Assembly (NCBI RefSeq): GCF_003019035.1
Contig: NZ_CP027447.1
DNA length: 64,000 bases
Origin: Escherichia coli
Lineage (GTDB): Bacteria; Pseudomonadota; Gammaproteobacteria; Enterobacterales; Enterobacteriaceae
Direction: 5' to 3' (one strand)
In this document: piece by piece, positions 1-64,000 of the stretch
Position numbering within the stretch: position 1 is the first letter of the stretch
Layout: each line of letters starts with the position of its first letter
Position numbers and translations under genes: made by a program
The notes under the pieces: model-generated
What the model saw: the letters and a program-made list of their open reading frames with translations, nothing else
Told to the model about the DNA's origin: nothing
The model's database searches: none

Positions 1-2072
1 AGCTAAAACGCACCGAACAGGTGAATCAGCAACTGATGGAGCGCATCACGCTGGCTAACGAAGCGGGCGGGATTGGCATCTGGGAGTGGGAGCTAAAGCC
101 GAATATTTTTAGCTGGGATAAGCGGATGTTCGAGCTGTATGAAATTCCTCCGCATATCAAACCGAACTGGCAGGTGTGGTACGAGTGCGTGCTGCCGGAA
201 GATCGCCAGCACGCCGAAAAAGTGATTCGCGATTCATTGCAATCACGCTCGCCCTTTAAGCTGGAATTTCGCATTGCCGTGAAAGATGGCATCCGCCATA
301 TCCGCGCCCTCGCCAACCGGGTACTGAATAAAGAAGGCGAAGTCGAACGTCTGCTCGGCATTAATATGGATATGACCGAGGTTAAACAGCTTAACGAGGC
401 ATTGTTTCAGGAAAAAGAGCGCCTGCACATTACGCTTGATTCCATCGGTGAAGCCGTGGTCTGTATTGATATGGCGATGAAAATTACCTTTATGAATCCG
501 GTGGCGGAGAAGATGAGCGGCTGGACGCAGGAAGAAGCGTTAGGTGTTCCGCTCCTGACGGTGTTGCATATTACTTTTGGCGACAACGGACCATTAATGG
601 AGAACATTTACAGTGCCGACACCTCACGTTCCGCGATTGAACAAGATGTGGTGTTGCACTGCCGAAGCGGCGGCAGCTACGACGTGCATTACAGTATTAC
701 GCCGTTAAGTACTCTGGACGGCAGCAATATTGGTTCGGTTCTGGTGATTCAGGACGTCACCGAATCGCGCAAAATGCTGCGCCAGCTGAGCTACAGCGCC
801 TCCCATGATGCACTGACGCATCTCGCCAATCGCGCCAGTTTTGAGAAGCAACTACGCATCCTGCTGCAAACGGTAAACAGTACACATCAGCGACATGCAC
901 TGGTGTTTATCGATCTTGATCGCTTTAAAGCGGTGAATGACAGCGCCGGGCACGCCGCTGGCGACGCTTTACTGCGCGAACTGGCGTCATTGATGCTGAG
1001 TATGCTGCGCTCCAGCGACGTGCTGGCGCGACTCGGTGGCGATGAATTTGGTCTGCTGCTGCCAGATTGTAATGTCGAAAGTGCGCGTTTTATCGCTACA
1101 CGCATTATCAGCGCCGTGAATGACTATCACTTTATCTGGGAAGGACGAGTACATCGGGTAGGTGCCAGTGCCGGGATTACCTTGATTGATGACAACAATC
1201 ATCAGGCGGCTGAAGTGATGTCGCAGGCCGATATCGCCTGTTATGCCTCCAAAAATGGTGGACGGGGCCGGGTGACGGTTTACGAACCGCAGCAAGCTGC
1301 CACAAATAGCGAACGGGCGGTGATGTCGCTTGATGAACAGTGGCGGATGATTAAAGAGAATCAGTTGATGATGATCGCCCACGGTGTCGCTTCGCCGCGG
1401 ATCCCGCAAGCGCGTAATTTGTGGCTGATTTCACTTAAGCTCTGGAGTTGCGAAGGCGAGATTATTGATGAACAAACATTTCGTCGTAGCTTCAGCGATC
1501 CGGCACTTAGCCATGCTCTTGACCGACGGGTATTCCACGATTTTTTCCAGCAGACCGCAAAAGCGATTGCCAGTAAAGGCTTAAGCATCGCCCTCCCCCT
1601 TTCCGTTGCCGGTTTGAGTAGCACCACGCTGGTGAATGAACTAATTGAGCAGCTGGAAAATAGCCCTCTACCACCACGGTTATTACATCTGATTATTCCG
1701 GCAGACGCGATTTTCGATCACGCAGAAAGCGTGCAAAAACTGCGGCTGGCGGGATGTCGGATCGTATTCAGTCAGGTGGGCCGCGATCTGCAAATCTTCA
1801 ACTCGCTGAAAGCAAATATGGCAGATTACCTGCTACTTGATGGTGAGTTATGCGCCAACGTGCAGGGAAATTTGATGGATGAGATGCTGATTACGATCAT
1901 TCAGGGGCACGCTCAGCGGCTCGGGATGAAGACCATCGCCGGGCCAGTAGTTTTACCCCTGGTGATGGATACGCTTTCTGGCATCGGCGTCGATCTGATT
2001 TATGGCGATGTGATTGCCGATGCCCAACCGCTGGATTTGCTGGTGAATAGCAGTTATTTCGCGATTAACTGA
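1..2072 (+). CDS. dgcE: Diguanylate cyclase DgcE (YegE), 3' portion; gene starts upstream of window
   Basis: Reading frame is open from nt 1 with no in-frame stop before 21. Translation contains a GGDEF motif (RLGGDEFGLLL) and a C-terminal EAL-like region. Stop at 2070-2072. Confidence 0.85.
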   Translation, partial: LKRTEQVNQQLMERITLANEAGGIGIWEWELKPNIFSWDKRMFELYEIPPHIKPNWQVWYECVLPEDRQHAEKVIRDSLQSRSPFKLEFRIAVKDGIRHIRALANRVLNKEGEVERLLGINMDMTEVKQLNEALFQEKERLHITLDSIGEAVVCIDMAMKITFMNPVAEKMSGWTQEEALGVPLLTVLHITFGDNGPLMENIYSADTSRSAIEQDVVLHCRSGGSYDVHYSITPLSTLDGSNIGSVLVIQDVTESRKMLRQLSYSASHDALTHLANRASFEKQLRILLQTVNSTHQRHALVFIDLDRFKAVNDSAGHAAGDALLRELASLMLSMLRSSDVLARLGGDEFGLLLPDCNVESARFIATRIISAVNDYHFIWEGRVHRVGASAGITLIDDNNHQAAEVMSQADIACYASKNGGRGRVTVYEPQQAATNSERAVMSLDEQWRMIKENQLMMIAHGVASPRIPQARNLWLISLKLWSCEGEIIDEQTFRRSFSDPALSHALDRRVFHDFFQQTAKAIASKGLSIALPLSVAGLSSTTLVNELIEQLENSPLPPRLLHLIIPADAIFDHAESVQKLRLAGCRIVFSQVGRDLQIFNSLKANMADYLLLDGELCANVQGNLMDEMLITIIQGHAQRLGMKTIAGPVVLPLVMDTLSGIGVDLIYGDVIADAQPLDLLVNSSYFAIN

Positions 2073-2088
2073 GGCGTGCTTCCCCATC

Positions 2089-2109
2089 GCCTGATGCGAC
2101 GTATCAGGC
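2089..2109. terminator. REP-like inverted repeat between convergent dgcE and alkA (GCCTGAT-N7-ATCAGGC)
   Basis: 7-bp perfect inverted repeat seen directly in the 31-bp spacer between two convergent stop codons; it overlaps the alkA stop. Confidence 0.4.
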
Positions 2110-2967
2110 CTCCAATTCGTCCGTTCCGTCTGGTTGCCAGCCTTCCGTATACCAGATATGCAACAGCGCATAAGAACACCAGGGCTTCCAGCGTTCGGCA
2201 TAACGGCGGATTTGTGCCGGTGTCATTCCCGGAAATCGCTGTTTAATCAGATAATCATCCGGCAGGAAAACATCTTTCGCCTGCCAGCCACGTAAGGCGA
2301 AATAATTCGCCGTCCAGCGCCCGATACCCGGAAAAGTTTGCAGCGTTTTCATCGCTTGTTCTACGTCGCCCGGTATTGTCATTGGTAAGGTGCCCTCCAG
2401 CGCCGCATTTGCCAGATGAATCAGTGCCTCTGCCCGTTTCAACGGCATACCTAACGCTTTTAATGCCTGCGGGTCGGCTGCAGCCAGCCGCTGAGGCGTG
2501 GGGAAGCAGACATAATCCGGAAAATCATCCAGCCGTTCGCCATAAAGCTGTGCCACTCTGGCGGTCAATTTTGCCGCCATCGCCACGCTCACCAGTTGGC
2601 CTAAAATCGCCCGCACGCCCTGCTCAAAAGCATCAACACTGCCGGGTAAACGCAATCCGGGCCGCGCCGCGCCTAACTTGCCCAACGCACCGTTAACAAT
2701 CTGCGGGTTACATTGCAGATCAAACAGGCGGCTCATTTTCGCCAGACACTCTGCGGCAACAGGTTCTAAACCTGCACTTAAATTTATGTGCAGAGTATGG
2801 CGGGCTATATCCGGAATAGCAGTCACCACGCCGCGATATTCGCCCATCGCCAGACTACGGGCATAATAATCGTCAGCGACCGTTTCCACACCGTTCACCG
2901 CACGGGCGGCGAGAAATCCCAACATCCACGACCAGTCATACGGCGGCTGCCAGTTCAGGGTATACAT
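2104..2967 (-). CDS. alkA: 3-methyladenine DNA glycosylase II
   Basis: 287-aa ORF beginning MYTLNWQPPYDWSWMLGFLAARAV, which matches the AlkA N-terminus as I remember it; HhH glycosylase family. Confidence 0.92.
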   Translation of the reverse strand: MYTLNWQPPYDWSWMLGFLAARAVNGVETVADDYYARSLAMGEYRGVVTAIPDIARHTLHINLSAGLEPVAAECLAKMSRLFDLQCNPQIVNGALGKLGAARPGLRLPGSVDAFEQGVRAILGQLVSVAMAAKLTARVAQLYGERLDDFPDYVCFPTPQRLAAADPQALKALGMPLKRAEALIHLANAALEGTLPMTIPGDVEQAMKTLQTFPGIGRWTANYFALRGWQAKDVFLPDDYLIKQRFPGMTPAQIRRYAERWKPWCSYALLHIWYTEGWQPDGTDELEA

Positions 2968-3016
2968 CGCATCTCCTTGTTAATCCGCTTTCAGCATAAA
3001 CGTTATTCAGACGCTA

Positions 3017-3028
3017 CGCTTTGCTTTC
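3017..3028 (-). promoter_or_regulatory. Putative Ada box in alkA promoter (GAAAGCAAAGCG on the minus strand)
   Basis: Minus-strand sequence GAAAGCAAAGCG lies about 50 nt upstream of the alkA start; it resembles the Ada-binding AAAGCAAAGCGC element from memory. Confidence 0.4.
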
Positions 3029-3100
3029 ATATTCCGGTTGTCGCGACGGCAACATTTCGCTAAAGTCACGCCCCTTCTTCACCGGCATGGGGATTATTTC

Positions 3101-4453
3101 GTGTTTATTGGTTTTGATTACGGTACAGCAAACTGTTCAGTGGCGGTCATGCGTGACGGTAAACCGCATTTGCTAAAAATGGAAAACGACAGCACGCTGC
3201 TGCCTTCAATGCTTTGCGCGCCAACGCGTGAAGCGGTAAGCGAATGGCTGTACCGCCATCATGATGTTCCGGCAGACGACAATGAAACGCAGGCGCTGTT
3301 ACGTCGGGCGATTCGTTATAACCGCGAAGAAGATATCGATGTCACGGCGAAAAGCGTGCAGTTCGGTCTTTCTTCACTGGCACAATACATTGATGATCCG
3401 GAAGAAGTGTGGTTTGTGAAATCACCAAAATCGTTCCTCGGTGCCAGCGGCTTAAAACCGCAGCAGGTAGCGCTGTTTGAGGATCTGGTCTGCGCAATGA
3501 TGCTGCACATTCGCCAACAGGCGCAGGCGCAGCTGCCGGATGCGATTACTCAGGCGGTGATTGGTCGTCCGATCAACTTCCAGGGGCTGGGTGGCGATGA
3601 AGCAAACACCCAGGCGCAAGGGATTCTGGAACGCGCGGCAAAGCGTGCCGGGTTTAAGGACGTGGTATTCCAGTACGAGCCGGTCGCGGCTGGGCTGGAT
3701 TACGAAGCCACCTTGCAGGAAGAAAAACGGGTGCTGGTGGTGGATATCGGCGGTGGTACGACTGACTGCTCATTGCTGCTGATGGGGCCGCAGTGGCGTT
3801 CGCGTCTCGATCGTGAAGCCAGCCTGCTGGGTCATAGTGGTTGCCGTATTGGTGGTAACGATCTGGATATCGCGCTGGCGTTTAAAAACCTGATGCCGTT
3901 ACTGGGCATGGGGGGCGAAACCGAAAAAGGCATCGCCCTGCCGATTCTGCCGTGGTGGAATGCGGTTGCCATCAACGACGTACCTGCGCAAAGTGATTTC
4001 TACAGTAGTGCCAACGGTCGTCTGCTTAACGATCTGGTACGCGATGCCCGCGAACCGGAAAAAGTGGCCCTGTTACAGAAAGTCTGGCGTCAGCGTTTAA
4101 GCTATCGCCTGGTACGTAGCGCAGAAGAGAGCAAAATTGCGCTTTCAAGCGTAGCAGAAACCCGCGCCTCACTGCCGTTTATCAGCGATGAACTGGCTAC
4201 GCTGATTAGCCAGCAAGGGCTGGAAAGCGCCCTCAACCAGCCACTGGCGCGGATTCTGGAACAGGTGCAACTGGCGCTGGATAACGCCCAGGAAAAACCG
4301 GATGTCATCTATCTGACTGGTGGTAGCGCCCGATCGCCGCTGATTAAAAAAGCGCTGGCAGAACAGTTGCCGGGCATTCCGATTGCAGGCGGCGATGACT
4401 TTGGCTCCGTCACCGCCGGGCTGGCACGCTGGGCGGAAGTGGTGTTTCGTTAA
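3101..4453 (+). CDS. yegD: Hsp70/actin-like ATPase family protein YegD
   Basis: GTG start at 3101 gives MFIGFDYGTANCSVAV, a DnaK-like N-terminal phosphate-1 motif (IGFDYGT), and a 450-aa product. The ORF track has an in-frame upstream extension. Confidence 0.88.
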   Translation: MFIGFDYGTANCSVAVMRDGKPHLLKMENDSTLLPSMLCAPTREAVSEWLYRHHDVPADDNETQALLRRAIRYNREEDIDVTAKSVQFGLSSLAQYIDDPEEVWFVKSPKSFLGASGLKPQQVALFEDLVCAMMLHIRQQAQAQLPDAITQAVIGRPINFQGLGGDEANTQAQGILERAAKRAGFKDVVFQYEPVAAGLDYEATLQEEKRVLVVDIGGGTTDCSLLLMGPQWRSRLDREASLLGHSGCRIGGNDLDIALAFKNLMPLLGMGGETEKGIALPILPWWNAVAINDVPAQSDFYSSANGRLLNDLVRDAREPEKVALLQKVWRQRLSYRLVRSAEESKIALSSVAETRASLPFISDELATLISQQGLESALNQPLARILEQVQLALDNAQEKPDVIYLTGGSARSPLIKKALAEQLPGIPIAGGDDFGSVTAGLARWAEVVFR

Positions 4454-4465
4454 TTGAAAAATGGC

Positions 4466-6412
4466 TCAGCAGCGGCTTAAATCAGCCTGCGCCTGAGCCA
4501 GTTTTTCTGCCGCCTGACGTAGCGGCTCCATCAACGGCATGGTCCGTGCTGGAGCATGAAGGCGGAATCGCTGCAACTCTGTCGCACCGACAGTCAACGC
4601 CGATTCCAGCCGATGTCGTTTGGCGGCCATTTTAGTCAGTACCGCTTGTCTGTCTGCTGGCGTTACCGCTTCATTCGGCCTGAACACAAAACGGCGTTCG
4701 CAACTCGCTTTCCAGTCGATAACCGCCTGTGTCAGATGATCACCAAACCCTTTCACTTGCTTAACGCCACGACGGGTAACATCTGCGGCGGTTTCAATAC
4801 CAAAAGACCGTAACGCCGCTTTACGCGCTGGGCCTACGCCGGGAATAGAGGCAGCATCGATAAAAAATCCCTCCAGAAACTTCTGCTTCTGCCGTTCCCT
4901 TGCGTTGTCCTGAAGTGCTGCCAGAGCGCGTTTCTCCTCTTCCGGTAACCCAAGAATTTCGTCCTTCATTTTTTCGAGCATCGTCCGTTTGGCTATAAAA
5001 CCTTCCTGCCCGCCCAACTGTTGGATCTGGCTGACTAAATGGTCATAGTCCATTTTCGCGCGATTAAACGCCTCACGGCGTTGCTGGATTTCTGCTTTGT
5101 ACGCTTTGCTTGTCAGGCTGCCAATAATCCAGATAGCCGACAGCACAGGAACCAAAATAATATAACGTGGTTCTGTCTGAAGGCCGCAAAGCAACAGCGA
5201 TAACGCTGACAGTGCGATCTCAATCAGAATGATGTATTCACGCCGTAACAGGCCTAAAGGAAGCGGCCTGCCAGTCGGTTGGAAATGATCGGGTAATGGC
5301 AGTTGCAATGCTGGCGGTGCTACTGACGCCATCACCATCGCCCAGACTTTCGCCAGCACAAAATCACCGCTGGTGGTAATGACCTCTTCGCCGAGATCAA
5401 TAAAATAGATAACGCCTTGATTATCCAGAGCACACCACGGGCAGTCAGCCAAATGACCGGGATAAACATGCATTGCCGAAACGGTACATTTCTTTAACTG
5501 TTGGCGTAGTAAATCAAGTGCCGCTACCCACGCTTTTGCCGTCGGACGCCCGGTTGCCACGCCACTTTCCGTGAATGCCTGCTGAAACATGGCTTCAACA
5601 TCGCCCGGTAACATCGACAGCGGAATAGATCGTGGCGGCGGTTTTAAACCACGTCGCTGATTATCTGACGCGTAGGCATAACGGAAATGGGCAATATCCG
5701 TCTCCAGTGCATTACCCGCATCAGAGACAAGCGGTACACCGGAATAAGGATGCCGCCCACCAAACAAGACGTGAAAAATCAGCAACGCAAGGCCAAAATT
5801 ATCGTGATTCGCGGTGCGTTCAAAGCCAACAAATGACGACAAGGTTTGCAGCTCTGGCGACGTAAAATGCGACACGCCCACTTCGCATAAATGCAGCGTT
5901 CCATTGGCGTTAATCTGAAAGGAGTCGCTATCAATCAACACCACTTTGCTGTCACGGCCTACCATAAAGCTGTTCTGGTTTACGTCACCCACGACGTGCC
6001 CGTGCTCGTGAACCGTAGCAAAAGATGAAGCAATATTGCGCGCAACATAGAGGAGAAAATCCCACGCACAATGAGGGTAACTCTGACGACGATGTGCCGG
6101 GCTATAGATCATATGAATCGGTTCTTTACCTGAAACCTTCGGCATCATAAAACCGATAACCTTTCCGCCTCGTCCACCGTGAAGCGTTGCCTGCGGCCAG
6201 GCGACATAATTCAACAACTGCGCGTCAGCTGTCGCAGCCATAAAGGCAAGTTTGTCCTGTTTTAAGGCGGGTGGCGGCGTGTGATAAATCTTGGCGACGC
6301 TATCGGCAAACTCCTCGATATCATAAACCGCACCTTCACCGCCTTTGCCCAGTTCACGGCCGAGAGTGGTCAATTCACCTGTCGATGTAAATACTTTTAT
6401 ATTTGTCTTCAT
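4466..6412 (-). CDS. yegI: Atypical Ser/Thr protein kinase-like protein YegI
   Basis: 648-aa ORF. N-terminus has a kinase-like Gly-rich loop (GKGGEGAVYDI), a catalytic-loop-like HGHVVGDVNQNSF and LIDSDS. The middle is hydrophobic and predicted membrane-spanning; the C-terminal domain follows. Confidence 0.85.
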   Translation of the reverse strand: MKTNIKVFTSTGELTTLGRELGKGGEGAVYDIEEFADSVAKIYHTPPPALKQDKLAFMAATADAQLLNYVAWPQATLHGGRGGKVIGFMMPKVSGKEPIHMIYSPAHRRQSYPHCAWDFLLYVARNIASSFATVHEHGHVVGDVNQNSFMVGRDSKVVLIDSDSFQINANGTLHLCEVGVSHFTSPELQTLSSFVGFERTANHDNFGLALLIFHVLFGGRHPYSGVPLVSDAGNALETDIAHFRYAYASDNQRRGLKPPPRSIPLSMLPGDVEAMFQQAFTESGVATGRPTAKAWVAALDLLRQQLKKCTVSAMHVYPGHLADCPWCALDNQGVIYFIDLGEEVITTSGDFVLAKVWAMVMASVAPPALQLPLPDHFQPTGRPLPLGLLRREYIILIEIALSALSLLLCGLQTEPRYIILVPVLSAIWIIGSLTSKAYKAEIQQRREAFNRAKMDYDHLVSQIQQLGGQEGFIAKRTMLEKMKDEILGLPEEEKRALAALQDNARERQKQKFLEGFFIDAASIPGVGPARKAALRSFGIETAADVTRRGVKQVKGFGDHLTQAVIDWKASCERRFVFRPNEAVTPADRQAVLTKMAAKRHRLESALTVGATELQRFRLHAPARTMPLMEPLRQAAEKLAQAQADLSRC

Positions 6413-6612
6413 AATGTTTCAAGGGCAGTCATATTATATTTCAATGAATAATAACACTTCCCATTATAATTATTTCTATATTGGAAGAGTCCAACTCAAG
6501 AATAAAAATGATAATGCAATTTCATCAGGATACAATTCAATTCCAACCTGATAATGATTCACTTCCACAGGTTTTTTGCTAACTTTTACTACACAGGGAT
6601 TCTGGAGAAAAA

Positions 6613-7074
6613 ATGAAAAAGATATTACTTATGTTGAGTCTGCTATTTTTTACTACCGCAAGCTATTGTGAGATTTCGGATACGTTAGTGACAGGAGGTT
6701 ATGATAAAAAGGCGATGTCTGACGCGATTAAACATGCGCGGAAAGAAACCGATCAATTCATCGAAGTTATGAATAAAAAAGATGCTGATACTTTCGCGGT
6801 CAAAGCCCCGATAACCGATCGCGGAGAAACCGAGCATTTCTGGCTCACGGATGTCACTTATTCTAACGGCATGTTTATTGGTATAATAAGCAATGACCCT
6901 GGTATTGTTACAAACGTAGAATATGGCCAGGAGTGGAAAATCAAGAAAGAAGATATTTCAGACTGGATGTATACGCGCGGGGATAAAATTTACGGTGGTT
7001 ATACCATTGATCCTTTATTGGTCACCTATCCAAAAGAAGAAGCCGACGAGCTAAGAGCAAAATTAGTTCGCTAG
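6613..7074 (+). CDS. yegJ: Secreted protein of unknown function YegJ
   Basis: 153-aa ORF with an N-terminal signal peptide (MKKILLMLSLLFFTTASYC). The gene and flanking spacers are visibly AT-rich; an AGGAG-like RBS lies upstream. Confidence 0.8.
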   Translation: MKKILLMLSLLFFTTASYCEISDTLVTGGYDKKAMSDAIKHARKETDQFIEVMNKKDADTFAVKAPITDRGETEHFWLTDVTYSNGMFIGIISNDPGIVTNVEYGQEWKIKKEDISDWMYTRGDKIYGGYTIDPLLVTYPKEEADELRAKLVR

Positions 7075-7101
7075 CCAGCCATTATATTGATTGCTTAAAC
7101 T

Positions 7102-7129
7102 GGCGGTTGAACCGTTGTATTCAACCGCC
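7102..7129. terminator. Bidirectional hairpin terminator between convergent yegJ and pphC
   Basis: Perfect 10-bp inverted repeat GGCGGTTGAA / TTCAACCGCC with an 8-nt loop, seen directly. Confidence 0.6.
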
Positions 7130-7138
7130 ATGCGATGT

Positions 7139-7900
7139 TCATTCTGTCCACATAGCCAGTGCTAACGTTTTATCATCATCGGTACGCTCGTTTACCGCTG
7201 GGCTGGACAAAAACTGCTTTAACAATTCAGGTAATAAATCGAGTTGTTCCTGCGTTGCTGACGCCAGTCCATTGAAAAACGGGGTAAAGAAAGGCACATG
7301 CGGAGAATTATCCAGCATATTTAACGCCAGTCTCTGAATACCATCCGTAAATGCTGCAACTCTATGCGCACGCTCAGTGCTGGTGAAAGTTTCCAGTCTG
7401 AAAACGGCATCTTCATCGGTAATGAAATGCGTCATGTTGGCATATTCACCCACCATCGGCGTGAGAGGCAATTGCAGACCGTGACCCAAATCTACCACCA
7501 CGCCGCCATCGCCAATCTGCATAATCAAGGTGCCGTCAGGCGATGAAATCAGTCCCAGAAATGTGCAGGCAAAATCGCGAACCGCTAATTCTTTGGCTTC
7601 CGCCTCGGCAAAAAGTCGCTGACGAACGGTCAGCACAATATCCGTTGCGAGGACATCATTAAGCCCCAATTCCCCGCCCTGCACTTTTTGCATCATATAA
7701 GCCATCGCTTCATTGACGGCAAGCGTCGCACCTTCGCCACCCTGCGAAACGCTGCCTGCGCCATCAGCGACAAATACCGTCAATAATGGCTGCTGGTCTT
7801 CTAGCCAGGCAACCTGCATCTGGCAGGCATCCTGGCAAGGCAAGTCCGCGCTGATGTGCGACGTTCCAACGGTTGATGCATAGACCAGACGCCAGCTCAC
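7139..7900 (-). CDS. pphC: PP2C-family Ser/Thr protein phosphatase PphC (YegK)
   Basis: 253-aa ORF. Start overlaps the yegL stop by 4 nt, indicating translational coupling. PP2C-like Asp/Gly-rich motifs ([16 protein letters not shown]). Confidence 0.85.
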
Positions 7901-8556
7901 ACTGACGTCCAGCCTTTTGGCGCTTCCAGCACAACTTCCGTTCCCGGCGTGGAGCGGGAAACCGAACGCAGCGAACTGGATAACCAGCTAAATAGTTCGC
8001 GGAATTGTAATCCTTGAAGAGGCAAAGGCTGACGAACGCTGATTTGGGCCAGCGTCTTCATATCCGCCCCCTGAACACCGATGGAAAAGAAGGCAAACTT
8101 CTTATCTTCTTCCCCCTGAAACACCTTGTTGGCAGCAGCCTGCCACTCATCGGTTGGTGCGCCATCGGTAATCAGGAAAATCCACGGACGATAATAGGAA
8201 ATACCATTGGCGCGATACTCACGTTTGCGCTCCTCAACCATATTCAGGGCTTTGGTAATGGCGGCGCCCATTGGTGTATCCCCATGGGCAAACAGGATGG
8301 GCGGGAAAAAATTAGCGGCGCTGGTAAAGGGTTGTTCCACATGCACTGGGCCGAACGTCACAATACCGAGTTCCACTCTTTTTAAGGCCAGCGGGTCGGC
8401 AAGCAGCTCATCGCGAAAGGTAACCAATCCGGCGTTAAGTTCATTAATGGGTCTACCGTTCATAGAACCAGAAACATCCAGCAGCAAAATGCAGGGGCAA
8501 CGTGGTTCCGGGTTACTGGCAAAATCGCTGGTGGCAAACGTGATTTGTTCGCTCAT
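7897..8556 (-). CDS. yegL: von Willebrand factor A domain protein YegL
   Basis: 219-aa ORF with a MIDAS DxSxS motif ([11 protein letters not shown]) and a downstream ITDGAPTD motif typical of vWA domains. Confidence 0.85.
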
Positions 8557-8737
8557 AAGAAATCCTTTCTTAGAGAATTATTGAGGTCCGGTATCATACC
8601 GATTGCAATAATGAAATAAGAGCAAACGAAGAAACTTTCAGAATTAGGCCCGGCGGCGCAGAAAATTTTGCTATTCGCCTCGCAAGAACGGAGAGCCGTC
8701 GATTGACACTAAGGGCGGAGTGACATAATTTCAGGAG

Positions 8738-8886
8738 TGAGGGTTAGGGAGAGGTTTCCCCCTCCCCCTGGTGTTCTTAGTAAGCCTGGAAGCTAATCAC
8801 TAAGAGTATCACCAGTATGATGACGTGCTTCATCATAACCCTTTCCTTATTAAAAGCCCTCTTCTCCGGGAGAGGGTTTCCCGTTT
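8738..8886 (+). ncRNA. sibA: Sib antitoxin sRNA, unit 1 (SibA-like); ends approximate
   Basis: Sigma70-like promoter TTGACA(8703-8708)-N17-TAATTT(8726-8731); the transcript is fully antisense to ibs unit 1; hairpin at about 8856-8877 followed by TTTCCCGTTT. Confidence 0.65.
8777..8836 (-). CDS. ibsA: Ibs type I toxin, 19 aa (MMKHVIILVILLVISFQAY)
   Basis: Hand translation of the minus strand; it is a hydrophobic peptide that matches my memory of IbsA. Confidence 0.8.
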   Translation of the reverse strand: MMKHVIILVILLVISFQAY

Positions 8887-9072
8887 CAGCGTCCCGCTGA
8901 AATCGTCGGCTTACCTCCTTTCGCCCTGAATGCAGTCTATCGCTAACGCGTGAACAAAATAGTTTCCTCTGTGATTATTCCGTAACGACTCGCAAAGAAT
9001 ATTTGCTGGCAGGATCGCAGACTACAAAGCCTGCGGATTGACAATCTTATCGTGAAGGCATAATTTCAGGAG

Positions 9073-9216
9073 TGAGGGTAGAGCGGGGTTTCCCCCGCCC
9101 TGGTAGTCTTAGTAAGCGGGGAAGCTTATGACTAAGAGCACCACGATGATGAGTATCTTCATCATGACCCTTTCCTTATTTATGGCCCCTTCCTCGGGAG
9201 GGGCTTTCCCGTTTCA
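9073..9216 (+). ncRNA. sibB: Sib antitoxin sRNA, unit 2 (SibB-like); ends approximate
   Basis: Promoter TTGACA-N17-TAATTT(9061-9066), antisense to ibs unit 2, GC hairpin at about 9184-9204 plus T-rich tail. Confidence 0.65.
9109..9165 (-). CDS. ibsB: Ibs type I toxin, 18 aa (MMKILIIVVLLVISFPAY)
   Basis: Hand translation of the minus strand; IbsB-like. Confidence 0.75.
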   Translation of the reverse strand: MMKILIIVVLLVISFPAY

Positions 9217-9400
9217 GCGTCCCGCTGAAATCGTCGGCTTACCTCCTTCTGTCCTGTATGCAGTCTATCGCTGACTTGCGGATAAAATAGTTTCCAATGT
9301 GATTATTGCGTAACGTCTCGCAAAGAATATTTGCTGGCAGGATCGCAGACTGCAAAGCCTGCAGATTGACAATATTATCGTGAAGGCATACTTTCAGGAG

Positions 9401-9543
9401 TGAGGGTAGAGCGGGGTTTCCCCCGCCCTGGTAGTCTTAGTAAGCCGGGAAGCTTATGACTAAGAGCACCACGATGATGATCCACTTCATCATGACCCTT
9501 TCCTTATTTAAGGCCCCTTCCTCGGGAGGGGCTTTCCCGTTTC
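9401..9543 (+). ncRNA. Sib antitoxin sRNA, unit 3 (additional copy); ends approximate
   Basis: Promoter TTGACA-N17-TACTTT(9389-9394), antisense to ibs unit 3, GC hairpin at about 9512-9532 plus T-rich tail. Confidence 0.6.
9437..9493 (-). CDS. Ibs type I toxin, 18 aa (MMKWIIIVVLLVISFPAY), third copy
   Basis: Hand translation of the minus strand; IbsB-like variant with W at position 4. Confidence 0.7.
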   Translation of the reverse strand: MMKWIIIVVLLVISFPAY

Positions 9544-9700
9544 AGCGTCCCGCTGAAATCGTCGGCCTACCTCCTTTTGCCCTGAATGCAGTCTATCGCT
9601 AACGCGTAGATAAAATAGTTTCCTGTGTTATTACTGGATGCGTGCTCGCAAATGTGCCCGCCATTCAGACGATTCCCGATAGTGTTTCATAATTCCTCCA

Positions 9701-9718
9701 TTTTTCTCCCTGATTGGC
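9701..9718 (+). promoter_or_regulatory. BaeR box in mdtA promoter (TTTTTCTCCCTGATTGGC)
   Basis: Matches the remembered BaeR consensus TTTTTCTCCATDATTGGC at 17 of 18 positions; lies about 55 nt upstream of the mdtA ATG. Confidence 0.6.
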
Positions 9719-9771
9719 TGGCTACACTAGTATCATTCCGCGAAACGTTTCAGGAAGAGAAACTCTTAACG

Positions 9772-11019
9772 ATGAAAGGCAGTTATAAATCCCGTTGGGT
9801 AATCGTAATCGTGGTGGTTATCGCCGCCATCGCCGCATTCTGGTTCTGGCAAGGCCGCAATGACTCCCGGAGTGCAGCCCCAGGGGCGACGAAACAAGCG
9901 CAGCAATCGCCAGCGGGTGGTCGCCGTGGTATGCGTTCCGGCCCATTAGCCCCGGTTCAGGCGGCGACCGCCGTAGAACAGGCTGTTCCGCGTTACCTCA
10001 CCGGGCTTGGCACCATTACCGCCGCTAATACTGTTACGGTGCGCAGCCGCGTGGACGGTCAACTGATGGCGTTGCATTTCCAGGAAGGCCAGCAGGTCAA
10101 AGCTGGCGATTTATTGGCAGAAATTGACCCCAGCCAGTTCAAAGTTGCATTAGCACAAGCCCAGGGCCAACTGGCAAAAGATAAAGCCACGCTTGCCAAC
10201 GCCCGCCGTGACCTGGCGCGTTATCAACAACTGGCAAAAACCAATCTCGTATCTCGTCAGGAACTGGATGCCCAACAAGCGCTGGTCAGTGAAACCGAAG
10301 GCACCATTAAGGCTGATGAAGCAAGCGTCGCCAGCGCACAGCTGCAACTCGACTGGAGCCGCATCACCGCACCAGTCGATGGTCGCGTTGGTCTCAAGCA
10401 GGTTGATGTTGGTAACCAAATCTCCAGTGGTGATACCACCGGGATTGTGGTGATCACCCAGACGCATCCTATCGATTTGCTCTTTACCCTGCCGGAAAGC
10501 GATATCGCTACCGTTGTGCAGGCGCAAAAAGCCGGAAAACCGCTGGTTGTTGAAGCCTGGGATCGCACCAACTCGAAGAAATTAAGTGAAGGCACGCTGT
10601 TAAGTCTCGATAACCAAATCGATGCCACTACCGGTACGATTAAAGTGAAAGCACGCTTTAATAATCAGGATGATGCACTGTTTCCCAATCAGTTTGTTAA
10701 CGCGCGTATGTTAGTCGACACCGAACAAAACGCCGTGGTGATCCCCACCGCCGCCCTGCAAATGGGCAATGAAGGCCATTTTGTCTGGGTGCTGAATAGC
10801 GAAAACAAGGTCAGCAAACATCTGGTGACGCCGGGCATTCAGGACAGTCAGAAAGTGGTGATCCGCGCAGGTATTTCTGCAGGCGACCGCGTAGTGACGG
10901 ATGGCATTGATCGTCTGACCGAAGGGGCGAAAGTGGAAGTGGTTGAAGCTCAAAGCGCCACCACTTCGGAAGAGAAAGCCACCAGCCGCGAATACGCGAA
11001 AAAAGGAGCGCGCTCCTGA
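9772..11019 (+). CDS. mdtA: RND efflux membrane fusion protein MdtA
   Basis: ATG at 9772 gives [23 protein letters not shown] (N-terminal TM anchor), 415 aa. The ORF-track start at 9625 is an in-frame upstream extension. Stop overlaps the mdtB start. Confidence 0.9.
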
Positions 11020-14000
11020 TGCAGGTGTTACCCCCGAGCAGCACAGGCGGCCCGTCGCGCCTGTTTATTATGCGTCCGGTGGCCACCACGCTGCTGATGG
11101 TGGCGATCTTACTCGCCGGGATTATCGGTTATCGCGCCCTGCCCGTTTCGGCGCTGCCGGAAGTGGACTATCCAACCATTCAGGTGGTCACCCTCTACCC
11201 AGGTGCGAGCCCGGATGTCATGACCTCTGCCGTTACCGCGCCGCTTGAACGCCAGTTTGGGCAGATGTCTGGCCTGAAACAGATGTCGTCGCAAAGTTCC
11301 GGCGGTGCGTCAGTTATCACTTTGCAGTTCCAGCTAACATTACCGCTCGATGTCGCCGAGCAGGAAGTGCAGGCCGCGATTAACGCTGCGACCAACTTGT
11401 TGCCGAGCGATCTGCCTAACCCGCCGGTTTACAGCAAAGTGAACCCGGCAGATCCGCCGATCATGACGCTCGCTGTCACCTCAACCGCCATGCCGATGAC
11501 GCAAGTGGAAGATATGGTGGAAACCCGCGTCGCGCAAAAAATCTCGCAGATTTCCGGCGTCGGCCTGGTGACGCTTTCCGGCGGCCAGCGTCCGGCTGTT
11601 CGCGTCAAACTTAACGCCCAGGCGATTGCCGCCCTCGGCCTGACCAGCGAAACCGTGCGCACCGCTATTACCGGCGCTAACGTTAACTCGGCAAAAGGTA
11701 GCCTCGACGGCCCTTCCCGTGCGGTTACGCTTTCCGCTAACGATCAGATGCAATCCGCCGAAGAGTATCGCCAGCTAATCATCGCCTACCAGAACGGCGC
11801 GCCGATTCGTCTGGGCGATGTCGCAACTGTAGAGCAAGGTGCAGAAAACAGTTGGCTCGGCGCATGGGCGAACAAAGAACAGGCCATTGTGATGAATGTT
11901 CAGCGCCAGCCCGGTGCTAACATTATCTCCACCGCCGACAGCATCCGGCAGATGCTGCCACAGCTCACCGAGAGTCTGCCGAAATCGGTGAAGGTGACGG
12001 TGCTTTCTGACCGCACCACCAACATCCGCGCATCGGTCGACGATACCCAGTTTGAATTAATGATGGCTATCGCGCTGGTAGTCATGATTATCTACCTGTT
12101 TTTGCGCAATATTCCGGCGACCATTATTCCTGGCGTCGCAGTGCCGCTGTCGTTAATCGGCACCTTCGCAGTCATGGTGTTTCTCGATTTTTCGATCAAT
12201 AACCTGACGCTGATGGCGTTAACTATCGCCACCGGATTCGTGGTCGATGACGCCATCGTGGTGATCGAGAACATTTCGCGCTATATCGAAAAAGGCGAAA
12301 AACCGCTGGCGGCGGCGCTCAAAGGCGCGGGTGAAATCGGCTTTACCATTATCTCGCTGACCTTCTCACTGATTGCAGTGTTGATCCCACTGTTATTTAT
12401 GGGCGATATCGTCGGGCGACTGTTCCGCGAATTTGCCATTACTCTGGCAGTCGCGATTTTGATCTCAGCCGTGGTGTCGCTGACCCTGACGCCGATGATG
12501 TGCGCACGGATGCTCAGCCAGGAGTCACTGCGTAAACAGAACAGCTTCTCCCGTGCCTCGGAGAAAATGTTCGACAGGATAATCGCCGCCTATGGTCGTG
12601 GACTGGCGAAAGTGCTGAATCATCCGTGGCTGACTTTAAGCGTGGCACTCAGCACTCTGCTGCTTAGTGTTCTCTTGTGGGTGTTCATTCCGAAAGGTTT
12701 CTTCCCAGTACAGGACAACGGCATTATTCAGGGCACTTTGCAGGCACCGCAATCCAGCTCCTTTGCCAATATGGCCCAGCGGCAACGCCAGGTCGCGGAT
12801 GTGATTTTGCAGGATCCGGCAGTGCAAAGCCTGACCTCGTTTGTTGGCGTTGATGGCACTAACCCGTCGCTGAACAGTGCGCGTTTGCAGATCAACCTCA
12901 AACCGTTGGATGAACGTGATGATCGGGTGCAAAAAGTCATCGCCCGTCTGCAAACGGCGGTAGATAAAGTGCCGGGCGTCGATCTCTTCCTGCAACCAAC
13001 GCAGGACCTGACTATTGATACTCAGGTCAGCCGCACCCAGTACCAGTTTACCTTGCAGGCCACGTCACTGGATGCGCTCAGTACCTGGGTGCCACAGTTG
13101 ATGGAAAAACTCCAGCAGCTGCCACAGCTTTCTGATGTCTCCAGCGACTGGCAGGACAAAGGGCTGGTGGCGTATGTCAATGTTGATCGCGACAGCGCCA
13201 GCCGTCTGGGGATCAGCATGGCGGACGTCGATAACGCCCTTTACAACGCGTTTGGTCAGCGACTGATTTCCACTATTTATACTCAGGCCAACCAGTATCG
13301 CGTGGTGCTGGAGCACAACACCGAAAATACTCCTGGGCTTGCGGCGCTGGATACTATTCGCCTGACCAGCAGCGACGGCGGCGTGGTGCCGCTAAGCTCA
13401 ATTGCCAAAATTGAGCAGCGTTTTGCGCCGCTTTCCATCAACCATCTGGATCAGTTCCCGGTAACGACCATCTCCTTTAACGTGCCGGATAACTATTCGC
13501 TGGGCGATGCGGTGCAAGCGATTATGGACACCGAAAAGACGCTGAATCTGCCGGTGGATATCACCACGCAGTTCCAGGGCAGCACCCTCGCCTTCCAGTC
13601 GGCGCTGGGCAGCACGGTCTGGCTGATTGTCGCGGCGGTGGTGGCGATGTATATCGTGCTCGGCATTCTGTACGAGAGCTTTATTCACCCGATCACCATT
13701 CTCTCGACGCTACCCACCGCAGGGGTCGGCGCGCTGCTGGCGTTAATGATTGCCGGTAGCGAACTGGATGTGATTGCCATTATCGGCATTATTTTGCTGA
13801 TCGGTATCGTGAAGAAGAACGCCATCATGATGATCGACTTCGCGCTGGCTGCCGAGCGCGAGCAAGGCATGTCGCCGCGCGATGCAATCTACCAGGCTTG
13901 TCTGTTGCGTTTTCGTCCGATCCTGATGACCACCCTGGCGGCTCTGCTCGGCGCGCTACCGCTGATGTTGAGTACCGGGGTCGGCGCGGAACTGCGTCGT

Positions 14001-14141
14001 CCGTTAGGTATCGGCATGGTCGGCGGTCTGATTGTCAGCCAGGTGCTGACGCTGTTTACCACGCCGGTGATTTATCTGCTATTCGACCGCCTGGCATTGT
14101 GGACCAAAAAACGCTTTGCTCGTCATGAAGAGGAGGCGTAA
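11019..14141 (+). CDS. mdtB: RND multidrug efflux transporter MdtB
   Basis: 1040-aa ORF with AcrB-like 12-TM architecture; part of a contiguous operon. Confidence 0.93.
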
Positions 14142-17100
14142 GTGAAGTTTTTTGCCCTCTTCATTTACCGCCCGGTGGCGACGATTTTACTGTCGGTCGC
14201 CATTACCCTGTGCGGCATACTGGGTTTCCGTATGCTGCCAGTCGCCCCGCTGCCACAGGTCGATTTTCCGGTGATCATGGTCAGCGCCTCGCTGCCCGGT
14301 GCGTCACCAGAAACAATGGCGTCTTCCGTTGCCACGCCGCTGGAGCGCTCACTTGGGCGCATTGCCGGAGTCAGCGAAATGACCTCCAGCAGTTCGCTCG
14401 GCAGCACGCGCATTATTTTGCAGTTTGATTTTGACCGGGATATCAACGGCGCAGCGCGCGATGTGCAGGCGGCGATCAACGCCGCGCAAAGTCTGCTACC
14501 CAGCGGGATGCCCAGCCGTCCGACCTATCGCAAAGCGAACCCGTCGGATGCGCCAATTATGATCCTGACGCTAACCTCCGATACTTATTCGCAAGGTGAA
14601 CTGTACGATTTCGCCTCAACACAGCTGGCTCCGACGATTTCGCAAATCGACGGTGTCGGTGATGTCGATGTTGGCGGCAGCTCGCTGCCCGCCGTACGCG
14701 TCGGGCTGAATCCGCAGGCGCTGTTTAATCAGGGCGTCTCGCTGGACGACGTACGCACTGCCATCAGCAATGCCAACGTGCGTAAACCGCAGGGCGCGCT
14801 GGAAGATGGCACTCACCGCTGGCAGATCCAGACCAACGATGAACTGAAAACAGCCGCTGAATATCAGCCGTTGATTATTCATTACAACAACGGCGGCGCG
14901 GTTCGTCTGGGCGATGTGGCGACGGTGACCGACTCAGTACAGGATGTGCGCAACGCCGGGATGACCAACGCCAAACCGGCTATTTTGCTGATGATCCGCA
15001 AGCTGCCGGAAGCCAATATTATCCAGACGGTTGACAGCATCCGCGCCCGTCTGCCGGAATTACAATCCACCATCCCGGCAGCAATTGATCTGCAAATTGC
15101 CCAGGATCGCTCCCCTACTATCCGCGCGTCGCTGGAAGAGGTTGAGCAGACGCTGATTATCTCGGTGGCGCTGGTGATTCTGGTGGTGTTTTTATTCCTG
15201 CGCTCGGGTCGCGCCACTATTATTCCCGCCGTTGCGGTGCCGGTTTCGCTGATTGGTACGTTTGCGGCGATGTACCTGTGCGGATTCAGTCTCAATAACC
15301 TTTCGTTAATGGCACTCACCATCGCTACTGGTTTCGTGGTGGATGACGCCATCGTGGTGCTGGAAAACATTGCCCGTCACCTGGAAGCGGGGATGAAACC
15401 ACTACAGGCCGCACTGCAAGGTACTCGCGAAGTCGGTTTTACGGTGCTGTCGATGAGTCTGTCACTGGTGGCGGTGTTCCTGCCGCTGCTGTTGATGGGC
15501 GGATTGCCGGGTCGCCTGTTACGCGAGTTTGCCGTGACGCTTTCTGTCGCCATTGGTATTTCGTTGCTGGTTTCCCTGACGTTAACGCCGATGATGTGCG
15601 GCTGGATGCTGAAAGCCAGCAAGCCGCGCGAGCAAAAGCGACTGCGTGGTTTTGGTCGCATGTTGGTAGCCCTGCAACAAGGCTATGGCAAGTCGCTGAA
15701 ATGGGTGCTCAATCATACCCGTCTGGTGGGCGTGGTGCTGCTTGGCACCATTGCGCTGAATATCTGGCTGTATATCTCGATCCCGAAAACCTTCTTCCCG
15801 GAGCAGGACACCGGCGTGTTGATGGGCGGGATACAGGCGGATCAGAGTATTTCGTTTCAGGCGATGCGCAGTAAGTTGCAGGATTTTATGAAAATTATCC
15901 GTGACGATCCGGCGGTGGATAATGTCACCGGCTTTACCGGCGGTTCGCGGGTGAACAGTGGGATGATGTTTATCACCCTCAAGCCACGCGACGAACGCAG
16001 CGAAACGGCGCAGCAAATTATCGACCGTCTGCGCGTAAAACTGGCGAAAGAACCGGGGGCGAATCTGTTCCTGATGGCGGTACAGGATATTCGCGTTGGC
16101 GGACGTCAGGCTAACGCCAGCTACCAGTACACATTATTGTCCGACGATCTGGCGGCACTGCGCGAATGGGAGCCGAAAATCCGCAAAAAACTGGCGACGT
16201 TGCCGGAACTGGCGGACGTGAACTCCGATCAGCAGGATAACGGCGCGGAAATGAATCTGGTTTACGACCGCGACACCATGGCACGGCTGGGAATCGACGT
16301 GCAGGCCGCCAACAGCCTGTTAAATAACGCCTTCGGTCAGCGGCAAATCTCGACCATTTACCAGCCGATGAACCAGTATAAAGTGGTGATGGAAGTGGAT
16401 CCGCGCTATACCCAGGACATCAGTGCGCTGGAAAAAATGTTCGTTATCAATAACGAAGGAAAAGCGATCCCGCTGTCGTATTTCGCTAAATGGCAACCGG
16501 CGAATGCCCCACTATCGGTGAATCATCAGGGATTATCGGCGGCCTCGACCATCTCGTTCAACCTGCCGACCGGGAAATCGCTCTCGGACGCCAGTGCGGC
16601 GATCGATCGCGCAATGACCCAGCTTGGTGTGCCTTCGACGGTGCGCGGTAGTTTTGCCGGCACGGCGCAGGTGTTCCAGGAGACGATGAACTCGCAGGTG
16701 ATCCTGATTATCGCCGCCATCGCCACGGTGTATATCGTGCTGGGTATCCTTTACGAGAGTTACGTACATCCGCTGACGATTCTCTCCACCCTGCCCTCGG
16801 CGGGCGTTGGAGCGCTGTTGGCGCTGGAGCTGTTCAATGCCCCGTTCAGCCTAATCGCCCTGATAGGGATCATGCTATTAATCGGCATCGTGAAGAAAAA
16901 CGCCATTATGATGGTCGATTTTGCGCTCGAAGCCCAACGGCACGGTAACCTGACGCCGCAGGAAGCTATTTTCCAGGCCTGTCTGCTGCGTTTTCGCCCG
17001 ATTATGATGACTACCCTGGCGGCGCTGTTTGGCGCGCTGCCGCTGGTGTTGTCGGGCGGTGACGGCTCGGAGCTGCGGCAACCCCTGGGGATCACCATTG

Positions 17101-17219
17101 TCGGCGGTCTGGTAATGAGCCAGCTTCTGACGCTGTATACCACGCCGGTGGTGTATCTCTTTTTCGACCGTCTGCGGCTGCGTTTTTCGCGTAAACCTAA
17201 ACAAACGGTAACCGAGTAA
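14142..17219 (+). CDS. mdtC: RND multidrug efflux transporter MdtC
   Basis: 1025-aa ORF with GTG start directly after the mdtB stop; paralogous to MdtB. Confidence 0.93.
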
Positions 17220-18635
17220 ATGACAGATCTTCCCGACAGCACCCGCTGGCAATTGTGGATTGTGGCTTTCGGCTTCTTTATGCAGTCGCTGGACACCACC
17301 ATCGTAAACACTGCCCTTCCCTCAATGGCGCAAAGCCTCGGGGAAAGTCCGTTGCATATGCACATGGTCATTGTCTCTTATGTGCTGACCGTGGCGGTGA
17401 TGCTGCCCGCCAGCGGCTGGCTGGCGGACAAAGTCGGCGTGCGCAATATTTTCTTTACCGCCATCGTGCTGTTTACTCTCGGTTCACTGTTTTGCGCGCT
17501 TTCCGGCACGCTGAACGAACTGTTGCTGGCACGCGCGTTACAGGGCGTTGGCGGTGCGATGATGGTGCCGGTCGGCAGGTTGACGGTGATGAAAATCGTA
17601 CCGCGCGAGCAATATATGGCGGCGATGACCTTTGTCACGTTACCCGGTCAGGTCGGGCCGCTGCTCGGTCCGGCGCTCGGCGGCCTGCTGGTGGAGTACG
17701 CCTCCTGGCACTGGATCTTTTTGATCAACATTCCGGTGGGGATTATCGGTGCGATCGCCACACTGATGTTAATGCCGAACTACACCATGCAGACGCGGCG
17801 CTTTGATCTCTCCGGCTTTTTATTGCTGGCGGTTGGCATGGCGGTATTAACGCTGGCACTGGATGGCAGTAAAGGTACAGGACTGTCGCCGCTAATCATC
17901 ACTGTGCTGGTGGCTGTGGGCGTGCTAGCCATTGCGCTTTATCTGCTGCATGCCAGAAACAATCATCGCGCCCTGTTCAGCCTGAAACTGTTTCGCACCC
18001 GCACCTTTTCGCTGGGCCTGGCGGGGAGCTTTGCCGGACGTATCGGCAGTGGCATGTTGCCCTTTATGACGCCGGTTTTCCTGCAAATTGGCCTCGGTTT
18101 CTCGCCGTTTCATGCCGGGTTGATGATGATCCCGATGGTGCTCGGCAGCATGGGGATGAAGCGAATTGTGGTACAGGTAGTGAATCGCTTTGGTTACCGT
18201 CGGGTACTGGTGTCGACCACGCTGGGCCTGTCGCTGGTCACCCTGCTGTTTATGACTACCGCTCTGCTGGGCTGGTACTACGTTTTGCCGTTCGTCCTGT
18301 TTTTACAAGGGATGGTCAACTCGACGCGTTTCTCCTCAATGAACACCCTGACGCTGAAAGATCTACCAGACAATCTGGCGAGCAGCGGCAACAGCCTGCT
18401 GTCGATGATTATGCAATTGTCGATGAGTATCGGCGTCACTATCGCCGGGCTGTTGCTGGGACTTTTTGGTTCACAGCATGTCAGCGTCGACAGCGGCACC
18501 ACACAAACCGTCTTTATGTACACCTGGCTTAGCATGGCGTTTATCATCGCCCTTCCGGCGTTCATCTTTGCCAGAGTGCCGAACGATACGCATCAAAATG
18601 TAGCTATTTCGCGGCGAAAAAGGAGCGCGCAATGA
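17220..18635 (+). CDS. mdtD: MFS transporter MdtD
   Basis: 471-aa polytopic membrane ORF starting immediately after the mdtC stop. Confidence 0.92.
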
Positions 18636-20035
18636 AGTTCTGGCGACCCGGTATTACCGGCAAACTGTTTCTGGCGATTTTCGCCACCTGCATTGTCTTA
18701 TTGATCACGATGCACTGGGCGGTACGTATCAGTTTTGAGCGCGGCTTTATCGATTACATCAAGCATGGTAATGAACAACGGCTGCAAATGCTCGGCGATG
18801 CGCTTGGTGAGCAGTACGCCCAGCACGGGAACTGGCGCTTCCTGCGTAATAACGATCGCTTTGTATTTCAGATCCTACGTTCGCTGGAGCATGATAACAA
18901 CGAAGATAAGCCCGGCCCCGGTATGCCGCCACACGGTTGGCGCACGCAATTCTGGGTGGTTGATCAAAACAACAAAGTGCTGGTTGGCCCGCGAGCACCG
19001 ATTCCACCCGACGGCACACGGCGGCCCATTATGGTCAATGGGGCGGAAGTGGGTGCGGTGATCGCCTCCCCTGTTGAACGACTGACCCGTAATACTGATA
19101 TCAATTTTGACAGACAACAGAGGCAAACCAGTTGGCTGATTGTCGCTTTATCTACCTTGTTAGCGGCGCTGGCGACATTCCCACTGGCGCGCGGTTTGCT
19201 GGCTCCGGTCAAACGACTGGTGGACGGTACACACAAACTGGCAGCGGGCGATTTCACTACTCGCGTGACGCCCACCAGTGAAGATGAATTGGGCAAACTG
19301 GCGCAAGACTTCAACCAGCTTGCCAGCACGCTGGAGAAAAACCAGCAAATGCGGCGCGATTTTATGGCCGATATTTCTCACGAACTGCGTACGCCATTAG
19401 CGGTGCTGCGCGGTGAACTGGAAGCCATTCAGGATGGCGTGCGCAAATTCACGCCGGAGACGGTGGCGTCTTTACAGGCGGAGGTCGGTACACTGACCAA
19501 ACTGGTTGACGATCTCCATCAGTTGTCGATGTCTGATGAAGGCGCTCTCGCCTATCAAAAAGCACCGGTAGATTTGATCCCACTGCTGGAAGTAGCGGGC
19601 GGCGCATTTCGCGAACGATTTGCCAGCCGTGGCCTGAAACTGCAATTTTCCCTGCCAGACAGTATTACCGTATTTGGCGATCGCGATCGTTTAATGCAGT
19701 TGTTCAATAACTTACTGGAAAACAGCCTGCGCTACACTGACAGCGGCGGCAGCCTGAAAATCTCTGCCGAGCAGCACGACAAAACGGTGCGCCTGACCTT
19801 TGCCGACAGTGCGCCGGGTGTCAGTGACGATCAGCTACAAAAATTGTTTGAACGTTTTTATCGCACCGAAGGTTCCCGCAACCGCGCCAGCGGTGGTTCC
19901 GGGCTGGGGCTGGCGATTTGCCTGAACATTGTTGAAGCACATAACGGCCGCATTATTGCCGCCCATTCGCCTTTTGGCGGGCTTAGCATTACAGTAGAGT
20001 TACCGCTGGAACGGGATTTACAGAGAGAAGTATGA
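18632..20035 (+). CDS. baeS: Envelope-stress sensor histidine kinase BaeS
   Basis: 467 aa with two N-terminal TM segments, an H-box ([12 protein letters not shown]) and an ATPase region with GGSGLGLAI; 4-nt overlap with mdtD. Confidence 0.93.
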
Positions 20036-20754
20036 CCGAGTTACCAATCGACGAAAACACACCGCGTATTTTGATCGTGGAAGATGAACCGAAGCTGGGG
20101 CAGTTGCTCATTGATTATCTGCGTGCTGCTAGCTATGCGCCAACGTTGATTAGCCACGGCGATCAGGTACTGCCATATGTGCGCCAGACACCACCGGATC
20201 TGATCCTGTTGGATCTGATGCTCCCTGGCACCGATGGCCTGACGCTGTGCCGGGAAATTCGTCGTTTTTCTGACATTCCGATCGTGATGGTGACGGCAAA
20301 AATCGAAGAGATCGACCGCCTGCTGGGGTTGGAGATTGGCGCAGATGACTATATCTGCAAGCCGTACAGCCCACGGGAAGTGGTAGCGCGCGTCAAAACC
20401 ATTTTGCGCCGTTGCAAACCGCAGCGTGAGTTGCAGCAACAGGATGCTGAAAGCCCGTTGATTATCGACGAAGGTCGTTTTCAGGCTTCATGGCGCGGTA
20501 AAATGCTTGACCTGACGCCTGCGGAATTTCGTCTGCTGAAAACGCTCTCTCATGAACCAGGAAAAGTGTTCTCCCGCGAGCAATTGCTCAATCATCTTTA
20601 TGACGACTACCGCGTAGTAACCGACCGCACCATCGACAGCCACATTAAAAACCTGCGCCGCAAGCTGGAATCTCTCGACGCCGAACAGTCATTTATCCGC
20701 GCCGTTTACGGCGTCGGTTACCGCTGGGAAGCCGACGCCTGCCGCATCGTTTAA
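20032..20754 (+). CDS. baeR: OmpR-family response regulator BaeR
   Basis: 240 aa with a receiver domain (ILIVEDEP...LDLMLPG) and a winged-helix C-terminus; 4-nt overlap with baeS. Confidence 0.93.
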
Positions 20755-20760
20755 TATTTT

Positions 20761-20800
20761 TACCTGCCGGAGAAGGCATTCACGCCGCATCCGGCAACAT
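20761..20800 (-). repeat. REP element
   Basis: Reverse complement reads ATGTTGCCGGATGCGGCGTGAATGCCTTCTCCGGCAGGTA, a classic REP palindrome. Confidence 0.7.
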
Positions 20801-20933
20801 TATCCCATGCATTGTCGGCTATCTGACATTATCTCTCCGCCCTGGCAAGCACCTGAAAATCGCTCATACTTTAATCGGCAAACAGTCCTTTTAGATGCTG
20901 TTTTCGATACGCAATTTCAATCAAGGAGTCATT

Positions 20934-21266
20934 ATGGCTGGTTGGTTTGAACTCAGTAAGAGCAGTGATAATCAGTTCCGGTTTGTGCTAAAAGCGGGCA
21001 ATGGTGAGACTATCCTCACCAGCGAGCTGTATACCTCAAAAGCCTCTGCGGAAAAGGGCATCGCGTCGGTACGTAGCAACAGCCCGCAAGAAGAACGCTA
21101 TGAGAAAAAAACGGCAAGCAACGGCAAATTCTATTTCAATCTGAAAGCCGCCAATCATCAAATTATCGGCTCCAGCCAGATGTACGCCACCGCGCAATCT
21201 CGTGAAACCGGAATTGCCTCCGTTAAAGCCAATGGCACAAGCCAGACGGTAAAAGACAATACGTAA
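20934..21266 (+). CDS. yegP: YegP, tandem DUF1508-type protein
   Basis: ATG at 20934 is preceded by AAGGAG at 20924-20929; 110-aa product MAGWFELSK... with an internally duplicated motif (FRFVLKAGNGE / FYFNLKAANHQ). Confidence 0.88.
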   Translation: MAGWFELSKSSDNQFRFVLKAGNGETILTSELYTSKASAEKGIASVRSNSPQEERYEKKTASNGKFYFNLKAANHQIIGSSQMYATAQSRETGIASVKANGTSQTVKDNT

Positions 21267-21519
21267 TTACGATGCCGGGCGTGGGTTGTTGGCGTCCGGC
21301 TTTATATCAAAACAACTCTTAGTTATTGATAATTAAGATTAACCTCCGCCATTAAAATAGTGGGCACTGACGAGCACTCGTTGTGCTTTCTTTGTTTACC
21401 ATCCCATACTTATCTTCCTGAACATGTTCATATGCCAAAATATCTTCTAATACTTTCGTGACGCTATCCGGTTTATGAAATACACTGATGTAAGATTTTT
21501 ACTTACAGGCGGGTGTAAA

Positions 21520-21771
21520 ATGGCCAGAACGATGACGGTTGATCTCGGCGATGAGTTGCGTGAATTTATCGAGTCCTTAATTGAATCCGGCGACTATCGC
21601 ACCCAAAGCGAAGTGATCCGTGAGTCGCTGCGCTTACTTCGAGAAAAGCAAGCAGAGTCTCGCCTGCAAGCGTTACGTGACATGCTCGCTGAAGGGTTGA
21701 GTAGTGGTGAAGCTCAGCCGTGGGAAAAGGACGCGTTTTTACGGAAGGTGAAAGCAGGGATAAGGAAATAA
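21520..21771 (+). CDS. ParD-family (RHH) type II antitoxin
   Basis: 83 aa from the ATG at 21520 (MARTMTVDLGDELREFIESLIESGDYRTQSEVIRESLRLL), a typical ParD N-terminus. An alternative start exists at 21475. Stop lies 1 nt before the partner gene start. Confidence 0.75.
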   Translation: MARTMTVDLGDELREFIESLIESGDYRTQSEVIRESLRLLREKQAESRLQALRDMLAEGLSSGEAQPWEKDAFLRKVKAGIRK

Positions 21772-21772
21772 T

Positions 21773-22069
21773 GTGCGTACTATAAAACTCATGCCAAAAG
21801 CCAATGAGGATTTAGAAGGCATCTGGTATTACAGCTATCACCATTTCGGCGAACCACAAGCCGACAGATATGTGGAACATCTTTCAGACGTTCTCCAGAT
21901 TCTGAGTAACAATAATATAGGTACGCCCAGACCTGAATTAGGCGAAGGTATTTTTGTTCTTCCTTTTGAACGCCACGTAATTTATTTCCTGCAATCACCA
22001 GAGGAAATTATCGTCATTCGTATCCTTAACCAAAACCAGTACGCCTCCAGACATTTACACTGGAGCTAA
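21773..22069 (+). CDS. ParE/RelE-fold type II toxin
   Basis: 98 aa from the GTG at 21773 (alternative ATG at 21791). The N-terminus (KANEDLEGIWYYSYHHFGEPQADRY) and C-terminus (HVIYFLQSPEEIIVIRILNQNQ) follow the ParE pattern. Confidence 0.75.
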   Translation: MRTIKLMPKANEDLEGIWYYSYHHFGEPQADRYVEHLSDVLQILSNNNIGTPRPELGEGIFVLPFERHVIYFLQSPEEIIVIRILNQNQYASRHLHWS

Positions 22070-22171
22070 ACCCGCCGATTGCGCTACAATGCCCGCCCTT
22101 AAAGTGGGGGCACTCCCCTAACCGCTTCATCAGGTGAAGCGGATCTGACCTGTCATCAGAACGAGAGAATT

Positions 22172-23533
22172 ATGTTTAAACCGGAACTCCTTTCCCCGGC
22201 GGGAACGCTGAAAAATATGCGTTACGCTTTCGCTTATGGCGCAGATGCTGTTTATGCGGGCCAGCCGCGTTACTCCCTGCGTGTGCGCAACAACGAATTC
22301 AACCACGAAAATCTCCAGCTCGGCATCAATGAAGCCCACGCGCTGGGGAAAAAGTTTTATGTCGTGGTCAACATTGCACCGCACAACGCCAAGCTGAAAA
22401 CCTTTATCCGTGACCTGAAACCGGTGGTGGAGATGGGGCCGGATGCGCTGATTATGTCCGATCCAGGGCTGATTATGCTGGTGCGCGAGCACTTCCCTGA
22501 AATGCCGATCCACCTCTCGGTGCAGGCTAACGCCGTGAACTGGGCGACGGTGAAATTCTGGCAGCAAATGGGACTGACCCGCGTGATCCTCTCTCGCGAG
22601 CTGTCGCTGGAAGAGATTGAAGAGATCCGTAATCAGGTGCCGGGTATGGAGATCGAGATCTTCGTTCACGGTGCGCTGTGCATGGCCTACTCCGGTCGCT
22701 GCCTGCTCTCTGGCTATATCAACAAGCGCGACCCGAACCAGGGCACCTGCACCAACGCCTGCCGCTGGGAGTACAACGTCCAGGAAGGGAAAGAAGATGA
22801 CGTTGGCAACATCGTGCACAAGTACGAGCCGATTCCGGTGCAAAATGTTGAGCCGACGCTGGGCATCGGCGCGCCAACCGACAAAGTGTTTATGATCGAA
22901 GAAGCTCAGCGTCCGGGCGAGTATATGACTGCGTTTGAAGATGAGCACGGCACTTACATCATGAACTCGAAAGATCTGCGCGCTATCGCCCACGTTGAAC
23001 GCCTGACCAAAATGGGCGTGCATTCGCTGAAAATCGAAGGTCGTACAAAATCTTTCTACTATTGCGCACGCACCGCGCAGGTTTACCGTAAAGCTATCGA
23101 TGACGCAGCTGCGGGAAAACCATTCGATACCAGCCTGCTGGAAACTCTGGAAGGTCTGGCGCATCGTGGCTATACCGAAGGTTTCCTGCGTCGTCATACT
23201 CACGACGATTATCAGAACTACGAATACGGTTATTCAGTTTCTGACCGCCAGCAGTTTGTTGGTGAGTTTACCGGTGAGCGCAAGGGCGACCTCGCGGCGG
23301 TAGCGGTGAAAAATAAATTCTCCGTTGGCGACAGCCTTGAGCTGATGACGCCGCAAGGGAACATTAACTTTACCCTTGAGCATATGGAAAACGCCAAAGG
23401 TGAAGCTATGCCGGTCGCACCAGGCGATGGTTATACTGTGTGGATCCCGGTGCCGCAGGATCTTGAGCTAAATTACGCGCTGCTGATGCGTAATTTCTCC
23501 GGGGAAACCACGCGTAACCCCCACGGTAAGTGA
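22172..23533 (+). CDS. yegQ: U32-family peptidase-like protein YegQ (TrhP)
   Basis: 453-aa ORF starting MFKPELLSPAGTLKNMRYAFAYGADAVYAG; U32 family by remembered homology. Confidence 0.9.
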   Translation: MFKPELLSPAGTLKNMRYAFAYGADAVYAGQPRYSLRVRNNEFNHENLQLGINEAHALGKKFYVVVNIAPHNAKLKTFIRDLKPVVEMGPDALIMSDPGLIMLVREHFPEMPIHLSVQANAVNWATVKFWQQMGLTRVILSRELSLEEIEEIRNQVPGMEIEIFVHGALCMAYSGRCLLSGYINKRDPNQGTCTNACRWEYNVQEGKEDDVGNIVHKYEPIPVQNVEPTLGIGAPTDKVFMIEEAQRPGEYMTAFEDEHGTYIMNSKDLRAIAHVERLTKMGVHSLKIEGRTKSFYYCARTAQVYRKAIDDAAAGKPFDTSLLETLEGLAHRGYTEGFLRRHTHDDYQNYEYGYSVSDRQQFVGEFTGERKGDLAAVAVKNKFSVGDSLELMTPQGNINFTLEHMENAKGEAMPVAPGDGYTVWIPVPQDLELNYALLMRNFSGETTRNPHGK

Positions 23534-23617
23534 TTCATTTCGATTATTTTTCCCGGATGGAAAATTCTTAGAAACCGATCACATACAGCTGCATTTATTA
23601 AGGTTATCATCCGTTTC

Positions 23618-23704
23618 GCTGAAAAACATAACCCATAAAATGCTAGCTGTACCAGGAACCACCTCCTTAGCCTGTGTAATCTCCCTTACACGGGCTTATT
23701 TTTT
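23618..23704 (+). ncRNA. cyaR: CyaR (RyeE) Hfq-dependent sRNA
   Basis: Sequence GCTGAAAAACATAACCCATAAAATGCTAGCTGTACCAGGAACCACCTCCTTAGCCTGTGTAATCTCCCTTACACGGGCTTATTTTTT matches CyaR as I remember it, including the terminator hairpin and U-tail. Confidence 0.85.
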
Positions 23705-23861
23705 ATACATAAGCCGTATCCTGGTAACCGTCTTCCATTGACCACATCGATAGAATCTCCCCTCATAGCACGATGCCTTTCACTTATTGGCATCGTGCTC
23801 GCACAGGTTCCGGTTACGCACAGCCAGAACGCGCATGTTTGACGCTTACCAAAAAATATTC

Positions 23862-24179
23862 TCACTCTCCACATTTGAATGTCAGACGAGCGACGCCATG
23901 TAATCCTGCACCTTCTGTCTTCAGGTCAACTATCTGCATTTTTTTTCCCTGAGTAACACAGAAATGAACTGCATCATTTTTTACTATATTTTCTGCACCA
24001 GATATTCTACCCCTGGCTAAAGAAGCTTCGGCTTCGGTGTAGTATTGGTTATCGAGTTTACGCTGGATATTACTTTTATAGGCAAGACCGAATTTACCGA
24101 TACTTGTCTCATCATTATGCACAGCACAACCAGACATAAGAAAAACACTAATTAATGATATAGCAGCTATCTTTTTCAT
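23862..24179 (-). CDS. yegR: Putative lipoprotein YegR
   Basis: 105 aa from the internal ATG (MKKIAAISLISVFLMSGCAV), with a signal peptide and lipobox-like MSGC. The ORF track extends to 24239. Confidence 0.8.
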   Translation of the reverse strand: MKKIAAISLISVFLMSGCAVHNDETSIGKFGLAYKSNIQRKLDNQYYTEAEASLARGRISGAENIVKNDAVHFCVTQGKKMQIVDLKTEGAGLHGVARLTFKCGE

Positions 24180-24593
24180 CTTACCTTCCCCCATTAAATA
24201 CCAACGACACGCTCTGGTGTTTAAATATAATAATGGCATGATTATTATATTTGAATAGGATTATAATAAATGTTCTGTACAACATTTCCTACATAAGTAG
24301 GAATTACATACACGGATGCCCTTCCGGGTAACCCCATGGGGGGGTTAATATATTTTTAATAGTATATTGAAGATGCCACTGTTTAGTTGAATATTAGGTA
24401 TATGCTCTTTTTTGAAATTTATCGGTGGCTGCCGTTAGTATTCGCTGTCCCCATTGCAAGCTCCTGGTGGTAACCACTGAATCTTCCATACTTGAACTGA
24501 CTTTTTATCCTCCGACTTTCATCCTGTTCTGACTCTACCTTTTCTTTTCTGCTCTACACTATCTACAGACCAATCATAAAGGCACATACGATC

Positions 24594-25493
24594 ATGGCAG
24601 AATTTCCCGCCAGCTTACTGATTCTTAATGGCAAAAGTACTGACAATCTACCCCTGCGCGAAGCAATTATGCTGTTGCGTGAGGAAGGAATGACGATCCA
24701 TGTGCGGGTCACCTGGGAGAAAGGCGATGCCGCACGATATGTAGAGGAGGCCCGGAAGTTGGGCGTCGCAACGGTGATTGCCGGTGGTGGCGATGGCACC
24801 ATTAATGAAGTTTCTACGGCGTTGATTCAGTGTGAGGGGGATGACATACCCGCGCTGGGAATTTTGCCATTAGGAACCGCCAATGATTTTGCCACCAGTG
24901 TAGGGATTCCTGAGGCACTGGATAAGGCGCTGAAACTGGCAATTGCCGGTAACGCCATTGCGATAGATATAGCGCAGGTCAACAAACAAACCTGTTTTAT
25001 TAATATGGCGACAGGCGGATTTGGGACGCGTATTACCACAGAAACGCCGGAAAAATTAAAAGCCGCGCTGGGTGGCGTCTCTTACATCATTCATGGCTTA
25101 ATGCGCATGGATACTCTGCAACCGGACCGTTGTGAAATCCGCGGTGAAAACTTTCACTGGCAAGGTGACGCCCTGGTCATTGGTATTGGTAACGGGCGTC
25201 AGGCTGGTGGCGGTCAGCAATTGTGCCCGAACGCGTTAATTAACGATGGCTTGCTGCAACTGCGCATTTTTACCGGCGATGAAATTCTTCCGGCTCTCGT
25301 ATCAACCTTAAAATCTGACGAAGATAACCCGAATATTATCGAAGGCGCTTCGTCGTGGTTTGATATACAAGCCCCACACGAAATCACTTTTAATCTTGAT
25401 GGCGAACCGTTGAGTGGGCAAAACTTCCATATTGAAATACTTCCGGCGGCGTTGCGTTGTCGATTACCACCAGATTGTCCATTATTGCGTTAA
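24594..25493 (+). CDS. yegS: Lipid kinase YegS (DAG-kinase catalytic-domain family)
   Basis: 299-aa ORF with the GGDGT motif ([12 protein letters not shown]). Confidence 0.9.
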
Positions 25494-25530
25494 TCAAACT
25501 ATTCTCTGTTGAACCAGGGAGAATCCGTAA

Positions 25531-25566
25531 TGCCGGATGCGGTGTAAACACCTTATCCGGCATACA
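25531..25566 (+). repeat. REP element
   Basis: TGCCGGATGCGGTGTAAACACCTTATCCGGCATAC, between convergent yegS and gatR. Confidence 0.75.
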
Positions 25567-25574
25567 GAACAATA

Positions 25575-26354
25575 CTACACCGTAATTAATTTTACCCGTG
25601 TCTTCTGCAATGCCAGTTTATCCACCTCAGACACAGCATCATCGGTAATAATAATGTCAATTTTTTCGATTGGCAGTACCTGATTAAAACCGCGACGATT
25701 AAATTTCGATGAATCGAGAACGGCAATCACTTTATTTGCGGCTGTGACCATCGCCCCGCTAATCGAATAGCCTTCATTAAAGGTCGTAATACCATTAACC
25801 GCATCAATACCATCAGCACCGACAAACATTAAATCGGCATTAATATCCTGCAATGAACGCTCAGCAATGGAGCCATGCATCGAGCGCGTTTTATGGCGGA
25901 CCGTGCCACCGCAGACGACCAGAGTAATGTCTTTATTTTCGGAAAGGGCAAATGCTGCCGGGAGACTGTTGGTAATCACCGTGATATTTTTGGCGGTCAT
26001 TAATCCTTCGGCGATAAGCATTGTCGTACTTCCGCTGTCGAGAATAACGGTCATCCCTTCGTGGATCATTTTGACTGCCGCCTGCGCTATTCTGTTTTTT
26101 GGCGCGCTGGCGAGCTGAAATCGCTCTTTAAACCCGACTTCCTGGGTCTCGGTTTCACTATTACCGGACATTATTTTCGCCGCACCGCCATGAAAGCGCG
26201 TAACCACGCCTTTTTGTTCGAGAAAGCGCAAATCGGCACGGATTGTCGCTTCCGAGGCAGCAAATACTCCCGCCAGATCCTGAACAAGCACGGTTCCCTG
26301 TTCATTCACTAATTGGATGATCTTATTCCTTCGCTCGAATGAATTCATCGTCAT
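25575..26354 (-). CDS. gatR: DeoR-family repressor of the galactitol operon GatR (uninterrupted)
   Basis: 259-aa continuous ORF with an N-terminal HTH (IIQLVNEQGTVLVQDLAGVFAASEATIRADLRFLE) and a DeoR C-terminal sugar-phosphate-binding domain. Confidence 0.85.
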   Translation of the reverse strand: MTMNSFERRNKIIQLVNEQGTVLVQDLAGVFAASEATIRADLRFLEQKGVVTRFHGGAAKIMSGNSETETQEVGFKERFQLASAPKNRIAQAAVKMIHEGMTVILDSGSTTMLIAEGLMTAKNITVITNSLPAAFALSENKDITLVVCGGTVRHKTRSMHGSIAERSLQDINADLMFVGADGIDAVNGITTFNEGYSISGAMVTAANKVIAVLDSSKFNRRGFNQVLPIEKIDIIITDDAVSEVDKLALQKTRVKLITV

Positions 26355-26453
26355 TTACCCATATTCAATTGTGGCTAGTGTAAACGAAGGGGGACCATTG
26401 GTGAATGATCTGTTTTGCACAATACCGGGCCAGCATCACGCTGGCCCGCGGTT

Positions 26454-27494
26454 TCAGGGAATGAGCAACACTTTGCCCGGCATAGCATTACGAGCGATGT
26501 CACGCACCGCCTGGGCGAAGCTTTCAAAGCTTCCACGGTGAGCGATTAATGGCTCCAGGCTTAACTTACGTTCTGTCAGCAACCGGCTCGCCGTTTCCCA
26601 CTCCTGCCCCGGCCAAGGGCTGGAGTAGTTCATCCAACTGCCAATCACCGTCAGCTCTTTACGCAATATTTTGCCAAACGTTGCCGATGTTAAATGCAGA
26701 TCCTGATGCAACGTGCCCACCAGCGCCAGTTGGGCATGAGGACCGGCAATCTCTACCGCCAGTTCGACGGTTTGCGGGACGCCAGCCGTCTCGAGGATAA
26801 GCTGATTAAAGCGCAGCTCGCGTAAAACGCCCTGTATTTGCGGCGCGCTCATTTCACGGCTGTTAAATGTTTGCATCGCACCGAAAGATTTTGCCAGTGC
26901 CAGTTTTTCTGAGCTAATGTCGATAGCCGTCACACTCTTTGCTCCCAGCGCGACAGCGCACTGAATTGCCAGCAGGCCAATGGTTCCGGCACCAATAATA
27001 ATAACGTTTTTATTCTCACATCCTTGCGCTAAATGGAACGCATGCAGGCCAACGGTAATCGGTTCAATAAAAGCGCCATCCTCAATAGGCATATCCGCAG
27101 GTAGTGCAAAGACATTGTTTCGCTTAACGACAATATATTCGGCAAATCCACCATCACGCCGTGAGCCAATAAAATCATATTTTGCGCACTGGGAATAAAA
27201 CCCTTTCAGACACTCTGGACAAGTAAAACAGGGTAATAACGGCACACAGGCAACCGCATCGCCGGGATGTAAATCATCAATACCGGATCCCACCGCATCA
27301 ATATAGCCGCTAAATTCATGGCCTAACGTTATTGGATAATAATGTGCACCATTTTTAAATATCCTGGGTAAATCGGAACCACATAAGCCCGAGCTGGCAA
27401 TTTTTACCCGCACCTCATCCTGATGTTTAATTTCAGGAATGACGCTTTCTGCTACGCGCACGATACCATCAGTATCATTCACCACTGATTTCAT
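26454..27494 (-). CDS. gatD: Galactitol-1-phosphate 5-dehydrogenase
   Basis: 346-aa Zn-dependent medium-chain dehydrogenase with a GAGTIGL Rossmann motif. Confidence 0.9.
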   Translation of the reverse strand: MKSVVNDTDGIVRVAESVIPEIKHQDEVRVKIASSGLCGSDLPRIFKNGAHYYPITLGHEFSGYIDAVGSGIDDLHPGDAVACVPLLPCFTCPECLKGFYSQCAKYDFIGSRRDGGFAEYIVVKRNNVFALPADMPIEDGAFIEPITVGLHAFHLAQGCENKNVIIIGAGTIGLLAIQCAVALGAKSVTAIDISSEKLALAKSFGAMQTFNSREMSAPQIQGVLRELRFNQLILETAGVPQTVELAVEIAGPHAQLALVGTLHQDLHLTSATFGKILRKELTVIGSWMNYSSPWPGQEWETASRLLTERKLSLEPLIAHRGSFESFAQAVRDIARNAMPGKVLLIP

Positions 27495-27540
27495 AAAAAC
27501 TCCTGATTGTTAAGGGGATAACCTCCCCCTCAGGTAAAAA

Positions 27541-28896
27541 TTATTCTGCGAGAACGGCTTTCTCTTGTTTAATAAAACCACGCGCTCTACGCCAGGTCAT
27601 GAAAATACCGGTCAGATAAATTGCGCCGATAATAATGAAACCGGGAATATTTTGCGGGGAGAAAACCTGAATCAGTAACCAGGTAATGGGAGAACCGCCC
27701 TGATCCATTGAAGCCACCATACCCCCGGCTTTTAACGCGCCCGCATTAGCCGCCAGTTGGGTGTGCAAACCAATAGTTTGCGTCGCGATCCACAGGGTGA
27801 TGCTCATAATGATGACACCCGAGATTAAGGTGCGGAACAGATTTCCACGATGCACCGCGACCGCCATCGCCACAAAGAAGCCGATGGTGGCAAGGTCGCC
27901 AAACGGCAGCACCTGATTACCCGGCACACAAACAGCAATTAAAATGGTGAGCGGGATAAAAATCAGGCTTGCCGATACCACCGCCGTATGCCCCAGCAGT
28001 AATGCGGGATCCAGGCCAATCAGGAACTCCTGACCGCCGAACTTCGCCTGTAAACGACTACGGGCCTGCTTAGCGATGGGCGTTAAACCATCCATGATGG
28101 GTTTAATCACCCGTGGCATCAGCAGCATAACCGCCGCCGTTTTTACCGCCAGCTGCAATACACCTTTGACATCGTAACCCGCGAGGATGCCGATAATCAG
28201 CCCCATCACAAAACCCACGGTGACAGGCTCGCCAAACGGACCAAATTTGCGCTGAATATCGTCGGCACTAAATTTAATTCGGTTAACGCCTGGGATTTTC
28301 TCGATGATAGCATCCACCAGCACCGCAATTGGCCCCATATACGCCGACGTACCGTGCGGGATGGCAATGCCTTCCAGCTCAAAGAAATTTCGGGTATCGC
28401 GGGCAAACCAGTCGCCGAGCTTATAAACAAACGCCGCGTGAATTACCACACCCGCCATCCCTATCATCCATGAACCGGTTGCCAGATGCAGCAACGCGCC
28501 GGTGAAGGTCATATGCCAGATATTCCAGATATCAACATTTACCACCCGCGTCATACGGGTCAGTAACATCGCCACGTTAACCAGAATCGCAATCGGAATC
28601 GCCACCAGCGCAATTTGCGACGCCCAGGTCATGGGTGAAGAGCCCGGCCAGCCGACATCGACCACATGCAGATTCAGGTCGAAATTTTCCGCCATCGCTT
28701 TCGCCGCCGGACCAATGGAATCCAGCATTAAGCCAATCACAAGGCCAATGCCAACAAAGCCAATCCCGATATGCAGACCCGCTTTAAAGCAATCGCCTGC
28801 CTTCATGCCTAATATTTTAGAAAAAATAATGATGACAATCGGCAGCATCACCGTAGGGCCGAGGTCGAGAATATAACGCATGACTTCTGAAAACAT
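27541..28896 (-). CDS. gatC: PTS galactitol-specific EIIC
   Basis: 451-aa polytopic membrane protein in gat operon context. Confidence 0.9.
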   Translation of the reverse strand: MFSEVMRYILDLGPTVMLPIVIIIFSKILGMKAGDCFKAGLHIGIGFVGIGLVIGLMLDSIGPAAKAMAENFDLNLHVVDVGWPGSSPMTWASQIALVAIPIAILVNVAMLLTRMTRVVNVDIWNIWHMTFTGALLHLATGSWMIGMAGVVIHAAFVYKLGDWFARDTRNFFELEGIAIPHGTSAYMGPIAVLVDAIIEKIPGVNRIKFSADDIQRKFGPFGEPVTVGFVMGLIIGILAGYDVKGVLQLAVKTAAVMLLMPRVIKPIMDGLTPIAKQARSRLQAKFGGQEFLIGLDPALLLGHTAVVSASLIFIPLTILIAVCVPGNQVLPFGDLATIGFFVAMAVAVHRGNLFRTLISGVIIMSITLWIATQTIGLHTQLAANAGALKAGGMVASMDQGGSPITWLLIQVFSPQNIPGFIIIGAIYLTGIFMTWRRARGFIKQEKAVLAE

Positions 28897-28899
28897 AGG

Positions 28900-29184
28900 T
28901 CACCCCTGTAAGATAGTCAGAATTTTATTTTGTAATGCTTCGATACCGACACCAGAAACAAAAGGCATGCCGTGAACTAACGGAATATCGCCAAAACTAC
29001 GATCCACCCTGGCCGTGGTGCATATCAAATGCACGCCATCCATATAGGTTTCTATTTCATTAACCCGACACTGGATTAATTCAACAGGAATATTATGACT
29101 CTGACACAACTCTTTAATTTCTTCCGCCGCCATCGTGGAGGTCGCAACCGCGCCTCCGCAAGCGACAATAATCTTGCGTTTCAT
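28900..29184 (-). CDS. gatB: PTS galactitol-specific EIIB
   Basis: 94-aa ORF with a Cys-containing N-terminus ([12 protein letters not shown]). Confidence 0.9.
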
Positions 29185-29214
29185 AAACAGTCCTTTTTAT
29201 TGTTACAGAGGGAT

Positions 29215-29667
29215 TTATTCGTCTGAATCTAAAACATACTTTGTGAAGTATTCCTTTAACTGAGTTTCAGGAAGAGTAATTAGTGTCTCGACGATATCGG
29301 GCTGTTGTAACTTGCCAAATAAACAGCGTAAAAGTTTCAATTGCTGCTGCGGATTTTCCACAATCAACGCAATAACCAACGATACCGCCACGTCGTTATC
29401 ATCATCCGCTTGCTGAAAATGAACTTTATTTGTTGGCCTTAACAGATAAATGGCTGACGACTTAGCATGAATCGCCTCACAATGCGGTATTGCAATGGCG
29501 TGCTGCTCAAGCATTATCCCGGTAGGGAATTCTGCTTCTCTGGCAATTAATGCCTGTGGCCAGGTATCATGAACCACACCTTTCGCGAGCATCTCATTAC
29601 CGATATGGGCTAAAACTTCGCTACGATCGACAAAAGAAATTCCGCTACGAACAAACAGGTTAGTCAT
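29215..29667 (-). CDS. gatA: PTS galactitol-specific EIIA
   Basis: 150-aa ORF in operon context. Confidence 0.9.
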   Translation of the reverse strand: MTNLFVRSGISFVDRSEVLAHIGNEMLAKGVVHDTWPQALIAREAEFPTGIMLEQHAIAIPHCEAIHAKSSAIYLLRPTNKVHFQQADDDNDVAVSLVIALIVENPQQQLKLLRCLFGKLQQPDIVETLITLPETQLKEYFTKYVLDSDE

Positions 29668-29676
29668 ATACCGTCC

Positions 29677-31876
<2,200 letters not shown>

Positions 31877-31936
31877 TCAAATGTCGAGATAACGATCACA
31901 AAAACGACAATGTGAAAATTAATCAGAATTACAGGC

Positions 31937-31966
31937 AAAAAAAACGGCCTCCCGTTAGGGAAGCCG
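31937..31966 (-). terminator. Rho-independent terminator downstream of fbaB
   Basis: Minus strand reads hairpin CGGCTTCCC-loop-GGGAGGCCG followed by a run of 8 T. Confidence 0.6.
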
Positions 31967-31987
31967 TAGCAAAGTGCGCGTGTTTTT

Positions 31988-32025
31988 ATGCCGGATGCAA
32001 CGTAAACGCCTTATCCGCCCTACGG
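31988..32025 (+). repeat. REP element
   Basis: ATGCCGGATGCAACGTAAACGCCTTATCCGCCCTACGG. Confidence 0.7.
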
Positions 32026-32050
32026 GGTAGTGCTGTTCGTATGAGGCGTA

Positions 32051-33103
32051 TCAGGCAATAGTAATTTTGCTATCGAGATAAACGTCCTGCACGGCGTTAA
32101 TCAGTTTCACGCCGTCAGCCATCGATTTCTTGAACGCCTTACGTCCAAGAATCAGCCCCATTCCGCCAGCGCGTTTGTTGATAACCGCAGTACGCACTGC
32201 ATCGCTGAGGTCAGTTTCACCGCCCGCAGCACCGCCGGAGTTTATCAACCCAGCCCGGCCCATATAGCAGTTAGCTAACTGATAACGCACCAGATCAATC
32301 GGGTTTTCGCTGGTCAATTTGCTGTAGACGCGATCGTCGGTATAACCGTAATTAATCGCTTTATAGCCGCCGTTATTTTCCGCCATTTTTTGTTTAACGA
32401 TATCTGCACCTATGGTCGCCGCCAGATGGTTTGCCTGACCGGTCAGGTCGGCGGAAACATGGTAATCAACGCCATCTTTCTTAAAGGCGGAGTTACGCAA
32501 ATAGGCCCACAGCACTGTCACCATGCCCAGCTCGTGCGCACGTTCAAAAGCCGCAGAAATTTCTTCAATCTGGCGACGTGACTCTTCCGAGCCAAAATAG
32601 ATAGTCGCCCCAACCGCCACCGCGCCCATATTGAACGCCTGCTCCACGCTGGCATACAGCGTTTGATCGTAGGTATTCGGGTAACTTAGCGTCTCGTTGT
32701 GATTAAGTTTGACGAGGAATGGAATGCGATGCGCGTAACGCCGCGATACCGATGCCAGCACGCCGTAAGTTGACGCCACGCAGTTACAGCCCGCTTCGAT
32801 CGCCAGTTCAACAATGTTTTTCGGGTCAAAGTAGAGCGGGTTAGCGGCAAATGAAGCTCCGGCAGAGTGCTCAACGCCCTGGTCAACCGGCAGAATAGAA
32901 AGATATCCTGTGCCAGCCAGACGCCCGGTGTTGTACAACGTCTGCATATTACGTAACACCGCTGGCGGGCGATTATTGTCAATCATCACGCGGTCTACGT
33001 AGTCATGTCCGGGGAGATAAAGCTGGTCAGAAGGAATAGTCATACAACGGTGCTGTAAAAGGTTGTCGGCGTCTTTGCCAAGCAACTGCGCAATATCTGT
33101 CAT
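32051..33103 (-). CDS. fbaB: Class I fructose-bisphosphate aldolase
   Basis: 350 aa from [18 protein letters not shown]. The ORF track extends 24 codons upstream. Confidence 0.9.
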
Positions 33104-33359
33104 TACTATGCTCCCGTAAATTCCGATTGGATATCGGCTATGGATTGTCCTGGCCCGCCTTTTGCGGGCAATCATAATCCTGGTCGTTACGGGCGAGTTT
33201 TTCCATCTTTTGGATGTTTTTTCAGCGTTTTCTGTTGGCTCGATTCATCAGAAAAAATGTTACAGCGGTCAAGCTTTCACCGCAAAGGTATTTAAAAGGT
33301 ATTATTAAGTGGTATTGTCATCGCGTACCTTACATTACCTGTCATGAAGGAATTAAAAG

Positions 33360-34637
33360 ATGAAAACAACAGCAAAGCTGTCGTTCATGATGTTTGTTGA
33401 ATGGTTTATCTGGGGCGCGTGGTTTGTGCCATTGTGGTTGTGGTTAAGTAAAAGCGGTTTTAGTGCCGGAGAAATTGGCTGGTCGTATGCCTGTACCGCC
33501 ATTGCGGCGATCCTGTCGCCGATTCTGGTTGGCTCCATCACTGACCGCTTTTTCTCGGCACAGAAAGTGCTGGCGGTATTGATGTTCGCTGGTGCGGTGC
33601 TGATGTATTTCGCTGCGCAACAGACCACTTTTGCCGGCTTCTTCCCGTTACTGCTGGCCTACTCGCTAACCTATATGCCGACCATTGCGCTGACTAACAG
33701 TATCGCTTTTGCCAACGTGCCGGATGTGGAGCGTGATTTCCCGCGCATTCGTGTGATGGGCACTATCGGCTGGATTGCCTCTGGTCTGGCATGTGGATTC
33801 TTGCCGCAAATGCTGGGTTATGCCGATATCTCACCGACGAACATCCCGCTGCTGATTACCGCCGGAAGTTCTGCTCTGCTTGGTGTGTTTGCGTTTTTCC
33901 TGCCCGACACGCCACCAAAAAGCACCGGCAAAATGGATATTAAAGTCATGCTCGGCCTGGATGCGCTGATCCTGCTGCGCGATAAGAACTTCCTCGTCTT
34001 TTTCTTCTGTTCATTCCTGTTTGCGATGCCACTGGCGTTCTATTACATCTTTGCCAACGGTTATCTGACCGAAGTTGGCATGAAAAACGCCACTGGCTGG
34101 ATGACGCTCGGCCAGTTCTCTGAAATCTTCTTTATGCTGGCATTACCGTTTTTTACCAAACGCTTTGGTATCAAAAAGGTATTATTACTTGGTCTGGTCA
34201 CCGCTGCGATCCGCTATGGCTTCTTTATTTACGGTAGTGCGGATGAATATTTCACCTACGCGTTACTGTTCCTCGGCATTTTGCTGCACGGCGTAAGTTA
34301 CGATTTTTACTACGTTACCGCTTACATCTATGTCGATAAAAAAGCCCCCGTGCATATGCGTACCGCTGCGCAGGGGCTGATCACGCTCTGCTGCCAGGGC
34401 TTCGGCAGTTTGCTCGGCTATCGTCTTGGCGGTGTGATGATGGAAAAGATGTTCGCTTATCAGGAACCGGTAAACGGACTGACTTTCAACTGGGCCGGGA
34501 TGTGGACTTTCGGCGCGGTGATGATTGCCATTATCGCCGTGCTGTTCATGATTTTTTTCCGCGAATCCGACAACGAAATTACGGCTATCAAGGTCGATGA
34601 TCGCGATATTGCGTTGACACAAGGGGAAGTTAAATGA
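33360..34637 (+). CDS. yegT: MFS nucleoside transporter family protein YegT
   Basis: 425-aa 12-TM ORF. Confidence 0.88.
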   Translation: MKTTAKLSFMMFVEWFIWGAWFVPLWLWLSKSGFSAGEIGWSYACTAIAAILSPILVGSITDRFFSAQKVLAVLMFAGAVLMYFAAQQTTFAGFFPLLLAYSLTYMPTIALTNSIAFANVPDVERDFPRIRVMGTIGWIASGLACGFLPQMLGYADISPTNIPLLITAGSSALLGVFAFFLPDTPPKSTGKMDIKVMLGLDALILLRDKNFLVFFFCSFLFAMPLAFYYIFANGYLTEVGMKNATGWMTLGQFSEIFFMLALPFFTKRFGIKKVLLLGLVTAAIRYGFFIYGSADEYFTYALLFLGILLHGVSYDFYYVTAYIYVDKKAPVHMRTAAQGLITLCCQGFGSLLGYRLGGVMMEKMFAYQEPVNGLTFNWAGMWTFGAVMIAIIAVLFMIFFRESDNEITAIKVDDRDIALTQGEVK

Positions 34638-35638
34638 AAACAGAACGTATTCTCGGTGCTCTTTATGGGCAGGCGTTAGGGGATGCGATGGGGATGCCCT
34701 CCGAGCTTTGGCCGCGCAGTCGCGTCAAAGCACACTTTGGCTGGATTGACCGTTTTCTGCCTGGGCCAAAGGAGAATAACGCAGCCTGTTATTTTAACCG
34801 CGCCGAATTCACCGACGATACCTCGATGGCGCTGTGTCTGGCGGATGCGTTACTGGAACGTGAAGGCAAGATCGATCCGGATCTGATTGGGCGTAATATT
34901 CTCGACTGGGCGCTGCGTTTCGACGCCTTTAACAAAAACGTACTAGGTCCGACCTCGAAGATTGCGCTTAACGCCATTCGCGACGGTAAACCCGTTGCTG
35001 AACTGGAAAATAACGGCGTGACCAACGGCGCAGCGATGCGCGTCTCGCCATTAGGTTGTTTGCTTCCGGCGCGCGATATTGACTCTTTTATTGATGATGT
35101 GGCGCTGGCCTCCAGCCCGACACATAAATCCGATCTGGCGGTTGCGGGGGCGGTAGTCATCGCATGGGCGATTTCTCGTGCCATTGACGGAGAAAGCTGG
35201 TCAGCGATTGTTGATTCACTGCCTTCAATTGCGCGACATGCTCAACAAAAACGCATCACTACCTTCAGCGCCTCACTGGCAGCACGTCTGGAGATTGCGC
35301 TGAAAATTGTGCGCAATGCCGATGGCACCGAATCCGCCAGCGAACAGCTTTACCAGGTCGTTGGCGCAGGTACCAGCACTATTGAGTCCGTTCCGTGCGC
35401 CATTGCGCTGGTTGAACTGGCACAAACCGACCCGAACCGTTGCGCCGTCCTGTGCGCTAACCTTGGCGGCGACACAGACACCATCGGTGCTATGGCGACG
35501 GCAATTTGTGGCGCGTTGCATGGCGTTAACGCTATCGATCCTGCGTTAAAGGCGGAACTGGATGCAGTAAATCAGCTTGATTTCAACCGCTATGCCACGG
35601 CGCTGGCGAAATATCGTCAACAACGGGAGGCGGTATGA
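34634..35638 (+). CDS. yegU: ADP-ribosylglycohydrolase family protein YegU
   Basis: 334-aa ORF with 4-nt overlap to yegT; N-terminus ILGALYGQALGDAMGMP is typical of the family. Confidence 0.88.
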   Translation: MKTERILGALYGQALGDAMGMPSELWPRSRVKAHFGWIDRFLPGPKENNAACYFNRAEFTDDTSMALCLADALLEREGKIDPDLIGRNILDWALRFDAFNKNVLGPTSKIALNAIRDGKPVAELENNGVTNGAAMRVSPLGCLLPARDIDSFIDDVALASSPTHKSDLAVAGAVVIAWAISRAIDGESWSAIVDSLPSIARHAQQKRITTFSASLAARLEIALKIVRNADGTESASEQLYQVVGAGTSTIESVPCAIALVELAQTDPNRCAVLCANLGGDTDTIGAMATAICGALHGVNAIDPALKAELDAVNQLDFNRYATALAKYRQQREAV

Positions 35639-36600
35639 GCGGCGCGCGATTACACACGCTGCTGCCTGAATTAACCACGCGTCAGTCGGTGATGGTCGTC
35701 GGCGCGGCGGTCATTGACGTGATCGCCGACGCTTATGCCCTCCCCTGGCGTGGGTGCGATATCGAACTGAAACAGCAGAGCGTTAACGTTGGCGGCTGCG
35801 CACTGAATATTGCCGTGGCGTTAAAGCGCCTCGGCATCGAAGCGGGTAATGCCTTGCCGCTCGGTCAGGGCGTGTGGGCGGAGATTATTCGCAACCGGAT
35901 GGCAAAAGAGGGCTTAATCAGCCTGATCGATAACGCCGAAGGCGATAACGGCTGGTGTCTGGCGCTGGTTGAGCCGGATGGTGAACGCACGTTTATGTCG
36001 TTCAGCGGTGTGGAAAATCAATGGAATCGCCAATGGTTGGCGCGATTAACCGTTGCACCTGGCAGCCTGCTCTATTTTTCCGGTTATCAACTGGCCTCGC
36101 CCTGCGGCGAATTGTTAGTGGAATGGCTGGAAAAGCTGCAAGACGTGACGCCGTTTATCGATTTTGGCCCACGTATTGGCGATATCCCGGATGCATTACT
36201 GGCGCGGATCATGGCCTGTCGACCTTTAGTATCACTCAATCGTCAGGAGGCTGAGATTGCCGCCGAACGTTTTGCTTTATCCGCAGAGATAACAACACTT
36301 GGCAAGCAATGGCAGGAGAAATTTGCCGCGCCGTTGATCATTCGTCTCGATAAAGAGGGCGCATGGTATTTCAGCAACGACGCTTCTGGCTGCATTCCGG
36401 CATTTCCAACGCAAGTTGTAGACACCATTGGGGCGGGCGACAGTCATGCCGGCGGCGTACTTGCCGGGCTGGCCTCTGGTCTGCCACTGGCGGATGCCGT
36501 ATTACTGGGCAATGCAGTGGCGTCGTGGGTTGTCGGGCATCGGGGCGGTGATTGTGCGCCAACGCGCGAGGAACTACTCCTCGCACACAAAAACGTATAG
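35635..36600 (+). CDS. yegV: PfkB-family sugar/nucleoside kinase YegV
   Basis: 321-aa ORF with 4-nt overlap to yegU; C-terminal DTIGAGDSHAGG motif. Confidence 0.88.
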   Translation: MSGARLHTLLPELTTRQSVMVVGAAVIDVIADAYALPWRGCDIELKQQSVNVGGCALNIAVALKRLGIEAGNALPLGQGVWAEIIRNRMAKEGLISLIDNAEGDNGWCLALVEPDGERTFMSFSGVENQWNRQWLARLTVAPGSLLYFSGYQLASPCGELLVEWLEKLQDVTPFIDFGPRIGDIPDALLARIMACRPLVSLNRQEAEIAAERFALSAEITTLGKQWQEKFAAPLIIRLDKEGAWYFSNDASGCIPAFPTQVVDTIGAGDSHAGGVLAGLASGLPLADAVLLGNAVASWVVGHRGGDCAPTREELLLAHKNV

Positions 36601-37320
36601 ATCGCTGCGACAGTGGCTGATGCTGTACTCAATAGGCCGTTGCTGTTGGTCAAGCGCCACTTGCTTGATCACCAGCACCGGTATTTTGCTATCTAACTGA
36701 ATATGTGACTGAAACTCGGCATCCGGCATCCGGGCGCTAACGCGGGAACGCGTACGTTGTGGGTAAATGTGCTGGCTGCGGAAGTAGTCATAAAGAGAAA
36801 TCCCGATGGCATCAACATCATGAATTAAATGTGCCGGAACCCACGATTCCTCAATCGATACCGCTTCTTCATCGACATAGCGAATACGCTTAAGCAAAAA
36901 GACATCACTTCCCGCTTCGACCGCCAGCTGCTGCGCAACTTCTTCGGGACATTTCACGACACGCTTGTTAACCCATAGCGTATCGGGCTTTTTCCCGCGC
37001 AATACCACCTGCTGAGAAAAACCTCGCGCTTCTTTCAACGAGTATTCGAAGATGTTGTTGATCTGCGTACCGTAACCACGCGAACGCGTCACCACGCCCT
37101 CTTCTTCCAGCGCCTGCATCGCCTTGCGCACCGTAATGCGCGAAACGCCGGTTAACTGACTTAAATCACGCTCACCGGGCAAAATATTGCCATGCTCCAG
37201 CACCCCGCTGCGCACGGCATTTTTTACCGTTTCGGCAAACTTAATATAAAGCGGCGTGTTATCCGCCGCTAAAATACGTTCGTTCAGTTGGGCAATCAGC
37301 TGGGTATGCGCTTGTTCCAT
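36574..37320 (-). CDS. yegW: GntR-family transcriptional regulator YegW
   Basis: 248-aa ORF with an N-terminal wHTH (LSQLTGVSRITVRKAMQALEEEGVV); its 3' end overlaps the yegV 3' end by 27 nt. Confidence 0.88.
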   Translation of the reverse strand: MEQAHTQLIAQLNERILAADNTPLYIKFAETVKNAVRSGVLEHGNILPGERDLSQLTGVSRITVRKAMQALEEEGVVTRSRGYGTQINNIFEYSLKEARGFSQQVVLRGKKPDTLWVNKRVVKCPEEVAQQLAVEAGSDVFLLKRIRYVDEEAVSIEESWVPAHLIHDVDAIGISLYDYFRSQHIYPQRTRSRVSARMPDAEFQSHIQLDSKIPVLVIKQVALDQQQRPIEYSISHCRSDLYVFVCEE

Positions 37321-37371
37321 TTGTCTTTTTCCTGCCGGGGAGTCTGGTGGGAGTATATCACTGCTTCTTAT

Positions 37372-38199
37372 TTAAGGCGTTTCTTTAATCCCATCAACGA
37401 ATCCCTGCAACTCCTCCTCTGTGCCATTAAACACATTAAAATCCACCGGACCATTAATGCCATCTACCTGCCCACGGTCGGAATGCTGCCAGAAGCGCCA
37501 GGCCATGCCGTCATTGTCCGGACGACGTTGATAGTAGTGAGCCACCCACCACGGATATTCATTGAAATAGCCCGCCAGATTCGTGTGATAAAAAACGGCT
37601 CCTGAGTAAATAATCGGCTTTTTCCCCGTACTTTTTTCGACCATTTTTAGCCACTGACTTACCCGCTTGCGTAATTCTTTTGCCGATAATTTTCCCCGTT
37701 CTTCTACGTCCAGCACGGCAGGGAAATCGCCTTGTGAGAAATCCACCGTTTGCAGAAATAATCTCGCCTGAACTGAAGCGGATACCGACGGGGAAAAATA
37801 ATGATACGCCCCGCGCAGCAGGCCATTTTCGCGGCTTAGTTGCCAGTTACGCGAAAAATAGGGGTCCACCAGCTTTTCGCCTTCCGTCGCCTTAATAAAA
37901 GCAAACTGTAAGCGGATACCGTTGTCGCGCATTTTTGCCACCCGCTGCCAGTCGATCCGCTCCTGCCAGCGCGAAACATCTATTCCGTGAATGGTGTAAC
38001 TGGCAGGAATGCGAATAGCAAAAGATTTGACTGGACGATAACCGTAGAAGTGGATGTAGTCTTTAATCTGAATTGCTGTCGAGTAGAAAAAATTCACCGT
38101 CTGACGCGGATAAATTGCAACGATGGAAATTAGCCCAAGAGCGCATAATAAAGCGGTGAATTTTTTTCGACTGGTGATTCTCAGCTGCATTGGTTTCAT
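37372..38199 (-). CDS. yegX: GH25 lysozyme-family protein YegX
   Basis: 275-aa ORF with an N-terminal hydrophobic segment; an alternative start 3 codons downstream (MQLRITS) is possible. Confidence 0.82.
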   Translation of the reverse strand: MKPMQLRITSRKKFTALLCALGLISIVAIYPRQTVNFFYSTAIQIKDYIHFYGYRPVKSFAIRIPASYTIHGIDVSRWQERIDWQRVAKMRDNGIRLQFAFIKATEGEKLVDPYFSRNWQLSRENGLLRGAYHYFSPSVSASVQARLFLQTVDFSQGDFPAVLDVEERGKLSAKELRKRVSQWLKMVEKSTGKKPIIYSGAVFYHTNLAGYFNEYPWWVAHYYQRRPDNDGMAWRFWQHSDRGQVDGINGPVDFNVFNGTEEELQGFVDGIKETP

Positions 38200-38254
38200 C
38201 CCTGAATGTCAGCGCCAAAGACTGACAATAACCAAAGCAGCTATAGTAAGGTGC

Positions 38255-39055
38255 TCACCACCACGCGTGGAAGTGGTGAACCGGACCAATACCGTGACCA
38301 ACTTCCAGCGTGTCGGCCTGGGCTAACGCCGATGAAAGCCAGCTTTTTGCCTCCTGTACGGTGTCAGCCCAGTTTGTATGGCGCGGGCGTAGTGCAGCCA
38401 ACGCCGCAGAGAGCGTACAACCAGTGCCGTGGGTGTTTTTGGTCATAATGCGCGGTGCAGTAAATCGTTGTTCCCCCTCACGAGTAAACAGCCAGTCCGG
38501 GCTTTGCTCATCATCCAGATGACCACCTTTCATTAGCACTGCGCCACAGCCCATCGCCAACAGCGATCGCCCTTGTTCCAGCATTTCCTGTTCGGTGCGC
38601 GCGTGTGGCGCGTCGAGCAAGGCGGCTGCTTCGGGCAAGTTTGGCGTTATTAATGAAACATGTGGCAATAATCGACTGCGTAGCGTGGCAACTGCCGAAG
38701 GTGAAAGCAGCGGGTCGCCGCTTTTTGCCAGCATAACGGTGTCGAGTACCACGTTTTGGATCTGATAACGTTGCAACCGTTCTGCCACCGCTTCAACAAT
38801 ATCGGTTTCCGCCAGCATACCGATTTTAGTGGTATCGATTCGCACATCGCTGAACACCGAATCGAGCTGGGCGGCGACAAAATCAGGCTCAATGCGATAC
38901 ACCAACTGTACGCCACGGGTATTTTGCGCCACCAGTGCAGTAATCACTGAGCAACCATAAGCGCCAAGTGCCGAGAAGGTTTTAAGATCGGCCTGAATCC
39001 CCGCACCACCACTCGGATCAGTACCGGCAATCGTCAGAGCGTTAATTCGTTTCAT
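38255..39055 (-). CDS. thiD: Hydroxymethylpyrimidine / phosphomethylpyrimidine kinase
   Basis: 266 aa starting [25 protein letters not shown]; overlaps thiM by 4 nt. Confidence 0.92.
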
Positions 39056-39840
39056 GCCTGCACCTCCTGCGTCAATTGCCAGAGCGCATCAAGGAAATGT
39101 GGAACAAAACTGCCTGGCCCCTCGCTTCTGGCGACTGCGCGTTCTCCAGCTTGTTTCATCCAGTGACAGGCAAATGCGATATTTTCCAGCGTATCGCCTG
39201 GTAGCGCACAACAGGCAGCGACAACCGCCGATAGTGCACAGCCAGTTCCTACCACTTTGGTCATTAACGGATCGCCACCGTGAATGCCAATGATACGATG
39301 TCCATCGGTAACATAATCCACCTCGCCAGTGACCACGACAATTGCGCCAGTTTCCCGTGCCAGTGTTTGTGCAGCAGGTATCGCGTTAGCTGCGGCATCA
39401 GTGGTATCCACTCCCCGTCCACCATTAGCAACGCCAGCTAATGCCATGATTTCCGAAGCATTACCACGTATGGCGGTTGGCTTATGGGACAGAAGTTCCA
39501 CACAAAAACGGCGGCGATAATCGAGCGCACCAACCGCAACCGGATCAAGCGTCCAGGGCATTTGTGATCGTGTTGCTTGCTCAACGGCAGCACTCATCGC
39601 TTGCGCTCGTGGCTGCGTCAGCGTGCCAACGTTAATCAACAAGGCACTGGCGATAGCCGCAAACTGACTGGCCTCTTCGGTTTCGATAACCATTGCTGGC
39701 GATGCACCGAGCGCCAGCAAGGTATTGGCAGTAAAGGTTTGCACCACATCGTTGGTCATACAGTGCACAAGAGGGGAATGTTGGTGAAAAAGGTGTAACG
39801 CGTGCGCAGATTGCGCTGAACTCAGCAGGTCGACTTGCAT
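39052..39840 (-). CDS. thiM: Hydroxyethylthiazole kinase
   Basis: 262-aa ORF immediately downstream of a thi-box leader. Confidence 0.92.
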
Positions 39841-39980
39841 AGTTTGCTCCTGCCATAACGTGAAGAAGCAATGACCTGGTGGTCCGTGACTTCCCTACGC
39901 TGGCATTATCCAGATCAGGTGATACGGGTATTTCTCAGCCTTTACGCAGAAGGGCACCCCGAGTCGTTTGGTTGCGATAA
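39841..39980 (-). ncRNA. TPP (thi-box) riboswitch in thiM leader
   Basis: Minus strand contains GGGGTGCCCTTCTGCGTAAAGGCTGAGAAATACCCGTATCACCTGATCTGGATAATGCCAGCGTAGGGAA, the conserved TPP aptamer with its CUGAGA motif. Confidence 0.9.
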
Positions 39981-40062
39981 TAAATCGCAGAGGAGGATGG
40001 TAATGTCCAGCGCACGCGTTGTAAACGGGGAAAAACGGCGGTATTACAATAACGTTGTGAAA

Positions 40063-40335
40063 TTATTTGATATAAGAATCCAGCACCTTCAGAACGACAT
40101 CCAGATCTTCTTCACGTTTTAGCTCATCCCCCTGGTGAACGATGTGTTCCGTCAGATGGCCTTTAATCACTTCCCGCATCAGACCGTTTACCGCGCCACG
40201 GATAGCAGCAATCTGTTGTAAAACTGCAGCGCATTCATGCGGTTCGTCGAGCATTTTCTTGAGCGCCACGACCTGGCCCTGAATCTTACTGGCACGCGCT
40301 TTCAGTTTCTGTTTATCACGGATGGTATGAGACAT
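40063..40335 (-). CDS. rcnR: Ni/Co-responsive repressor RcnR (CsoR/RcnR family)
   Basis: 90-aa ORF divergent from rcnA. Confidence 0.9.
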
Positions 40336-40383
40336 GGCAACACCTGGTTAACAAGAATATGAAAAATCATAGCACTATTAATC

Positions 40384-40418
40384 TACTGGGGGGTAGTATC
40401 AGGTACTGGGGGGGAGTA
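40384..40418. promoter_or_regulatory. RcnR operator: tandem TACT-G6/7-AGTA sites
   Basis: TACTGGGGGGTAGTA and TACTGGGGGGGAGTA seen directly in the rcnR-rcnA divergent spacer. Confidence 0.8.
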
Positions 40419-40455
40419 GAATCAGATTGCCGAATTAATACTAAGAATTATTATC

Positions 40456-41280
40456 ATGACCGAATTTACAACACTTCTTCAGCAAGGAAACGCCTGGTTC
40501 TTCATCCCCAGCGCCATCTTACTTGGTGCGCTTCATGGCCTGGAACCGGGGCACTCAAAAACGATGATGGCGGCGTTTATCATCGCCATCAAAGGCACCA
40601 TTAAACAGGCGGTGATGCTCGGACTGGCAGCAACCATTTCGCATACCGCAGTGGTCTGGTTAATTGCCTTTGGCGGGATGGTGATCAGCAAACGCTTTAC
40701 TGCTCAATCAGCAGAACCGTGGCTCCAGTTGATTTCCGCAGTGATCATTATTAGCACCGCGTTCTGGATGTTCTGGCGTACCTGGCGCGGCGAACGCAAC
40801 TGGCTGGAGAATATGCACGAGCATGATCATGAGCATCATCACCACGATCACGAAGATCACCACGACCATGGACATCATCACCATCACGAACATGGCGAGT
40901 ATCAGGATGCCCATGCACGAGCCCATGCCAATGACATTAAACGACGCTTTGATGGTAGAGAGGTCACCAACTGGCAAATTTTGCTATTTGGCTTAACCGG
41001 TGGCCTTATCCCCTGCCCGGCAGCAATTACCGTGCTGTTGATTTGCATTCAGTTGAAAGCCCTGACACTGGGCGCAACACTGGTCGTCAGTTTCAGCCTC
41101 GGCCTGGCGTTAACGCTTGTCACCGTAGGCGTTGGCGCAGCAATCAGCGTTCAGCAGGTCGCAAAACGCTGGAGCGGATTTAACACTCTCGCTAAACGCG
41201 CTCCCTATTTTTCCAGTCTGTTGATTGGCTTAGTTGGTGTGTATATGGGCGTACATGGCTTCATGGGCATAATGCGATAA
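40456..41280 (+). CDS. rcnA: Nickel/cobalt efflux protein RcnA
   Basis: 274-aa membrane protein with a His-rich loop (HEHDHEHHHHDHEDHHDHGHHHHHEH). Confidence 0.92.
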   Translation: MTEFTTLLQQGNAWFFIPSAILLGALHGLEPGHSKTMMAAFIIAIKGTIKQAVMLGLAATISHTAVVWLIAFGGMVISKRFTAQSAEPWLQLISAVIIISTAFWMFWRTWRGERNWLENMHEHDHEHHHHDHEDHHDHGHHHHHEHGEYQDAHARAHANDIKRRFDGREVTNWQILLFGLTGGLIPCPAAITVLLICIQLKALTLGATLVVSFSLGLALTLVTVGVGAAISVQQVAKRWSGFNTLAKRAPYFSSLLIGLVGVYMGVHGFMGIMR

Positions 41281-41490
41281 CTCAATCCTTTAGGCTTGCA
41301 TGTTATCTTCAGGATTCTTAAATCAGCTATTTCCGCTGACTCTCTGCTCGCTAAGGATGCTTTTAGGGCATCCTTTCATTTACACTTTTTACGAAATCAT
41401 GGGATCACTAACAAAATATCGCTTGTCAGTTATATTGTATGGCAGGAAAGATATGCGACTGATATTACAGATCCCCAAAGTGGAGAGTTT

Positions 41491-41829
41491 ATGACCATTA
41501 AAAATAAGATGTTGCTGGGTGCGCTTTTGCTGGTTACCAGTGCCGCCTGGGCCGCACCAGCCACCGCGGGTTCGACCAATACCTCGGGAATTTCTAAGTA
41601 TGAGTTAAGCAGTTTCATTGCTGACTTTAAGCATTTCAAACCAGGTGACACCGTACCAGAAATGTACCGTACCGATGAGTACAACATTAAGCAGTGGCAG
41701 TTACGTAACCTGCCCGCGCCTGATGCCGGGACGCACTGGACCTATATGGGTGGCGCGTACGTGTTGATCAGCGACACCGACGGTAAAATCATTAAAGCCT
41801 ACGACGGTGAGATTTTTTATCATCGCTAA
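41491..41829 (+). CDS. rcnB: Periplasmic Ni/Co homeostasis protein RcnB
   Basis: 112 aa from the ATG at 41491 with a signal peptide (MTIKNKMLLGALLLVTSAAWA). The ORF-track start at 41296 is an upstream extension. Confidence 0.88.
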   Translation: MTIKNKMLLGALLLVTSAAWAAPATAGSTNTSGISKYELSSFIADFKHFKPGDTVPEMYRTDEYNIKQWQLRNLPAPDAGTHWTYMGGAYVLISDTDGKIIKAYDGEIFYHR

Positions 41830-41857
41830 AAAAAGCCCCCTCGGAGAGAGGGGGAAA
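41828..41857. terminator. Hairpin terminator between convergent rcnB and yehA
   Basis: A-run, then CCCCCTC-GGAGA-GAGGGGG hairpin; the T-run on the minus strand makes it most effective for the yeh operon. Confidence 0.65.
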
Positions 41858-41910
41858 TGCAAACACCTTGTTATTTTTTATTATTAGCCACTTGCTCGTC
41901 TTGCTTATTA

Positions 41911-42945
41911 TTAGTCGTATTTCACATTGATTAATGCGGTTGCCTCCAGTGCGCCAGATTTAACTTTGTTTGTATCGTAAACGTAGTAACTGGCCGTTAT
42001 CGGAATTGAAACCGTTGTATCTGTAAGTTTTGACTTTGCCGCAATTTCTTTTAAATTTGTATATCCTTTACTGCTGTTAGTGATATTTAAAAGTGTGACT
42101 GGCGTACCATTACTTTCAAGAATAAATCCTACGCCATTATCTTCCGCACCTTTCAGGATCGTGTTGCTGTTGGTTAACAAGTCAGAACTTGATAAATACA
42201 CCTGCATTTTCCGTGATGTTTGATTTTGTTGACCTAATAAGTTTTTACAACGCAGAACAATATCCCCTTTGTTACTATTTATTGTTGCTTTGTTACCTGT
42301 AGCTGGTAATTGTGAAACGGGAATACTCTCTAAAGTAATTAATAAATCGTCCGGTTTGCAGGTTGTGGTTATCGGGTTGTATGACAATGTCAGATTAAAG
42401 GAATAGACACCTGCATTTTGTGCCAATGCATTTCTGTAGCTATTTACACATGCATCCCATGACTTACCACCTAATAAACACAGTAGAAATTGTACTGCGG
42501 CACTCCCGCGTGTCGATGATGAAGCACTGGATAATGTCGCAACTCCATTAATCATCACTGAACCACCGCCTCCCGCAGAAACATTCACTTTTGCATTACT
42601 GGCCGCAGGTGTCACCGTTACCGAATAACCACTGGTGAAACTGGTCTGATTATTTGACAACGTAATGTTGTTTTTATTGGTCCATTCAAAATGTAAATTT
42701 AATTTAATGGTATCGTTATAAAGTCCAACAATAATATCCGACGGGCTCATAGGGGTGATAGTATTTGTACTCACGCATGACGAATCATTAAAATTATGCT
42801 CATATGTCGCCATTTGTGTTTGAGTAAGTGAAAAATCCCCCTGAACAACCAAATTGTGCTGAACAGATAACTCACTATAACATGCCGCATAGCTCACAGG
42901 CATAACCATCATCATTACTATAAATAGCATTATGCGAATTTCCAT
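41911..42945 (-). CDS. yehA: Fimbrial adhesin-like subunit YehA
   Basis: 344-aa ORF with a signal peptide, low GC, last gene of a chaperone-usher operon. Confidence 0.85.
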   Translation of the reverse strand: MEIRIMLFIVMMMVMPVSYAACYSELSVQHNLVVQGDFSLTQTQMATYEHNFNDSSCVSTNTITPMSPSDIIVGLYNDTIKLNLHFEWTNKNNITLSNNQTSFTSGYSVTVTPAASNAKVNVSAGGGGSVMINGVATLSSASSSTRGSAAVQFLLCLLGGKSWDACVNSYRNALAQNAGVYSFNLTLSYNPITTTCKPDDLLITLESIPVSQLPATGNKATINSNKGDIVLRCKNLLGQQNQTSRKMQVYLSSSDLLTNSNTILKGAEDNGVGFILESNGTPVTLLNITNSSKGYTNLKEIAAKSKLTDTTVSIPITASYYVYDTNKVKSGALEATALINVKYD

Positions 42946-42960
42946 AGAACCACCTGACTA

Positions 42961-45456
42961 TTACTGGCAAATATAATTTCTACTTTCATCAATCTCTTTA
43001 CCGAAGGTGATTGTGCATGAAAGCCCTTGTTGCTTATCAATTGCCACATTAACCGATGGCGGTACTTCATTGGTGCGAATAAATAACTGGCTTCCCTGGC
43101 CGACAACACCAATATTATGACCATGGATATCATTGACTTCATAACCAAACGTTAATGGTTGCCCATCCGCTCTTAACGCTTTTATAAACCATGGCTTGCG
43201 CTGATCGGTATCAAAATTAACCAGTACAACCGCGCCGCGATAAGGGGCGGCAATTTTCCGGTTGCCACGTAATTCTGCTTCGCTATCGCTTTGTGACACA
43301 TCCAACATCAGGTAATTTTCCCGATAAGGTGTCATTCCGTCATATACCACCACTCCATTACGGTTTGTTGTGTGATATTTTTGCCCATTGACATAAGCAT
43401 CTTTAATTCCTGGCGCATTCATCACAGCAAACGTTTCAGAAAGACGGTTTGCCAGATTAACGCCACCCGACCAGGCGACAATGCCCCCTGAAACACTGGC
43501 TCCAGCCTGTCGATAAGCACTCGACTGACTATAACTGCCATTCACTGTCGCAACCGGCGCGTTCCAGGTTAAATTCGCCCCAGCTGTCGTTTCATTTCCC
43601 TGATACTGATAACTCAGGTTGACCCCATAGTTAAACTGATCCCGGCTTCCAACGGTTCCTGATAATCCCGTATTATTTGAGGCAACCCCCTGATCATCAA
43701 ACGTCGTTGAGTTAGACATATATATTTGCCGACGAGGCGTCGTAACGTCATCACCCCAATCAAAGGGAATCGATATAAAAATATTAAAACGTTTCTCTTC
43801 ATGATGATTCTCGTCATAAGCCTGGCTTGCCGCGAGGGTATAGCTTATCCGTCGTAGGTTGTTGGAATAACTCAACTGATAATCCTTACTACTGCCGCTA
43901 CGCCCCCAGTAATCTCGCCATAACGTACTTAATGACACAGAACCCCAGCCTTCTGGCAATGACTGGCTCATATTAGCAGAAAAGCTATTTTTACGGCCAA
44001 AATCGTTCTGGTAATAATCGGCAATGTCATAGATATCGTTTTCATCACGGCGATAATTATCTTTATTGTTTGCCCAAACGTGATCGTTAAATGTCCGGTA
44101 ATCACGCGACGAATAACGCCAGGCCGCCAGACCAAAACGCGTCGACGTTTGGCTCACAAATTTGTTGTAGGCAATTTGATAACTTTGCCCGTCAAACACA
44201 TCGCCGTTGTCTTGTTTACTATGCGACTTCGTGGCATCGACGGAAATGGCACCAATGCGTGTATTCCAGCCAGTCCCCAAAGTGAACGCGTAATAATTAT
44301 TCGCGACCATCGATCCGCCATACAGCGTCAATAAGTTATTAAAACCATACTGATAACCCGCCTGAACAAAATCACTTTGTTTGCTCGCCCCTTCAATATG
44401 GCTACGACCTGCCGCAAAATCATATTTCGACACGCCGGGTTGCAGCATATTCGGCACTGCTGCATAAGGCACCAGATAGGTGGTTACCGAACCGTCCGCC
44501 TCTTTCACGCTGACATCAAGATCTGCTCCACCACCGGCCAACTGCAAATCTGTAATCGCAAACGGGCCAGGAGGAACCTCTTTCTGATAAACCACAAAAC
44601 CGTTCTGTTCAATAGTTACCAGCGCGTTACTCTGAGCAATCCCCTGCACCCGTGGCGTAAAATTCTGTTTCGAGTTAGGCAACATCTGCATATCACGAAA
44701 CAACCGCACACCGCTGAAGCGAACAGAATCAAAAATATCGCTTGATGTGTACATATCACCCACGCGAAGCGTGCCGAGAAGTTGGGCAAATCCACGTTCC
44801 AGATACAGGGTATTGCTTTTCCACACCCCTGGATTGCTATTTGTTTTACTGAAACTGGCATCAGAATGCAGTTGCCACCCCAGTAAGTTTAACCCGCTGT
44901 TAAAACGTACATATGTACTCTTGCTATTACCCGACGCTTTATAGTCGCTGTAATACTGACTCACATAATAAGAGGTATAAAACGCATTAATACCCCGCTC
45001 CCAGTTTTCCGGTGGAACATAGCCACTTTCCAGTTCTTCCACCCACGCCTGCGGGACACTGAAATCGAGACGAAAAACTCCGATATCCCAGGTATAGCTC
45101 CCACCCTGAACAAGTTGCTCAAATGTTAAACATTGCTTACCGCTGGCAAAGTTATCGGTATTAATGCCTAACCGCTTGATAATTTCCCTTGATAAACATG
45201 TTTCTTGCGGGTTGTCTTTAACAATAATCTCATATTTCCCGCGCCATTGCTTATTGACATAAATATCGATGTCATACTGCCCCGGCAAGGGTTGATTATC
45301 ATCAAGACGAATATTTGCAACCTGCTGGTCTTTCATTCCACCTATCATAAAATGGGTATCAAAGGTTTCTTCAGCTGCATAAGCTTCAATGCCGAGCAAT
45401 AACGCTACGATTGCTGATGCAAGTGGGGTCATTCTCAACATAGGCAGCTCCTGCAA
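42961..45456 (-). CDS. yehB: Fimbrial outer-membrane usher YehB
   Basis: 831-aa ORF, usher-sized, Tyr/Gly/Asn-rich beta-barrel composition. The true start may be an internal Met 5 codons in. Confidence 0.88.
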   Translation of the reverse strand: MQELPMLRMTPLASAIVALLLGIEAYAAEETFDTHFMIGGMKDQQVANIRLDDNQPLPGQYDIDIYVNKQWRGKYEIIVKDNPQETCLSREIIKRLGINTDNFASGKQCLTFEQLVQGGSYTWDIGVFRLDFSVPQAWVEELESGYVPPENWERGINAFYTSYYVSQYYSDYKASGNSKSTYVRFNSGLNLLGWQLHSDASFSKTNSNPGVWKSNTLYLERGFAQLLGTLRVGDMYTSSDIFDSVRFSGVRLFRDMQMLPNSKQNFTPRVQGIAQSNALVTIEQNGFVVYQKEVPPGPFAITDLQLAGGGADLDVSVKEADGSVTTYLVPYAAVPNMLQPGVSKYDFAAGRSHIEGASKQSDFVQAGYQYGFNNLLTLYGGSMVANNYYAFTLGTGWNTRIGAISVDATKSHSKQDNGDVFDGQSYQIAYNKFVSQTSTRFGLAAWRYSSRDYRTFNDHVWANNKDNYRRDENDIYDIADYYQNDFGRKNSFSANMSQSLPEGWGSVSLSTLWRDYWGRSGSSKDYQLSYSNNLRRISYTLAASQAYDENHHEEKRFNIFISIPFDWGDDVTTPRRQIYMSNSTTFDDQGVASNNTGLSGTVGSRDQFNYGVNLSYQYQGNETTAGANLTWNAPVATVNGSYSQSSAYRQAGASVSGGIVAWSGGVNLANRLSETFAVMNAPGIKDAYVNGQKYHTTNRNGVVVYDGMTPYRENYLMLDVSQSDSEAELRGNRKIAAPYRGAVVLVNFDTDQRKPWFIKALRADGQPLTFGYEVNDIHGHNIGVVGQGSQLFIRTNEVPPSVNVAIDKQQGLSCTITFGKEIDESRNYICQ

Positions 45457-46131
45457 TTAAATTTTGTCACTAATATAGTTGCCATGGTCATCGATAATGG
45501 TCAGATGCCAGTTATTCGCATTATTACTTTTGACATTAATACTCTGACTTTCTAAGGGGGCAATCATAATAGTTTCATAATTGACTTTGACATTATTAGC
45601 TTTGACATCCGAAATCGTCACCCAATTTGCTGAGTCATTTTTTATCACCAATCCATTGCCACTGCGATTTACCCGTAACTTTTTAAATGTCGCTTTATTT
45701 ACCGGTGCAATACCCGCAGGCCGGTAAAACAATTTGATTCTGTTTTGCATTGCAAATTTCAGTGCATTCTTGCCCTCTTGCTCTGGACTATTTGGTGGAA
45801 TATCCAGAACATTCAGATAAAAAATGCTCTCTTTATTAGTGGGCAGTTTATTCGGCATAATTTTGATTTTTACTTGCTGCCCGGAATTTGCCCCTATTTT
45901 TGCCACTGGTGGCGTTAACATGAAAGGAACCTGAATTTTTTCTGGTGGTAACGACGTATCACCATCATCAATCCACGCCTGCAGCAGCGAAGAACGGTTT
46001 CCCTGATTCATCAACTGCACCATCACTTCTTTATTTTCTGCCGGGTAAATAATACGCGTCCCGTAGATAACAATACCGGCATGTGCAGGAAGGACCATAG
46101 AAGAAATGAGTAAAGCAAATAATCCTTTCAT
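45457..46131 (-). CDS. yehC: Fimbrial periplasmic chaperone YehC
   Basis: 224-aa ORF with a signal peptide, PapD-like size, in operon context. Confidence 0.85.
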   Translation of the reverse strand: MKGLFALLISSMVLPAHAGIVIYGTRIIYPAENKEVMVQLMNQGNRSSLLQAWIDDGDTSLPPEKIQVPFMLTPPVAKIGANSGQQVKIKIMPNKLPTNKESIFYLNVLDIPPNSPEQEGKNALKFAMQNRIKLFYRPAGIAPVNKATFKKLRVNRSGNGLVIKNDSANWVTISDVKANNVKVNYETIMIAPLESQSINVKSNNANNWHLTIIDDHGNYISDKI

Positions 46132-46211
46132 CTTAATGCCTCTTAAATTAAAAGGCCGCCATGGGGATAGCGGCCATGTTTATTACCTGGAGAAACTTGA
46201 AATTTTATTTA

Positions 46212-46754
46212 TTAATCCTGCGCCACACGCATAACCAGAGAAGATAACACATCACCTGATTGCACTGAATTATCTGTCAGCTTCAGGTATTTTGCTTTAA
46301 ACGGAATAGCATATTGACCTTCCGCTGTTTTATAACTCTCAATGTTAAAAGGTGCAGAAACATCCAGGACATCGCTGTTATCACCTAAATAGAGATAGTA
46401 CCCCACGGTATCGTTGCTACTGGCTATCGCCTTATCGTTTCCGGTTATTTTATCGTTGGTAATCAACGAGAGTTTTACACCAGCAACTTCTTTCGGACAG
46501 CTAATTTTTAACATGCTGCTGGTTACACCGACTGCATCATCATAGGTCGAGTATTTAGCTTTACCTTCAAAGACAGTGGTTGGTACAGTTGGCATATTAA
46601 TACTTACTGAATCGCCACCCGCTTCGAATTTACACGGAGATTCTGCAATATTCCCTTTAATGGTTAATGTTCCGGTATCAACGTCTGCGGCAAATACCCC
46701 AGCGCTCATAAAAAAAGAAGAAAAGACAGCGGCAGCAATAATTGAACGTTTCAT
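46212..46754 (-). CDS. yehD: Fimbrial major subunit YehD
   Basis: 180-aa ORF with a signal peptide (MKRSIIAAAVFSSFFMSAGVFA), first gene of the operon. Confidence 0.85.
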   Translation of the reverse strand: MKRSIIAAAVFSSFFMSAGVFAADVDTGTLTIKGNIAESPCKFEAGGDSVSINMPTVPTTVFEGKAKYSTYDDAVGVTSSMLKISCPKEVAGVKLSLITNDKITGNDKAIASSNDTVGYYLYLGDNSDVLDVSAPFNIESYKTAEGQYAIPFKAKYLKLTDNSVQSGDVLSSLVMRVAQD

Positions 46755-46976
46755 AATATGTTCCTTAATAAAATTTATTTTTTGGTTGTTAAGAGTCTGT
46801 ATCTCTTGGAAACAAATTTCTCACATCAAAAAAGTTGCTGCAATGTAAACATATTGTTTTATTGATTTAAAACAAATTAACTATTGCAATATAAATACAA
46901 CAAATACTTAAGCATATTAAATATTTATCACATCTATTAATTAATGCGGATTTTTGTAAATGGTATTATTGATATC

Positions 46977-47016
46977 AATAAAAAAGCTGAAATCATTCAC
47001 ACGAATGATTTCAGCT
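46977..47016 (-). terminator. Rho-independent terminator downstream of yehE
   Basis: Perfect 14-bp inverted repeat AGCTGAAATCATTC / GAATGATTTCAGCT followed on the minus strand by a T-run. Confidence 0.7.
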
Positions 47017-47049
47017 TTCTAAATCCGATTAAAAAACCAGGGTGGCAAA

Positions 47050-47331
47050 TTAATCGTAGCGATTTAACACGATTCGACGTTTGCTATCGCTACCTGCAAC
47101 AACCACTTCTGTCGTTACACCTTTGACTGGCGAAGAAACCTGATGACGGGTATCAACATCATACGTTAACTGACCACAATGCTGTTGAGGTTGACCATTA
47201 ACCATAGCCATACTGCATGTTGGGGGACTGATCCTGCCATTAATCGTTAATGTGGCAGTCTGTGAAGAGAACGCGGGAGAAGCCATTCCATAGGCAAGAA
47301 AAATAATTCCTGACAGCCAGTACTTATTCAT
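47050..47331 (-). CDS. yehE: Small secreted protein YehE
   Basis: 93-aa ORF with a signal peptide (MNKYWLSGIIFLAYGMASPAFS). Confidence 0.8.
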   Translation of the reverse strand: MNKYWLSGIIFLAYGMASPAFSSQTATLTINGRISPPTCSMAMVNGQPQQHCGQLTYDVDTRHQVSSPVKGVTTEVVVAGSDSKRRIVLNRYD

Positions 47332-47522
47332 TGAACGTTATCCCTGTAGTAAAGGTTATGCCTGGATAGAATGAGTGCATAACAAACTATAGCTGTACAT
47401 CCACTACACAGCCACGAAGGATGATAATGAAGCATTGCCTGTACGATCAATCGACTTTATAGAGTTTCGGACGAAGGTCCGCAGAATATTTGCAGCATTA
47501 AATAAGTGTTCATTAATGCGGC

Positions 47523-47565
47523 AAAAACAAATACACCGCATCAATGTAACATCTCTGCGGTGTAT
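47523..47565 (-). terminator. Rho-independent terminator downstream of apbC/mrp
   Basis: Perfect 10-bp inverted repeat ATACACCGCA / TGCGGTGTAT followed on the minus strand by TTGTTTTT. Confidence 0.65.
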
Positions 47566-47593
47566 GAAAAACAACCAAAAAGGTTAATACGCG

Positions 47594-48703
47594 TTAGACC
47601 GCGCGGAAGGAAATCTCGCCAGGAATGACTTCTCCCTGCCAATAAAGCTGGGCTGCAACGCGGTCAGCCAGCTGGCGGTAGATAGCGGTAAATTCGCTCT
47701 CCGGACGGCTGATAACCGTTGGCGTGCCTTTATCGAGATCTTCACGTAAGGAGATGTGTAACGGCATCTGCCCCAGCAACTGCGTGTGGTATTTCTCGGC
47801 CAGTTTCTCTGCACCACCGGTACCGAAAATCGGTTCATGGTGACCACAGTTACTGCAAATATGCACACTCATGTTCTCGACAATACCGAGCACCGGAACC
47901 TCGACTTTCTCGAACATCACAATGCCTTTTTTCGCATCGATCAACGCAATGTCCTGCGGGGTGGTGACCACTACCGCGCCAGTTACTGGAATGTTTTGTG
48001 CCAGTGTCAATTGAATGTCACCGGTGCCTGGCGGCATATCAAGCACCAGATAGTCGAGATCCGGCCACAAGGTTTCCTGCAACATTTGCATTAACGCCTT
48101 GCTCGCCATCGGACCACGCCACACCATCGCATTGTCGTCAGTGACCAGATAACCAATTGAATTGGTTGCAAGGCCATGAGACATAATCGGTGCCATGTGG
48201 GTACCGTCCGGCGAAGTTGGACGCTGATTTTCTGCGCCCAGCATGGTGGGGATTGATGGGCCGTAGATATCGGCGTCCAGAATGCCGACTTTCGCCCCTT
48301 CCGCCGCCAGTGCCAACGCCAGGTTTACCGCCGTGGAAGATTTACCCACGCCGCCTTTACCGGAACTGACCGCAATGATGTTCTTCACGCCATTAATACC
48401 CGGCTGATTCTTCACGCGTTTTAAGGTGGCGATATTGTGCGACAGTTTCCAGTCGATAGCTTTCGCCCCGGTGATACGCAGCAGTTCGGCGCTACATTGC
48501 TCTTTTAACTCTTCGAACGCGCTATGCCAGACGAATGGCATAACCAGTTCCACATGCAACGTGTCGTCCATCCAGGCGACATGGTGCAACGCTTTCAGCG
48601 TGGTGAGGTTATGCTTCAGGGTTGGGTGCTGAAAATTGGCCAGTGTCCCGGCGACCATTGCGCGCAAGGCTTCTGGTGATTTGGCCTGGGATTGTTCGTT
48701 CAT
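47594..48703 (-). CDS. apbC: Fe-S cluster carrier ATPase ApbC (Mrp)
   Basis: 369-aa ORF with a deviant Walker A (SGKGGVGKSS) and a CxxC pair; Mrp/NBP35 family. Confidence 0.92.
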   Translation of the reverse strand: MNEQSQAKSPEALRAMVAGTLANFQHPTLKHNLTTLKALHHVAWMDDTLHVELVMPFVWHSAFEELKEQCSAELLRITGAKAIDWKLSHNIATLKRVKNQPGINGVKNIIAVSSGKGGVGKSSTAVNLALALAAEGAKVGILDADIYGPSIPTMLGAENQRPTSPDGTHMAPIMSHGLATNSIGYLVTDDNAMVWRGPMASKALMQMLQETLWPDLDYLVLDMPPGTGDIQLTLAQNIPVTGAVVVTTPQDIALIDAKKGIVMFEKVEVPVLGIVENMSVHICSNCGHHEPIFGTGGAEKLAEKYHTQLLGQMPLHISLREDLDKGTPTVISRPESEFTAIYRQLADRVAAQLYWQGEVIPGEISFRAV

Positions 48704-48870
48704 CCCGACTCCTTATTTATAAAGATAACTTATCGCTATTAGTTTACCTGAAGTTAACAGCTAAGTACTTACCTAATAATGCATCATAAGATGCTTGCAC
48801 AGGACTTACGTAACCATGCCCCATTTGGTACTATCTAAGCCCTTTTCACTACAAAGAAGTAATGCCTACT

Positions 48871-50904
48871 ATGACTCAAGTCGCGAAGAAAATTCTGGTG
48901 ACGTGCGCACTGCCGTACGCTAACGGCTCAATCCACCTCGGCCATATGCTGGAGCACATCCAGGCTGATGTCTGGGTCCGTTACCAGCGAATGCGCGGCC
49001 ACGAGGTCAACTTCATCTGCGCCGACGATGCCCACGGTACACCGATCATGCTGAAAGCTCAGCAGCTCGGTATCACCCCGGAGCAGATGATTGGCGAAAT
49101 GAGTCAGGAGCATCAGACTGATTTCGCAGGCTTTAACATCAGCTATGACAACTATCACTCGACGCACAGCGAAGAGAACCGCCAGTTGTCAGAACTTATC
49201 TACTCTCGCCTGAAAGAAAACGGTTTTATTAAAAACCGCACTATTTCTCAGCTGTACGATCCGGAAAAAGGCATGTTCCTGCCGGACCGTTTTGTGAAAG
49301 GCACCTGCCCGAAATGTAAATCCCCGGATCAATACGGCGATAACTGCGAAGTCTGCGGCGCGACCTACAGCCCGACTGAATTGATCGAGCCGAAATCGGT
49401 GGTTTCTGGCGCTACGCCGGTAATGCGTGATTCTGAACACTTCTTCTTTGATCTGCCCTCTTTCAGCGAAATGTTGCAGGCATGGACCCGCAGCGGTGCG
49501 TTGCAGGAGCAGGTGGCAAATAAAATGCAGGAGTGGTTTGAATCCGGCCTGCAACAGTGGGATATCTCCCGCGACGCGCCGTACTTCGGTTTTGAAATTC
49601 CGAACGCGCCGGGTAAATATTTCTACGTCTGGCTGGATGCGCCGATTGGCTATATGGGTTCTTTCAAGAATCTGTGCGACAAGCGCGGCGACAGCGTAAG
49701 CTTCGATGAATACTGGAAGAAAGACTCCACCGCCGAGCTGTACCACTTCATCGGTAAAGATATTGTTTACTTCCACAGCCTGTTCTGGCCAGCAATGCTG
49801 GAAGGCAGCAACTTCCGCAAGCCGACCAACCTGTTTGTTCATGGCTATGTGACGGTGAACGGCGCGAAGATGTCTAAGTCTCGCGGTACCTTTATTAAGG
49901 CCAGCACCTGGCTGAATCATTTTGACGCCGACAGCCTGCGTTACTACTACACTGCGAAACTCTCTTCGCGCATTGATGATATCGATCTCAACCTGGAAGA
50001 TTTCGTTCAGCGCGTGAATGCCGATATCGTTAACAAAGTGGTTAACCTGGCCTCTCGTAATGCGGGCTTTATCAACAAGCGTTTTGACGGCGTGCTGGCA
50101 AGCGAACTGGCTGACCCGCAGTTGTACAAAACCTTCACGGATGCCGCTGAAGTGATTGGTGAAGCGTGGGAAAGCCGCGAATTTGGTAAAGCAGTGCGCG
50201 AAATCATGGCGCTGGCTGATCTGGCTAACCGCTATGTCGATGAACAGGCTCCGTGGGTGGTGGCAAAACAGGAAGGCCGCGATGCCGACCTGCAGGCAAT
50301 TTGCTCAATGGGCATAAACCTGTTCCGCGTGCTGATGACTTACCTGAAGCCGGTACTGCCGAAACTGACCGAGCGCGCAGAAGCATTCCTCAATACAGAA
50401 CTGACCTGGGATGGTATCCAGCAACCGCTGCTGGGCCACAAAGTGAATCCGTTCAAAGCGCTGTATAACCGCATCGATATGAAGCAGGTTGAAGCACTGG
50501 TGGAAGCGTCTAAAGAAGAAGTGAAAGCAGCTGCCGCGCCAGTTACTGGCCCACTGGCAGATGATCCGATTCAGGAAACCATCACCTTTGACGACTTCGC
50601 CAAAGTTGACCTGCGCGTGGCGCTGATCGAAAACGCAGAGTTTGTTGAAGGTTCTGACAAACTGCTGCGCCTGACGCTGGATCTCGGCGGTGAAAAACGC
50701 AATGTCTTCTCCGGCATTCGTTCTGCTTACCCGGATCCGCAGGCACTTATTGGTCGTCATACCATTATGGTGGCTAACCTGGCACCACGTAAAATGCGCT
50801 TCGGTATCTCCGAAGGCATGGTGATGGCTGCCGGTCCTGGCGGGAAAGATATCTTCCTGCTAAGCCCGGATGCTGGTGCTAAACCGGGTCATCAGGTGAA
50901 ATAA
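48871..50904 (+). CDS. metG: Methionyl-tRNA synthetase
   Basis: 677 aa from [25 protein letters not shown], with the HIGH-type motif, KMSKS and C-terminal tRNA-binding domain. The ORF track adds 3 codons upstream. Confidence 0.95.
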
Positions 50905-50913
50905 TCCCCCTTC

Positions 50914-50943
50914 AAGGCGCTGCATCGACAGCGCCTTTTCTTT
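50914..50943 (+). terminator. Rho-independent terminator of metG
   Basis: AAGGCGCTG-catcga-CAGCGCCTT hairpin followed by TTTCTTT. Confidence 0.8.
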
Positions 50944-51044
50944 ATAAATTCCTAAAGTTGTTTTCTTGCGATTTTGTCTCTCTCTAACCCGCATAAATAC
51001 TGGTAGCATCAGCATTCAACTGGATAAAATTACAGGGATGCAGA

Positions 51045-54000
51045 ATGAGACACTTTATCTATCAGGACGAAAAATCACATAAATTCTGGGCGGTGGAGCA
51101 GCAGGGAAACGAGTTGCATATCTGTTGGGGAAAAGTTGGCACCAAAGGGCAAAACCAAGTAAAAAGTTTTGCGGATGCTGCGGCAGCGGCAAAAGCGGAG
51201 CTTAAGCTGATCGCGGAGAAGGTGAAGAAGGGATATGTGGAGCAAGCGAAGGATAATTCTTTGCAACCTTCCCAAACGGTAACGGACTCTCTCAAGGTAG
51301 CGGACTTATCCACCATTATTCAGGAACAACCCTCTTTCGTAGCAGAAACCCGTGCGGCTGACAAAAATACAGATGCTGTTTTACCGTGGCTGGCAAAAGA
51401 TATTGCTGTCGTTTTTCCGCTTGAAGTCGTACCCACCACCTTAAGCCATCGCCGCTTTCCCGGAGATCCTGTTACACCTGTAGATAAATTAACCCAGTTA
51501 CGTCGCTTAGCCTGTGGCGTGTCGCAACGGGATAACAAAACAGCTACATTTGACTTCAGCGCCTGTACTTTAGAGTGGCAAAACTTCATCGCTCAGGCGA
51601 TCGATCTGATTAACAGCCCGAAAACGACAAAATTACCATCACCGGTAATGGCTGTACTCGCGGCACTTGAACTGCACTGCACGAGATATAAAGAGCGTGA
51701 GGATGTTATGGATCAGATTATTCAGGAAGGCGGTCTGGAATATGCTACTGATGTAATAATACATCTTCAACAAATATCTATTGAATGGGATTATGTCAAC
51801 AATAATATTGTTTTCCTGTCGTCTGGCATTTCACCTGATTACTTGCAGCAATATTCCAGCTTTGAATTACGCCTACGTAAACATTTATCACTGGCGGAAG
51901 AGTCTCTCTGGCAAAAATGTGCACAAAAACTTATTGCCGCAGTTCCACATATTCCAGAATGGCGGCAACCATTAATTGCTTTGTTATTACCCGAAAAACC
52001 AGAAATTGCACATGAAATTGCCCAGCGTCTACTGGGGCAAAAGAAATTACCCTCGCTTGAGTGGCTAAAAATAGTGGCGACTGATGAGCACATTCTTGCC
52101 TCATTAGAAAAATATCACGAGCCATATGCCATTTTTGATGATTACTATTGTGGTGCGATATGGTCAGCCACCGTATTACAGGAGCAAGGTGTTGCAGCCC
52201 TGCCCCGATTTGCACCCTATGTCGCAAGTGACTACTGCGCCGATGTGTTGAGTCATATCAATCATCCGTTCGCATTAACACTGCTTATACGTGTAGCCGG
52301 GCATACTAAACGCTGTCACGATCGAATGACGAAAGCCTGCGCTGCGTTCCCACACGCAGCACTGGCAGCACTGGCGGAACTTCTAGTGCAAAAAGAAGAG
52401 AATAGTTGGCGCATTATGCTAATGACGATGCTTATCTCGCAACCTACACTAGCAGAACAGGTCATTCCCTGGCTTTCGACACCCGCAGTTGCAGTGCTGA
52501 AATCATGCCAGCAACAACTGAAACAGCCCTCAAACCATGCCAGTGCCGATCTACTGCCGGCCATAGTAGTCTCCCCACCATGGCTTTCGAAAAAGAAAAA
52601 ATCGCCGATTCCGGTGCTTGATTTAGCACCGCTCAACCTCGAATCCATATGCACAATAACCGACACAGAAGCTAAAGAGTTTCAAACTCATTGGGACTGG
52701 GAACCGCATAAGCCAGGTGAAGGTGCTAAAGATTTCCTTTACTCGCTGGGGTATCGCCGCTGGGATTTTGACACATATAAATATATCGGCGCTTCTGACT
52801 CGGCAATTGACGCATGGGAACGTGAGGACTTCGCTACACTCATCCAAATGTTTAAAGCCCACCATGCACCGTATCAGGGGGAGTGGCATCTCAACTCACT
52901 TCCCTTTTTACCTATGCAAAAAGCGATTAAACTATGGGAATTTCTCAGCAAAGAGCCGCATACCGCGGTAAAACCTGTCATGCTTTATTTGCGACTGGCA
53001 GGTATGAGTGGTTTTCTACACTCGTTTTCACGCTACCCTCAAGAAGGTTTTGCGGTTGCTAATTATTTTGCCGCAACGGAACTGGCTCCTGCCGTCGCCC
53101 GCGCCTTTAACAAACTCAAAACTCTACGACAAGACGCCCGCACCTGGCTGCTGAAATATCCGGAACATGCCATTACCGGCCTGTTGCCTGCGGCACTCGG
53201 CAAAGCCGGTGAATCCCAGGATAACGCCCGTGCCGCTTTACGTATGTTGATTGAAAATGGTTATCCGTCATTACTGCAAGAAATCGCCCAGCGTTATAAC
53301 CAGCCGGAAGTAACCGATGCGGTGAACGCTCTACTTGCGCTCGATCCCTTAGATAATCACCCGACTAAAATCCCGACACTTCCGGCCTTTTATCAGCCAT
53401 CGCTCTGGACGCGCCCGGTATTAAAAGCAAACGCCCAATCACTGCCAGATAGCGCCCTCTTCCACCTCGGTGAAATGCTCCGCTTCCCTCAGGAAGATAC
53501 GCTGTATCCGGGGTTATTACAGGTGAAAGACGCCTGTACTGCCGACTCACTGGCTGAGTTTGCCTGGGATCTGTTTACCGCCTGGCAGACCGCTGGCGTG
53601 CCGTCGAAAGAGAGCTGGGCGTTCACTGCATTAGGTGTTCTTGGCAACGATGACACCGCCCGCAAACTGACGCCATTAATCCGCGCCTGGCCTGGCGAAT
53701 CTCAGCATAAACGTGCCACCGTTGGGTTGGATATTCTCGCTGCTATCGGCAGCGATATCGCCCTGATGCAGCTTAACGGCATCGCCCAGAAACTGAAATT
53801 CAAAGCCTTACAGGAGCGGGCGAAAGAAAAAATTGCCGACATTGCCGAAAGTCGCGAACTCACAGTGGCAGAACTTGAAGATCGGTTAGCACCGGATCTC
53901 GGTCTGGATGATAACGGTTCGCTGCTGCTGGATTTCGGGCCACGGCAGTTCACCGTCAGCTTTGATGAAACCTTAAAACCGTTTGTGCGTGATGCTTCCG

Positions 54001-54833
54001 GCAGCCGCCTGAAAGACTTGCCTAAACCGAACAAAAGCGATGATGAAACCCAAGCGAACGATGCAGTTAACCGCTACAAACTGTTGAAAAAAGATGCGCG
54101 TACCGTTGCCGCCCAGCAGGTAGCAAGGCTGGAATCCGCCATGTGCCTGCGCCGCCGCTGGTCGCCGGAAAACTTTCAGCTCTTCCTGGTTGAGCATCCG
54201 CTGGTTCGCCACTTAACCCGCCGTCTGATTTGGGGCGTTTATAGCACCGAAAACGAGCTACTGGCTTGCTTTCGCGTGGCGGAAGATAACAGCTACAGCA
54301 CCGCAGACGATGATCTTTTCACCCTGCCGGAAGGCGATATCTCTGTTGGCATTCCTCACGTTCTGGAAATATCACCCACGGATGCTGCCGCCTTTGGTCA
54401 ACTTTTTGCCGACTACGAACTGCTACCGCCGTTCCGCCAGCTCGACCGTAACAGTTACGCCCTGACAGAAGCCGAGCGCAACGCCAGCGAACTGACCCGC
54501 TGGGCAGGCAGAAAATGCCCGAGCGGTCGGGTAATGGGGCTGGCGAATAAAGGCTGGATAAAGGGCACCCCGCAGGATGGAGGCTGGATCGGCTGGATGA
54601 TCAAACCTCTCGGTCGCTGGTCGTTAATCATGGAAATCAATGAAGGATTTGCAGTTGGTATGTCGCCAGCCGAACTCAGTGCCGAGCAACTCTTAAGTAA
54701 GCTGTGGCTATGGGAAGGCAAAGCGGAAAGCTATGGCTGGGGGAGCAATTCAACACAGGAAGCGCAGTTCTCCGTACTCGATGCCATCACCGCCAGCGAG
54801 CTAATTAACGATATTGAAGCCCTTTTTGAATAA
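51045..54833 (+). CDS. yehH: Large WGR-like N-terminal domain protein YehH (MolR-like), intact
   Basis: 1262-aa uninterrupted ORF. N-terminus FIYQDEKSHKFWAVEQQGNELHICWGKVG looks like a WGR domain. It shares long collinear blocks with the downstream paralog. Confidence 0.85.
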   Translation: MRHFIYQDEKSHKFWAVEQQGNELHICWGKVGTKGQNQVKSFADAAAAAKAELKLIAEKVKKGYVEQAKDNSLQPSQTVTDSLKVADLSTIIQEQPSFVAETRAADKNTDAVLPWLAKDIAVVFPLEVVPTTLSHRRFPGDPVTPVDKLTQLRRLACGVSQRDNKTATFDFSACTLEWQNFIAQAIDLINSPKTTKLPSPVMAVLAALELHCTRYKEREDVMDQIIQEGGLEYATDVIIHLQQISIEWDYVNNNIVFLSSGISPDYLQQYSSFELRLRKHLSLAEESLWQKCAQKLIAAVPHIPEWRQPLIALLLPEKPEIAHEIAQRLLGQKKLPSLEWLKIVATDEHILASLEKYHEPYAIFDDYYCGAIWSATVLQEQGVAALPRFAPYVASDYCADVLSHINHPFALTLLIRVAGHTKRCHDRMTKACAAFPHAALAALAELLVQKEENSWRIMLMTMLISQPTLAEQVIPWLSTPAVAVLKSCQQQLKQPSNHASADLLPAIVVSPPWLSKKKKSPIPVLDLAPLNLESICTITDTEAKEFQTHWDWEPHKPGEGAKDFLYSLGYRRWDFDTYKYIGASDSAIDAWEREDFATLIQMFKAHHAPYQGEWHLNSLPFLPMQKAIKLWEFLSKEPHTAVKPVMLYLRLAGMSGFLHSFSRYPQEGFAVANYFAATELAPAVARAFNKLKTLRQDARTWLLKYPEHAITGLLPAALGKAGESQDNARAALRMLIENGYPSLLQEIAQRYNQPEVTDAVNALLALDPLDNHPTKIPTLPAFYQPSLWTRPVLKANAQSLPDSALFHLGEMLRFPQEDTLYPGLLQVKDACTADSLAEFAWDLFTAWQTAGVPSKESWAFTALGVLGNDDTARKLTPLIRAWPGESQHKRATVGLDILAAIGSDIALMQLNGIAQKLKFKALQERAKEKIADIAESRELTVAELEDRLAPDLGLDDNGSLLLDFGPRQFTVSFDETLKPFVRDASGSRLKDLPKPNKSDDETQANDAVNRYKLLKKDARTVAAQQVARLESAMCLRRRWSPENFQLFLVEHPLVRHLTRRLIWGVYSTENELLACFRVAEDNSYSTADDDLFTLPEGDISVGIPHVLEISPTDAAAFGQLFADYELLPPFRQLDRNSYALTEAERNASELTRWAGRKCPSGRVMGLANKGWIKGTPQDGGWIGWMIKPLGRWSLIMEINEGFAVGMSPAELSAEQLLSKLWLWEGKAESYGWGSNSTQEAQFSVLDAITASELINDIEALFE

Positions 54834-54842
54834 GGAAAGAGC

Positions 54843-57800
54843 ATGGACAAGGAATTACCGTGGCTGGCGGATAACGCGCAACTGGAACTGAAATATAAAA
54901 AGGGTAAAACACCACTCAGCCATCGCAATTGGCCGGGTGAACCGGTGCCTGTTATCACTGAAAGCATCATCCAGACACTGGGTGATGAATTGCTACACAT
55001 TGCTGAGAAGAAAAAAAACATTGTCTGGCGTTATGATAATTTTTCACTGGAGTGGCAGTCCGCCATCACGCAGGCCATCAACTTGATCGGCGAACACAAA
55101 CCCTCAATCCCGGCCCGGACAATGGCGGCGCTAGCCTGTATCGCGCAAAATGATAGCCAACAGTTACTCGACGAAATCGTCCAACAAGAGGGACTGGAAT
55201 ATGCGACTGAAGTGGTGATTGCACGCCAGTTTATTGTACGGTGTTATGAGAGTGATCCTCTGGTAGTAACATTGCAGTATCAGAAGGAGGACTATGGCTA
55301 TGGCTATGGCTATGGCTATGGCTATGGCTATGGTTATCGCTCAGAAACCTATAACGAATTCGATCTCCGACTGCGTAAGCATCTCTCTCTGGCAGAGGAA
55401 AGCTGCTGGCAGCGTTGCGCCGACAAACTCATTGCCGCACTGCCAGGACTACCCCAAGTTCGCCGTCCTTTTATTGCACTCATCCTCCCGGAAAAACCAG
55501 AAATCGCCAATGAGTTGGTAGGCCTTGAATGCCCGTGGACTCATTTTCATTCTAAGGAGTGGTTAAAAGTTGTTGCTACTGACCACAGGGCAGTGGGAAA
55601 ACTCGAACGCTACTGGAGCCAGGATATATTTAGCGATCGCGAAGCCAGCTACATGTCGCATGAAAACCACTTCGGCTACGCGGCCTGCGCCGCCCTTTTG
55701 CGCGAACAAGGAATTGCAGCCGTTCCACGCCTCGCGATGTATGCCCATAAAGAAGATTGCGGTAGCCTGCTGGTACAAATTAACCATCCGCAGGTCATCC
55801 GCACCCTGCTGTTAGTTGCTGATAAAAACAAACCCAGCCTGCAACGTGTGGCTAAATACAGTAAAAACTTCCCCCATGCGACGCTTGCCGCACTGGCAGA
55901 GCTTCTGGCGTTAAAAGAACCGCCTGCACGCCCTGGTTATCCAATCATCGAAGACAAAAAGCTGCCTGCACAGCAAAAAGCTCGAGATGAATACTGGCGT
56001 ACGCTGTTACAAACGCTGATGGCATCGCAGCCACAACTGGCAGAAGAGGTGATGCCGTGGTTAAGTACTCAAGCCCAGGCAGTGCTGAATAGTTATTTAT
56101 CGGCACCGCCCAAAACGGTTATTGATAGCACCGATAACATCCAAATGCCTGAAATCCTCGTTTCACCACCGTGGCGTAGTAAGAAAAAAATGACAGTTCC
56201 ACGTCTTGATTTGGCACCGTTCGAATTAACGCCGCAAGTTTACTGGCAACCAGGCGAACGAGAGAGGCTTGCCGCCACTGAGTCTGCCCGTTATTTCAGC
56301 ACGGAATCTCTTGCGGAACGCATGGAACAAAAAAGTGGACGAGTTGTATTACAGGAGCTGGGTTTTGGAGATGATGTATGGCTGTTTTTGAATTATATAC
56401 TCCCCGGAAAACTGGATGCTGCACGCAATTCACTCATTGTTCAGTGGCATTACTACCCAGGGCGGGTTGAAGAGATCATGAATGGCTGGAGCTCCCCGGA
56501 AGCTCAATTAGCAGAACAGGCGCTTCGCAACGGTCACGTAGAAGTGTTAATTAACATATGGGAAAATGACAGCTACTCACGCTATCGTCGGGAAAAGAGT
56601 ATCTGGAACCTGTATTTATTGGCGCAGTTGCCGCGTGAGATGGCTTTGACTTTCTGGCTACGTATCAATGAGAAAAAGCATCTGTCTGCGGGTGAGGACT
56701 ATTATCTCAGTATCTTCGGATTGGATGCTCTACCAGGTCTGCTGTTGGCTTTTTCACATCGTCCAAAAGAAACATTTCCATTAATTTTAAATTTCGGCGC
56801 AACAGAACTGGCCCTGCCCGTTGCCCGCGTCTGGCGACGTTTCGCGGCGCAGCGTGATCTGGCTCGCCAGTGGATTTTACATTGGCCGGAACATACAGCT
56901 ACTGCACTTATCCCTCTTGTCTTCACCAAATCCAGCGATAATAGCGAAGCTGCATTACTTGCCCTGCGTTTACTTTACGAACAGGGACATGGCGAGTTAC
57001 TGCAAACCGTGGCAAACCGCTGGCAGCGTACAGATGTGTGGCCTGCCCTGGAGCAATTACTTAAACAGAGTCCAATAGAGATTTACCCGACACGCATTCC
57101 AAAAGCCCCTGATTTCTGGCAGCCGGCAATGTGGTCCAGGCCGCGCCTTATCACGAATAATCAACCTGTTACCGATGACGCTCTGGAAATTATCGGCGAA
57201 ATGCTGTGCTTTACCCAGGGCGGACGTTTTTATAGCGGACTGGAACAACTGAAAACTTTCTGCCAGCCGCAAACGCTGGCAGCTTTTGCCTGGGATCTCT
57301 TCACCGCGTGGCAACAAGCTGGTGCTACCGCAAAAGACAACTGGGCATTTCTGGCGTTAAGTCTCTTTGGCGACGAAAGCACGGCACGGGATCTGACGAC
57401 ACAGATCCTTGCCTGGCCACAAGAGGGCAAATCTGCCCGTGCTGTCAGTGGTCTGAATATACTTACTCAGATGAATAATGATATGGCACTGATACAGCTG
57501 CATCATATATCGCAACGGGCGAAATCCCGCCCCTTACGTGATAACGCGGCGGAATTTCTTCAGGTGGTCGCAGAAAATCGTGGGCTAAGCCAGGAACAGT
57601 TAGCGGACAGATTAGTCCCAACACTGGGTCTTGATGATCCGCAGGCGTTGAGTTTTGATTTTGGTCCCCGGCAGTTTACCGTTCGCTTTGATGAAAACCT
57701 TAACCCGGTTATCTTTGATCAGCAAAACGTTCGCCAGAAAAGCGTTCCCCGGTTGCGCGCCGATGACGATCAACTGAAAGCGCCCGAGGCACTGGCCCGA

Positions 57801-58505
57801 CTAAAAGGGCTAAAAAAAGATGCCACTCAGGTGAGCAAAAACCTGCTCCCACGTCTTGAAACTGCCCTGCGCACCACCCGACGCTGGTCGCTGGCAGATT
57901 TTCATTCTCTGTTTGTTAATCATCCCTTTACCCGCCTGGTTACTCAGCGATTGATATGGGCGGTTTATCCGGCAAATGAACCGCGTCGTTTACTCAACGC
58001 CTTTCGTGTGGCCGCTGAGGGGGAGTTCTGCAATGAGCAAGATGAGCCAATTGACCTGCCTGCCGATGCTCTGATTGGCATTGCCCACCCGTTAGAAATG
58101 ACAGCAGAAATGCGCAGTGAATTTGCACAGCTTTTTGCCGATTACGAAATTATGCCGCCTTTTCGCCAGTTGACGCGGCGCACAGTGCTGCTCACGCCTG
58201 ACGAGTCAGCCAGTAATAGTTTGAATCGCTGGGAAGGTAAATCTGCTACCGTTGGGCAGCTTATGGGAATGCGATACAAAGGCTGGGAGTCAGGCTATGA
58301 GAACGCATTTGTCTATGACCTGGGCGAGTACCGGCTGGTCCTTAAGTTTTCATCCGGTTTTAACCACTACAATGTTGATAGCAAAGCGCTAATGAGCTTC
58401 CGTTCTCTTCATGTATACCGTGACAATAAATCTGTCACTTTTGCCGAACTTGATGTGTTTGATTTGAGTGAAGCGTTAAGCGCACCCGACGTCATTTTCC
58501 ATTAA
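54843..58505 (+). CDS. yehI: Large paralog of YehH lacking the WGR-like N-terminus (YehI)
   Basis: 1220-aa ORF. Shared blocks with YehH include LRLRKHLSLAEES, PEKPEIA, DLFTAWQ, LDFGPRQFTV and QLFADYE. Confidence 0.85.
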   Translation: MDKELPWLADNAQLELKYKKGKTPLSHRNWPGEPVPVITESIIQTLGDELLHIAEKKKNIVWRYDNFSLEWQSAITQAINLIGEHKPSIPARTMAALACIAQNDSQQLLDEIVQQEGLEYATEVVIARQFIVRCYESDPLVVTLQYQKEDYGYGYGYGYGYGYGYRSETYNEFDLRLRKHLSLAEESCWQRCADKLIAALPGLPQVRRPFIALILPEKPEIANELVGLECPWTHFHSKEWLKVVATDHRAVGKLERYWSQDIFSDREASYMSHENHFGYAACAALLREQGIAAVPRLAMYAHKEDCGSLLVQINHPQVIRTLLLVADKNKPSLQRVAKYSKNFPHATLAALAELLALKEPPARPGYPIIEDKKLPAQQKARDEYWRTLLQTLMASQPQLAEEVMPWLSTQAQAVLNSYLSAPPKTVIDSTDNIQMPEILVSPPWRSKKKMTVPRLDLAPFELTPQVYWQPGERERLAATESARYFSTESLAERMEQKSGRVVLQELGFGDDVWLFLNYILPGKLDAARNSLIVQWHYYPGRVEEIMNGWSSPEAQLAEQALRNGHVEVLINIWENDSYSRYRREKSIWNLYLLAQLPREMALTFWLRINEKKHLSAGEDYYLSIFGLDALPGLLLAFSHRPKETFPLILNFGATELALPVARVWRRFAAQRDLARQWILHWPEHTATALIPLVFTKSSDNSEAALLALRLLYEQGHGELLQTVANRWQRTDVWPALEQLLKQSPIEIYPTRIPKAPDFWQPAMWSRPRLITNNQPVTDDALEIIGEMLCFTQGGRFYSGLEQLKTFCQPQTLAAFAWDLFTAWQQAGATAKDNWAFLALSLFGDESTARDLTTQILAWPQEGKSARAVSGLNILTQMNNDMALIQLHHISQRAKSRPLRDNAAEFLQVVAENRGLSQEQLADRLVPTLGLDDPQALSFDFGPRQFTVRFDENLNPVIFDQQNVRQKSVPRLRADDDQLKAPEALARLKGLKKDATQVSKNLLPRLETALRTTRRWSLADFHSLFVNHPFTRLVTQRLIWAVYPANEPRRLLNAFRVAAEGEFCNEQDEPIDLPADALIGIAHPLEMTAEMRSEFAQLFADYEIMPPFRQLTRRTVLLTPDESASNSLNRWEGKSATVGQLMGMRYKGWESGYENAFVYDLGEYRLVLKFSSGFNHYNVDSKALMSFRSLHVYRDNKSVTFAELDVFDLSEALSAPDVIFH
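55293..55334 (+). repeat. Hexanucleotide microsatellite (TATGGC)6 plus TATGGT inside yehI, encoding a (Tyr-Gly)7 tract
   Basis: Seen directly; translated as DYGYGYGYGYGYGYRS. The paralog YehH has no repeat at the equivalent position. Confidence 0.9.
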
Positions 58506-58565
58506 AACACAGCGGGCAGTGATGCGACTGCCCGTTATTAACACGACCTGCCACCGGGGGAAGCG

Positions 58566-58886
58566 ATGATCGTGCAAAAAGAGCTGGTCACTATTTACGA
58601 TTATGAGGCCCCTGTACCTGAAGAGCCGTTTTCCTTCAGACTTGAGATCCATAAATGCTCTGAATTATTTACAGGTTCCATCTACCGGCTGGAGCGATTC
58701 CGGCTACATCCAACATTTCATCAACGTGATCGAGAGGATATCGACCCGCTAATAAATGATGCGTTGATTTATATAAGAGATGAGTTTATTGATGAGCGAA
58801 AATTACGGGGCGAATCACCAGAAACGGTAATAGCCATTTTTAATCGTGAACTACAGAATATATTCAACCAAGAAATAGAAAAATAG
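58566..58886 (+). CDS. yehK: Small protein of unknown function YehK
   Basis: 106-aa ORF; AGGGG-rich upstream region; followed by a hairpin terminator. Confidence 0.75.
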   Translation: MIVQKELVTIYDYEAPVPEEPFSFRLEIHKCSELFTGSIYRLERFRLHPTFHQRDREDIDPLINDALIYIRDEFIDERKLRGESPETVIAIFNRELQNIFNQEIEK

Positions 58887-58892
58887 CTTTAT

Positions 58893-58920
58893 TAAAGGGG
58901 GGAAACGGTATTCCCCCTTA
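58893..58920. terminator. Bidirectional hairpin terminator between yehK and the convergent small toxin-like ORF
   Basis: GGGGGAA-acggta-TTCCCCC hairpin at 58898-58917. Confidence 0.55.
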
Positions 58921-58940
58921 GATGCGTTTCAATTTGCCCG

Positions 58941-59030
58941 TTACTTCAACAAATCAATCAGCCGTAACAGAGCCACTAATAACTCCAGTACGGCAATGAG
59001 CACGGTTAACTTTTGTGTCAGCGTGTCCAT
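58941..59030 (-). CDS. Unannotated 29-aa hydrophobic peptide, TisB/DinQ-like type I toxin candidate (MDTLTQKLTVLIAVLELLVALLRLIDLLK)
   Basis: Hand translation of the minus strand. AAGGAG sits 5 nt before the ATG. The product is a single amphipathic helix resembling TisB and DinQ from memory. It is below the ORF-track size cut-off. Confidence 0.55.
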   Translation of the reverse strand: MDTLTQKLTVLIAVLELLVALLRLIDLLK

Positions 59031-59211
59031 CCGCTCTCCTTATTAAGGAGCGCAACACCAGCATCTTACCCTTACACTGCCTGTCGATACTGGTTTACGT
59101 ATGTTGGACCACGATGTTGCACTCCGGATCAGGGCACTACCTGCGGCACCACCCGTCCGGTAGCCAGGACTTGAAATGGGTTCGATCCGGCGCAACGTCC
59201 CAACAGTCAGG

Positions 59212-59239
59212 ATTATAAATCTCATTATCTTAATTGCAA
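59212..59239 (-). promoter_or_regulatory. Putative sigma70 promoter for the toxin-like mRNA (-35 TTGCAA, 16-nt spacer, -10 TATAAT on the minus strand)
   Basis: Near-consensus hexamers seen directly. The -35 TTGCAA is palindromic and is shared with the divergent plus-strand promoter. Confidence 0.5.
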
Positions 59240-59262
59240 CGGGGTCCACCGATGGTTATAAT
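59234..59262 (+). promoter_or_regulatory. Putative sigma70 promoter for the plus-strand sRNA (-35 TTGCAA, 17-nt spacer, -10 TATAAT)
   Basis: Consensus -10 and near-consensus -35 with optimal spacing, about 7 nt upstream of the predicted sRNA 5' end. Confidence 0.55.
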
Positions 59263-59268
59263 TCGTTC

Positions 59269-59352
59269 GTTGGAACACGATGTTGCACAGGCCGTGGTGT
59301 TAGGCCTGAAAGTAGTAAATAAAAGAACCTGCCTCACCAGCAGGTTTTTTTA
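59269..59352 (+). ncRNA. Putative ~80-nt trans-acting antitoxin-like sRNA
   Basis: Predicted 5' end GTTGGAACACGATGTTGCAC; internal stem-loop CAGGCC-N9-GGCCTG at 59288-59308; AU-rich linker; terminator ACCTGC-ctcacca-GCAGGT plus a run of 7 T (59327-59352). Confidence 0.5.
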
Positions 59353-59462
59353 TTTACTATGATCTGCTTTCCAGATATTTTCCGCTCAAACAACTAATGC
59401 GCCAAACATTTATTGCGCGTAAAATATCGTTTATTTCATTAATACATTTCAGGGATGAATAT

Positions 59463-60551
59463 ATGTCACCGCAGAATAATCATCTGCAGCGTCCGCCTGC
59501 CGCTGTGTTATACGCCGATGAACTGGCAAAATTAAAACAAAATGATCACGCACCTTGCCCGCCCGGTTGGCAGTTAAGTTTGCCTGCGGCCCGTGTTTTT
59601 ATCCTTGGCGACGAAGCACAAAATATTAGCCGTAAAGTCGTGATTAGCCCCTCCGCTGTCGAACGCATGTTAGTCACTCTCGCTACCGGGCGCGGTTTGA
59701 TGTTGGTGGGGGAACCTGGCACCGCAAAATCGCTCCTGTCTGAATTACTGGCAACCGCTATTAGCGGCGATGCCGGGTTAACCATCCAGGGCGGCGCATC
59801 TACTACTGAAGATCAAATCAAGTACGGCTGGAACTACGCCCTGCTTATCAACCATGGTCCGTCAACGGAAGCACTGGTCCCTGCCCCGCTTTACCAGGGA
59901 ATGCGCGACGGCAAAATCGTCCGTTTTGAAGAGATAACGCGTACACCGCTGGAAGTACAAGACTGTCTGTTAGGTATGCTTTCTGACAGGGTGATGACGG
60001 TGCCGGAGCTCACCGCTGAAGCCAGTCAGCTCTATGCGCGGGAAGGCTTTAATATTATTGCCACTGCCAATACCCGCGATCGCGGCGTCAATGAAATGAG
60101 TGCTGCGCTAAAGCGTCGTTTCGATTTTGAAACTGTCTTTCCGATTATGGATTTCGCTCAGGAGCTGGAGCTTGTCGCCAGTGCTTCGGCGCGTTTGCTG
60201 GCCCATAGCGGTATTCCGCATAAAGTGCCTGACGCGGTACTGGAGTTACTGGTCCGCACCTTCCGCGATCTGCGTGCCAACGGCGAAAAGAAAACGTCAA
60301 TGGATACACTAACAGCGATTATGTCCACCGCTGAAGCCGTGAACGTGGCCCACGCTGTGGGCGTCCGCGCCTGGTTTTTAGCGAATCGCGCAGGTGAGCC
60401 AGCCGATCTGGTGGACTGTATTGCCGGAACCATCGTCAAAGATAACGAAGAAGATCGCGCGCGTCTGCGCCGTTACTTCGAACAGCGAGTCGCCACACAT
60501 AATGAAGCTCACTGGCAGGCTTATTATCAAGCTCGCCACCGCCTGCCGTGA
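59463..60551 (+). CDS. yehL: MoxR-like AAA+ ATPase YehL
   Basis: 362 aa from the ATG at 59463. Walker A (LVGEPGTAKS), Walker B-like (IVRFEEITR) and a sensor region (TANTRDRGVNEMSAALKRRFDF). The ORF track adds 22 codons upstream. Confidence 0.85.
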   Translation: MSPQNNHLQRPPAAVLYADELAKLKQNDHAPCPPGWQLSLPAARVFILGDEAQNISRKVVISPSAVERMLVTLATGRGLMLVGEPGTAKSLLSELLATAISGDAGLTIQGGASTTEDQIKYGWNYALLINHGPSTEALVPAPLYQGMRDGKIVRFEEITRTPLEVQDCLLGMLSDRVMTVPELTAEASQLYAREGFNIIATANTRDRGVNEMSAALKRRFDFETVFPIMDFAQELELVASASARLLAHSGIPHKVPDAVLELLVRTFRDLRANGEKKTSMDTLTAIMSTAEAVNVAHAVGVRAWFLANRAGEPADLVDCIAGTIVKDNEEDRARLRRYFEQRVATHNEAHWQAYYQARHRLP

Positions 60552-60561
60552 GGAAAGATGC

Positions 60562-62841
60562 ATGAGCGAGCCGTTAATTGTCGGCATCCGGCATCATAGT
60601 CCGGCCTGCGCCCGGCTGGTGAAATCGTTAATCGAAAGCCAGCGGCCACGATACGTGTTGATTGAAGGCCCGGCTGATTTTAATGACCGGGTAGACGAAC
60701 TGTTGTTAGCCCACCAGCTTCCGGTAGCTATTTACAGTTATTGCCAGTATCAGGATGGTGCGGCCCCCGGGCGTGGTGCCTGGACGCCATTTGCTGAATT
60801 TTCGCCGGAGTGGCAGGCGCTACAAGCCGCACGTCGTATTCAGGCACAAACTTACTTCATCGATTTGCCTTGCTGGGCACAAAGTGAAGAAGAGGACGAT
60901 TCGCCTGATACGCAAGAGGAAAGCCAGACCTTGCTGCTGCGTGCCACCCGCATGGATAACAGCGACACCCTGTGGGATCACTTGTTCGAAGATGAAAGCC
61001 AGCAAACTGCATTACCCTCTGCACTGGCGCACTATTTTGCCCAACTGCGGGGCGACGCCTCCGGCGATGCACTCAATCGTCAGCGCGAAGCCTTTATGGC
61101 CCGCTGGATTGCATGGGCGATGCAGCAAAATAATGGCGACGTATTAGTCGTCTGCGGAGGCTGGCACGCTCCGGCACTGGCAAAAATGTGGCGCGAATGC
61201 CCGCAAGAAATTAACACGCCAGAATTGCTCTTACTGGATGATGCCGTTACAGGTTGCTATCTCACGCCATACAGTGAAAAGCGCCTTGATGTGCTGGCAG
61301 GATACCTTTCAGGAATGCCTGCCCCGGTCTGGCAAAACTGGTGCTGGCGGTGGGGCTTGCAGCAGGCAGGTGAACAACTGCTGAAAACGGTTCTTACCCG
61401 TTTGCGCCAGCACCACTTGCCTGCTTCAACAGCGGATATGGCTGCCGCTCATCTGCATGCGATGGCACTGGCACAGTTGCGCGGTCATACACTACCGTTA
61501 CGCACTGACTGGCTGGATGCCATAGCAGGATCGCTGATTAAAGAAGCCCTGAATGCGCCGTTGCCGTGGAGCTATCGCGGCGTTATTCATCCCGATACCG
61601 ATCCGATTCTGCTAACGTTGATAGACACATTAGCGGGTGACGGATTCGGTAAACTTGCCCCTTCTACGCCACAACCGCCTCTGCCAAAAGATGTCACCTG
61701 CGAACTGGAACGTACCGCAATCTCTCTTCCGGCGGAGCTTACCTTAAATCGCTTTACCTCCGATGGACTGGCGCAAAGTCAGGTGTTACATCGGCTGGTA
61801 ATACTGGAGATCCCAGGGGTTGTGCGCCAGCAGGGAAGTACACTGACACTTGCAGGCAACGGTGAAGAACGCTGGAAATTAACCCGCCCGCTTAGCCAAC
61901 ATGCGGCATTAATTGAGGCCGCCTGCTTTGGTGCCACACTCCAGGAAGCCGCACGCCATAAATTAGAAGCCGATATGCTGGACGCGGGTGGAATCGGCAG
62001 TATCACCACATGTCTTAGCCAGGCGGCGTTAGCGGGTCTGGCGTCCTTCAGTCAACAATTACTGGAGCAACTTACATTATTAATCGCCCAGGAAAATCAG
62101 TTTGCCGAAATGGGCCAGGCGCTGGAAGTGCTATACGCCTTATGGCGGCTGGATGAAATTAGCGGTATGCAAGGCGCGCAGATATTACAGACGACGTTAT
62201 GCGCAGCTATCGATCGCACACTCTGGCTGTGTGAATCCAACGGCAGACCGGATGAAAAGGAGTTTCACGCTCACCTGCATAGCTGGCAAGCGCTTTGCCA
62301 TATCCTGCGCGATCTACATAGCGGCGTTAATTTACCCGGCGTTTCGCTTTCTGCGGCGGTAGCCTTACTGGAGCGCCGCAGTCAGGCGATTCATGCCCCG
62401 GCGCTGGATCGCGGCGCGGCTCTTGGCGCACTAATGCGTCTGGAACATCCCAACGCCAGTGCCGAAGCGGCGCTGACGATGCTGGCGCAGTTATCCCCGG
62501 CACAATCCGGCGAGGCGCTGCACGGTTTGCTGGCATTAGCCCGTCATCAACTGGCCTGTCAGCCGGCATTTATCGCCGGTTTCAGTAGTCATTTAAATCA
62601 ACTGAGTGACGACGATTTTATTAACGCCCTGCCCGATTTACGCGCGGCGATGGCCTGGCTACCACCACGAGAACGCGGGACGCTGGCGCATCAGGTGCTT
62701 GAGCATTACCAGCTCGCACAGCTTCCCATTTCAGCGCTGCAAATGCCGTTGCATTGTCCACCGCAAGCCATTGCACATCATCAACAACTCGAACAGCAGG
62801 CACTGGCATCGCTGCAACACTGGGGAGTTTTCCATGTCTGA
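60562..62841 (+). CDS. yehM: Large protein of unknown function YehM
   Basis: 759 aa from the ATG at 60562 (MSEPLIVGIRHHSPACARLV), 10 nt after the yehL stop. Its stop overlaps the yehP start (ATGTCTGA). Confidence 0.8.
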   Translation: MSEPLIVGIRHHSPACARLVKSLIESQRPRYVLIEGPADFNDRVDELLLAHQLPVAIYSYCQYQDGAAPGRGAWTPFAEFSPEWQALQAARRIQAQTYFIDLPCWAQSEEEDDSPDTQEESQTLLLRATRMDNSDTLWDHLFEDESQQTALPSALAHYFAQLRGDASGDALNRQREAFMARWIAWAMQQNNGDVLVVCGGWHAPALAKMWRECPQEINTPELLLLDDAVTGCYLTPYSEKRLDVLAGYLSGMPAPVWQNWCWRWGLQQAGEQLLKTVLTRLRQHHLPASTADMAAAHLHAMALAQLRGHTLPLRTDWLDAIAGSLIKEALNAPLPWSYRGVIHPDTDPILLTLIDTLAGDGFGKLAPSTPQPPLPKDVTCELERTAISLPAELTLNRFTSDGLAQSQVLHRLVILEIPGVVRQQGSTLTLAGNGEERWKLTRPLSQHAALIEAACFGATLQEAARHKLEADMLDAGGIGSITTCLSQAALAGLASFSQQLLEQLTLLIAQENQFAEMGQALEVLYALWRLDEISGMQGAQILQTTLCAAIDRTLWLCESNGRPDEKEFHAHLHSWQALCHILRDLHSGVNLPGVSLSAAVALLERRSQAIHAPALDRGAALGALMRLEHPNASAEAALTMLAQLSPAQSGEALHGLLALARHQLACQPAFIAGFSSHLNQLSDDDFINALPDLRAAMAWLPPRERGTLAHQVLEHYQLAQLPISALQMPLHCPPQAIAHHQQLEQQALASLQHWGVFHV

Positions 62842-63970
62842 ACTGAACGATCTTCTGACCACCCGTGAGCTACAACGCTGGCGATTAATTCTTGGCGAAG
62901 CGGCAGAAACGACGCTTTGTGGGCTGGATGACAACGCCCGGCAGATAGACCACGCGCTGGAGTGGCTGTACGGGCGCGATCCTGAACGGCTCCAGCGTGG
63001 TGAACGCTCTGGTGGATTAGGTGGCTCAAATCTCACCACCCCTGAGTGGATCAACAGTATTCACACGCTGTTTCCGCAACAGGTGATTGAGCGACTGGAA
63101 AGCGATGCCGTACTGCGCTACGGCATTGAAGATGTGGTGACGAATCTCGACGTGCTGGAACGTATGCAGCCTTCTGAAAGCCTGCTACGCGCCGTTTTGC
63201 ACACCAAACATCTGATGAATCCCGAAGTACTGGCTGCCGCCCGCCAGATAGTGCGCCAGGTTGTTGAAGAAATTATGGCTCGACTGGCAAAGGAAGTTCG
63301 TCAGGCTTTTTCTGGTGTCCGCGATCGCCGTCGCCGCTCATTTATTCCACTGGCGCGAAACTTTGATTTCAAAAGTACTCTGCGCGCCAACCTGCAACAC
63401 TGGCACCCGCAACACGGCAAGTTGTATATCGAATCCCCCCGCTTTAACAGCCGCATTAAACGCCAAAGCGAACAATGGCAACTGGTCTTACTGGTTGATC
63501 AAAGCGGATCAATGGTGGACTCGGTGATCCACTCAGCGGTGATGGCGGCCTGTTTATGGCAGTTACCCGGTATTCGTACCCATCTGGTGGCGTTTGACAC
63601 CAGCGTGGTTGATCTCACGGCAGACGTTGCCGATCCGGTAGAGTTATTAATGAAAGTGCAATTAGGCGGCGGAACCAATATCGCCAGTGCCATGGAATAT
63701 GGTCGGCAACTTATTGAACAACCAGCGAAAAGCGTCATTATCCTCGTGAGTGATTTTTATGAAGGGGGTTCATCATCATTGCTGACGCATCAGGTGAAAA
63801 AGTGTGTCCAGAGCGGCATCAAAGTGCTGGGGCTGGCAGCGCTCGACAGCACCGCAACGCCTTGCTATGACCGCGATATGGCCCAGGCGCTGGTTAATGT
63901 TGGCGCACAAATAGCCGCAATGACACCGGGTGAACTGGCTACCTGGCTTGCGGAGAATTTGCAGTCATGA
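62834..63970 (+). CDS. yehP: von Willebrand factor A domain protein YehP
   Basis: 378 aa from the ATG at 62834. MIDAS DxSxS motif (LLVDQSGSMVDS) and a C-terminal vWA fold signature (IILVSDFYEGG). Confidence 0.85.
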   Translation: MSELNDLLTTRELQRWRLILGEAAETTLCGLDDNARQIDHALEWLYGRDPERLQRGERSGGLGGSNLTTPEWINSIHTLFPQQVIERLESDAVLRYGIEDVVTNLDVLERMQPSESLLRAVLHTKHLMNPEVLAAARQIVRQVVEEIMARLAKEVRQAFSGVRDRRRRSFIPLARNFDFKSTLRANLQHWHPQHGKLYIESPRFNSRIKRQSEQWQLVLLVDQSGSMVDSVIHSAVMAACLWQLPGIRTHLVAFDTSVVDLTADVADPVELLMKVQLGGGTNIASAMEYGRQLIEQPAKSVIILVSDFYEGGSSSLLTHQVKKCVQSGIKVLGLAALDSTATPCYDRDMAQALVNVGAQIAAMTPGELATWLAENLQS

Positions 63971-64000
63971 ATTCACTACGTCCGGAATTATTAGAACTGA
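63967..64000 (+). CDS. yehQ: YehQ, 5' end only; gene continues beyond window
   Basis: ATG at 63967 overlaps the yehP stop (ATGA); translation MNSLRPELLEL...; identity is inferred from gene order only. Confidence 0.55.
   Translation, partial: MNSLRPELLEL

Follow-up and report, generated by a model that had tools for sequence, protein, structure and literature searches.

The yegL-pphC-yegI genes of Escherichia coli: a horizontally spread three-gene operon related to TerY-P triads and split by a yegJ insertion

In Escherichia coli, the yegL, pphC and yegI genes constitute an ancient three-gene operon that has spread horizontally and that, in the strain considered here, has been split by an insertion carrying yegJ. 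On balance, this trio, which encodes a von Willebrand factor A (vWA) protein, a PP2C phosphatase and a membrane Ser/Thr kinase, is judged to be an operon of the TerY-P class, i.e. a mobile conflict module that would most likely act as a stand-alone anti-phage or anti-mobile-DNA system, because its genes are collinear across phyla, its key residues are conserved, each product has a homologue in the TerY-P triad of plasmid R478, and members of the family are found on megaplasmids and beside defence genes. E. coli has very few known Ser/Thr kinase/phosphatase pairs, YegI-PphC being one, and the question of their role dates to 2018-2020; once these two proteins, along with the neglected YegL, are classed with the TerY-P triads, that question becomes directly testable.

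Gene organization of the locus

The window, i.e. the whole 64,000-nucleotide stretch of DNA that was analysed, has the E. coli chromosome as its setting, and the four gene names used here agree with those in the RefSeq annotation of SCU-301, an identical strain (Table 1). The first-pass annotation of the window had described four genes, a 4-nt overlap between yegL and pphC, a distance of 0.7 kb to yegI, a DVSGS metal-ion-binding (MIDAS) motif in YegL and an AT-rich yegJ, and each of these observations was borne out: the ORF list gives the same positions and strands, the yegL stop and pphC start share the four nucleotides GTGA (read as TCA GTG TGA / GTG AGC), the yegI-pphC gap measures 726 bp, the motif lies at residues 27-31, and GC content drops to 34-43 % over positions 6300-7200, compared with about 51-57 % in the trio. 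Judging from the overlap, pphC is predicted to be translationally coupled to yegL.

Table 1. Coordinates of the genes, the inserted segment and the predicted parts of YegI (positions are those of the window)
Feature	Position (nt)	Strand	Description
yegI	4466-6412	-	648 aa ORF; membrane Ser/Thr kinase; gene 3 of ancestral operon
yegJ	6613-7074	+	153 aa ORF; DUF2314, N-terminal export signal; insertion passenger
pphC (yegK)	7139-7900	-	253 aa ORF, GTG start; minimal PP2C phosphatase
yegL	7897-8556	-	219 aa ORF; TerY-like vWA; operon gene 1
AT-rich replacement segment	6362-7147		786 bp, 37.5 % GC; from alignment with the KOr019 yegJ-less allele
YegI kinase domain, aa 1-303	5504-6412	-	AF2 model pLDDT 95.8, pTM 0.93
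YegI zinc-ribbon-like element, aa 304-335	5408-5503	-	C309, H315, C324, C327
YegI transmembrane hairpin, aa 393-411 + 417-433	5114-5236	-	Loop of ~5 residues between the two segments
YegI C-terminal cytoplasmic module	4472-5098	-	Antiparallel coiled-coil stalk, aa 439-515 + 585-647
YegI (HhH)2 domain, aa 516-575	4688-4867	-	Stalk tip; DNA-binding-type

The inserted segment and yegJ

In the yegJ-less allele of E. coli KOr019, 50 bp stand where the window has the 786-bp AT-rich segment, which contributes the initial 17 codons of yegI and the final two of pphC in addition to holding yegJ and a 200-bp divergent intergenic region. The yegJ-less allele has 4-nt overlaps at both junctions of the trio, and the yegL-pphC-yegI operon is contiguous in Escherichia whittamii and another Escherichia lineage; the segment lies outside the triad and interrupts the operon between the PP2C and kinase genes. 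Of the 5,426 complete genomes of E. coli, 1,898 (about 35 %) have the segment, whereas the trio, at a single fixed locus, is present in 5,392 (99.4 %). Since the yegJ segment is lineage-specific, the present separation of yegI from pphC represents a derived disruption of the operon, and the earlier view that the genes are clustered around yegJ had to be abandoned; yegJ is an unrelated passenger of a later insertion and not the centre of the cluster. The operon disruption was noted earlier, as a difference between K and B strains, by Rajagopalan and Dworkin, and the yegJ polymorphism is already published.

YegJ is a DUF2314 protein (PF10077; Pfam E 3e-25), for which an export signal is plausible because of its N-terminus, MKKILLMLSLLFFTTASYC, and the lipoboxes of its non-enteric homologues. 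It has been speculated (PMC13232886), and the framing of the first-pass annotation implies, that yegJ is a functional fourth component, making a four-gene system in K-12-type strains, as might be suggested by its position between yegI and pphC and by literature reports that overexpression of yegJ leads to membrane damage and to induction of its neighbour yegD. However, yegJ is missing from about 65 % of the trio-bearing E. coli genomes, from other Escherichia species, and from each of the 63 informative trio loci outside E. coli, including all 60 that are collinear, so that its co-occurrence with the trio is confined to about a third of E. coli genomes. Conversely, Superficieibacter has yegJ at the same chromosomal gap, beside yegD and genes of the T6SS-immunity type, where the trio is missing, and one metagenome contig likewise carries yegJ without the trio. 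Its base composition is foreign, and it encodes an exported protein as opposed to the cytoplasmic and inner-membrane products of the trio. This distribution largely refutes a component role for yegJ, which is now rated as very improbable.

Domain architecture of YegI

YegI homologues with 56-62 % identity occur in Klebsiella, Piscinibacter and Chromobacterium, where operon arrangements with overlapping junctions were also called. The N-terminal domain has the bilobal fold with catalytic Lys and Asp that characterizes Hanks-type kinases, and Foldseek matches its model to PknB, PknA and BRAF with a probability of 1.0 and a target-normalised TM of about 0.7. K41 is nearly invariant (>=90 %) and D143, in the catalytic VGD143VNQNS loop, is invariant; neither HRD nor DFG is present, the positions being taken by VGD and by D161-S-D163, as also discussed in 10.1101/819920. 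The R478 kinase has the invariant residues of this domain as well. When compared with Pfam and NCBIfam, YegI gives no Pkinase match, and Pfam returns only a weak HHH_5. Directly after the kinase domain, a zinc ribbon is predicted: the model has a beta-hairpin and then a helix over residues 306-331, C309, C324 and C327 are invariant in 54 sequences that include the R478 kinase, H315 is conserved in >=90 %, and the Cys residues align with the C..C...CPYC motif of R478. The hairpin segment is hydrophobic in every homologue, its sequence being unconserved, and YegI lacks a periplasmic sensor domain. PhoA-LacZ fusions had indicated a two-pass N-in/C-in topology (10.1101/819920).

The first-pass annotation stated that the kinase and phosphatase activities had been shown in vitro, which agrees with two bioRxiv reports, one describing the kinase activity of YegI (10.1101/819920) and the other its dephosphorylation by PphC (10.1101/303594); both activities are therefore prior knowledge, already published, as is the autophosphorylation of YegI on activation-loop serines with second-order kinetics.

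YegL and PphC

YegL matches Pfam VWA (E 1e-9), and each of its MIDAS residues (D27, S29, S31, T94 and D131) is conserved in >=95 % of 64 sequences; its C-terminus is a conserved Ser-rich segment. Across phyla, the median identity of YegL is 66 %, and 78 residues are kept in >=95 % of sequences. Within Escherichia, its dN/dS is 0.03-0.04, a constraint equal to that of the neighbouring yegD, and the range for the trio is 0.03-0.16. PphC matches PP2C_2 (PF13672) with an E of 1e-50, and its D24, D46-G-A-G-S, GDG, TDG and TDDDK are invariant.

Distribution and genomic neighbourhoods

The idea of a eukaryote-like phospho-signalling module, put forward in the first-pass annotation on the understanding that the genes should be co-conserved in other genera, is upheld: the trio is co-inherited, and of the 63 informative loci, which come from about ten phyla, 60 have adjacent and collinear genes in the order vWA-PP2C-kinase. 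The 100,044 species representatives yielded 67 matches, again from about ten phyla, and the YegI family as a whole comprises 3,202 clusters at 50 % identity (threshold E<=1e-30). There is 60 % identity between E. coli and Burkholderiales, the family is carried on megaplasmids of Pseudomonas, Cupriavidus and Ralstonia, and the trio has been cleanly lost from at least one strain.

In many places, the neighbours of the trio are defence genes. In P. alcaligenes, the trio is flanked by Gabija, a CBASS cyclase and an IetS-like gene. Elsewhere, it lies near type I restriction-modification (RM) and Mrr genes; near AbiH, a KAP NTPase and Tn7 genes; near BrxR, JetB, McrA-like and SLFN-helicase genes; near GmrSD, type I RM and SymE; near PDC-S36; and near a type II methyltransferase, and HsdM stands beside it in six further loci. 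In E. coli, Ibs/Sib toxin-antitoxin repeats are the sole defence-like neighbours, and some homologues have housekeeping surroundings or zero PADLOC neighbours.

These data bear on the main alternative, namely that the trio serves endogenous Ser/Thr signalling, for example in stationary-phase, envelope or DNA-associated stress, with YegI phosphorylating host proteins, PphC resetting the system and YegL acting as a scaffold, and with no part in anti-phage or mobile-DNA responses. The core-like, nearly universal and fixed locus in E. coli, which is atypical of defence systems, speaks for such signalling, as do the strong purifying selection and the housekeeping surroundings of some homologues, and the cross-phylum identity of YegL fits a conserved cellular partner better than fast-evolving phage proteins. 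It also speaks against a defence role that phage T7 multiplies readily on B strains, whose operon is intact. From the literature come the weak expression of yegI in stationary phase only and the recurrent yegI mutations in lines of long-term evolution. Against endogenous signalling stand the spread of the trio, which is patchy rather than vertical, the 60 % identity to Burkholderiales, its carriage on conjugative megaplasmids, its repeated adjacency to Gabija, CBASS, RM and Abi genes, its homology to the TerY-P triad and its clean loss. Taken together, an endogenous role is considered unlikely, albeit far from negligible.

Proposed function

The reading with the best support is an inferred role in defence or conflict. 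For such a role, YegI would be held at the inner membrane by its hairpin, while its stalk of ~10 nm, tipped by the (HhH)2 domain, would reach into the cytoplasm. DNA at the membrane, e.g. the genome of an incoming phage, or an alteration of the vWA protein may then cause YegI to cluster, and clustering would lead to trans-autophosphorylation. PphC would hold YegI off in uninfected cells, and YegL may be a phospho-regulated adaptor or sensor that works via its MIDAS metal site and Ser-rich tail. Active YegI would itself be the effector, phosphorylating host or phage proteins. In this scheme, we infer the DNA binding by the (HhH)2 domain as well as what YegL does and which proteins the kinase phosphorylates. 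In the literature, overproduction of YegI and YegL increases DNA damage (10.1101/354589), overproduction of YegI slows growth (PMC6116040), and transcription was detected in none of the laboratory conditions tried; no report of a phage or plasmid challenge of the trio was found.

In this strain and in the other E. coli with the insertion, K-12 among them, the yegJ segment would uncouple yegI from yegL-pphC expression. As the K-12 allele is disrupted, negative results obtained in K-12 may not generalise. A bolder version of the conflict hypothesis, which is possible but doubtful, is that nearly all E. coli carry a silent, unrecognised branch of TerY-P, in which a kinase antenna tipped by HhH senses DNA entering at the inner membrane, the vWA and PP2C proteins gate the response, and K-12 and its like are operon-split variants. 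If this silent immunity were real, the split would explain the absent expression and phenotype in K-12-type strains.

Comparison with TerY-P triads and other known systems

The gene order of yegL-pphC-yegI, i.e. vWA, PP2C, kinase, is also that of the TerY-P triad of the IncHI2 plasmid R478 (Anantharaman, Iyer & Aravind 2012, cited in PMC11090510), whose identities to the E. coli trio are only 23-31 %. YegL is 31 % identical to R478 TerY over 181 aa (E 9e-27), and its tblastn matches on IncHI2 plasmids are to genes whose annotation reads VWA or TerY-C metal-binding protein. PphC matches the R478 PP2C by BLASTP (E 6e-6), and its family profile does so in hhalign with a probability of 98.2 % (E 2.8e-14, 184 columns); YegI matches the R478 kinase (BLASTP E 1e-7) over the C-lobe and the zinc-ribbon Cys motif, and the two kinases share DxD in place of DFG, followed by the zinc ribbon. 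In sum, the trio agrees with the TerY-P triad in its TerY-like vWA protein, whose MIDAS is intact, its homologous PP2C, its kinase with a predicted zinc ribbon and its tight cassette order, the last being broken between PP2C and kinase in the window. Differences are nevertheless evident. YegL has no TerY-C metal-binding extension (219 aa vs 346 aa), and the R478 phosphatase has ~270 aa at its N-terminus that PphC lacks; beyond the zinc ribbon, the R478 kinase has a beta-rich soluble domain, whereas YegI has the transmembrane hairpin, the coiled-coil stalk and (HhH)2.

A metal-sensing phospho-switch has been hypothesized for TerY-P triads, in a proposal cited in PMC11090510, and the trio could by analogy be a Ter-type metal or tellurite sensor, in which the vWA metal site senses and phosphorylation switches resistance. 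The homology of YegL to TerY of the R478 ter cluster, together with the DUF4236 proteins that accompany both that cluster and ten YegI-type loci, is in keeping with this. But TerD, TerZ, TerB, TerC and TerW are all absent beside the trio in E. coli and in the inspected homologous loci, YegL is without the TerY-C extension, and the neighbours are defence genes and not metal-resistance genes, making a metal sensor improbable.

The anti-phage TerY-P systems (Gao et al. 2020; P. aeruginosa, Sci Adv 2024, PMC10889362) resemble the trio in being stand-alone vWA/PP2C/kinase cassettes of defence islands, with kinases whose C-terminal domain is of a nucleic-acid-binding type. Experiments have shown them to be active against T7-like Autographiviridae, and most infected cells survive (PMC7699616; PMC10889362). 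Their kinases, of the Gao-type defence variant, end in an OB fold, and those of the CoCoNuT-associated variant end at the zinc ribbon (PMC11090510). YegI does neither, continuing instead into its membrane anchor and HhH-tipped stalk. The HMMs of PADLOC-DB v2 leave the trio unrecognised: YegL matches only the TerY model (E 0.019), PphC has zero matches even at E<=10, and YegI has only weak matches to the PD-T4-6 and MkoA kinases. The YegI family, with its more than 3,200 clusters, is missed by current defence-finding HMMs. The PD-T4-6 match is also the likeness of YegI to kinase-based defence systems such as Stk2 and PD-T4-6. Finally, among Hanks-type pairs such as PknB-PstP and PrkC-PrpC, the YegI fold is closest to that of PknB, with BRAF also close, although YegI has none of their HRD, DFG, Pfam Pkinase match or extracellular PASTA-type sensor, and it is set apart from these pairs and from kinase-based defence alike by its obligatory vWA partner.

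Gene content of the locus

The window is chromosomal and 100 % identical to Escherichia coli strain SCU-301, and its ORFs agree exactly with the four gene positions of the first-pass annotation. Two further claims of that annotation also held, in that the stop codon of yegL (the vWA gene) and the GTG start of pphC (the PP2C phosphatase gene) share four bases, and the region of yegJ, described as AT-rich, dips to 34–43 % GC. Together with these features, Pfam matches of PphC to PP2C_2 (E 1e-50), YegL to VWA (E 1e-9) and YegJ to DUF2314 (E 3e-25) confirm the original observation; YegI, the Ser/Thr kinase, matched no Pfam kinase profile and matched HHH_5 weakly.

Features at and beside the yegL–pphC–yegI trio (window positions)
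Feature	Position	Strand	Description
yegI	4466-6412	-	648 aa ORF
yegJ	6613-7074	+	153 aa ORF
pphC	7139-7900	-	253 aa ORF, GTG start
yegL	7897-8556	-	219 aa ORF
Three tandem Sib antitoxin RNAs	8703-8851, 9038-9180, 9366-9508	+	Rfam RF00113, 141-150 bits

The trio is flanked by alkA and yegD on one side, and by three ibs/Sib toxin–antitoxin repeats and mdtABC on the other. The Sib RNAs lie opposite three ibs toxin ORFs and directly adjoin yegL, and the number of repeats varies among strains (three in the window, five in KOr019, two in strain 19-5). The RefSeq annotation of the window-identical strain has mdtC frameshifted (window position ~14142 onward; 15677 onward in comparison record L001). 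For the four proteins, PADLOC and NCBIfam scans gave no usable family assignment, and a PDB sequence search returned no informative relatives, the sole matches being marginal (E 0.03 or worse). A promoter and terminator scan of 6300–8900 gave counts no better than those of shuffled sequence.

The in vitro kinase and phosphatase activities named in the first-pass annotation match the papers of Rajagopalan, Nagle and Dworkin. These demonstrate PP2C activity of PphC, which removes phosphate from YegI (10.1101/303594), and Mn/Mg-dependent Ser kinase activity of YegI, in which VGD and DSD stand where HRD and DFG would be expected (10.1101/819920). The same authors never detected robust expression. 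In an overexpression screen, YegI and YegL are both DNA-damage-up proteins (10.1101/354589), and excess YegI slows growth (PMC6116040). The observation on the trio holds, and the literature already covers much of it, as an E. coli kinase/phosphatase pair. New here are the recognition of yegJ as a passenger insertion, the strongly positive co-conservation of the trio across genera, and its very probable assignment to the TerY-P class, where it forms a large branch overlooked by current defence-finding tools and with a kinase made distinctive by its membrane segment, predicted stalk and HhH region.

yegJ as a passenger insertion

The earlier picture of a trio clustered around yegJ did not survive comparison among genomes. 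The trio is found in 5,392 of 5,426 complete E. coli genomes and the 726-bp yegJ interval in only 1,898, making yegJ a passenger insertion and not the centre of the cluster; Rajagopalan, Nagle and Dworkin had likewise noted that yegJ intervenes between the phosphatase and kinase genes in K strains, and that B strains and O157 lack this interruption. In KOr019, a strain without yegJ, the genes yegL, pphC and yegI are contiguous, with a 4-nt overlap at each junction, and alignment of this allele with that of the window shows 786 bp (6362–7147) in place of 50 bp at the pphC/yegI junction. The replacement alters codons 1–17 of yegI and, in pphC, the final two codons. The segment has a GC content of 37.5 %, versus 51.9 % for the trio. 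Since E. whittamii and another Escherichia lineage also carry the contiguous operon, that form is ancestral. A role for YegJ as a partner of the trio was considered and rejected on the basis of its distribution. Among the trio loci scanned, YegJ and YegD occur in Escherichia only.

Elsewhere, YegJ homologues are about 155 aa long and have lipoboxes, which argues that the family is exported. In Superficieibacter electus (L081, 4453–11261), yegJ comes directly after yegD, on its strand, in a locus that lacks the trio; after yegJ, the gap between alkA–yegD and mdtA holds SUKH, Tli3, Tle3_C and Imm52-type immunity genes, and the interval from yegD to mdtA looks like a chromosomal hotspot of conflict genes in the Enterobacteriaceae. 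A 2026 study reports that YegJ binds the N-terminal half of RNase E and that its overproduction damages the membrane and induces yegD. The signal peptide of the window's YegJ and the lipoboxes of its non-enteric homologues sit oddly with that study's treatment of the protein as a cytoplasmic RNase E partner; export would fit its failure to detect an N-terminal tag and the envelope stress that it saw on overproduction.

Distribution, co-conservation and selection

When the YegI alignment was scanned against one genome per species (100,044 species), 67 loci were recovered, from Escherichia, Klebsiella, many Burkholderiales, Pseudomonas, Chromatium, Desulfocapsa, Planctomycetota, Acidobacteriota, Cyanobacteria, an actinobacterium, Flavobacteriales, Myxococcota, Lentisphaerae and Verrucomicrobia. 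Co-conservation in other genera had been set beforehand as a test of the cluster, and the result was strongly positive: among the 63 loci with sufficient upstream sequence, 60 have YegL, PphC and YegI adjacent, in that order and on one strand, the exceptions being a lone kinase, a rearranged locus and an interrupted locus. An exhaustive HMMER search returned 3,202 YegI-family clusters (50 % identity, E<=1e-30), most with the same architecture of ~646 aa, and the family is present on megaplasmids of Pseudomonas, Cupriavidus and Ralstonia. The trio is not phage-borne, as judged from a phage collection in which the YegI family is essentially absent and just three weak, YegL-like metagenomic matches were found. 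Horizontal transfer is indicated by the ~60 % identity of E. coli YegI to proteins of Piscinibacter and Chromobacterium.

Median identity to the E. coli proteins is 66 % for YegL, 46.5 % for PphC and 41 % for YegI. Within Escherichia, dN/dS is low (0.03–0.04 for yegL, about 0.15 for pphC and 0.155 for yegI), which marks the three genes as selected rather than decaying. Unusual divergence of the locus within E. coli was considered, and no diversifying selection is claimed: the trio locus is 90–97 % identical to other E. coli genomes and neighbouring mdtB about 96–97 %, a modest excess in a strain that is itself divergent, and dN/dS denotes purifying selection. The extreme conservation of YegL and the near-universal, fixed position of the trio in E. 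coli favour the main rival to a defence function, namely that the trio is an endogenous stress-signalling module.

In one complete genome, that of E. coli 19-5 (L003, 8001–8108; equivalent to ~4466–8556 of the window), the whole yegI–pphC–yegL segment is deleted except for 108 nt from the 3' end of yegI, which adjoin yegD, so the trio is dispensable. Two Escherichia species representatives and one Accumulibacter MAG (L009, L010 and L029) carry the yegI homologue as two separate ORFs. This could stem from a frameshift, from a stop codon or from faulty assembly, and it hints that the kinase alone is occasionally inactivated.

Architecture of YegI

Residues 1–345 of YegI, as modelled (pLDDT 95.8), match the PknB and BRAF kinase structures, and after the kinase domain the model has a beta-hairpin and a helix bearing a Cys/His cluster. 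The hydrophobic helices 393–411 and 417–433, with about five residues between them and no conservation of sequence, form a membrane hairpin. Residues 436–648 (pLDDT 92.6) are modelled as two long helical arms that flank a compact HhH region. YegI may thus be read from the model as a membrane-anchored kinase with a stalk of ~10 nm that would present a domain of DNA-binding type, and the HhH region is predicted to bind DNA.

Genomic context of homologous triads

A defence function draws on the neighbours of homologous triads. In Pseudomonas alcaligenes (L035, 4224–21402), the trio directly follows Gabija GajB and GajA (E about 1e-215) and is itself followed by a MotB/ZorB-like gene, a CBASS cyclase (E 1e-128) and an IetS-like gene; this region is a compact defence island. 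Neighbours elsewhere include type I RM and Mrr genes on a metagenomic contig, AbiH, KAP NTPase and Tn7 genes in Chromobacterium, SLFN-type helicase, MazG-like, McrA-like, BrxR and JetB genes in Piscinibacter, GmrSD, type I RM and SymE in K. spallanzanii, and PDC-S36 and a type II methyltransferase at other loci; HsdM lies <=10 kb from the triad in six further loci. Several contexts consist of housekeeping genes or gave no PADLOC match, and in E. coli the trio does not lie in a classical defence island; the enrichment of triads beside defence genes is a qualitative observation.

DUF4236 proteins, which have membrane segments and share a conserved WKY.N..G.PDRRFK motif at the C terminus, occur at ten triad loci, lying upstream of the vWA gene in L018, L028, L030, L064, L068, L079 and others, and are also found beside TerW/TerY on the IncHI2 plasmid R478 (L075, 4814–6022), which makes them a possible accessory component. 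The Piscinibacter group has a gene for a secreted, staphylococcal-nuclease-like (SNase) protein immediately upstream of the vWA gene (L012, L013, L026, L044 and L079), and in Noviherbaspirillum (L028, 12453–19462) ORFs of 1,052 and 1,284 aa, without a PADLOC match, lie directly downstream of the triad.

Possible mechanism

Operon structure, homology, the conserved catalytic and MIDAS residues, the in vitro activities and topology are established. From these, a scheme may be proposed in which PphC would keep YegI unphosphorylated until a trigger clusters the kinase and allows trans-autophosphorylation, a step consistent with the published second-order kinetics. The trigger might be either DNA at the membrane, which the HhH tip would sense, or a ligand bound by the MIDAS site of YegL. 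YegL would act as adaptor or gate, its conserved Ser-rich tail (W191–S202) being a plausible phospho-acceptor, and the kinase would be the effector. We lean slightly towards a defence or conflict role for the trio, and regard the specific model of DNA sensing by YegI as tentative and rather unlikely. A literature search found no paper in which the trio was challenged with phages.

Relation to TerY-P systems

TerY-P triads are defined by three components, namely a vWA protein resembling TerY, a PP2C, and a Ser/Thr kinase to which a zinc ribbon is fused (PMC11090510). Their OB-fold variants are anti-phage systems (PMC11090510; PMC7699616), and a TerY-P of P. aeruginosa is protective against Autographiviridae, the majority of infected cells remaining alive (PMC10889362). 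A tblastn search with YegL recovers TerY genes on IncHI2 plasmids, and on R478 the order of vWA, PP2C and kinase genes is that of the trio. YegL is 31 % identical to R478 TerY (E 9e-27), the PphC family profile matches the R478 PP2C (probability 98.2 %, E 2.8e-14), and YegI matches the R478 kinase (E 1e-7) across the C-lobe and Cys motif. A joint alignment that includes the R478 kinase has as invariant the catalytic Asp, DxD (DSD in YegI, DVD in the R478 kinase), RHP..G, C309, C324 and C327, so that the 'missing motifs' that the literature describes for YegI become family traits of TerY-P kinases. With PADLOC models, YegL barely registers (E 0.019) and PphC is missed entirely, and for this reason the trio is filed as a divergent variant rather than a member callable by current tools; that it belongs, as such a variant, to the TerY-P kind is very probable.

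Follow-up and report, generated by a model that had tools for sequence, protein, structure and literature searches.

An accessory segment of 786 bp interrupts the yegL-pphC-yegI operon in the window (the whole 64,000-nucleotide stretch of Escherichia coli DNA analyzed here), sitting where pphC normally runs straight into yegI. The segment brings with it an opposite-strand gene, yegJ, with its own predicted promoter and ribosome-binding site, a 200-bp spacer of 30% GC, a hairpin, and an AT-rich start for yegI. Taken jointly, the structural, evolutionary and H-NS parts of this explanation are ones that we hold with good confidence. The window covers the E. coli locus alkA-yegD-yegI-yegJ-pphC-yegL-ibs/sib-mdtA, in which pphC and yegL (7139..8556, minus strand) form the upstream two-thirds of the interrupted three-gene operon and yegI, whose product has reported kinase activity (10.1101/819920), forms the remainder. 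The coordinates of all features are collected in Table 1.

Table 1. Features of the yegJ segment and of its host operon, in window coordinates
Feature	Position	Strand	Basis or remark
yegI, Ser/Thr kinase, 648 aa	4466..6412	-	Separated from pphC in this haplotype
Whole variable segment, true extent of the island	6362..7147	.	Alignment with the empty sites of NCTC86 and O157
Rewritten yegI 5' end	6362..6412	-	17 AT-rich codons, 33% GC
Divergent yegI<>yegJ spacer, probable H-NS nucleation and promoter region	6413..6612	.	30% GC
Candidate yegI promoter, GTGTTA-18-TATGAC	6428..6457	-	Prediction only; leader of about 9 nt
Predicted sigma-70 yegJ promoter, ATGATA-17-TACAAT	6508..6536	+	Promoter scan
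Shine-Dalgarno sequence GGAG, 5 nt before the yegJ ATG	6604..6607	+	Sequence; conserved in Superficieibacter
yegJ coding sequence, 153 aa, DUF2314 (Imm34)	6613..7074	+	Pfam PF10077; RefSeq YegJ family protein
Signal-peptide-like N-terminus, codons 1-19, MKKILLMLSLLFFTTASYC	6613..6669	+	Apparent degenerate lipobox; Cys19 kept, Tyr at -1
Hairpin between convergent yegJ and pphC	7101..7130	.	11-bp perfect stem (7101-7111/7120-7130), 8-nt loop
pphC, PP2C phosphatase	7139-7900	-	Pfam PP2C_2 and annotation
TCAT, vestige of the ATGA stop/start overlap	7139-7142	-	Comparison with empty-site strains
pphC stop and last two codons	7139..7147	-	TE here, LP in empty-site strains
yegL, vWA protein	7897-8556	-	Pfam VWA and annotation

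The variable segment measures 786 bp in the window against 50 bp in yegJ-less E. coli, and alignment gave identical boundaries in five yegJ-bearing alleles. It reaches beyond the interval 6413-7138 to which an earlier note on this DNA had confined an AT-rich yegJ island, extending to 6362-7147. The rewritten yegI start reads MKTNIKVFTSTGELTTL where empty-site strains read MKPTLYTATGECVTP, and identity to those strains returns abruptly at the codons for GRELGKGGEG. The first 17 yegI codons are 45% diverged beside flanks that are 95-100% identical, a pattern that simple insertion does not explain. One set of junctions and one 17-codon yegI start are common to all yegJ-bearing alleles examined, which supports a single origin of these alleles. 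A 61-residue N-terminal query aimed at finding a donor of the variant yegI start returned only short E. coli fragments. The passages of the published K-12/B-strain papers that deal with the yegJ indel make no mention of either the rewritten yegI start or the altered pphC end.

The island occurs in 1,924 of 5,426 complete E. coli genomes (35%) and is missing from about 65%, with the flanks matching in 5,405; yegJ is thus polymorphic across strains. In all yegJ-less E. coli strains examined the pphC stop overlaps the yegI start as ATGA (a 4-bp overlap in the empty sites of NCTC86 and O157), and the overlap is also kept, together with an MKxxLYT-type N-terminus, in four other Escherichia lineages and in Klebsiella spallanzanii. 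A scan with PphC across many phyla yielded 79 loci, with the gene order conserved and the kinase gene lying downstream in 75 and directly after the phosphatase gene, within about 150 bp, in 74 (median gap about 10 bp); a YegJ homolog was present at the operon in none of the 79. A 1.2-kb gap between phosphatase and kinase genes in one Melainabacteria genome was considered as a yegJ-like insert and rejected, as it holds a co-directional TPR gene. Because the coupled pphC-yegI junction is found in other Escherichia and in K. spallanzanii, and the kinase gene closely follows the phosphatase gene in distant phyla, we regard the yegJ-bearing state as derived. Separate acquisition, as the earlier note had proposed, is supported by the coupled site in the roughly two-thirds of genomes that are empty and by the coupled outgroups; a search for a yegI-yegJ-pphC donor outside E. 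coli found none. The yegJ allele of the window is rare, with at least 99% identity in only 30 of the 1,924 yegJ-bearing genomes, and is 93.4% identical to that of K-12. An IS1 copy disrupting yegJ in one strain was the only insertion sequence seen. Two clusters of seemingly diverged YegJ proteins (P0011 and P0024) were discarded as ordinary E. coli contigs, truncated at a contig end and gene-fragmented, respectively.

The AT-richness that had been noted for yegJ and its spacers is real. The interval 6413-7138 has a GC content of 37.9% against a window mean of 50.7% (SD 5.0%, 726-bp windows) and differs strongly from the 2 kb on either side (51.7% and 50.4% GC, chi-square p = 8e-11); windows of 726 bp with GC as low amount to 1.4% and are confined to three other AT-rich stretches. 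By part, GC is 30.0% in the spacer at 6413-6612, 40.3% in the yegJ coding sequence (6613-7074) and 45.3% in the 3' spacer (7075-7138). The GC1, GC2 and GC3 of yegJ are 0.45, 0.35 and 0.41; the GC3 ranks fourth lowest among 41 open reading frames and compares with 0.54 in the four flanking genes (Fisher p = 0.003). The expected contrast with the flanking genes therefore stands for GC and GC3 but not for codon choice, the synonymous codons of yegJ being ordinary (45th percentile of 152-codon segments in the window), so that much of the AT-richness comes from amino-acid composition and non-coding spacer. Since yegJ is richer in AT than the flanking DNA in every host examined, and its codon choice is typical, low GC alone gives no date for an acquisition. 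An Rfam scan of 6000-9800 found no RNA family inside the island and, downstream, only the three known Sib RNAs.

Silencing of the island by H-NS, also suggested in the earlier note, finds support in published experimental work on two of its other alleles, those of K-12 and strain 042. Genomic SELEX located an H-NS binding site in the K-12 yegI<>yegJ spacer, where a site for RNA polymerase holoenzyme was also found (PMC3946193). In an hns mutant of strain 042, RNA-seq showed yegJ (EC042_RS12365) to be up 223-fold at 25 °C and 6.4-fold at 37 °C, placing it among the most strongly H-NS-repressed genes at 25 °C (PMC7582179). We verified that EC042_RS12365 lies at this locus in strain 042, and that the spacer there differs from that of the window at three positions (about 99% identity). 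A scan for the H-NS high-affinity motif TCGATAAATT detected a single site with 1 mismatch, within yegJ, no more than expected from background. The hexamers of the predicted yegJ promoter are identical to those given for K-12 yegJ (PMC3946193), and the -10 region is conserved in Superficieibacter. On the opposite strand, the yegI candidate is a weaker version of TTGTTA-18-TATAAC, the K-12 promoter (PMC3946193), and the exact K-12 pattern is absent from the window.

The strong hairpin that had been described between yegJ and pphC proved real, with free energies of -17.9 kcal/mol on the plus strand (z -4.1) and -20.5 kcal/mol on the minus strand (z -6.1). Across five alleles its stem is invariant, with a variable loop and variable flanks. 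The structure has the GC-rich stem-loop of a Rho-independent terminator but not the U-tract: no such tract lies 3' of the hairpin on the plus strand (AUGCGAUG) and only UUU on the minus strand (AGUUUAAG), and a terminator scan made no call at this hairpin. With no U-tract, it is only a putative bidirectional terminator.

The insert would abolish the translational coupling of yegI to yegL-pphC, and probably co-transcription as well. The YegI kinase would then rely on a weak predicted promoter inside H-NS-covered DNA and, with the kinase on a separate weak promoter, the ratio of kinase to phosphatase would presumably no longer be fixed. The practical consequences are modest. K-12, the reference for work on YegI and PphC, carries the derived, minority form of the operon, in which the kinase gene is cut from the phosphatase gene and lies beside H-NS-bound DNA; results on expression or stoichiometry of YegI and PphC are therefore not transferable between K-12 and the majority of strains, whose operon is intact. 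In this locus, nature also provides a clean case of a translationally coupled operon that one H-NS-silenced gene has split.

YegJ matches Pfam PF10077 with 89.7 bits (cut-off 22) and an E value of 2.4e-25 over residues 33 to 146. In an alignment of 25 sequences, E74, F76, W77 and D117 are invariant, with the ExxW motif present as TEHFW. The family, DUF2314, is also Imm34, a predicted immunity family of polymorphic toxin systems whose immunity function is itself a computational prediction only (Zhang et al. 2012, PMC3482391). YegJ thus shows the ExxW motif and C-terminal Asp that mark Imm34, although it is not certain which Asp Zhang et al. meant. The literature searched contained no experimental test of toxin neutralization by any DUF2314/Imm34 member, and neither a sequence search of the PDB with the family profile nor a search of NCBIfam returned anything significant. 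A nucleotide-level constraint behind the very conserved codons 105 to 130 was rejected on account of 10 synonymous changes in the second of two Superficieibacter-like genomes.

As the earlier note had it, the 153-residue product begins like a secreted protein. MKK is followed by ILLMLSLLFFTTA; the hydrophobic core spans 13 residues, its highest Kyte-Doolittle mean over 10 residues being 3.0, and the small-residue pairs T14/A16, T15/S17 and S17/C19 would allow cleavage after A16, S17 or C19. The elements of a Sec-type signal peptide are therefore all present: a positively charged n-region, an h-region at least 10 residues long, and small side chains at positions -3 and -1. In the AlphaFold model, residues 9 to 23 have a pLDDT below 50 and the confident fold begins at about residue 30. 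The N-terminus does not match the lipobox [LVI][ASTVI][GAS]-Cys: the window allele reads T-A-S-Y-C, and in the common E. coli allele (A-G-F-S) the cysteine is missing. Among non-enterobacterial YegJ homologs, however, 81 of 85 begin with a hydrophobic stretch that ends in [GAS]-Cys, and the remaining 4 have ends of the signal-peptidase-I type. YegJ would thus descend from a lipoprotein branch of DUF2314/Imm34 and, since its relatives are almost all lipoproteins, is probably exported; that it is a periplasmic or membrane-anchored protein is a reading of these N-termini that we moderately favor.

Export conflicts with the report of Gopel et al. (2026), in which YegJ is a cytoplasmic partner of RNase E and the hydrophobic N-terminus would be no export signal. 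A two-hybrid screen there yielded 48 clones covering YegJ residues 16 to 153, and pull-down was positive with RNase E 1-529, the cytoplasmic catalytic domain (PMC13232886). Also in favor of this view, another DUF2314 protein, PA2504 of P. aeruginosa, came out as an interaction partner of the RNA pyrophosphohydrolase RppH (PMC8466066), and the YegJ fold is Tudor/SH3-like. In the two-hybrid clones, however, most of the signal sequence is missing and the protein is kept in the cytoplasm by its fusion to T25, whereas all 85 close non-enterobacterial homologs carry lipoprotein or secretory N-termini. Overproduction of YegJ-Strep with its native N-terminus induced Cpx and Psp and made the inner membrane leaky (PMC13232886), which is a typical consequence of export overload; the rRNA decay was largely due to periplasmic RNase I (PMC13232886), and the localization given by Gopel et al. 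is a database annotation. We consider a cytoplasmic YegJ improbable. The family-wide lipoprotein signal peptide argues for an envelope protein, which bears on how the 2026 report is read, and export offers a simple alternative explanation for the toxicity of overproduction. If expressed, the exported YegJ might be a binder or an immunity-type protein in the envelope, an immunity role being a tentative and rather doubtful suggestion. A fuller scenario, in which YegJ is an exported orphan Imm34 immunity protein against a periplasm-acting toxin, the insert rewires a TerY-P-like kinase/phosphatase switch by bringing its kinase under H-NS, the two operon states are an old balanced polymorphism, and the RNase E interaction is an artefact of cytoplasmic retention, is unlikely to be right in all its parts.

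How yegJ came to lie between pphC and yegI was weighed against its distribution. The interval from yegD to mdtA also contains yegJ, on the same strand as yegD, in Superficieibacter electus and in a related metagenomic genome, and the nucleotide identity of yegJ to the E. coli gene (75-76%) is close to that of the flanking yegD and mdtA (77-79%); with divergence like that of core genes, old shared ancestry fits as well as transfer, and yegJ may be an old enterobacterial resident of the interval rather than a recent import. One rival reading has yegJ ancestrally between yegI and pphC, with most E. coli having lost it by deletion. The shared interval and core-like divergence would agree with it, as would the 5-7% that separates several yegJ allele classes within E. 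coli and points to an old haplotype. It is nevertheless already contradicted by the outgroup comparison and we judge it very unlikely: the contiguous junction of the four other Escherichia lineages, K. spallanzanii and 74 of the 79 PphC loci comes with no yegJ at any of them, a deletion would not restore the exact ATGA overlap or the MKPTLYT N-terminus shared with outgroups, and in Superficieibacter yegJ has no association with the three-gene operon. Another dispenses with import altogether and makes yegJ an old vertical resident of the yegD-mdtA interval that was enclosed in a later-arriving yegL-pphC-yegI by local rearrangement, its low GC reflecting protein and regulatory constraints only. 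The equal divergence of yegJ and flanking core genes from Superficieibacter, the same strand relative to yegD, the AT-richness in all hosts with typical codon choice and the lack of a mobility signature all speak for it. Close Enterobacteriaceae homologs were found only in E. coli and Superficieibacter-like genomes, however, so that many independent losses would be needed, and yegJ is missing from the operon in the other Escherichia lineages sampled. Furthermore, a 78-nt patch is near-identical between E. coli and S. electus and not in the second Superficieibacter-like genome, which points to exchange between lineages, and no simple rearrangement would put yegJ between pphC and yegI and also rewrite the yegI start. 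Enclosure of a vertical resident thus has a low probability in our estimation.

An origin as a small mobile element (an insertion sequence derivative, for instance, or else a MITE or integron-type cassette) would account for a discrete 786-bp indel with sharp ends and for the ATGAA microhomology found at both of them. The segment has no transposase or integrase, however, and the repeat search found no terminal repeats, inverted ones included, and no target duplication beyond ATGAA; in all 1,924 genomes that carry it, it occurs once and at no other site. Nor are there genuine plasmid or phage copies: tblastn against plasmids gave close matches only to 4.9-Mb chromosomes mislabeled as plasmids and one partial match to a 365-kb E. 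coli record, and tblastn against phages gave no yegJ match. The idea was dropped for want of terminal repeats, and we now see hardly any chance that it is correct. The segment more probably reached E. coli, or moved within it, by recombination from a relative that already had yegJ in the yegD-mdtA interval, as Superficieibacter does; a mobile element is not indicated.

Almost all of what concerns this island is already in the literature. In published accounts, K-12 yegJ occupies the opposite strand in the gap from pphC to yegI, and REL606 and O157:H7 have a 4-nt ATGA overlap instead of yegJ (Rajagopalan, Nagle and Dworkin 2018; Rajagopalan and Dworkin 2020; Gopel et al. 2026). K-12 yegJ (b2071, UniProt P76394) is the same gene at the same locus with the same junctions as in the window; the difference is that Cys19 (ASYC) is retained in the window allele, its place being taken by Ser (AGFS) in the common one. 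These papers confine yegJ to K strains, whereas here it is present in more than a third of complete genomes, including strain 042.

As an Imm34 protein, YegJ is mostly beta and carries the ExxW signature, and yegJ of S. electus adjoins an RHS fragment and genes for SUKH, Tli3 and Imm52. These immunity genes lie on the other strand from yegJ and are missing in the second Superficieibacter-like genome; no immunity genes were found beside the yegJ homolog there or in three distant genomes, and the neighborhoods of the three distant homologs have no conserved partner. GDSL lipase genes recur nearby, probably by coincidence. In contrast to Imm34 genes, E. coli yegJ has no toxin gene or polyimmunity array alongside, its neighbors being yegI and pphC, and the YegJ branch has a lipoprotein-type signal peptide that is not described for Imm34. 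PA2504 of P. aeruginosa combines two domains (DUF2314-DUF2185, or Imm34-Imm33) with no signal peptide, whereas YegJ has one domain and a secretory N-terminus.

The interrupted host operon, rather than yegJ, invites comparison with TerY-P, a triad of a vWA protein, a PP2C phosphatase and a Ser/Thr kinase in the part of PMC10542128 that summarizes Anantharaman et al. (2012). Adjacent co-directional genes for these three proteins are what is found here, with the kinase gene offset by the insert in the window, and yegL, pphC and yegI have the same content and order, conserved across phyla. They differ from TerY-P in that PADLOC models gave no match to YegL or PphC and only weak PD-T4-6 and MkoA matches to YegI (YegJ likewise drew no defence-system match), and in that Pfam found neither a zinc-ribbon nor an OB-fold at the C-terminus of the kinase, where the sole hit was a weak HhH. 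To our knowledge, yegL-pphC-yegI has no known defence phenotype.

With the H-NS-silenced xenogeneic genes of E. coli and Salmonella, the island shares low GC and a patchy distribution among strains and, as reported for the K-12 and strain 042 alleles respectively, an H-NS-bound promoter spacer and a marked derepression in an hns mutant, stronger at 25 °C than at 37 °C. It is unlike typical members of that class in being very small, with one gene in 786 bp, in having no integrase or tRNA anchor, and in lying inside an operon and not between operons.

An AT-rich segment carrying one gene, yegJ, and reported to be bound by H-NS in K-12 and repressed by it in strain 042, splits an otherwise universal three-gene operon encoding a vWA protein, a PP2C phosphatase and a Ser/Thr kinase (yegL-pphC-yegI). 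Between 6300 and 7250, the window is 100% identical to strain SCU-301, for which RefSeq gives the gene order alkA, yegD (+), yegI (-), yegJ (+), pphC (-), yegL (-), three ibs toxins and mdtA, and the window ORFs match the SCU-301 gene positions at this locus. In the yegL-mdtA interval, three Sib antitoxin RNAs (Rfam RF00113, 141-150 bits) lie in tandem opposite the type I toxin genes ibs; the Sib/ibs copy number is 2 to 3 among the strains compared.

Features of the yegJ locus in the window
Feature	Position	Strand	Description
Variable segment	6362-7147		786 bp by alignment, vs 50 bp at empty sites
yegI promoter candidate	6457-6428	-	GTGTTA-18-TATGAC, weaker than K-12 form
yegI-yegJ spacer			30.0% GC
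yegJ promoter	6508-6536	+	predicted; unchanged from K-12 ATGATA-17-TACAAT
yegJ CDS	6613-7074	+	40.3% GC; YegJ, DUF2314 (Pfam)
Spacer 3' of yegJ			45.3% GC
Hairpin	7101-7111/7120-7130		11-bp perfect stem; -17.9 and -20.5 kcal/mol; z -4.1 and -6.1
PphC		-	PP2C_2 (Pfam)
YegL		-	VWA (Pfam)
YegD		+	HSP70 (Pfam)
Sib RNAs	8703-8851, 9038-9180, 9366-9508	+	Rfam RF00113

The compositional contrast described in the earlier note is real: the island (6413-7138) has a GC content of 37.9% compared with 50.7% for the whole window (p = 8e-11 against 2 kb on each side), and the 1.4% of 726-bp windows that equal its low GC all come from three other AT-rich stretches. Third codon positions likewise set yegJ apart from its four neighbouring genes (GC3 0.41 vs 0.54, Fisher p = 0.003; 4th lowest among 41 ORFs). 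On the codon-usage side of the refuting condition set in the earlier note, the synonymous codon choice of yegJ is ordinary for the window (45th percentile of typicality). The low GC is therefore largely a matter of amino-acid composition (GC1 0.45, GC2 0.35) and of the spacer. AT-rich stretches elsewhere in the window are found at ~23500-24800 and ~41500-47700, with 726-bp windows down to 34% GC; in strain 042, the syntenic counterpart of the ORFs at 41911-46754 (- strand; GC3 0.35-0.44) is the yehABCD fimbrial operon. The strong hairpin reported between yegJ and pphC is present as a perfect stem, with no U-tract at 7101-7130 and no call there from a terminator scan.

Using the island alone as a megablast query, we detected it in 1,924 of 5,426 complete E. 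coli genomes, chromosomal in all carriers and single copy as a rule, and its flanks in 5,405; yegJ is thus variable across strains. At empty sites (for example NCTC86 and O157), yegI starts 4 nt ahead of the pphC end and yegL-pphC-yegI forms one tightly packed operon. The variable segment exceeds yegJ and its intergenic DNA, taking in both neighbouring gene ends: yegI codons 1-17 (33% GC) read MKTNIKVFTSTGELTTL in place of MKPTLYTATGECVTP, the final two pphC codons read TE or AE vs LP at empty sites, and TCAT at 7139-7142 is the leftover of the ATGA overlap. The junctions argue for a single origin, since all the yegJ+ alleles inspected share them (those of the window, strain 042, one K-12-like strain and two more). 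In strain PCP06021 (2748-3445 of its locus), an IS1 replaces most of yegJ, and only the final ~30 nt and the spacer next to them remain, so that here the gene has been lost secondarily.

The polarity of the change was examined by a PphC scan with one genome per species, giving 79 loci from other Escherichia lineages, Klebsiella spallanzanii, Burkholderiales, Pseudomonas, Frankia, Myxococcota, Paenibacillus, Planctomycetota and others. No YegJ homologue was found by tblastn at any of these loci. The kinase gene lies downstream of the phosphatase gene on the same strand in 75 of the 79, within ~150 bp in 74 (median ~10 bp). E. whittamii, K. spallanzanii, strain E69 and two more Escherichia species retain both the overlap and a kinase start of the MKxxLYT type. 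Together, the scan and the outgroup overlaps indicate that the contiguous operon is ancestral, with the yegJ-bearing state derived and limited to part of E. coli. The only large phosphatase-kinase gap, and the sole other interruption among the 79 loci, is filled by a co-directional TPR-repeat gene in a Melainabacteria genome (6784-7977 of that locus).

Within the Enterobacteriaceae, the search for close YegJ homologues gave, besides E. coli, just two Superficieibacter-like genomes (75% amino-acid identity). Both carry yegJ in the same interval, immediately downstream of yegD, in the orientation of yegD and ahead of mdtA; the yegL-pphC-yegI operon is absent from the yegD-mdtA interval of both. 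The -10 element and ribosome-binding site of Superficieibacter yegJ line up with their window counterparts. At the nucleotide level yegJ is 75-76% identical to the window copy, yegD and mdtA are 77-79% identical to theirs, and Superficieibacter yegJ is also 10-12 GC points under its flanks. On this synteny, divergence and GC offset, yegJ seems to have occupied the yegD-mdtA interval of some enterobacteria for a long time, staying AT-rich throughout. It would have entered the E. coli operon by recombination; the sharp divergence of the yegI start points to a junction that evolved outside the Escherichia lineages sampled. We found no mobile-element features in the segment and no genuine plasmid or phage copies of yegJ. 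Since the flanks are mosaic within E. coli, with yegL and parts of yegI in the window 100% identical to yegJ-less NCTC86, the two junction states pass between backgrounds by homologous recombination.

The yegJ allele of the window is rare (at least 99% identity in 30 genomes; the K-12 type is at 93.4%), with a private, more diverged 5' coding patch (6661-6886; ASYC vs AGFS, DRGETEH vs DHGRTEH) and a 042-like spacer. More broadly, yegD-yegI-pphC-yegL (3100-9700) is unusually diverse and mosaic in E. coli (85-100% identity per 150 nt), with blocks that match one strain at 100% and another at ~92%; PphC varies most, that of strain E69 having just 82% amino-acid identity. A 78-nt patch covering yegJ codons 105-130 (6925-7002; 8313-8390 in the Superficieibacter electus locus) shows 4 differences from S. 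electus and 12 from the second Superficieibacter-like genome, while yegJ outside it is 20-35% diverged, which suggests a recombination patch common to both genera rather than nucleotide-level constraint.

DUF2314 corresponds to Imm34, whose members are predicted to be immunity proteins and share an ExxW motif (Zhang et al. 2012, PMC3482391). YegJ contains the motif, its AlphaFold model is confident from ~30 to 153 (mean pLDDT 87), and this family membership hints, tentatively, at an immunity-type role. Between yegJ and mdtA of S. electus (8914-13261) we observed effector/immunity remnants, all on the strand opposite yegJ: an RHS-repeat fragment, a SUKH protein, Tli3, a Tle3 C-terminal fragment and Imm52. 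Related L087, the second genome, has none, and the neighbourhood therefore gives the immunity role only partial support.

The YegJ N-terminus, MKKILLMLSLLFFTTASYC, has the signal-peptide layout already read from the sequence. Of the 85 close homologues from outside the enterobacteria whose N-termini are complete, 81 carry a lipoprotein signal, in which a hydrophobic segment ends in [GAS]-Cys; the ends of the remaining four are of the signal-peptidase-I type. In the enterobacterial branch, the cysteine is preceded by an inserted aromatic residue. The window allele (ASYC) retains this cysteine of the ancestral lipobox, which the common E. coli allele (AGFS) has lost. We infer that YegJ is probably exported, though no longer as a canonical lipoprotein. 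At odds with export, Gopel et al. 2026 (PMC13232886) described YegJ as a cytoplasmic partner of the RNase E catalytic domain, and the pairing of another DUF2314 protein, PA2504 of P. aeruginosa, with RppH (PMC8466066) lends this some weight; the two RNA-decay pairings could be due to chance, or they could hint that the domain has a role in the cytoplasm. We nevertheless consider a cytoplasmic YegJ unlikely, as that class was taken from database annotation and the partner clones begin at residue 16. Overproduction of YegJ with its native N-terminus induced Cpx and Psp and made the inner membrane leaky, with periplasmic RNase I degrading rRNA (Gopel et al. 2026), effects that fit an overloaded export pathway.

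The suggestion of separately acquired or H-NS-silenced DNA is supported by the strain polymorphism and by published data on other strains. In K-12, genomic SELEX placed RNA polymerase holoenzyme and H-NS in the yegI-yegJ spacer, with promoters listed for yegI (TTGTTA-18-TATAAC) and yegJ (ATGATA-17-TACAAT) (Shimada et al. 2014, PMC3946193). EC042_RS12365, which we matched on the 042 genome to yegJ at the same locus, is among the most derepressed genes of the strain 042 hns mutant (223-fold at 25 C, 6.4-fold at 37 C; Prieto et al. 2020, PMC7582179), and the 042 spacer differs from that of the window at 3 positions. With the ATGA coupling lost, and with pphC and yegI now separated by a stable hairpin and by a gene convergent with pphC, yegI would be transcribed from inside the H-NS-covered spacer and the kinase would be uncoupled from the phosphatase.

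The island is real and was rightly interpreted, and it is ordinary. Regulatory disruption has already been proposed by Dworkin's group, in whose account the locus is barely expressed, so that no test was possible there. Earlier papers also cover yegJ itself, the indel that separates K-12 from B, the H-NS site, the rise of yegJ in an hns mutant and its assignment to Imm34. Set against the portions of this literature that treat the locus, what appears to be new is the strain frequency of yegJ (35%), beyond K strains, the operon polarity from outgroups, the true extent of the segment with its rewritten yegI and pphC ends, the syntenic Superficieibacter copy, and the lipoprotein ancestry of YegJ, which argues for export.

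Follow-up and report, generated by a model that had tools for sequence, protein, structure and literature searches.

A three-unit array of ibs/sib type I toxin-antitoxin genes in the yegL-mdtA interval as an ordinary copy-number variant of Escherichia coli

Ibs toxins and their antisense Sib RNAs make up a family in which tandem duplication is a family trait, O157:H7 Sakai having seven Ibs genes and K-12 five (Fozo et al. 2010, PMC2887945). For the K-12 pairs it has been found that overproduced Ibs is toxic and that the cognate Sib neutralises it (PMC4147584, PMC2943612). Repression is cognate-specific and acts via two target-recognition regions, TRD1 and TRD2 (Han et al. 2010, PMC2943612), and it involves a translation block together with RNase III processing (Wen and Fozo 2014, PMC4147584). 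The ldr/rdl and EHEC zorO-orzO/zorP-orzP systems are built on similar lines, with a small hydrophobic toxin and an antisense RNA that are repeated per intergenic region and vary in copy number between strains (PMC2887945), but they belong to unrelated sequence families, and OrzO lies outside the toxin ORF whereas Sib runs fully across it. A single zorO-orzO copy was also present in the window, that is, in the whole 64,000-nt stretch of DNA that was analysed here. The founding paper on Sib and Ibs, Fozo et al. 2008, reportedly notes that the repeat number of the family varies between related bacteria. Such variation is also known from Fozo et al. 2010 (PMC2887945) and from RefSeq annotation.

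We found that the yegL-mdtA region of the window, which is the standard site, very probably carries the chromosomal array of ibs/sib type I toxin-antitoxin units of E. coli in a three-unit form. Published work already covers the family, how it acts, its arrangement in tandem and its variation in copy number; the three genes are in RefSeq for an identical sequence, and the discovery value of the locus is small.

Anatomy of the array

The array is anchored on the left by yegL, which encodes a vWA-domain protein (7897–8556, minus strand; identified from the ORF and from the RefSeq annotation of an identical strain), and on the right by mdtA (9772–11019, plus strand; taken from RefSeq annotation, with the ATG at 9772 read from the sequence). 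Between the two genes, Tandem Repeats Finder reported a single array at 8724–9623 (period 328, 2.7 copies, 89% matches, score 1409), and a repeat search returned three-copy families across the region, with start-to-start spacings of 335 and 328 between units. From these analyses the whole tandem array of three ibs/sib units was placed at 8703–9652, with a period of 335/328 bp and its end at a shared CTCGCAAA motif; the right boundary was set by aligning the spacer to the region after Sib-3.

The Rfam model RF00113 (SIB_RNA, gathering score 56) matched the plus strand at 8703–8851 (149.5 bits), 9038–9180 (142.6 bits) and 9366–9508 (141 bits), each match spanning the full model (positions 1–147) with an E-value of about 1e-30. 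Transcript starts and ends were placed by homology to the sibA and sibB annotation of K-12 (NC_000913.3). On this basis Sib-1 occupies 8739–8882 of the plus strand and is identical to K-12 SibA at 143 of 144 nt, and Sib-2 occupies 9074–9209 of the same strand and is identical to SibB at 135 of 136 nt, the sole difference being G83T. Sib-3 (9402–9537, plus strand) belongs to a 'W-type' unit that is not in K-12. All three RNAs share one fold architecture, with z-scores of −4.9, −4.1 and −4.6, respectively.

Each ibs ORF lies, together with its ribosome-binding site, wholly within its Sib transcript on the opposite strand. The ibsA ORF of unit 1 (8777–8836, minus strand) encodes 19 aa plus stop, MMKHVIILVILLVISFQAY, a peptide identical to K-12 IbsA and annotated as WP_010723109.1 in both K-12 and strain SCU-301. 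Unit 2 encodes 18 aa plus stop, MMKILIIVVLLVISFPAY (9109–9165, minus strand; WP_100792650.1, an Ibs family toxin in SCU-301), which is K-12 IbsB with the substitution L4I (17/18 identity). Unit 3 also encodes 18 aa plus stop, MMKWIIIVVLLVISFPAY (9437–9493, minus strand; WP_012767741.1); this peptide opens MMKWI..., is identical to IbsB at 16 of 18 residues and is annotated in BL21, NEBExpress, O157:H7 and APEC37 as well. RefSeq annotates three Ibs toxins in SCU-301, whose locus is 100% identical, and NCBI names all three peptides in that record 'type I toxin-antitoxin system Ibs family toxin / IbsA'. The initial annotation, made from the letters alone, had described three ibs/sib direct repeats with Ibs on the minus strand inside Sib on the plus strand; this was borne out by Tandem Repeats Finder, Rfam and the translations, and the peptides it had written match the minus-strand translations letter for letter.

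In all three units a −35 element TTGACA, a 17-bp spacer and a −10 element TAATTT or TACTTT align with K-12 sibA and sibB, and it was by this homology only that the Sib promoters were assigned. The promoter of unit 1 (8703–8731, plus strand; −35 TTGACA at 8703–8708, 17-bp spacer, −10 TAATTT at 8726–8731) is identical to that of K-12 sibA. Transcription would start 7 nt downstream of it according to the K-12 annotation and the published +1G, a start reported for sibA and sibB (PMC12956327). The promoter of unit 2 (9038–9066, plus strand) has −35 TTGACA at 9038–9043 and −10 TAATTT at 9061–9066, and the exact 63-mer at 9038–9100 was found in 1511 of 5310 matching records. That of unit 3 (9366–9394, plus strand) has −35 TTGACA at 9366–9371 and −10 TACTTT at 9389–9394. 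This last hexamer had been singled out as a variant −10. It is indeed present, but it is the reference state of K-12 sibB and also the −10 of every last unit in 13 of 13 other distinct arrays (15 loci, two pairs being identical), and the departure from the K-12 −10 is instead the TAATTT of unit 2. A simple sigma-70 consensus scan flagged none of the Sib promoters and found only one hairpin; the promoters were missed because their −10 fits the consensus at only three of six positions, and the scan was set aside as uninformative.

The units are followed by a conserved spacer block, recovered as a three-copy family (D2, 85–90% identity) at 8854–8977 (3′ of unit 1), 9182–9305 (3′ of unit 2) and 9510–9633 (3′ of unit 3). 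In the first copy the Sib terminator hairpin lies at 8857–8876, and after the third the repeat gives way to unique sequence by 9652, as judged from the repeat search and alignment. A search by eye for ibs promoters in the conserved spacer gave no convincing −35/−10 pair; the minus strand of the block at 8854–8977 putatively holds the ibs promoter and its 5′ UTR.

The segment from yegL to unit 1 (8557–8702) was defined as a fixed left flank by alignment to the units and by strain comparison. A partial fourth-unit remnant had been suspected around 8640–8700. Local alignment of 8640–8700 to the units was not significant, 93–97 of 500 shuffles reaching its score of 17, and no sib or ibs sequence was found within it. 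Furthermore, 8600–8702 is identical at 102–103 of 103 positions across strains with 1, 2, 3 or 4 units. Because it has no significant local similarity to the units and is nearly invariant whatever the unit number, 8640–8700 is part of the fixed left flank, namely the upstream region of unit 1 itself, and the proposed remnant was rejected. When the wider segment 8560–8702 was compared with the spacers, local alignment was likewise not significant. Only in register, in a global alignment, did the sequence do better than its shuffled versions, and weakly so: the similarity of 8640–8700 to the ~60 nt that precede the other two Sib promoters is reached by 3–6 of 1000 shuffles.

Copy number among complete genomes

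We determined how many units E. coli carries at this site by inferring unit number from the flank-to-flank distance in about 5,416 complete genomes; spans and Ibs annotations agreed on the listed rows. Flank distance was used because the identity bands of one whole-locus BLAST were ambiguous, four-unit and two-unit genomes sharing a band. One unit was found in 1.6% of the genomes, two in 41.0%, three in 40.1% (2171/5416) and four in 11.6% (627/5416), the locus being longer or interrupted in the remaining 5.7%, and since the collection is rich in clinical and laboratory lineages these percentages apply to the database rather than to natural populations. Cumulatively, 89 of the 5416 genomes have at most one unit, 2308 at most two, 4479 at most three and 5106 at most four. 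At least three units are present in about 57% of complete genomes, a figure that includes the ~5.7% with a longer or interrupted locus. Among the reference arrays, there are 2 units in K-12, 3 in O157:H7, 4 in both BL21 and NEBExpress, and 1 in one of the strains sampled.

The initial annotation had given two copies for K-12 (ibsA/sibA and ibsB/sibB), correctly, and had concluded that the present array was expanded or differently retained. The array does differ from K-12 by gain or loss of a unit, but with three units it is no exception. As a state that would speak against expansion it had named three units in both K-12 and most strains; what we found is half of this, with two units in K-12 and at least three in most genomes. 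The two-unit state of K-12 is not the species norm: arrays of two and of three units are about as frequent as each other, and 12% of complete genomes have four. The three-unit array is an ordinary, already annotated copy-number variant.

Relationship to reference arrays and origin of the third unit

As judged from the alignments, unit 1 is the orthologue of K-12 ibsA/sibA and unit 2 that of ibsB/sibB, and unit 3 is of the widespread 'W' unit type, which is absent from K-12 and carried by BL21 and O157:H7. K-12 and the window have the same site and flanks, a SibA that agrees at 143/144 nt with an identical IbsA, and a SibB that agrees at 135/136 nt with an IbsB that differs by L4I. They differ in that K-12 has two units, compared with three here, and has no W-type unit, and in that the −10 of K-12 sibB is TACTTT whereas that of window unit 2 is TAATTT. 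O157:H7 resembles the window in having three units at this locus, with ibsA first, and one of its units encodes the identical unit 3 peptide; these three belong to the seven Ibs genes reported for O157:H7 Sakai (PMC2887945). Its composition and order, however, are A - W - X, X being MMKILIIVVLLVISYPAY, compared with A - B′ - W in the window. The arrays of BL21 and NEBExpress (A - B - W - X) contain all of the window's unit types in the same order and differ from it in carrying the fourth unit, X. The pattern of variable sites revealed that unit 3 of the window is a mosaic, matching BL21 unit 3 across the Sib/ibs body and then the BL21 unit 4 or terminal-spacer type. The window array resembles a BL21-like array of four units cut down to its first three, with unit 3 running straight into the terminal spacer, and its sequence is consistent with the X unit having been removed from such an array by one unequal crossover.

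Three other accounts of the array were considered. According to the first, the array would look intact but one or more units would be decaying relics, with only the sibA and sibB orthologues functioning and unit 3 silent or non-toxic. K-12 does live without unit 3, and the 1.6% of genomes that keep only one unit point the same way. We nevertheless regard this account as improbable. Unit 3 has a perfect −35 TTGACA, the −10 of K-12 sibB, an intact ORF, an AAGGA-type ribosome-binding site and a terminator hairpin; its Rfam score of 141 bits and its fold z-score of −4.6 likewise argue against decay, and its peptide is conserved in distant lineages.

It is still less likely that unit 3 arose by a recent strain-specific duplication, as a tandem copy of the sibB unit and a private expansion from a two-unit norm. 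K-12 has only two units, as this would predict, and the exact allele is rare, with only 4 records matching the whole 1.5-kb locus at ≥99%. Units 2 and 3, however, are only ~91% identical over 300 nt, and Sib-3 differs from Sib-2 at 6 of 136 positions (+45, +80 to +83 and +110). The peptide and Sib body of unit 3 are those of the 'W' type, to which BL21 unit 3 and O157:H7 unit 2 also belong; the Sib-3 transcript is exactly that of O157:H7 unit 2 and is two nucleotides off that of BL21 unit 3. The 2171 complete genomes with exactly three units and the 627 with four also speak against a private event. A tandem repeat mis-assembled to the wrong unit count is scarcely credible: ~330-bp repeats can collapse or expand in short-read assemblies, but the units here are readily told apart at 72–91% identity, a complete-genome record matches the locus at 100% identity, and thousands of complete genomes show this architecture.

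Predicted regulation and exchange of specificity regions

For the three-unit array at its standard site, the following model is drawn from the literature on the K-12 pairs and from the features described above, and it concerns expression, toxicity, repression and recombination history. Each unit would produce a Sib antisense RNA of ~136–144 nt from the plus strand, using a sigma-70 promoter (TTGACA, 17 bp, TAATTT or TACTTT, +1G), while an ibs mRNA from the minus strand would be translated into a hydrophobic membrane toxin of 18–19 aa. Sib would first pair with this mRNA via TRD1, a predicted loop that faces the 3′ half of the ORF, and via TRD2, predicted to be single-stranded and to lie over the translation initiation region. 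Pairing would block translation and lead to RNase III-dependent decay of the mRNA, such that the toxin would not be made when Sib is present. Variation in unit number would likely come from homologous recombination of an unequal kind, between 328-bp units that are ~90% identical.

We then compared 20 non-A units from ten arrays and found that nearly all variable Sib positions fall in three places: the loop equivalent to TRD1 (+42 to +64), the P6 loop (+80 to +83) and a single site bordering TRD2. In the peptides they map to residues 4–5 (LL, IL, WI or RL) and 15 (F, Y or W), which occur in many combinations. That the differences between units cluster in the Sib target-recognition regions is mildly new, as is the cross-reaction of units 2 and 3 that looks likely from their sequences. 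We found no population-level account of array or specificity shuffling in the searchable literature, of which neither Fozo et al. 2008 itself nor the supplements of Fozo et al. 2010 were part. Our tentative suggestion, which we hold to be possible but doubtful, is that the yegL-mdtA array, instead of merely varying passively as a repeat, is a recombining cassette system in which the parts of Sib and ibs that set specificity are shuffled among units and strains, and in which units 2 and 3 may cross-repress, unlike the orthogonal SibB to SibE of K-12. Work on Sib/Ibs regulation, or with BL21 or O157:H7, should allow for additional Sib species, some of them probably cross-reactive.

The case for cross-repression comes from the stretches that the two RNAs share. 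Sib-2 and Sib-3 are identical without a break over 34 nt that include most of TRD1 and over 26 nt that include all of TRD2. Helices of 22–25 bp were found to be enough for repression (Han et al. 2010, PMC2943612), and because both shared stretches exceed this length, Sib-2 and Sib-3 may each be able to repress the toxin mRNA of the other.

The ibs/sib array between yegL and mdtA

The interval between yegL (7897-8556, minus strand), the left neighbour of the array, and mdtA (9772-11019, plus strand), its right neighbour, was scanned with the Rfam model RF00113 (gathering score 56). We found SIB_RNA matches on the plus strand at 8703-8851 (149.5 bits), 9038-9180 (142.6 bits) and 9366-9508 (141 bits), and no match beyond these three in the interval. 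Tandem Repeats Finder reported one tandem array at 8724-9623, with 2.7 copies of a 328-bp period (89% matches, score 1409), and a repeat search of the region gave three-copy families whose members start 335 and 328 bp apart. The three ibs/sib units that the initial annotation had placed here were therefore confirmed, far beyond chance. On the minus strand, the ibs ORFs of units 1, 2 and 3 (8777-8836, 9109-9165 and 9437-9493) translated as MMKHVIILVILLVISFQAY, MMKILIIVVLLVISFPAY and MMKWIIIVVLLVISFPAY, respectively, in exact agreement with the peptides read initially.

Transcript ends were transferred from the curated K-12 record NC_000913.3 (sibA 144 nt, sibB 136 nt), and homology to this annotation placed the RNAs of the three units, Sib-1, Sib-2 and Sib-3, at 8739-8882, 9074-9209 and 9402-9537 on the plus strand. 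In each unit the ibs ORF and an AAGGA-type ribosome-binding site lay within the Sib transcript; T1TAdb describes a full overlap of ibs mRNA with Sib (PMC8594479). The three RNAs shared a fold that combines a closing stem with a 5′ hairpin, a long, large-looped hairpin, a start-codon hairpin, a single-stranded stretch and the terminator (z-scores against shuffles of −4.9, −4.1 and −4.6 for Sib-1, Sib-2 and Sib-3). A 124-nt block 3′ of each Sib (8854-8977, 9182-9305 and 9510-9633) was conserved at 85-90% identity and contained the terminator hairpin. We infer that the ibs promoter and 5′ UTR also lie in this block; an ibs promoter was sought but none was mapped, and the generic promoter scan was uninformative. 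Judged from sequence, by covariance model, ORF geometry and the homology of peptides, promoters and terminators, the array belongs to the Ibs/Sib family.

A partial fourth unit had also been proposed at about 8640-8700, and this candidate was rejected. No Sib or Ibs sequence was found in 8640-8700, and the score of a local alignment of 8560-8702 with the inter-unit spacers was reached by 93-97 of 500 shuffles. Furthermore, 8600-8702 was identical at 102-103 of 103 positions among strains carrying from one to four units, and the array length from about 8655 to 9652 corresponded to three periods and no more. Aligned in register from the −35, the ~60 nt preceding unit 1 showed only a weak likeness to those preceding units 2 and 3 (3-6 of 1000 shuffles reached the score). 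The segment is thus the fixed left flank, and at most a diverged upstream part of unit 1.

Copy number across E. coli

As had been stated initially, the K-12 record shows two units at the yegL-mdtA locus, compared with three in the window. Sib-1 was identical to K-12 SibA at 143 of 144 nt, with identical peptides, and Sib-2 to SibB at 135 of 136 nt, the sole change (G83T) turning Leu4 of IbsB into Ile. Sib-3 differed from SibB at six positions. Taken together, these comparisons show that the unit absent from K-12 is unit 3.

Of 5,426 complete E. coli genomes searched by whole-locus megablast, 5,419 carried the locus, and an evenly spaced sample of the rows contained one-, two-, three- and four-unit versions. 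The census used synthetic queries made of the left and right flanks only. Two BLAST pieces were joined as one place if the distance between them was no more than 500 bases plus half the query length; because this rule depends on query length, query length set how far apart the flanks could lie and still be joined. The flanks were joined at up to one, two, three and four units in 89, 2308, 4479 and 5106 of 5416 genomes, respectively. The results revealed one unit in 89 genomes (1.6%), two in 2219 (41.0%), three in 2171 (40.1%), four in 627 (11.6%) and a longer or interrupted locus in about 310 (5.7%), these shares being database frequencies in a collection skewed to clinical and laboratory strains. 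About 57% of genomes were counted with at least three units, including the ~5.7% in the longer-or-interrupted class. The census class agreed with the record span and the annotated Ibs gene count in every listed row; for example, two-unit rows spanned 1236 nt with the 600-nt query, three-unit rows 2220 nt with the 1256-nt query and four-unit rows 3204 nt with the 1912-nt query. O157:H7 has three units at this locus, as in the window, whereas BL21 and NEBExpress have four. On these counts three units are as common as the two of K-12, and the initial view of three as unexpected did not hold.

SIB repeat number is said, from work by Fozo and colleagues in 2008, to differ among related bacteria. 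For SCU-301, whose genome is identical, RefSeq already annotates three Ibs toxins. O157:H7 Sakai has seven Ibs genes against five in K-12, tandem duplication being a family trait (Fozo et al. 2010, PMC2887945). With copy-number variation published and the RefSeq annotation in place, the three-unit array is already known. Only the population-level angle is mildly new, namely the near-equal two- and three-unit frequencies and the shuffled specificity positions, together with such cross-talk as may occur between adjacent units.

Two examples of the residual 5.7% class were inspected, an IS150 insertion and a prophage insertion. In strain 571 (NZ_CP183117.1), IS150 (490-1859 of that locus) lies between the last unit of a three-unit array and mdtA, and is thus one source of the genomes whose flanks are too far apart. 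Some genomes carry a prophage (integrase, excisionase) between the array and mdtA. The junction in strain OkiPb01713 (NZ_AP042682.1; 2782-3126 of that locus, equivalent to window 9498) falls inside the last unit, at a point immediately upstream of the ibs start codon that lies in the 3′ part of Sib; this one junction suggests a role for the Sib gene as a phage attachment site.

Sib promoters, pairing domains and unit types

The Sib promoter of every unit consisted of a −35 TTGACA, a 17-bp spacer, a −10 hexamer and a +1G 7 nt later. A +1G start is reported for sibA and sibB (PMC12956327), and the 5′ end of SibC, deducible from an oligonucleotide in PMC2943612, agrees with it. The −10 was TAATTT in units 1 and 2 and TACTTT in unit 3. 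The unit 3 hexamer had been correctly read but is no variant, as TACTTT is the hexamer of K-12 sibB and of the last unit in 13 of 13 other distinct arrays (15 other loci, two pairs identical). It is unit 2, with a sibA-like TAATTT, that departs from K-12; of 5310 matching records, 1511 carried its promoter and 5′ Sib (63 nt) without a mismatch, and K-12 derivatives were in the one-mismatch class. Both hexamers agree with the TATAAT consensus at three of six positions, and the promoter sequences give no reason to expect a large toxin-to-antitoxin shift, nor one particular to unit 3.

Ibs toxins reportedly act at the inner membrane, a statement attributed to Fozo and colleagues in 2008. A 2025 preprint describes inhibition of the Fo part of ATP synthase by Salmonella IbsA. 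Sib RNAs repress cognate ibs mRNAs, and pairing is begun by two independent target-recognition domains. TRD1 is a loop inside the ORF (SibC +46 to +68). TRD2 (+99 to +115) covers the translation initiation region and depends on both the closing stem and a contact made by the loop of the adjacent hairpin. Swaps of TRD1 or TRD2 alter specificity, and contiguous 22-25 bp helices are enough (PMC2943612). Pairing blocks ribosome binding, and RNase III-dependent processing follows (PMC4147584).

In B-type (K-12 sibB-like) Sibs the equivalents are +42 to +64 (TRD1) and +92 to +109 (TRD2). Among non-A units (those other than the ibsA-like first unit) from ten arrays, nearly all variable Sib positions fell in TRD1, the 4-nt start-codon hairpin loop or one TRD2-edge site. 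These clusters correspond to residues 4-5 and 15 of the peptide, and on sequence comparison these residues recombine freely between strains. Sib-2 and Sib-3 differed only at +45, +80 to +83 and +110, leaving unbroken identity over 34 nt across most of TRD1 and 26 nt across all of TRD2. Because of these perfect runs, Sib-2 and Sib-3 may each repress the other's target as well, in contrast to the K-12 pairs, which are orthogonal.

When units were extracted from 15 further loci, we found that the first unit (IbsA) was conserved, and that B-like peptides combined, in many different ways, LL, IL, WI or RL at residues 4-5 with F, Y or W at residue 15. With A for the first unit, the arrays read A - LL/F in K-12, A - IL/F - WI/F in the window, A - WI/F - IL/Y in O157:H7, A - LL/F - WI/F - IL/Y in BL21 and A - LL/F - LL/Y in several B1-like strains. 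Unit alignment revealed that window unit 3 shows the BL21 unit 3 pattern across the Sib/ibs body and the BL21 unit 4/terminal-spacer pattern beyond it, that O157:H7 unit 2 joins a unit-B promoter to the body of the WI-peptide type, and that K-12 unit 2 joins a B body to the terminal spacer. The simplest reading of these mosaics would be that units of ~90% identity have repeatedly undergone unequal crossover. The three-unit architecture is common despite the rarity of the window's exact 1.5-kb allele (4 records at ≥99%, including SCU-301 at 100%).

Other features of the window

A second type I toxin–antitoxin system, with a 29-aa ZorO-like ORF (MDTLTQKLTVLIAVLELLVALLRLIDLLK), was found at 58941-59030 (minus strand) and 59276-59351 (plus strand), with a match to the Rfam OrzO-P antitoxin RNA (98.9 bits, cut-off 60). 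This locus is single copy, with no tandem repeat; in O157:H7 the ZorO locus is described as tandem, and K-12 as lacking it (Fozo et al. 2010, PMC2887945). Between yegP and yegQ, two 98-aa ORFs lie one base apart on the plus strand (21475-21771 and 21773-22069), and in the identical strain RefSeq annotates them as a type II pair of a ParD-family antitoxin and a RelE/ParE-family toxin. CyaR/RyeE sRNA (23616-23701, plus strand, 100.7 bits) and a TPP riboswitch (39875-39971, minus strand, 72 bits), both above the Rfam gathering score, are expected for this chromosomal region. RefSeq calls mdtC (14142-17219, plus strand) a frameshifted pseudogene in SCU-301, yet in the window it is one uninterrupted ORF of 1025 codons.

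Follow-up and report, generated by a model that had tools for sequence, protein, structure and literature searches.

Between yegP and yegQ/trhP, the window (the whole 64,000-nucleotide stretch of Escherichia coli DNA analysed here) probably harbors an intact chromosomal type II toxin–antitoxin operon, encoding a PF03693 ParD and a PF05016 ParE, that would function as an autorepressed gyrase-poison module and would derive from an old insertion in the yegQ/trhP promoter. The cassette is an uncharacterised chromosomal member of the well-known ParDE family. Over 1800 complete E. coli genomes already have ParDE named by automatic annotation, and searching the literature with gene names and RefSeq accessions turned up no paper on the parDE locus. 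The unusual feature of this otherwise ordinary ParDE module is its position on the yegQ/trhP promoter.

The spacer between yegP, which ends at 21266, and yegQ, which starts at 22172, spans positions 21267-22171. As recognised in the first-pass annotation of the window, it contains two small open reading frames:

21520-21771, plus strand: parD, encoding an 83-aa ribbon-helix-helix antitoxin (PF03693, TIGR02606), with ATG at 21520 and TAA at 21769-21771.
21773-22069, plus strand: parE, encoding a 98-aa ParE-class toxin (PF05016), with a GTG start at 21773 and TAA at 22067-22069.

A single nucleotide (21772) separates the parD stop codon from the parE start. The antitoxin gene comes first and the toxin gene lies directly downstream, which is the order of type II toxin–antitoxin operons, and the two genes are translationally coupled. 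RefSeq/PGAP places the parD start at 21475 (98 aa), probably 15 codons too far upstream: the E. whittamii, Citrobacter, Pseudocitrobacter, and plasmid orthologues all begin with MARTM.

Profile searches bore out the earlier assignment of the pair to the ParD/ParE class, with matches well beyond what chance would give. The parD product, whose N-terminus reads MARTMTVDLGDELREFIESL, matched the Pfam family ParD_antitoxin (PF03693, 4.7e-19) and scored 88.4 bits against NCBIfam TIGR02606, the cutoff of which is 46.2. Residues 6-42 match RHH_1 of Pfam, at the sequence level only. The best PDB match was PrpA (7YCS_D, 1.9e-27; 61% identity over 77 aa), and ParD can be aligned over its full length with PrpA, VcParD2, and CcParD1, all of which were solved in toxin complexes. 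ParD is predicted to consist of an N-terminal ribbon-helix-helix DNA-binding domain and a C-terminal toxin-binding region. Its family differs from those of the antitoxins of RK2 ParDE and ParDE-I (YacAB; IncI/IncF), two plasmid addiction modules that likewise employ ParE-superfamily toxins. RK2 ParD belongs to PF09386 (PMC7848731) and ParD-I to COG3905, with a 93-aa toxin (PMC6614396), a separation based on family descriptions. PF09386, the antitoxin family that marks an RK2-type ParDE, was not among the five Pfam domains listed for ParD at an independent E ≤ 10, and only PF03693 was found at E ≤ 0.001. ParE-I induces the SOS response and filamentation and raises antibiotic tolerance (PMC6614396).

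ParE matched ParE_toxin (PF05016, 2.9e-13) over residues 4-89 of 98, and no NCBIfam model matched it. The AlphaFold model (pLDDT 92) comprises a strand at residues 3-6, helices at 8-25 and 27-46, and three further strands, so that β1, the long α1–α2 hairpin, and the C-terminal antiparallel sheet of the ParE fold are all present. When the PDB was searched with this model using Foldseek, the top 23 matches were exclusively ParE-class toxins (TM 0.65-0.87), the best solved ones reaching 0.83-0.87, and RelE, YoeB, and YafQ ranked below them with TM values of 0.5-0.66. ParE and RelE have superfamily and fold in common, and the literature on PrpT, the closest characterised homologue, establishes no target for it: no gyrase assay is reported, and the word gyrase is absent from both papers (PMC7848731, PMC9731233). 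ParE could on these grounds be taken for a RelE-like, ribosome-dependent mRNA endonuclease instead of a gyrase poison. We consider this highly improbable, since the only PDB sequence matches at E ≤ 1 were the ParE toxins PrpT, CcParE1, VcParE2, and Mtb ParE1, the 23 best structural matches (TM up to 0.87) stand above every RelE-type toxin, and the model displays the ParE-specific long α-hairpin. The closest relatives are thus not RelE, YoeB, YafQ, or HigB, as would be expected for a RelE-type mRNA interferase.

From homology only, we infer that ParE is toxic and poisons DNA gyrase, because VcParE2, CcParE1, and Mtb ParE1 are among its closest structural matches and because toxicity residues are shared. 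In work on the family, these three toxins are described as gyrase poisons (see bioRxiv 10.1101/2025.07.24.666505). Caulobacter crescentus ParDE1 (3KXE), Vibrio cholerae ParDE2 (7R5A), and M. tuberculosis ParDE1 (8C24) are, like the cassette, chromosomal ParD(RHH)/ParE pairs; their toxins superimpose with TM values of 0.83-0.85, and H68 and R83 are conserved in the cassette ParE, but the sequence identity is only 26-30%. In VcParE2, five toxicity residues have been named, with Trp25 as the key residue and Trp25Phe lowering toxicity (bioRxiv 10.1101/2025.07.24.666505). Three of the five have identical or conservative counterparts in ParE (Y20 for F20, Y33, and H68); the position of the key Trp25 is occupied by F25, and His88 is not conserved.

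Upstream of parD, an alignment of nine homologous regions from chromosomes and plasmids revealed the following elements:

21458-21463, plus strand: GTGACG, putative -35 hexamer for parDE transcription, located 17 nt before the conserved -10.
21481-21486, plus strand: TACACT, putative -10 hexamer for parDE transcription, with the TAyAmT columns kept in all nine regions.
21490-21506, plus strand: palindrome GTAAGATTTTTACTTAC (GTAAG-N7-CTTAC), a candidate ParD operator that overlaps the expected transcription start.

The proposed promoter is based on cross-species conservation and not on a consensus scan. Most of the nine regions have GTGACG, TGGACG, or ATGACG at the -35 position. Each of the two hexamers is weak (4 of 6), and a strict sigma-70 consensus scan found no plus-strand promoter in the spacer, the parDE -35 included. 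Both arms of the palindrome are invariant in the nine chromosomal and plasmid homologues, whereas the mean column identity is only 63%, and the palindrome has a single match in the 64-kb window, with 0.01 expected by chance. The conserved promoter together with the invariant palindrome at 21490-21506 looks like a candidate ParD operator. By analogy with the family, a ParD dimer would bind GTAAG-N7-CTTAC via its N-terminal ribbon-helix-helix domain and repress the operon, and the C-terminal half of ParD would wrap around ParE and neutralise it. Once ParD is broken down or in the minority, unbound ParE would poison DNA gyrase and thereby damage DNA, induce the SOS response, and halt growth.

The solved system closest to both proteins is PrpT/PrpA of the Pseudoalteromonas rubra plasmid pMBL6842 (PDB 7YCS, 7YCU-7YCW), which also pairs a ParE toxin (about 33% identity, TM 0.87) with a PF03693 antitoxin. 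PrpA is a ribbon-helix-helix repressor of its own promoter (PMC7848731, PMC9731233); it also binds origin iterons and limits plasmid copy number (PMC7848731). In contrast to the plasmid-borne PrpTA, the cassette is chromosomal and has no origin nearby, and its GTAAG-N7-CTTAC palindrome differs from the TTTG(T/A)AAT motif of PrpA. With this location, and with a palindrome that is not repeated in the window, the cassette lacks the hallmarks of a PrpT/PrpA-type copy-number controller, namely a plasmid setting and an iteron-binding antitoxin.

The nearest non-chromosomal relatives are annotated, uncharacterised ParD/ParE pairs located next to RepFIB on IncFIB/IncFII plasmids from Salmonella, Klebsiella, and E. 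coli; about 880 plasmids carry parDE homologues adjoining RepFIB repB. The plasmid and chromosomal modules are about 70% identical at the nucleotide level, and ParD is 92% identical, with residues 1-52 the same, while ParE is 65% identical. The -10 hexamer, the operator palindrome, the GTG start of parE, and the 98-aa length of ParE are common to both. The plasmid ParD differs in having 88 aa and a gene that overlaps parE by 14 nt, compared to 83 aa and a 1-nt gap on the chromosome. Beyond the promoter on one side and the stop codon of parE on the other, the two are no longer homologous. One copy on an E. coli IncF plasmid is degraded.

Chromosomal ccd homologues have been proposed as anti-addiction modules against the ccd system of the F plasmid. 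Like the cassette, they are chromosomal homologues of a plasmid addiction system and encode an antitoxin that could counteract the toxin made by the plasmid, although the protein family is unrelated to ParDE. The cassette might likewise be domesticated, with a weak or inert toxin and a ParD retained for cross-regulating and cross-neutralising the IncFIB plasmid ParDE. ParD would then protect the host from plasmid addiction or change plasmid behaviour. The much closer match of ParD than of ParE to the IncFIB proteins, the shared palindrome, the abundance of RepFIB-side homologues, the degraded IncF copy, and the iteron binding and copy-number control by the homologous PrpA (PMC7848731) are consistent with this idea. 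We nevertheless regard it as rather unlikely, since purifying selection (dN/dS 0.08-0.17) acts on an intact parE and the full cassette is kept in nearly all carriers (1843 of 1845). The near-identity of ParD and the operator with those of RepFIB-side modules on widespread virulence and resistance plasmids makes cross-talk plausible and testable.

A survey of 5426 complete E. coli genomes detected the cassette in 1845 (34%), in line with the expectation that it is accessory in E. coli. Every copy is chromosomal, single, and located at the yegP–yegQ site, with none on plasmids. About 60% of the genomes have an empty site, and about 6% carry a different four-gene island, an allele that retains the last ~20 nt of parE. 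The cassette is full length in 1843 of the 1845 carriers, and an identical 60-nt parE 3' end is present in 1598 of 1841 carriers. Shortened parE alleles (88 aa and 85 aa) occur in draft E. coli and Shigella genomes, and a Q89-stop allele is found in draft genomes and Shigella and in none of the 5426 complete genomes. Escherichia sp. E1V33 retains only ParE residues 56-98. Strain HS-01, considered as a partial-deletion allele, was rejected, as its assembly is garbled and homopolymer-rich over parDE.

Other type II toxin–antitoxin systems act in abortive-infection phage defence, and the site upstream of yegQ acts like a variable hotspot at which other cargo can be found. A main role of this kind, in which ParE is freed when a phage shuts off host transcription, would also fit the location of a Yersinia homologue, which adjoins phage lysis genes. 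It appears very unlikely to us, given that no PADLOC defence-system model matched ParD or ParE, that the PHROG matches were generic, and that no defence genes lie nearby. PADLOC likewise matched none of the four proteins of the four-gene island.

The boundaries of the cassette were defined by pairwise alignment to HB101 and MG1655:

21274-21304, plus strand: intrinsic terminator hairpin of yegP, GCCGGGCG...CGTCCGGC, plus TTTA, at the left-hand end of the K-12-shared sequence.
21301-22080, plus strand: segment of 780 nt in place of the 21 nt GCTTTACCAGAGCCCCCCACA of K-12, a net gain of 759 bp.
21301-21455, no strand: Escherichia-only non-coding stretch that separates the yegP terminator from the parD promoter, conserved in E. 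whittamii.

The MG1655 spacer is short (146 bp) and contains no parDE, as the first-pass annotation had stated for K-12. Its size estimate for the insertion, about 0.65 kb, was too low with respect to the net difference of 759 bp. Empty-type genomes have 941-943 bp over the stretch that takes up 1701 bp in the parDE-bearing window. On the left, the K-12 alignment stops at 21300-21304, where the 4-nt TTTA is at the same time the U-tract of the yegP terminator; this hairpin folds with -18 kcal/mol (z = -2.6) and was also found by the terminator scan. On the right, the junction coincides with the region of the parE stop codon. The alignment to the K-12 spacer, which had been suggested for locating both boundaries and a target-site duplication, thus yielded the former and no duplication, leaving only TTTA.

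Homology to Pseudocitrobacter begins only at 21456, and the first ~62 nt of the Escherichia-only stretch are also kept in the four-gene-island allele (BLAST to L006: 21200-21362, 94.5%). A minus-strand open stretch at 21352-21495 that resembles a protein C-terminus was rejected as non-coding, since indels of 1-2 nt break the frame in E. whittamii and L018; the 28-aa minus-strand open reading frame at 21352-21438 likewise loses its frame in both. Rfam searches at gathering and permissive thresholds returned nothing real in the spacer, the one match to 6A RNA (E = 0.48) being well under the gathering score. In agreement with the earlier statement that mobile-element genes are lacking, no transposase or integrase reading frame was found in the segment or flanking the cassette. 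Short repeats at the junctions were at chance level only, with no terminal repeats and no target-site duplication. The segment accordingly shows none of the features of a transposon, an IS, or an integrative element, i.e., transposase or integrase, terminal inverted repeats, and target-site duplication.

The right-hand junction was examined further in an alignment of the yegQ upstream region comprising 12 alleles from six genera:

22062-22067, plus strand: GGAGCT, within the final parE codons, at the position of the yegQ -35 TTTACY in parDE-less alleles.
22085-22090, plus strand: TACAAT, candidate -10 of the yegQ/trhP promoter, in columns that are invariant across the 12 alleles.
22091-22171, plus strand: conserved leader of yegQ/trhP that contains three hairpins (22106-22118, 22122-22142, and 22144-22160).

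All six alleles without parDE, which come from five genera (Klebsiella, Enterobacter, C. amalonaticus, Salmonella, and K-12-type E. coli), have TTTAC[C/T]-N17-TACAAT before yegQ, whereas all six parDE-derived alleles have GGAGC[T/C] at the -35 position. Because the parDE-less alleles keep this promoter and the parDE alleles have the end of parE in its place, the cassette appears to have inserted into the yegQ promoter long ago, and the K-12 spacer to retain the ancestral arrangement. The earlier reading of the cassette as the inserted state is thereby upheld.

At first, we had favoured the opposite polarity, in which the cassette is ancestral and the short K-12 spacer is a scar left by deletion between TTTA microhomologies. 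This reading drew on the synteny, the E1V33 remnant, and the parE tail in the four-gene allele. parDE precedes yegQ in three genera with a divergence at least equal to that of the flanks, and remnant and overwritten alleles show that losses do occur. Moreover, the K-12 21-mer aligns with the right end of the E1V33 remnant with a score reached by 86 of 5000 shuffles (better than 98%). The same 21-mer is, however, not significantly similar to the right end of the window's own segment (1540 of 5000 shuffles). The deletion was rejected as the main explanation, and is in our judgement unlikely, because the K-12 spacer has exactly the ancestral TTTACC-N17-TACAAT promoter of Klebsiella, Enterobacter, C. 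amalonaticus, and Salmonella, an architecture that would not arise anew by deletion.

The cassette is not strain-specific, as had been supposed, and not recent: E. whittamii, a Citrobacter, and Pseudocitrobacter have parDE before yegQ at the same junction, and the synonymous sites of the cassette are saturated between genera. Both genes are under purifying selection, with dN/dS values of about 0.02-0.03 for parD and 0.08-0.17 for parE. Between E. coli and E. whittamii, the cassette dS of 0.2 is below the flank dS of 0.46-0.53, which indicates that horizontal exchange has been part of its history. According to the insertion model, a module of roughly 0.6 kb, from the promoter to the parE stop, would have inserted long ago and replaced the yegQ/trhP -35 hexamer. 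The occupied allele and the empty one, ancestral in this model, both segregate in E. coli, and the occupied one is at times degraded or overwritten.

The leader downstream of the junction is supported by RNAalifold, which predicted 19 pairs from eight taxa, five of them with compensatory changes; Rfam contained no match to it. A terminator scan found no intrinsic terminator on the plus strand between parE and yegQ (22070-22171). With the -35 element replaced and no terminator after parE, trhP may depend partly on read-through from parDE. That trhP is partly transcribed in this way from a ParD-repressed promoter, and that chromosome and IncFIB plasmids regulate each other, is a tentative proposal to which we assign a low probability.

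The presence or absence of parDE at a single site provides a natural polymorphism suited to isogenic tests of chromosomal toxin–antitoxin function. As the insertion took away the -35 element of trhP, regulation of this gene may differ between strains. If the read-through proposal is true, trhP, a tRNA wobble-uridine hydroxylase gene, would be tied to the state of a toxin–antitoxin switch in the parDE-carrying third of E. coli.

The window matches strain SCU-301 over 1701 nt at 100% identity and belongs to the E. coli chromosome, with the gene order mdtABCD-baeS-baeR-yegP-spacer-yegQ (trhP, a tRNA hydroxylase gene). The spacer spans exactly 21267-22171 and contains two ORFs, with a single nucleotide between the parD stop and the parE start, as the first-pass annotation had read:

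Open reading frames in the yegP-yegQ spacer
21520-21771, parD, ATG to TAA, 83 aa, N-terminus MARTMTVDLGDELREFIESL
21773-22069, parE, GTG to TAA, 98 aa

Both proteins are already named in RefSeq (WP_001329834.1 and WP_001259172.1). RefSeq/PGAP places the parD start at 21475 (98 aa, MKYTDVRFLLTGGCK...), and the added stretch, 21475-21519, takes in the promoter and operator candidates of the locus. The MARTM start (21520 here), found in every parD orthologue examined, argues for the 83-aa protein, and 21520 is more likely to be the true start.

The first-pass annotation had proposed a ParD/ParE toxin-antitoxin pair, and both profile matches and fold search agree. ParD matches ParD_antitoxin in Pfam (PF03693, 4.7e-19) and TIGR02606 in NCBIfam (88.4 bits, cutoff 46.2). 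Among solved structures, the closest is Pseudoalteromonas rubra PrpA (7YCS_D, 1.9e-27; 61% identity over 77 aa), followed by V. cholerae ParD2, Caulobacter ParD1, and M. tuberculosis ParD1. ParE matches ParE_toxin (PF05016, 2.9e-13), and its matches among PDB sequences (E ≤ 1) were ParE toxins only, namely PrpT, CcParE1, VcParE2, Mtb ParE1, and a Mesorhizobium ParE. An AlphaFold2 model predicted from 16 homologues (pLDDT 92) has the ParE topology of β1, a long α-hairpin, and a three-stranded sheet. In a Foldseek search of the PDB with this model, the best 23 matches were all ParE-class toxins (TM 0.83-0.87 for the top five), and RelE, YoeB, and YafQ ranked lower (TM 0.5-0.66). Thus, assignment of the toxin to the ParE rather than the RelE class is well supported. 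Toxicity is predicted for ParE, as is gyrase as its target. At the positions reported to be important for VcParE2 toxicity (bioRxiv 10.1101/2025.07.24.666505), Y20, Y33, and H68 are present, while Phe occupies the position of the key Trp25 and Asn that of His88, which is also named there. The papers on PrpT, the closest homologue of ParE, contain no gyrase experiment (PMC7848731, PMC9731233), and we found no published literature on this parDE locus.

Having passed sequence and fold tests, the locus would work like a ParD (PF03693)/ParE type II toxin-antitoxin system, with activity predicted. The closest system is PrpT/PrpA, in which the plasmid and origin context defines the copy-number role of PrpA, whereas parDE here lacks such a context. 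It is not of the RK2 type, whose antitoxin belongs to another family, and it is probably different from ParDE-I/YacAB, which is set apart by its description (COG3905 antitoxin, 93-aa toxin; PMC6614396). The parDE finding holds up and its identification was correct; it is an ordinary case, a so far uncharacterised member of a known family.

Other features were recorded elsewhere in the window:

Antitoxin RNAs matched by Rfam
8703-8851, 9038-9180, and 9366-9508, three tandem Sib RNAs (RF00113, 141-150 bits) in the mdtA-yegL interval, each with an annotated Ibs toxin
59276-59351, plus strand, OrzO-P RNA (RF02083, 98.9 bits) in the yehL-yehK spacer

K-12 presumably has two Sib RNAs between mdtA and yegL (sibA and sibB). 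The OrzO-P match implies a zorO-orzO type I toxin-antitoxin locus, which carries no annotation in the matching RefSeq record. At 23616-24239, the CyaR sRNA (23616-23701) is directly followed by yegR; the window lacks the remnant of cryptic prophage PR-X (ogrK, yegZ) that separates cyaR from yegR in K-12. mdtC (14142-17219), a frameshifted pseudogene according to the SCU-301 annotation, is an uninterrupted 1025-aa ORF in the window.

The 96 nt upstream of parD were aligned across nine homologues (E. coli, E. whittamii, Pseudocitrobacter, Citrobacter, three IncF/IncFIB plasmids, Yersinia mollaretii, and one unassigned contig), with a mean column identity of 63%:

Candidate control elements upstream of parD
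21458-21463, -35-like hexamer GTGACG, 17 nt upstream of the -10 block
21481-21486, -10-like block TAyAmT (TACACT here), which stands out in the alignment
21490-21506, palindrome GTAAG-N7-CTTAC, 3 or 4 nt after the -10 block, both arms invariant in the nine homologues

The 64-kb window contains a single match to the palindrome, compared with 0.01 expected by chance. A strict consensus promoter scan did not report the two hexamers, both of which are weak. We infer that they form the parDE promoter and that the palindrome is a candidate operator for ParD (RHH), overlapping the transcription start.

The cassette alone (21369-22050) was searched against 5426 complete E. coli genomes. It was present in 1845, always chromosomal, in one copy each, and at full length in 1843. 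Of the carriers, 188 have the window's own allele (at least 99% identity), from which the common allele differs by ~2%. The 60-nt 3′ end of parE is identical in 1598 of 1841 carriers, and a Q89-stop parE allele was found in draft E. coli and Shigella dysenteriae genomes and in none of the 5426 complete E. coli genomes. In K-12 MG1655 and HB101, the spacer measures 146 bp and lacks parDE; compared with K-12, the window has 780 nt (21301-22080) in place of 21 nt. The alignment to MG1655 thus confirmed the claim of a short K-12 spacer without ParDE, but the cassette is not strain-specific, as had been thought, given the 1845 carriers and its presence in other genera. Nor is it core, since K-12 lacks it; within E. 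coli it is an accessory cassette, though an old and widespread one.

A third spacer allele, found in 305 of the 5426 genomes including Nissle 1917 and UTI89, carries a four-gene island of 5.1 kb, encoding a hypothetical protein, DUF4034, DUF1266, and a PcfJ-domain protein:

Four-gene island
3919-8634 of the E. coli 401656 locus (L006), opposite strand, at the site of window 21363-22050

This allele still has ~62 nt from the start of the left flank and the final ~20 nt of parE, and therefore overwrote a parDE allele. PADLOC gave no match for the four island proteins. In Salmonella (L020), DUF1266-DUF4034 lies directly 5′ of yegQ, in reversed orientation relative to the E. coli island. In the 'complete' genome of E. 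coli HS-01 (NZ_CP172817.1; L016 1640-2170), the flanks are normal and the parDE coding region is garbled, homopolymer-rich, and devoid of ORFs, which suggests an error of assembly or polishing rather than biology.

E. whittamii has the order baeR-yegP-parDE-yegQ (ParE 92-93% identical), and Pseudocitrobacter and Citrobacter (youngae/werkmanii type) have baeR-parDE-yegQ without yegP (ParE 79% and 73% identical, respectively). In Escherichia sp. E1V33 (L005 1445-1600), only ParE residues 56-98 remain (81% identity), encoded by a 3′ portion of parE that directly follows the left flank; parD is lost, as is the parE stop codon. This allele is an independent degradation of the cassette in an E. whittamii relative. 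In comparisons between genera, both parD and parE are saturated at synonymous sites, with third-position differences of 47-57%, against 42-50% for baeR and 32-38% for yegQ in the flanks; dN/dS is 0.02-0.03 for parD and 0.08-0.17 for parE.

Synteny, remnants, and divergence first suggested an ancestral cassette that was deleted in K-12. Comparison of the yegQ upstream region with parDE-free taxa, namely Salmonella and three taxa with baeR directly 5′ of yegQ (K. pneumoniae, C. amalonaticus, and E. hormaechei), in a 12-sequence alignment spoke against this. All six parDE-free alleles, K-12 included, have TTTAC[C/T], 17 nt, and TACAAT, followed at once by a highly conserved leader, so the K-12 spacer represents the ancestral yegQ promoter. 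In all six parDE-derived alleles, the -35 position is taken by the end of parE (TGG AGC TAA), which reads GGAGC[T/C] there, and the 17-nt spacer has a different ending, GATTGCGC. Judged by this alignment, the cassette was inserted and took the place of the yegQ -35 hexamer, which supports the inserted state proposed at first, and its junction with yegQ, common to three genera, would be of single origin. No transposase, integrase, inverted repeats, or target duplication accompanies it; the ORFs and the RefSeq annotation bear out the noted absence of mobile-element genes, and the target-site duplication suggested as a check was looked for and not found. Between E. coli and E. whittamii, dS is ~0.2 in the cassette and higher in the flanks (0.46-0.53), which suggests that the occupied allele moved between lineages by recombination.

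Homologues with ~70% nucleotide identity are carried by ~880 plasmids of Escherichia, Klebsiella, Enterobacter, and Salmonella, most of them conjugative and of IncF type; in those plasmids whose gene context was inspected, the toxin-antitoxin pair adjoins a RepFIB initiator gene and a tyrosine recombinase. Homology to the chromosomal copy extends from near 21471, inside the promoter, to the parE stop codon. Plasmid and chromosomal ParD are 92% identical, with no differences in residues 1-52, whereas identity drops to only 65% for ParE. In the plasmid clade, ParD is 88 aa long and its gene shares 14 nt with the start of parE, in contrast to the 83-aa ParD, stop, 1 nt, and GTG of the chromosomal clade. 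This asymmetry and the candidate operator that both clades share make cross-regulation and cross-neutralisation between chromosome and plasmid plausible. The 8-mer ATTGCGCT lies 9 nt past the parE stop in the window (22078-22085) and 11 nt past it in a Salmonella IncFIB plasmid (L011 3608-3615); it may be left over from the sequence that originally followed the cassette, which would place the chromosomal join inside GCGCT, or it may be a coincidence. More distant homologues occupy other sites, between alr and tyrB in Pluralibacter gergoviae (L004 4001-4290), with no intact ORF of at least 70 aa listed, and next to phage holin and lysozyme genes in Yersinia mollaretii (L010 3248-3791).

The 5′ leader of yegQ/trhP (22091-22171) is almost invariant across six genera and folds into three hairpins (22106-22118, 22122-22142, and 22144-22160), with five base pairs showing compensatory changes. 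No Rfam family matches this leader, which may act in cis to regulate the tRNA hydroxylase gene and would then be an undescribed element. A terminator scan from the parE stop (22069) to the yegQ start (22172) found no site. With no terminator after parE and the native -35 gone, we hypothesize that in parDE-positive strains part of the trhP transcription may come from read-through that starts at the ParD-controlled promoter.
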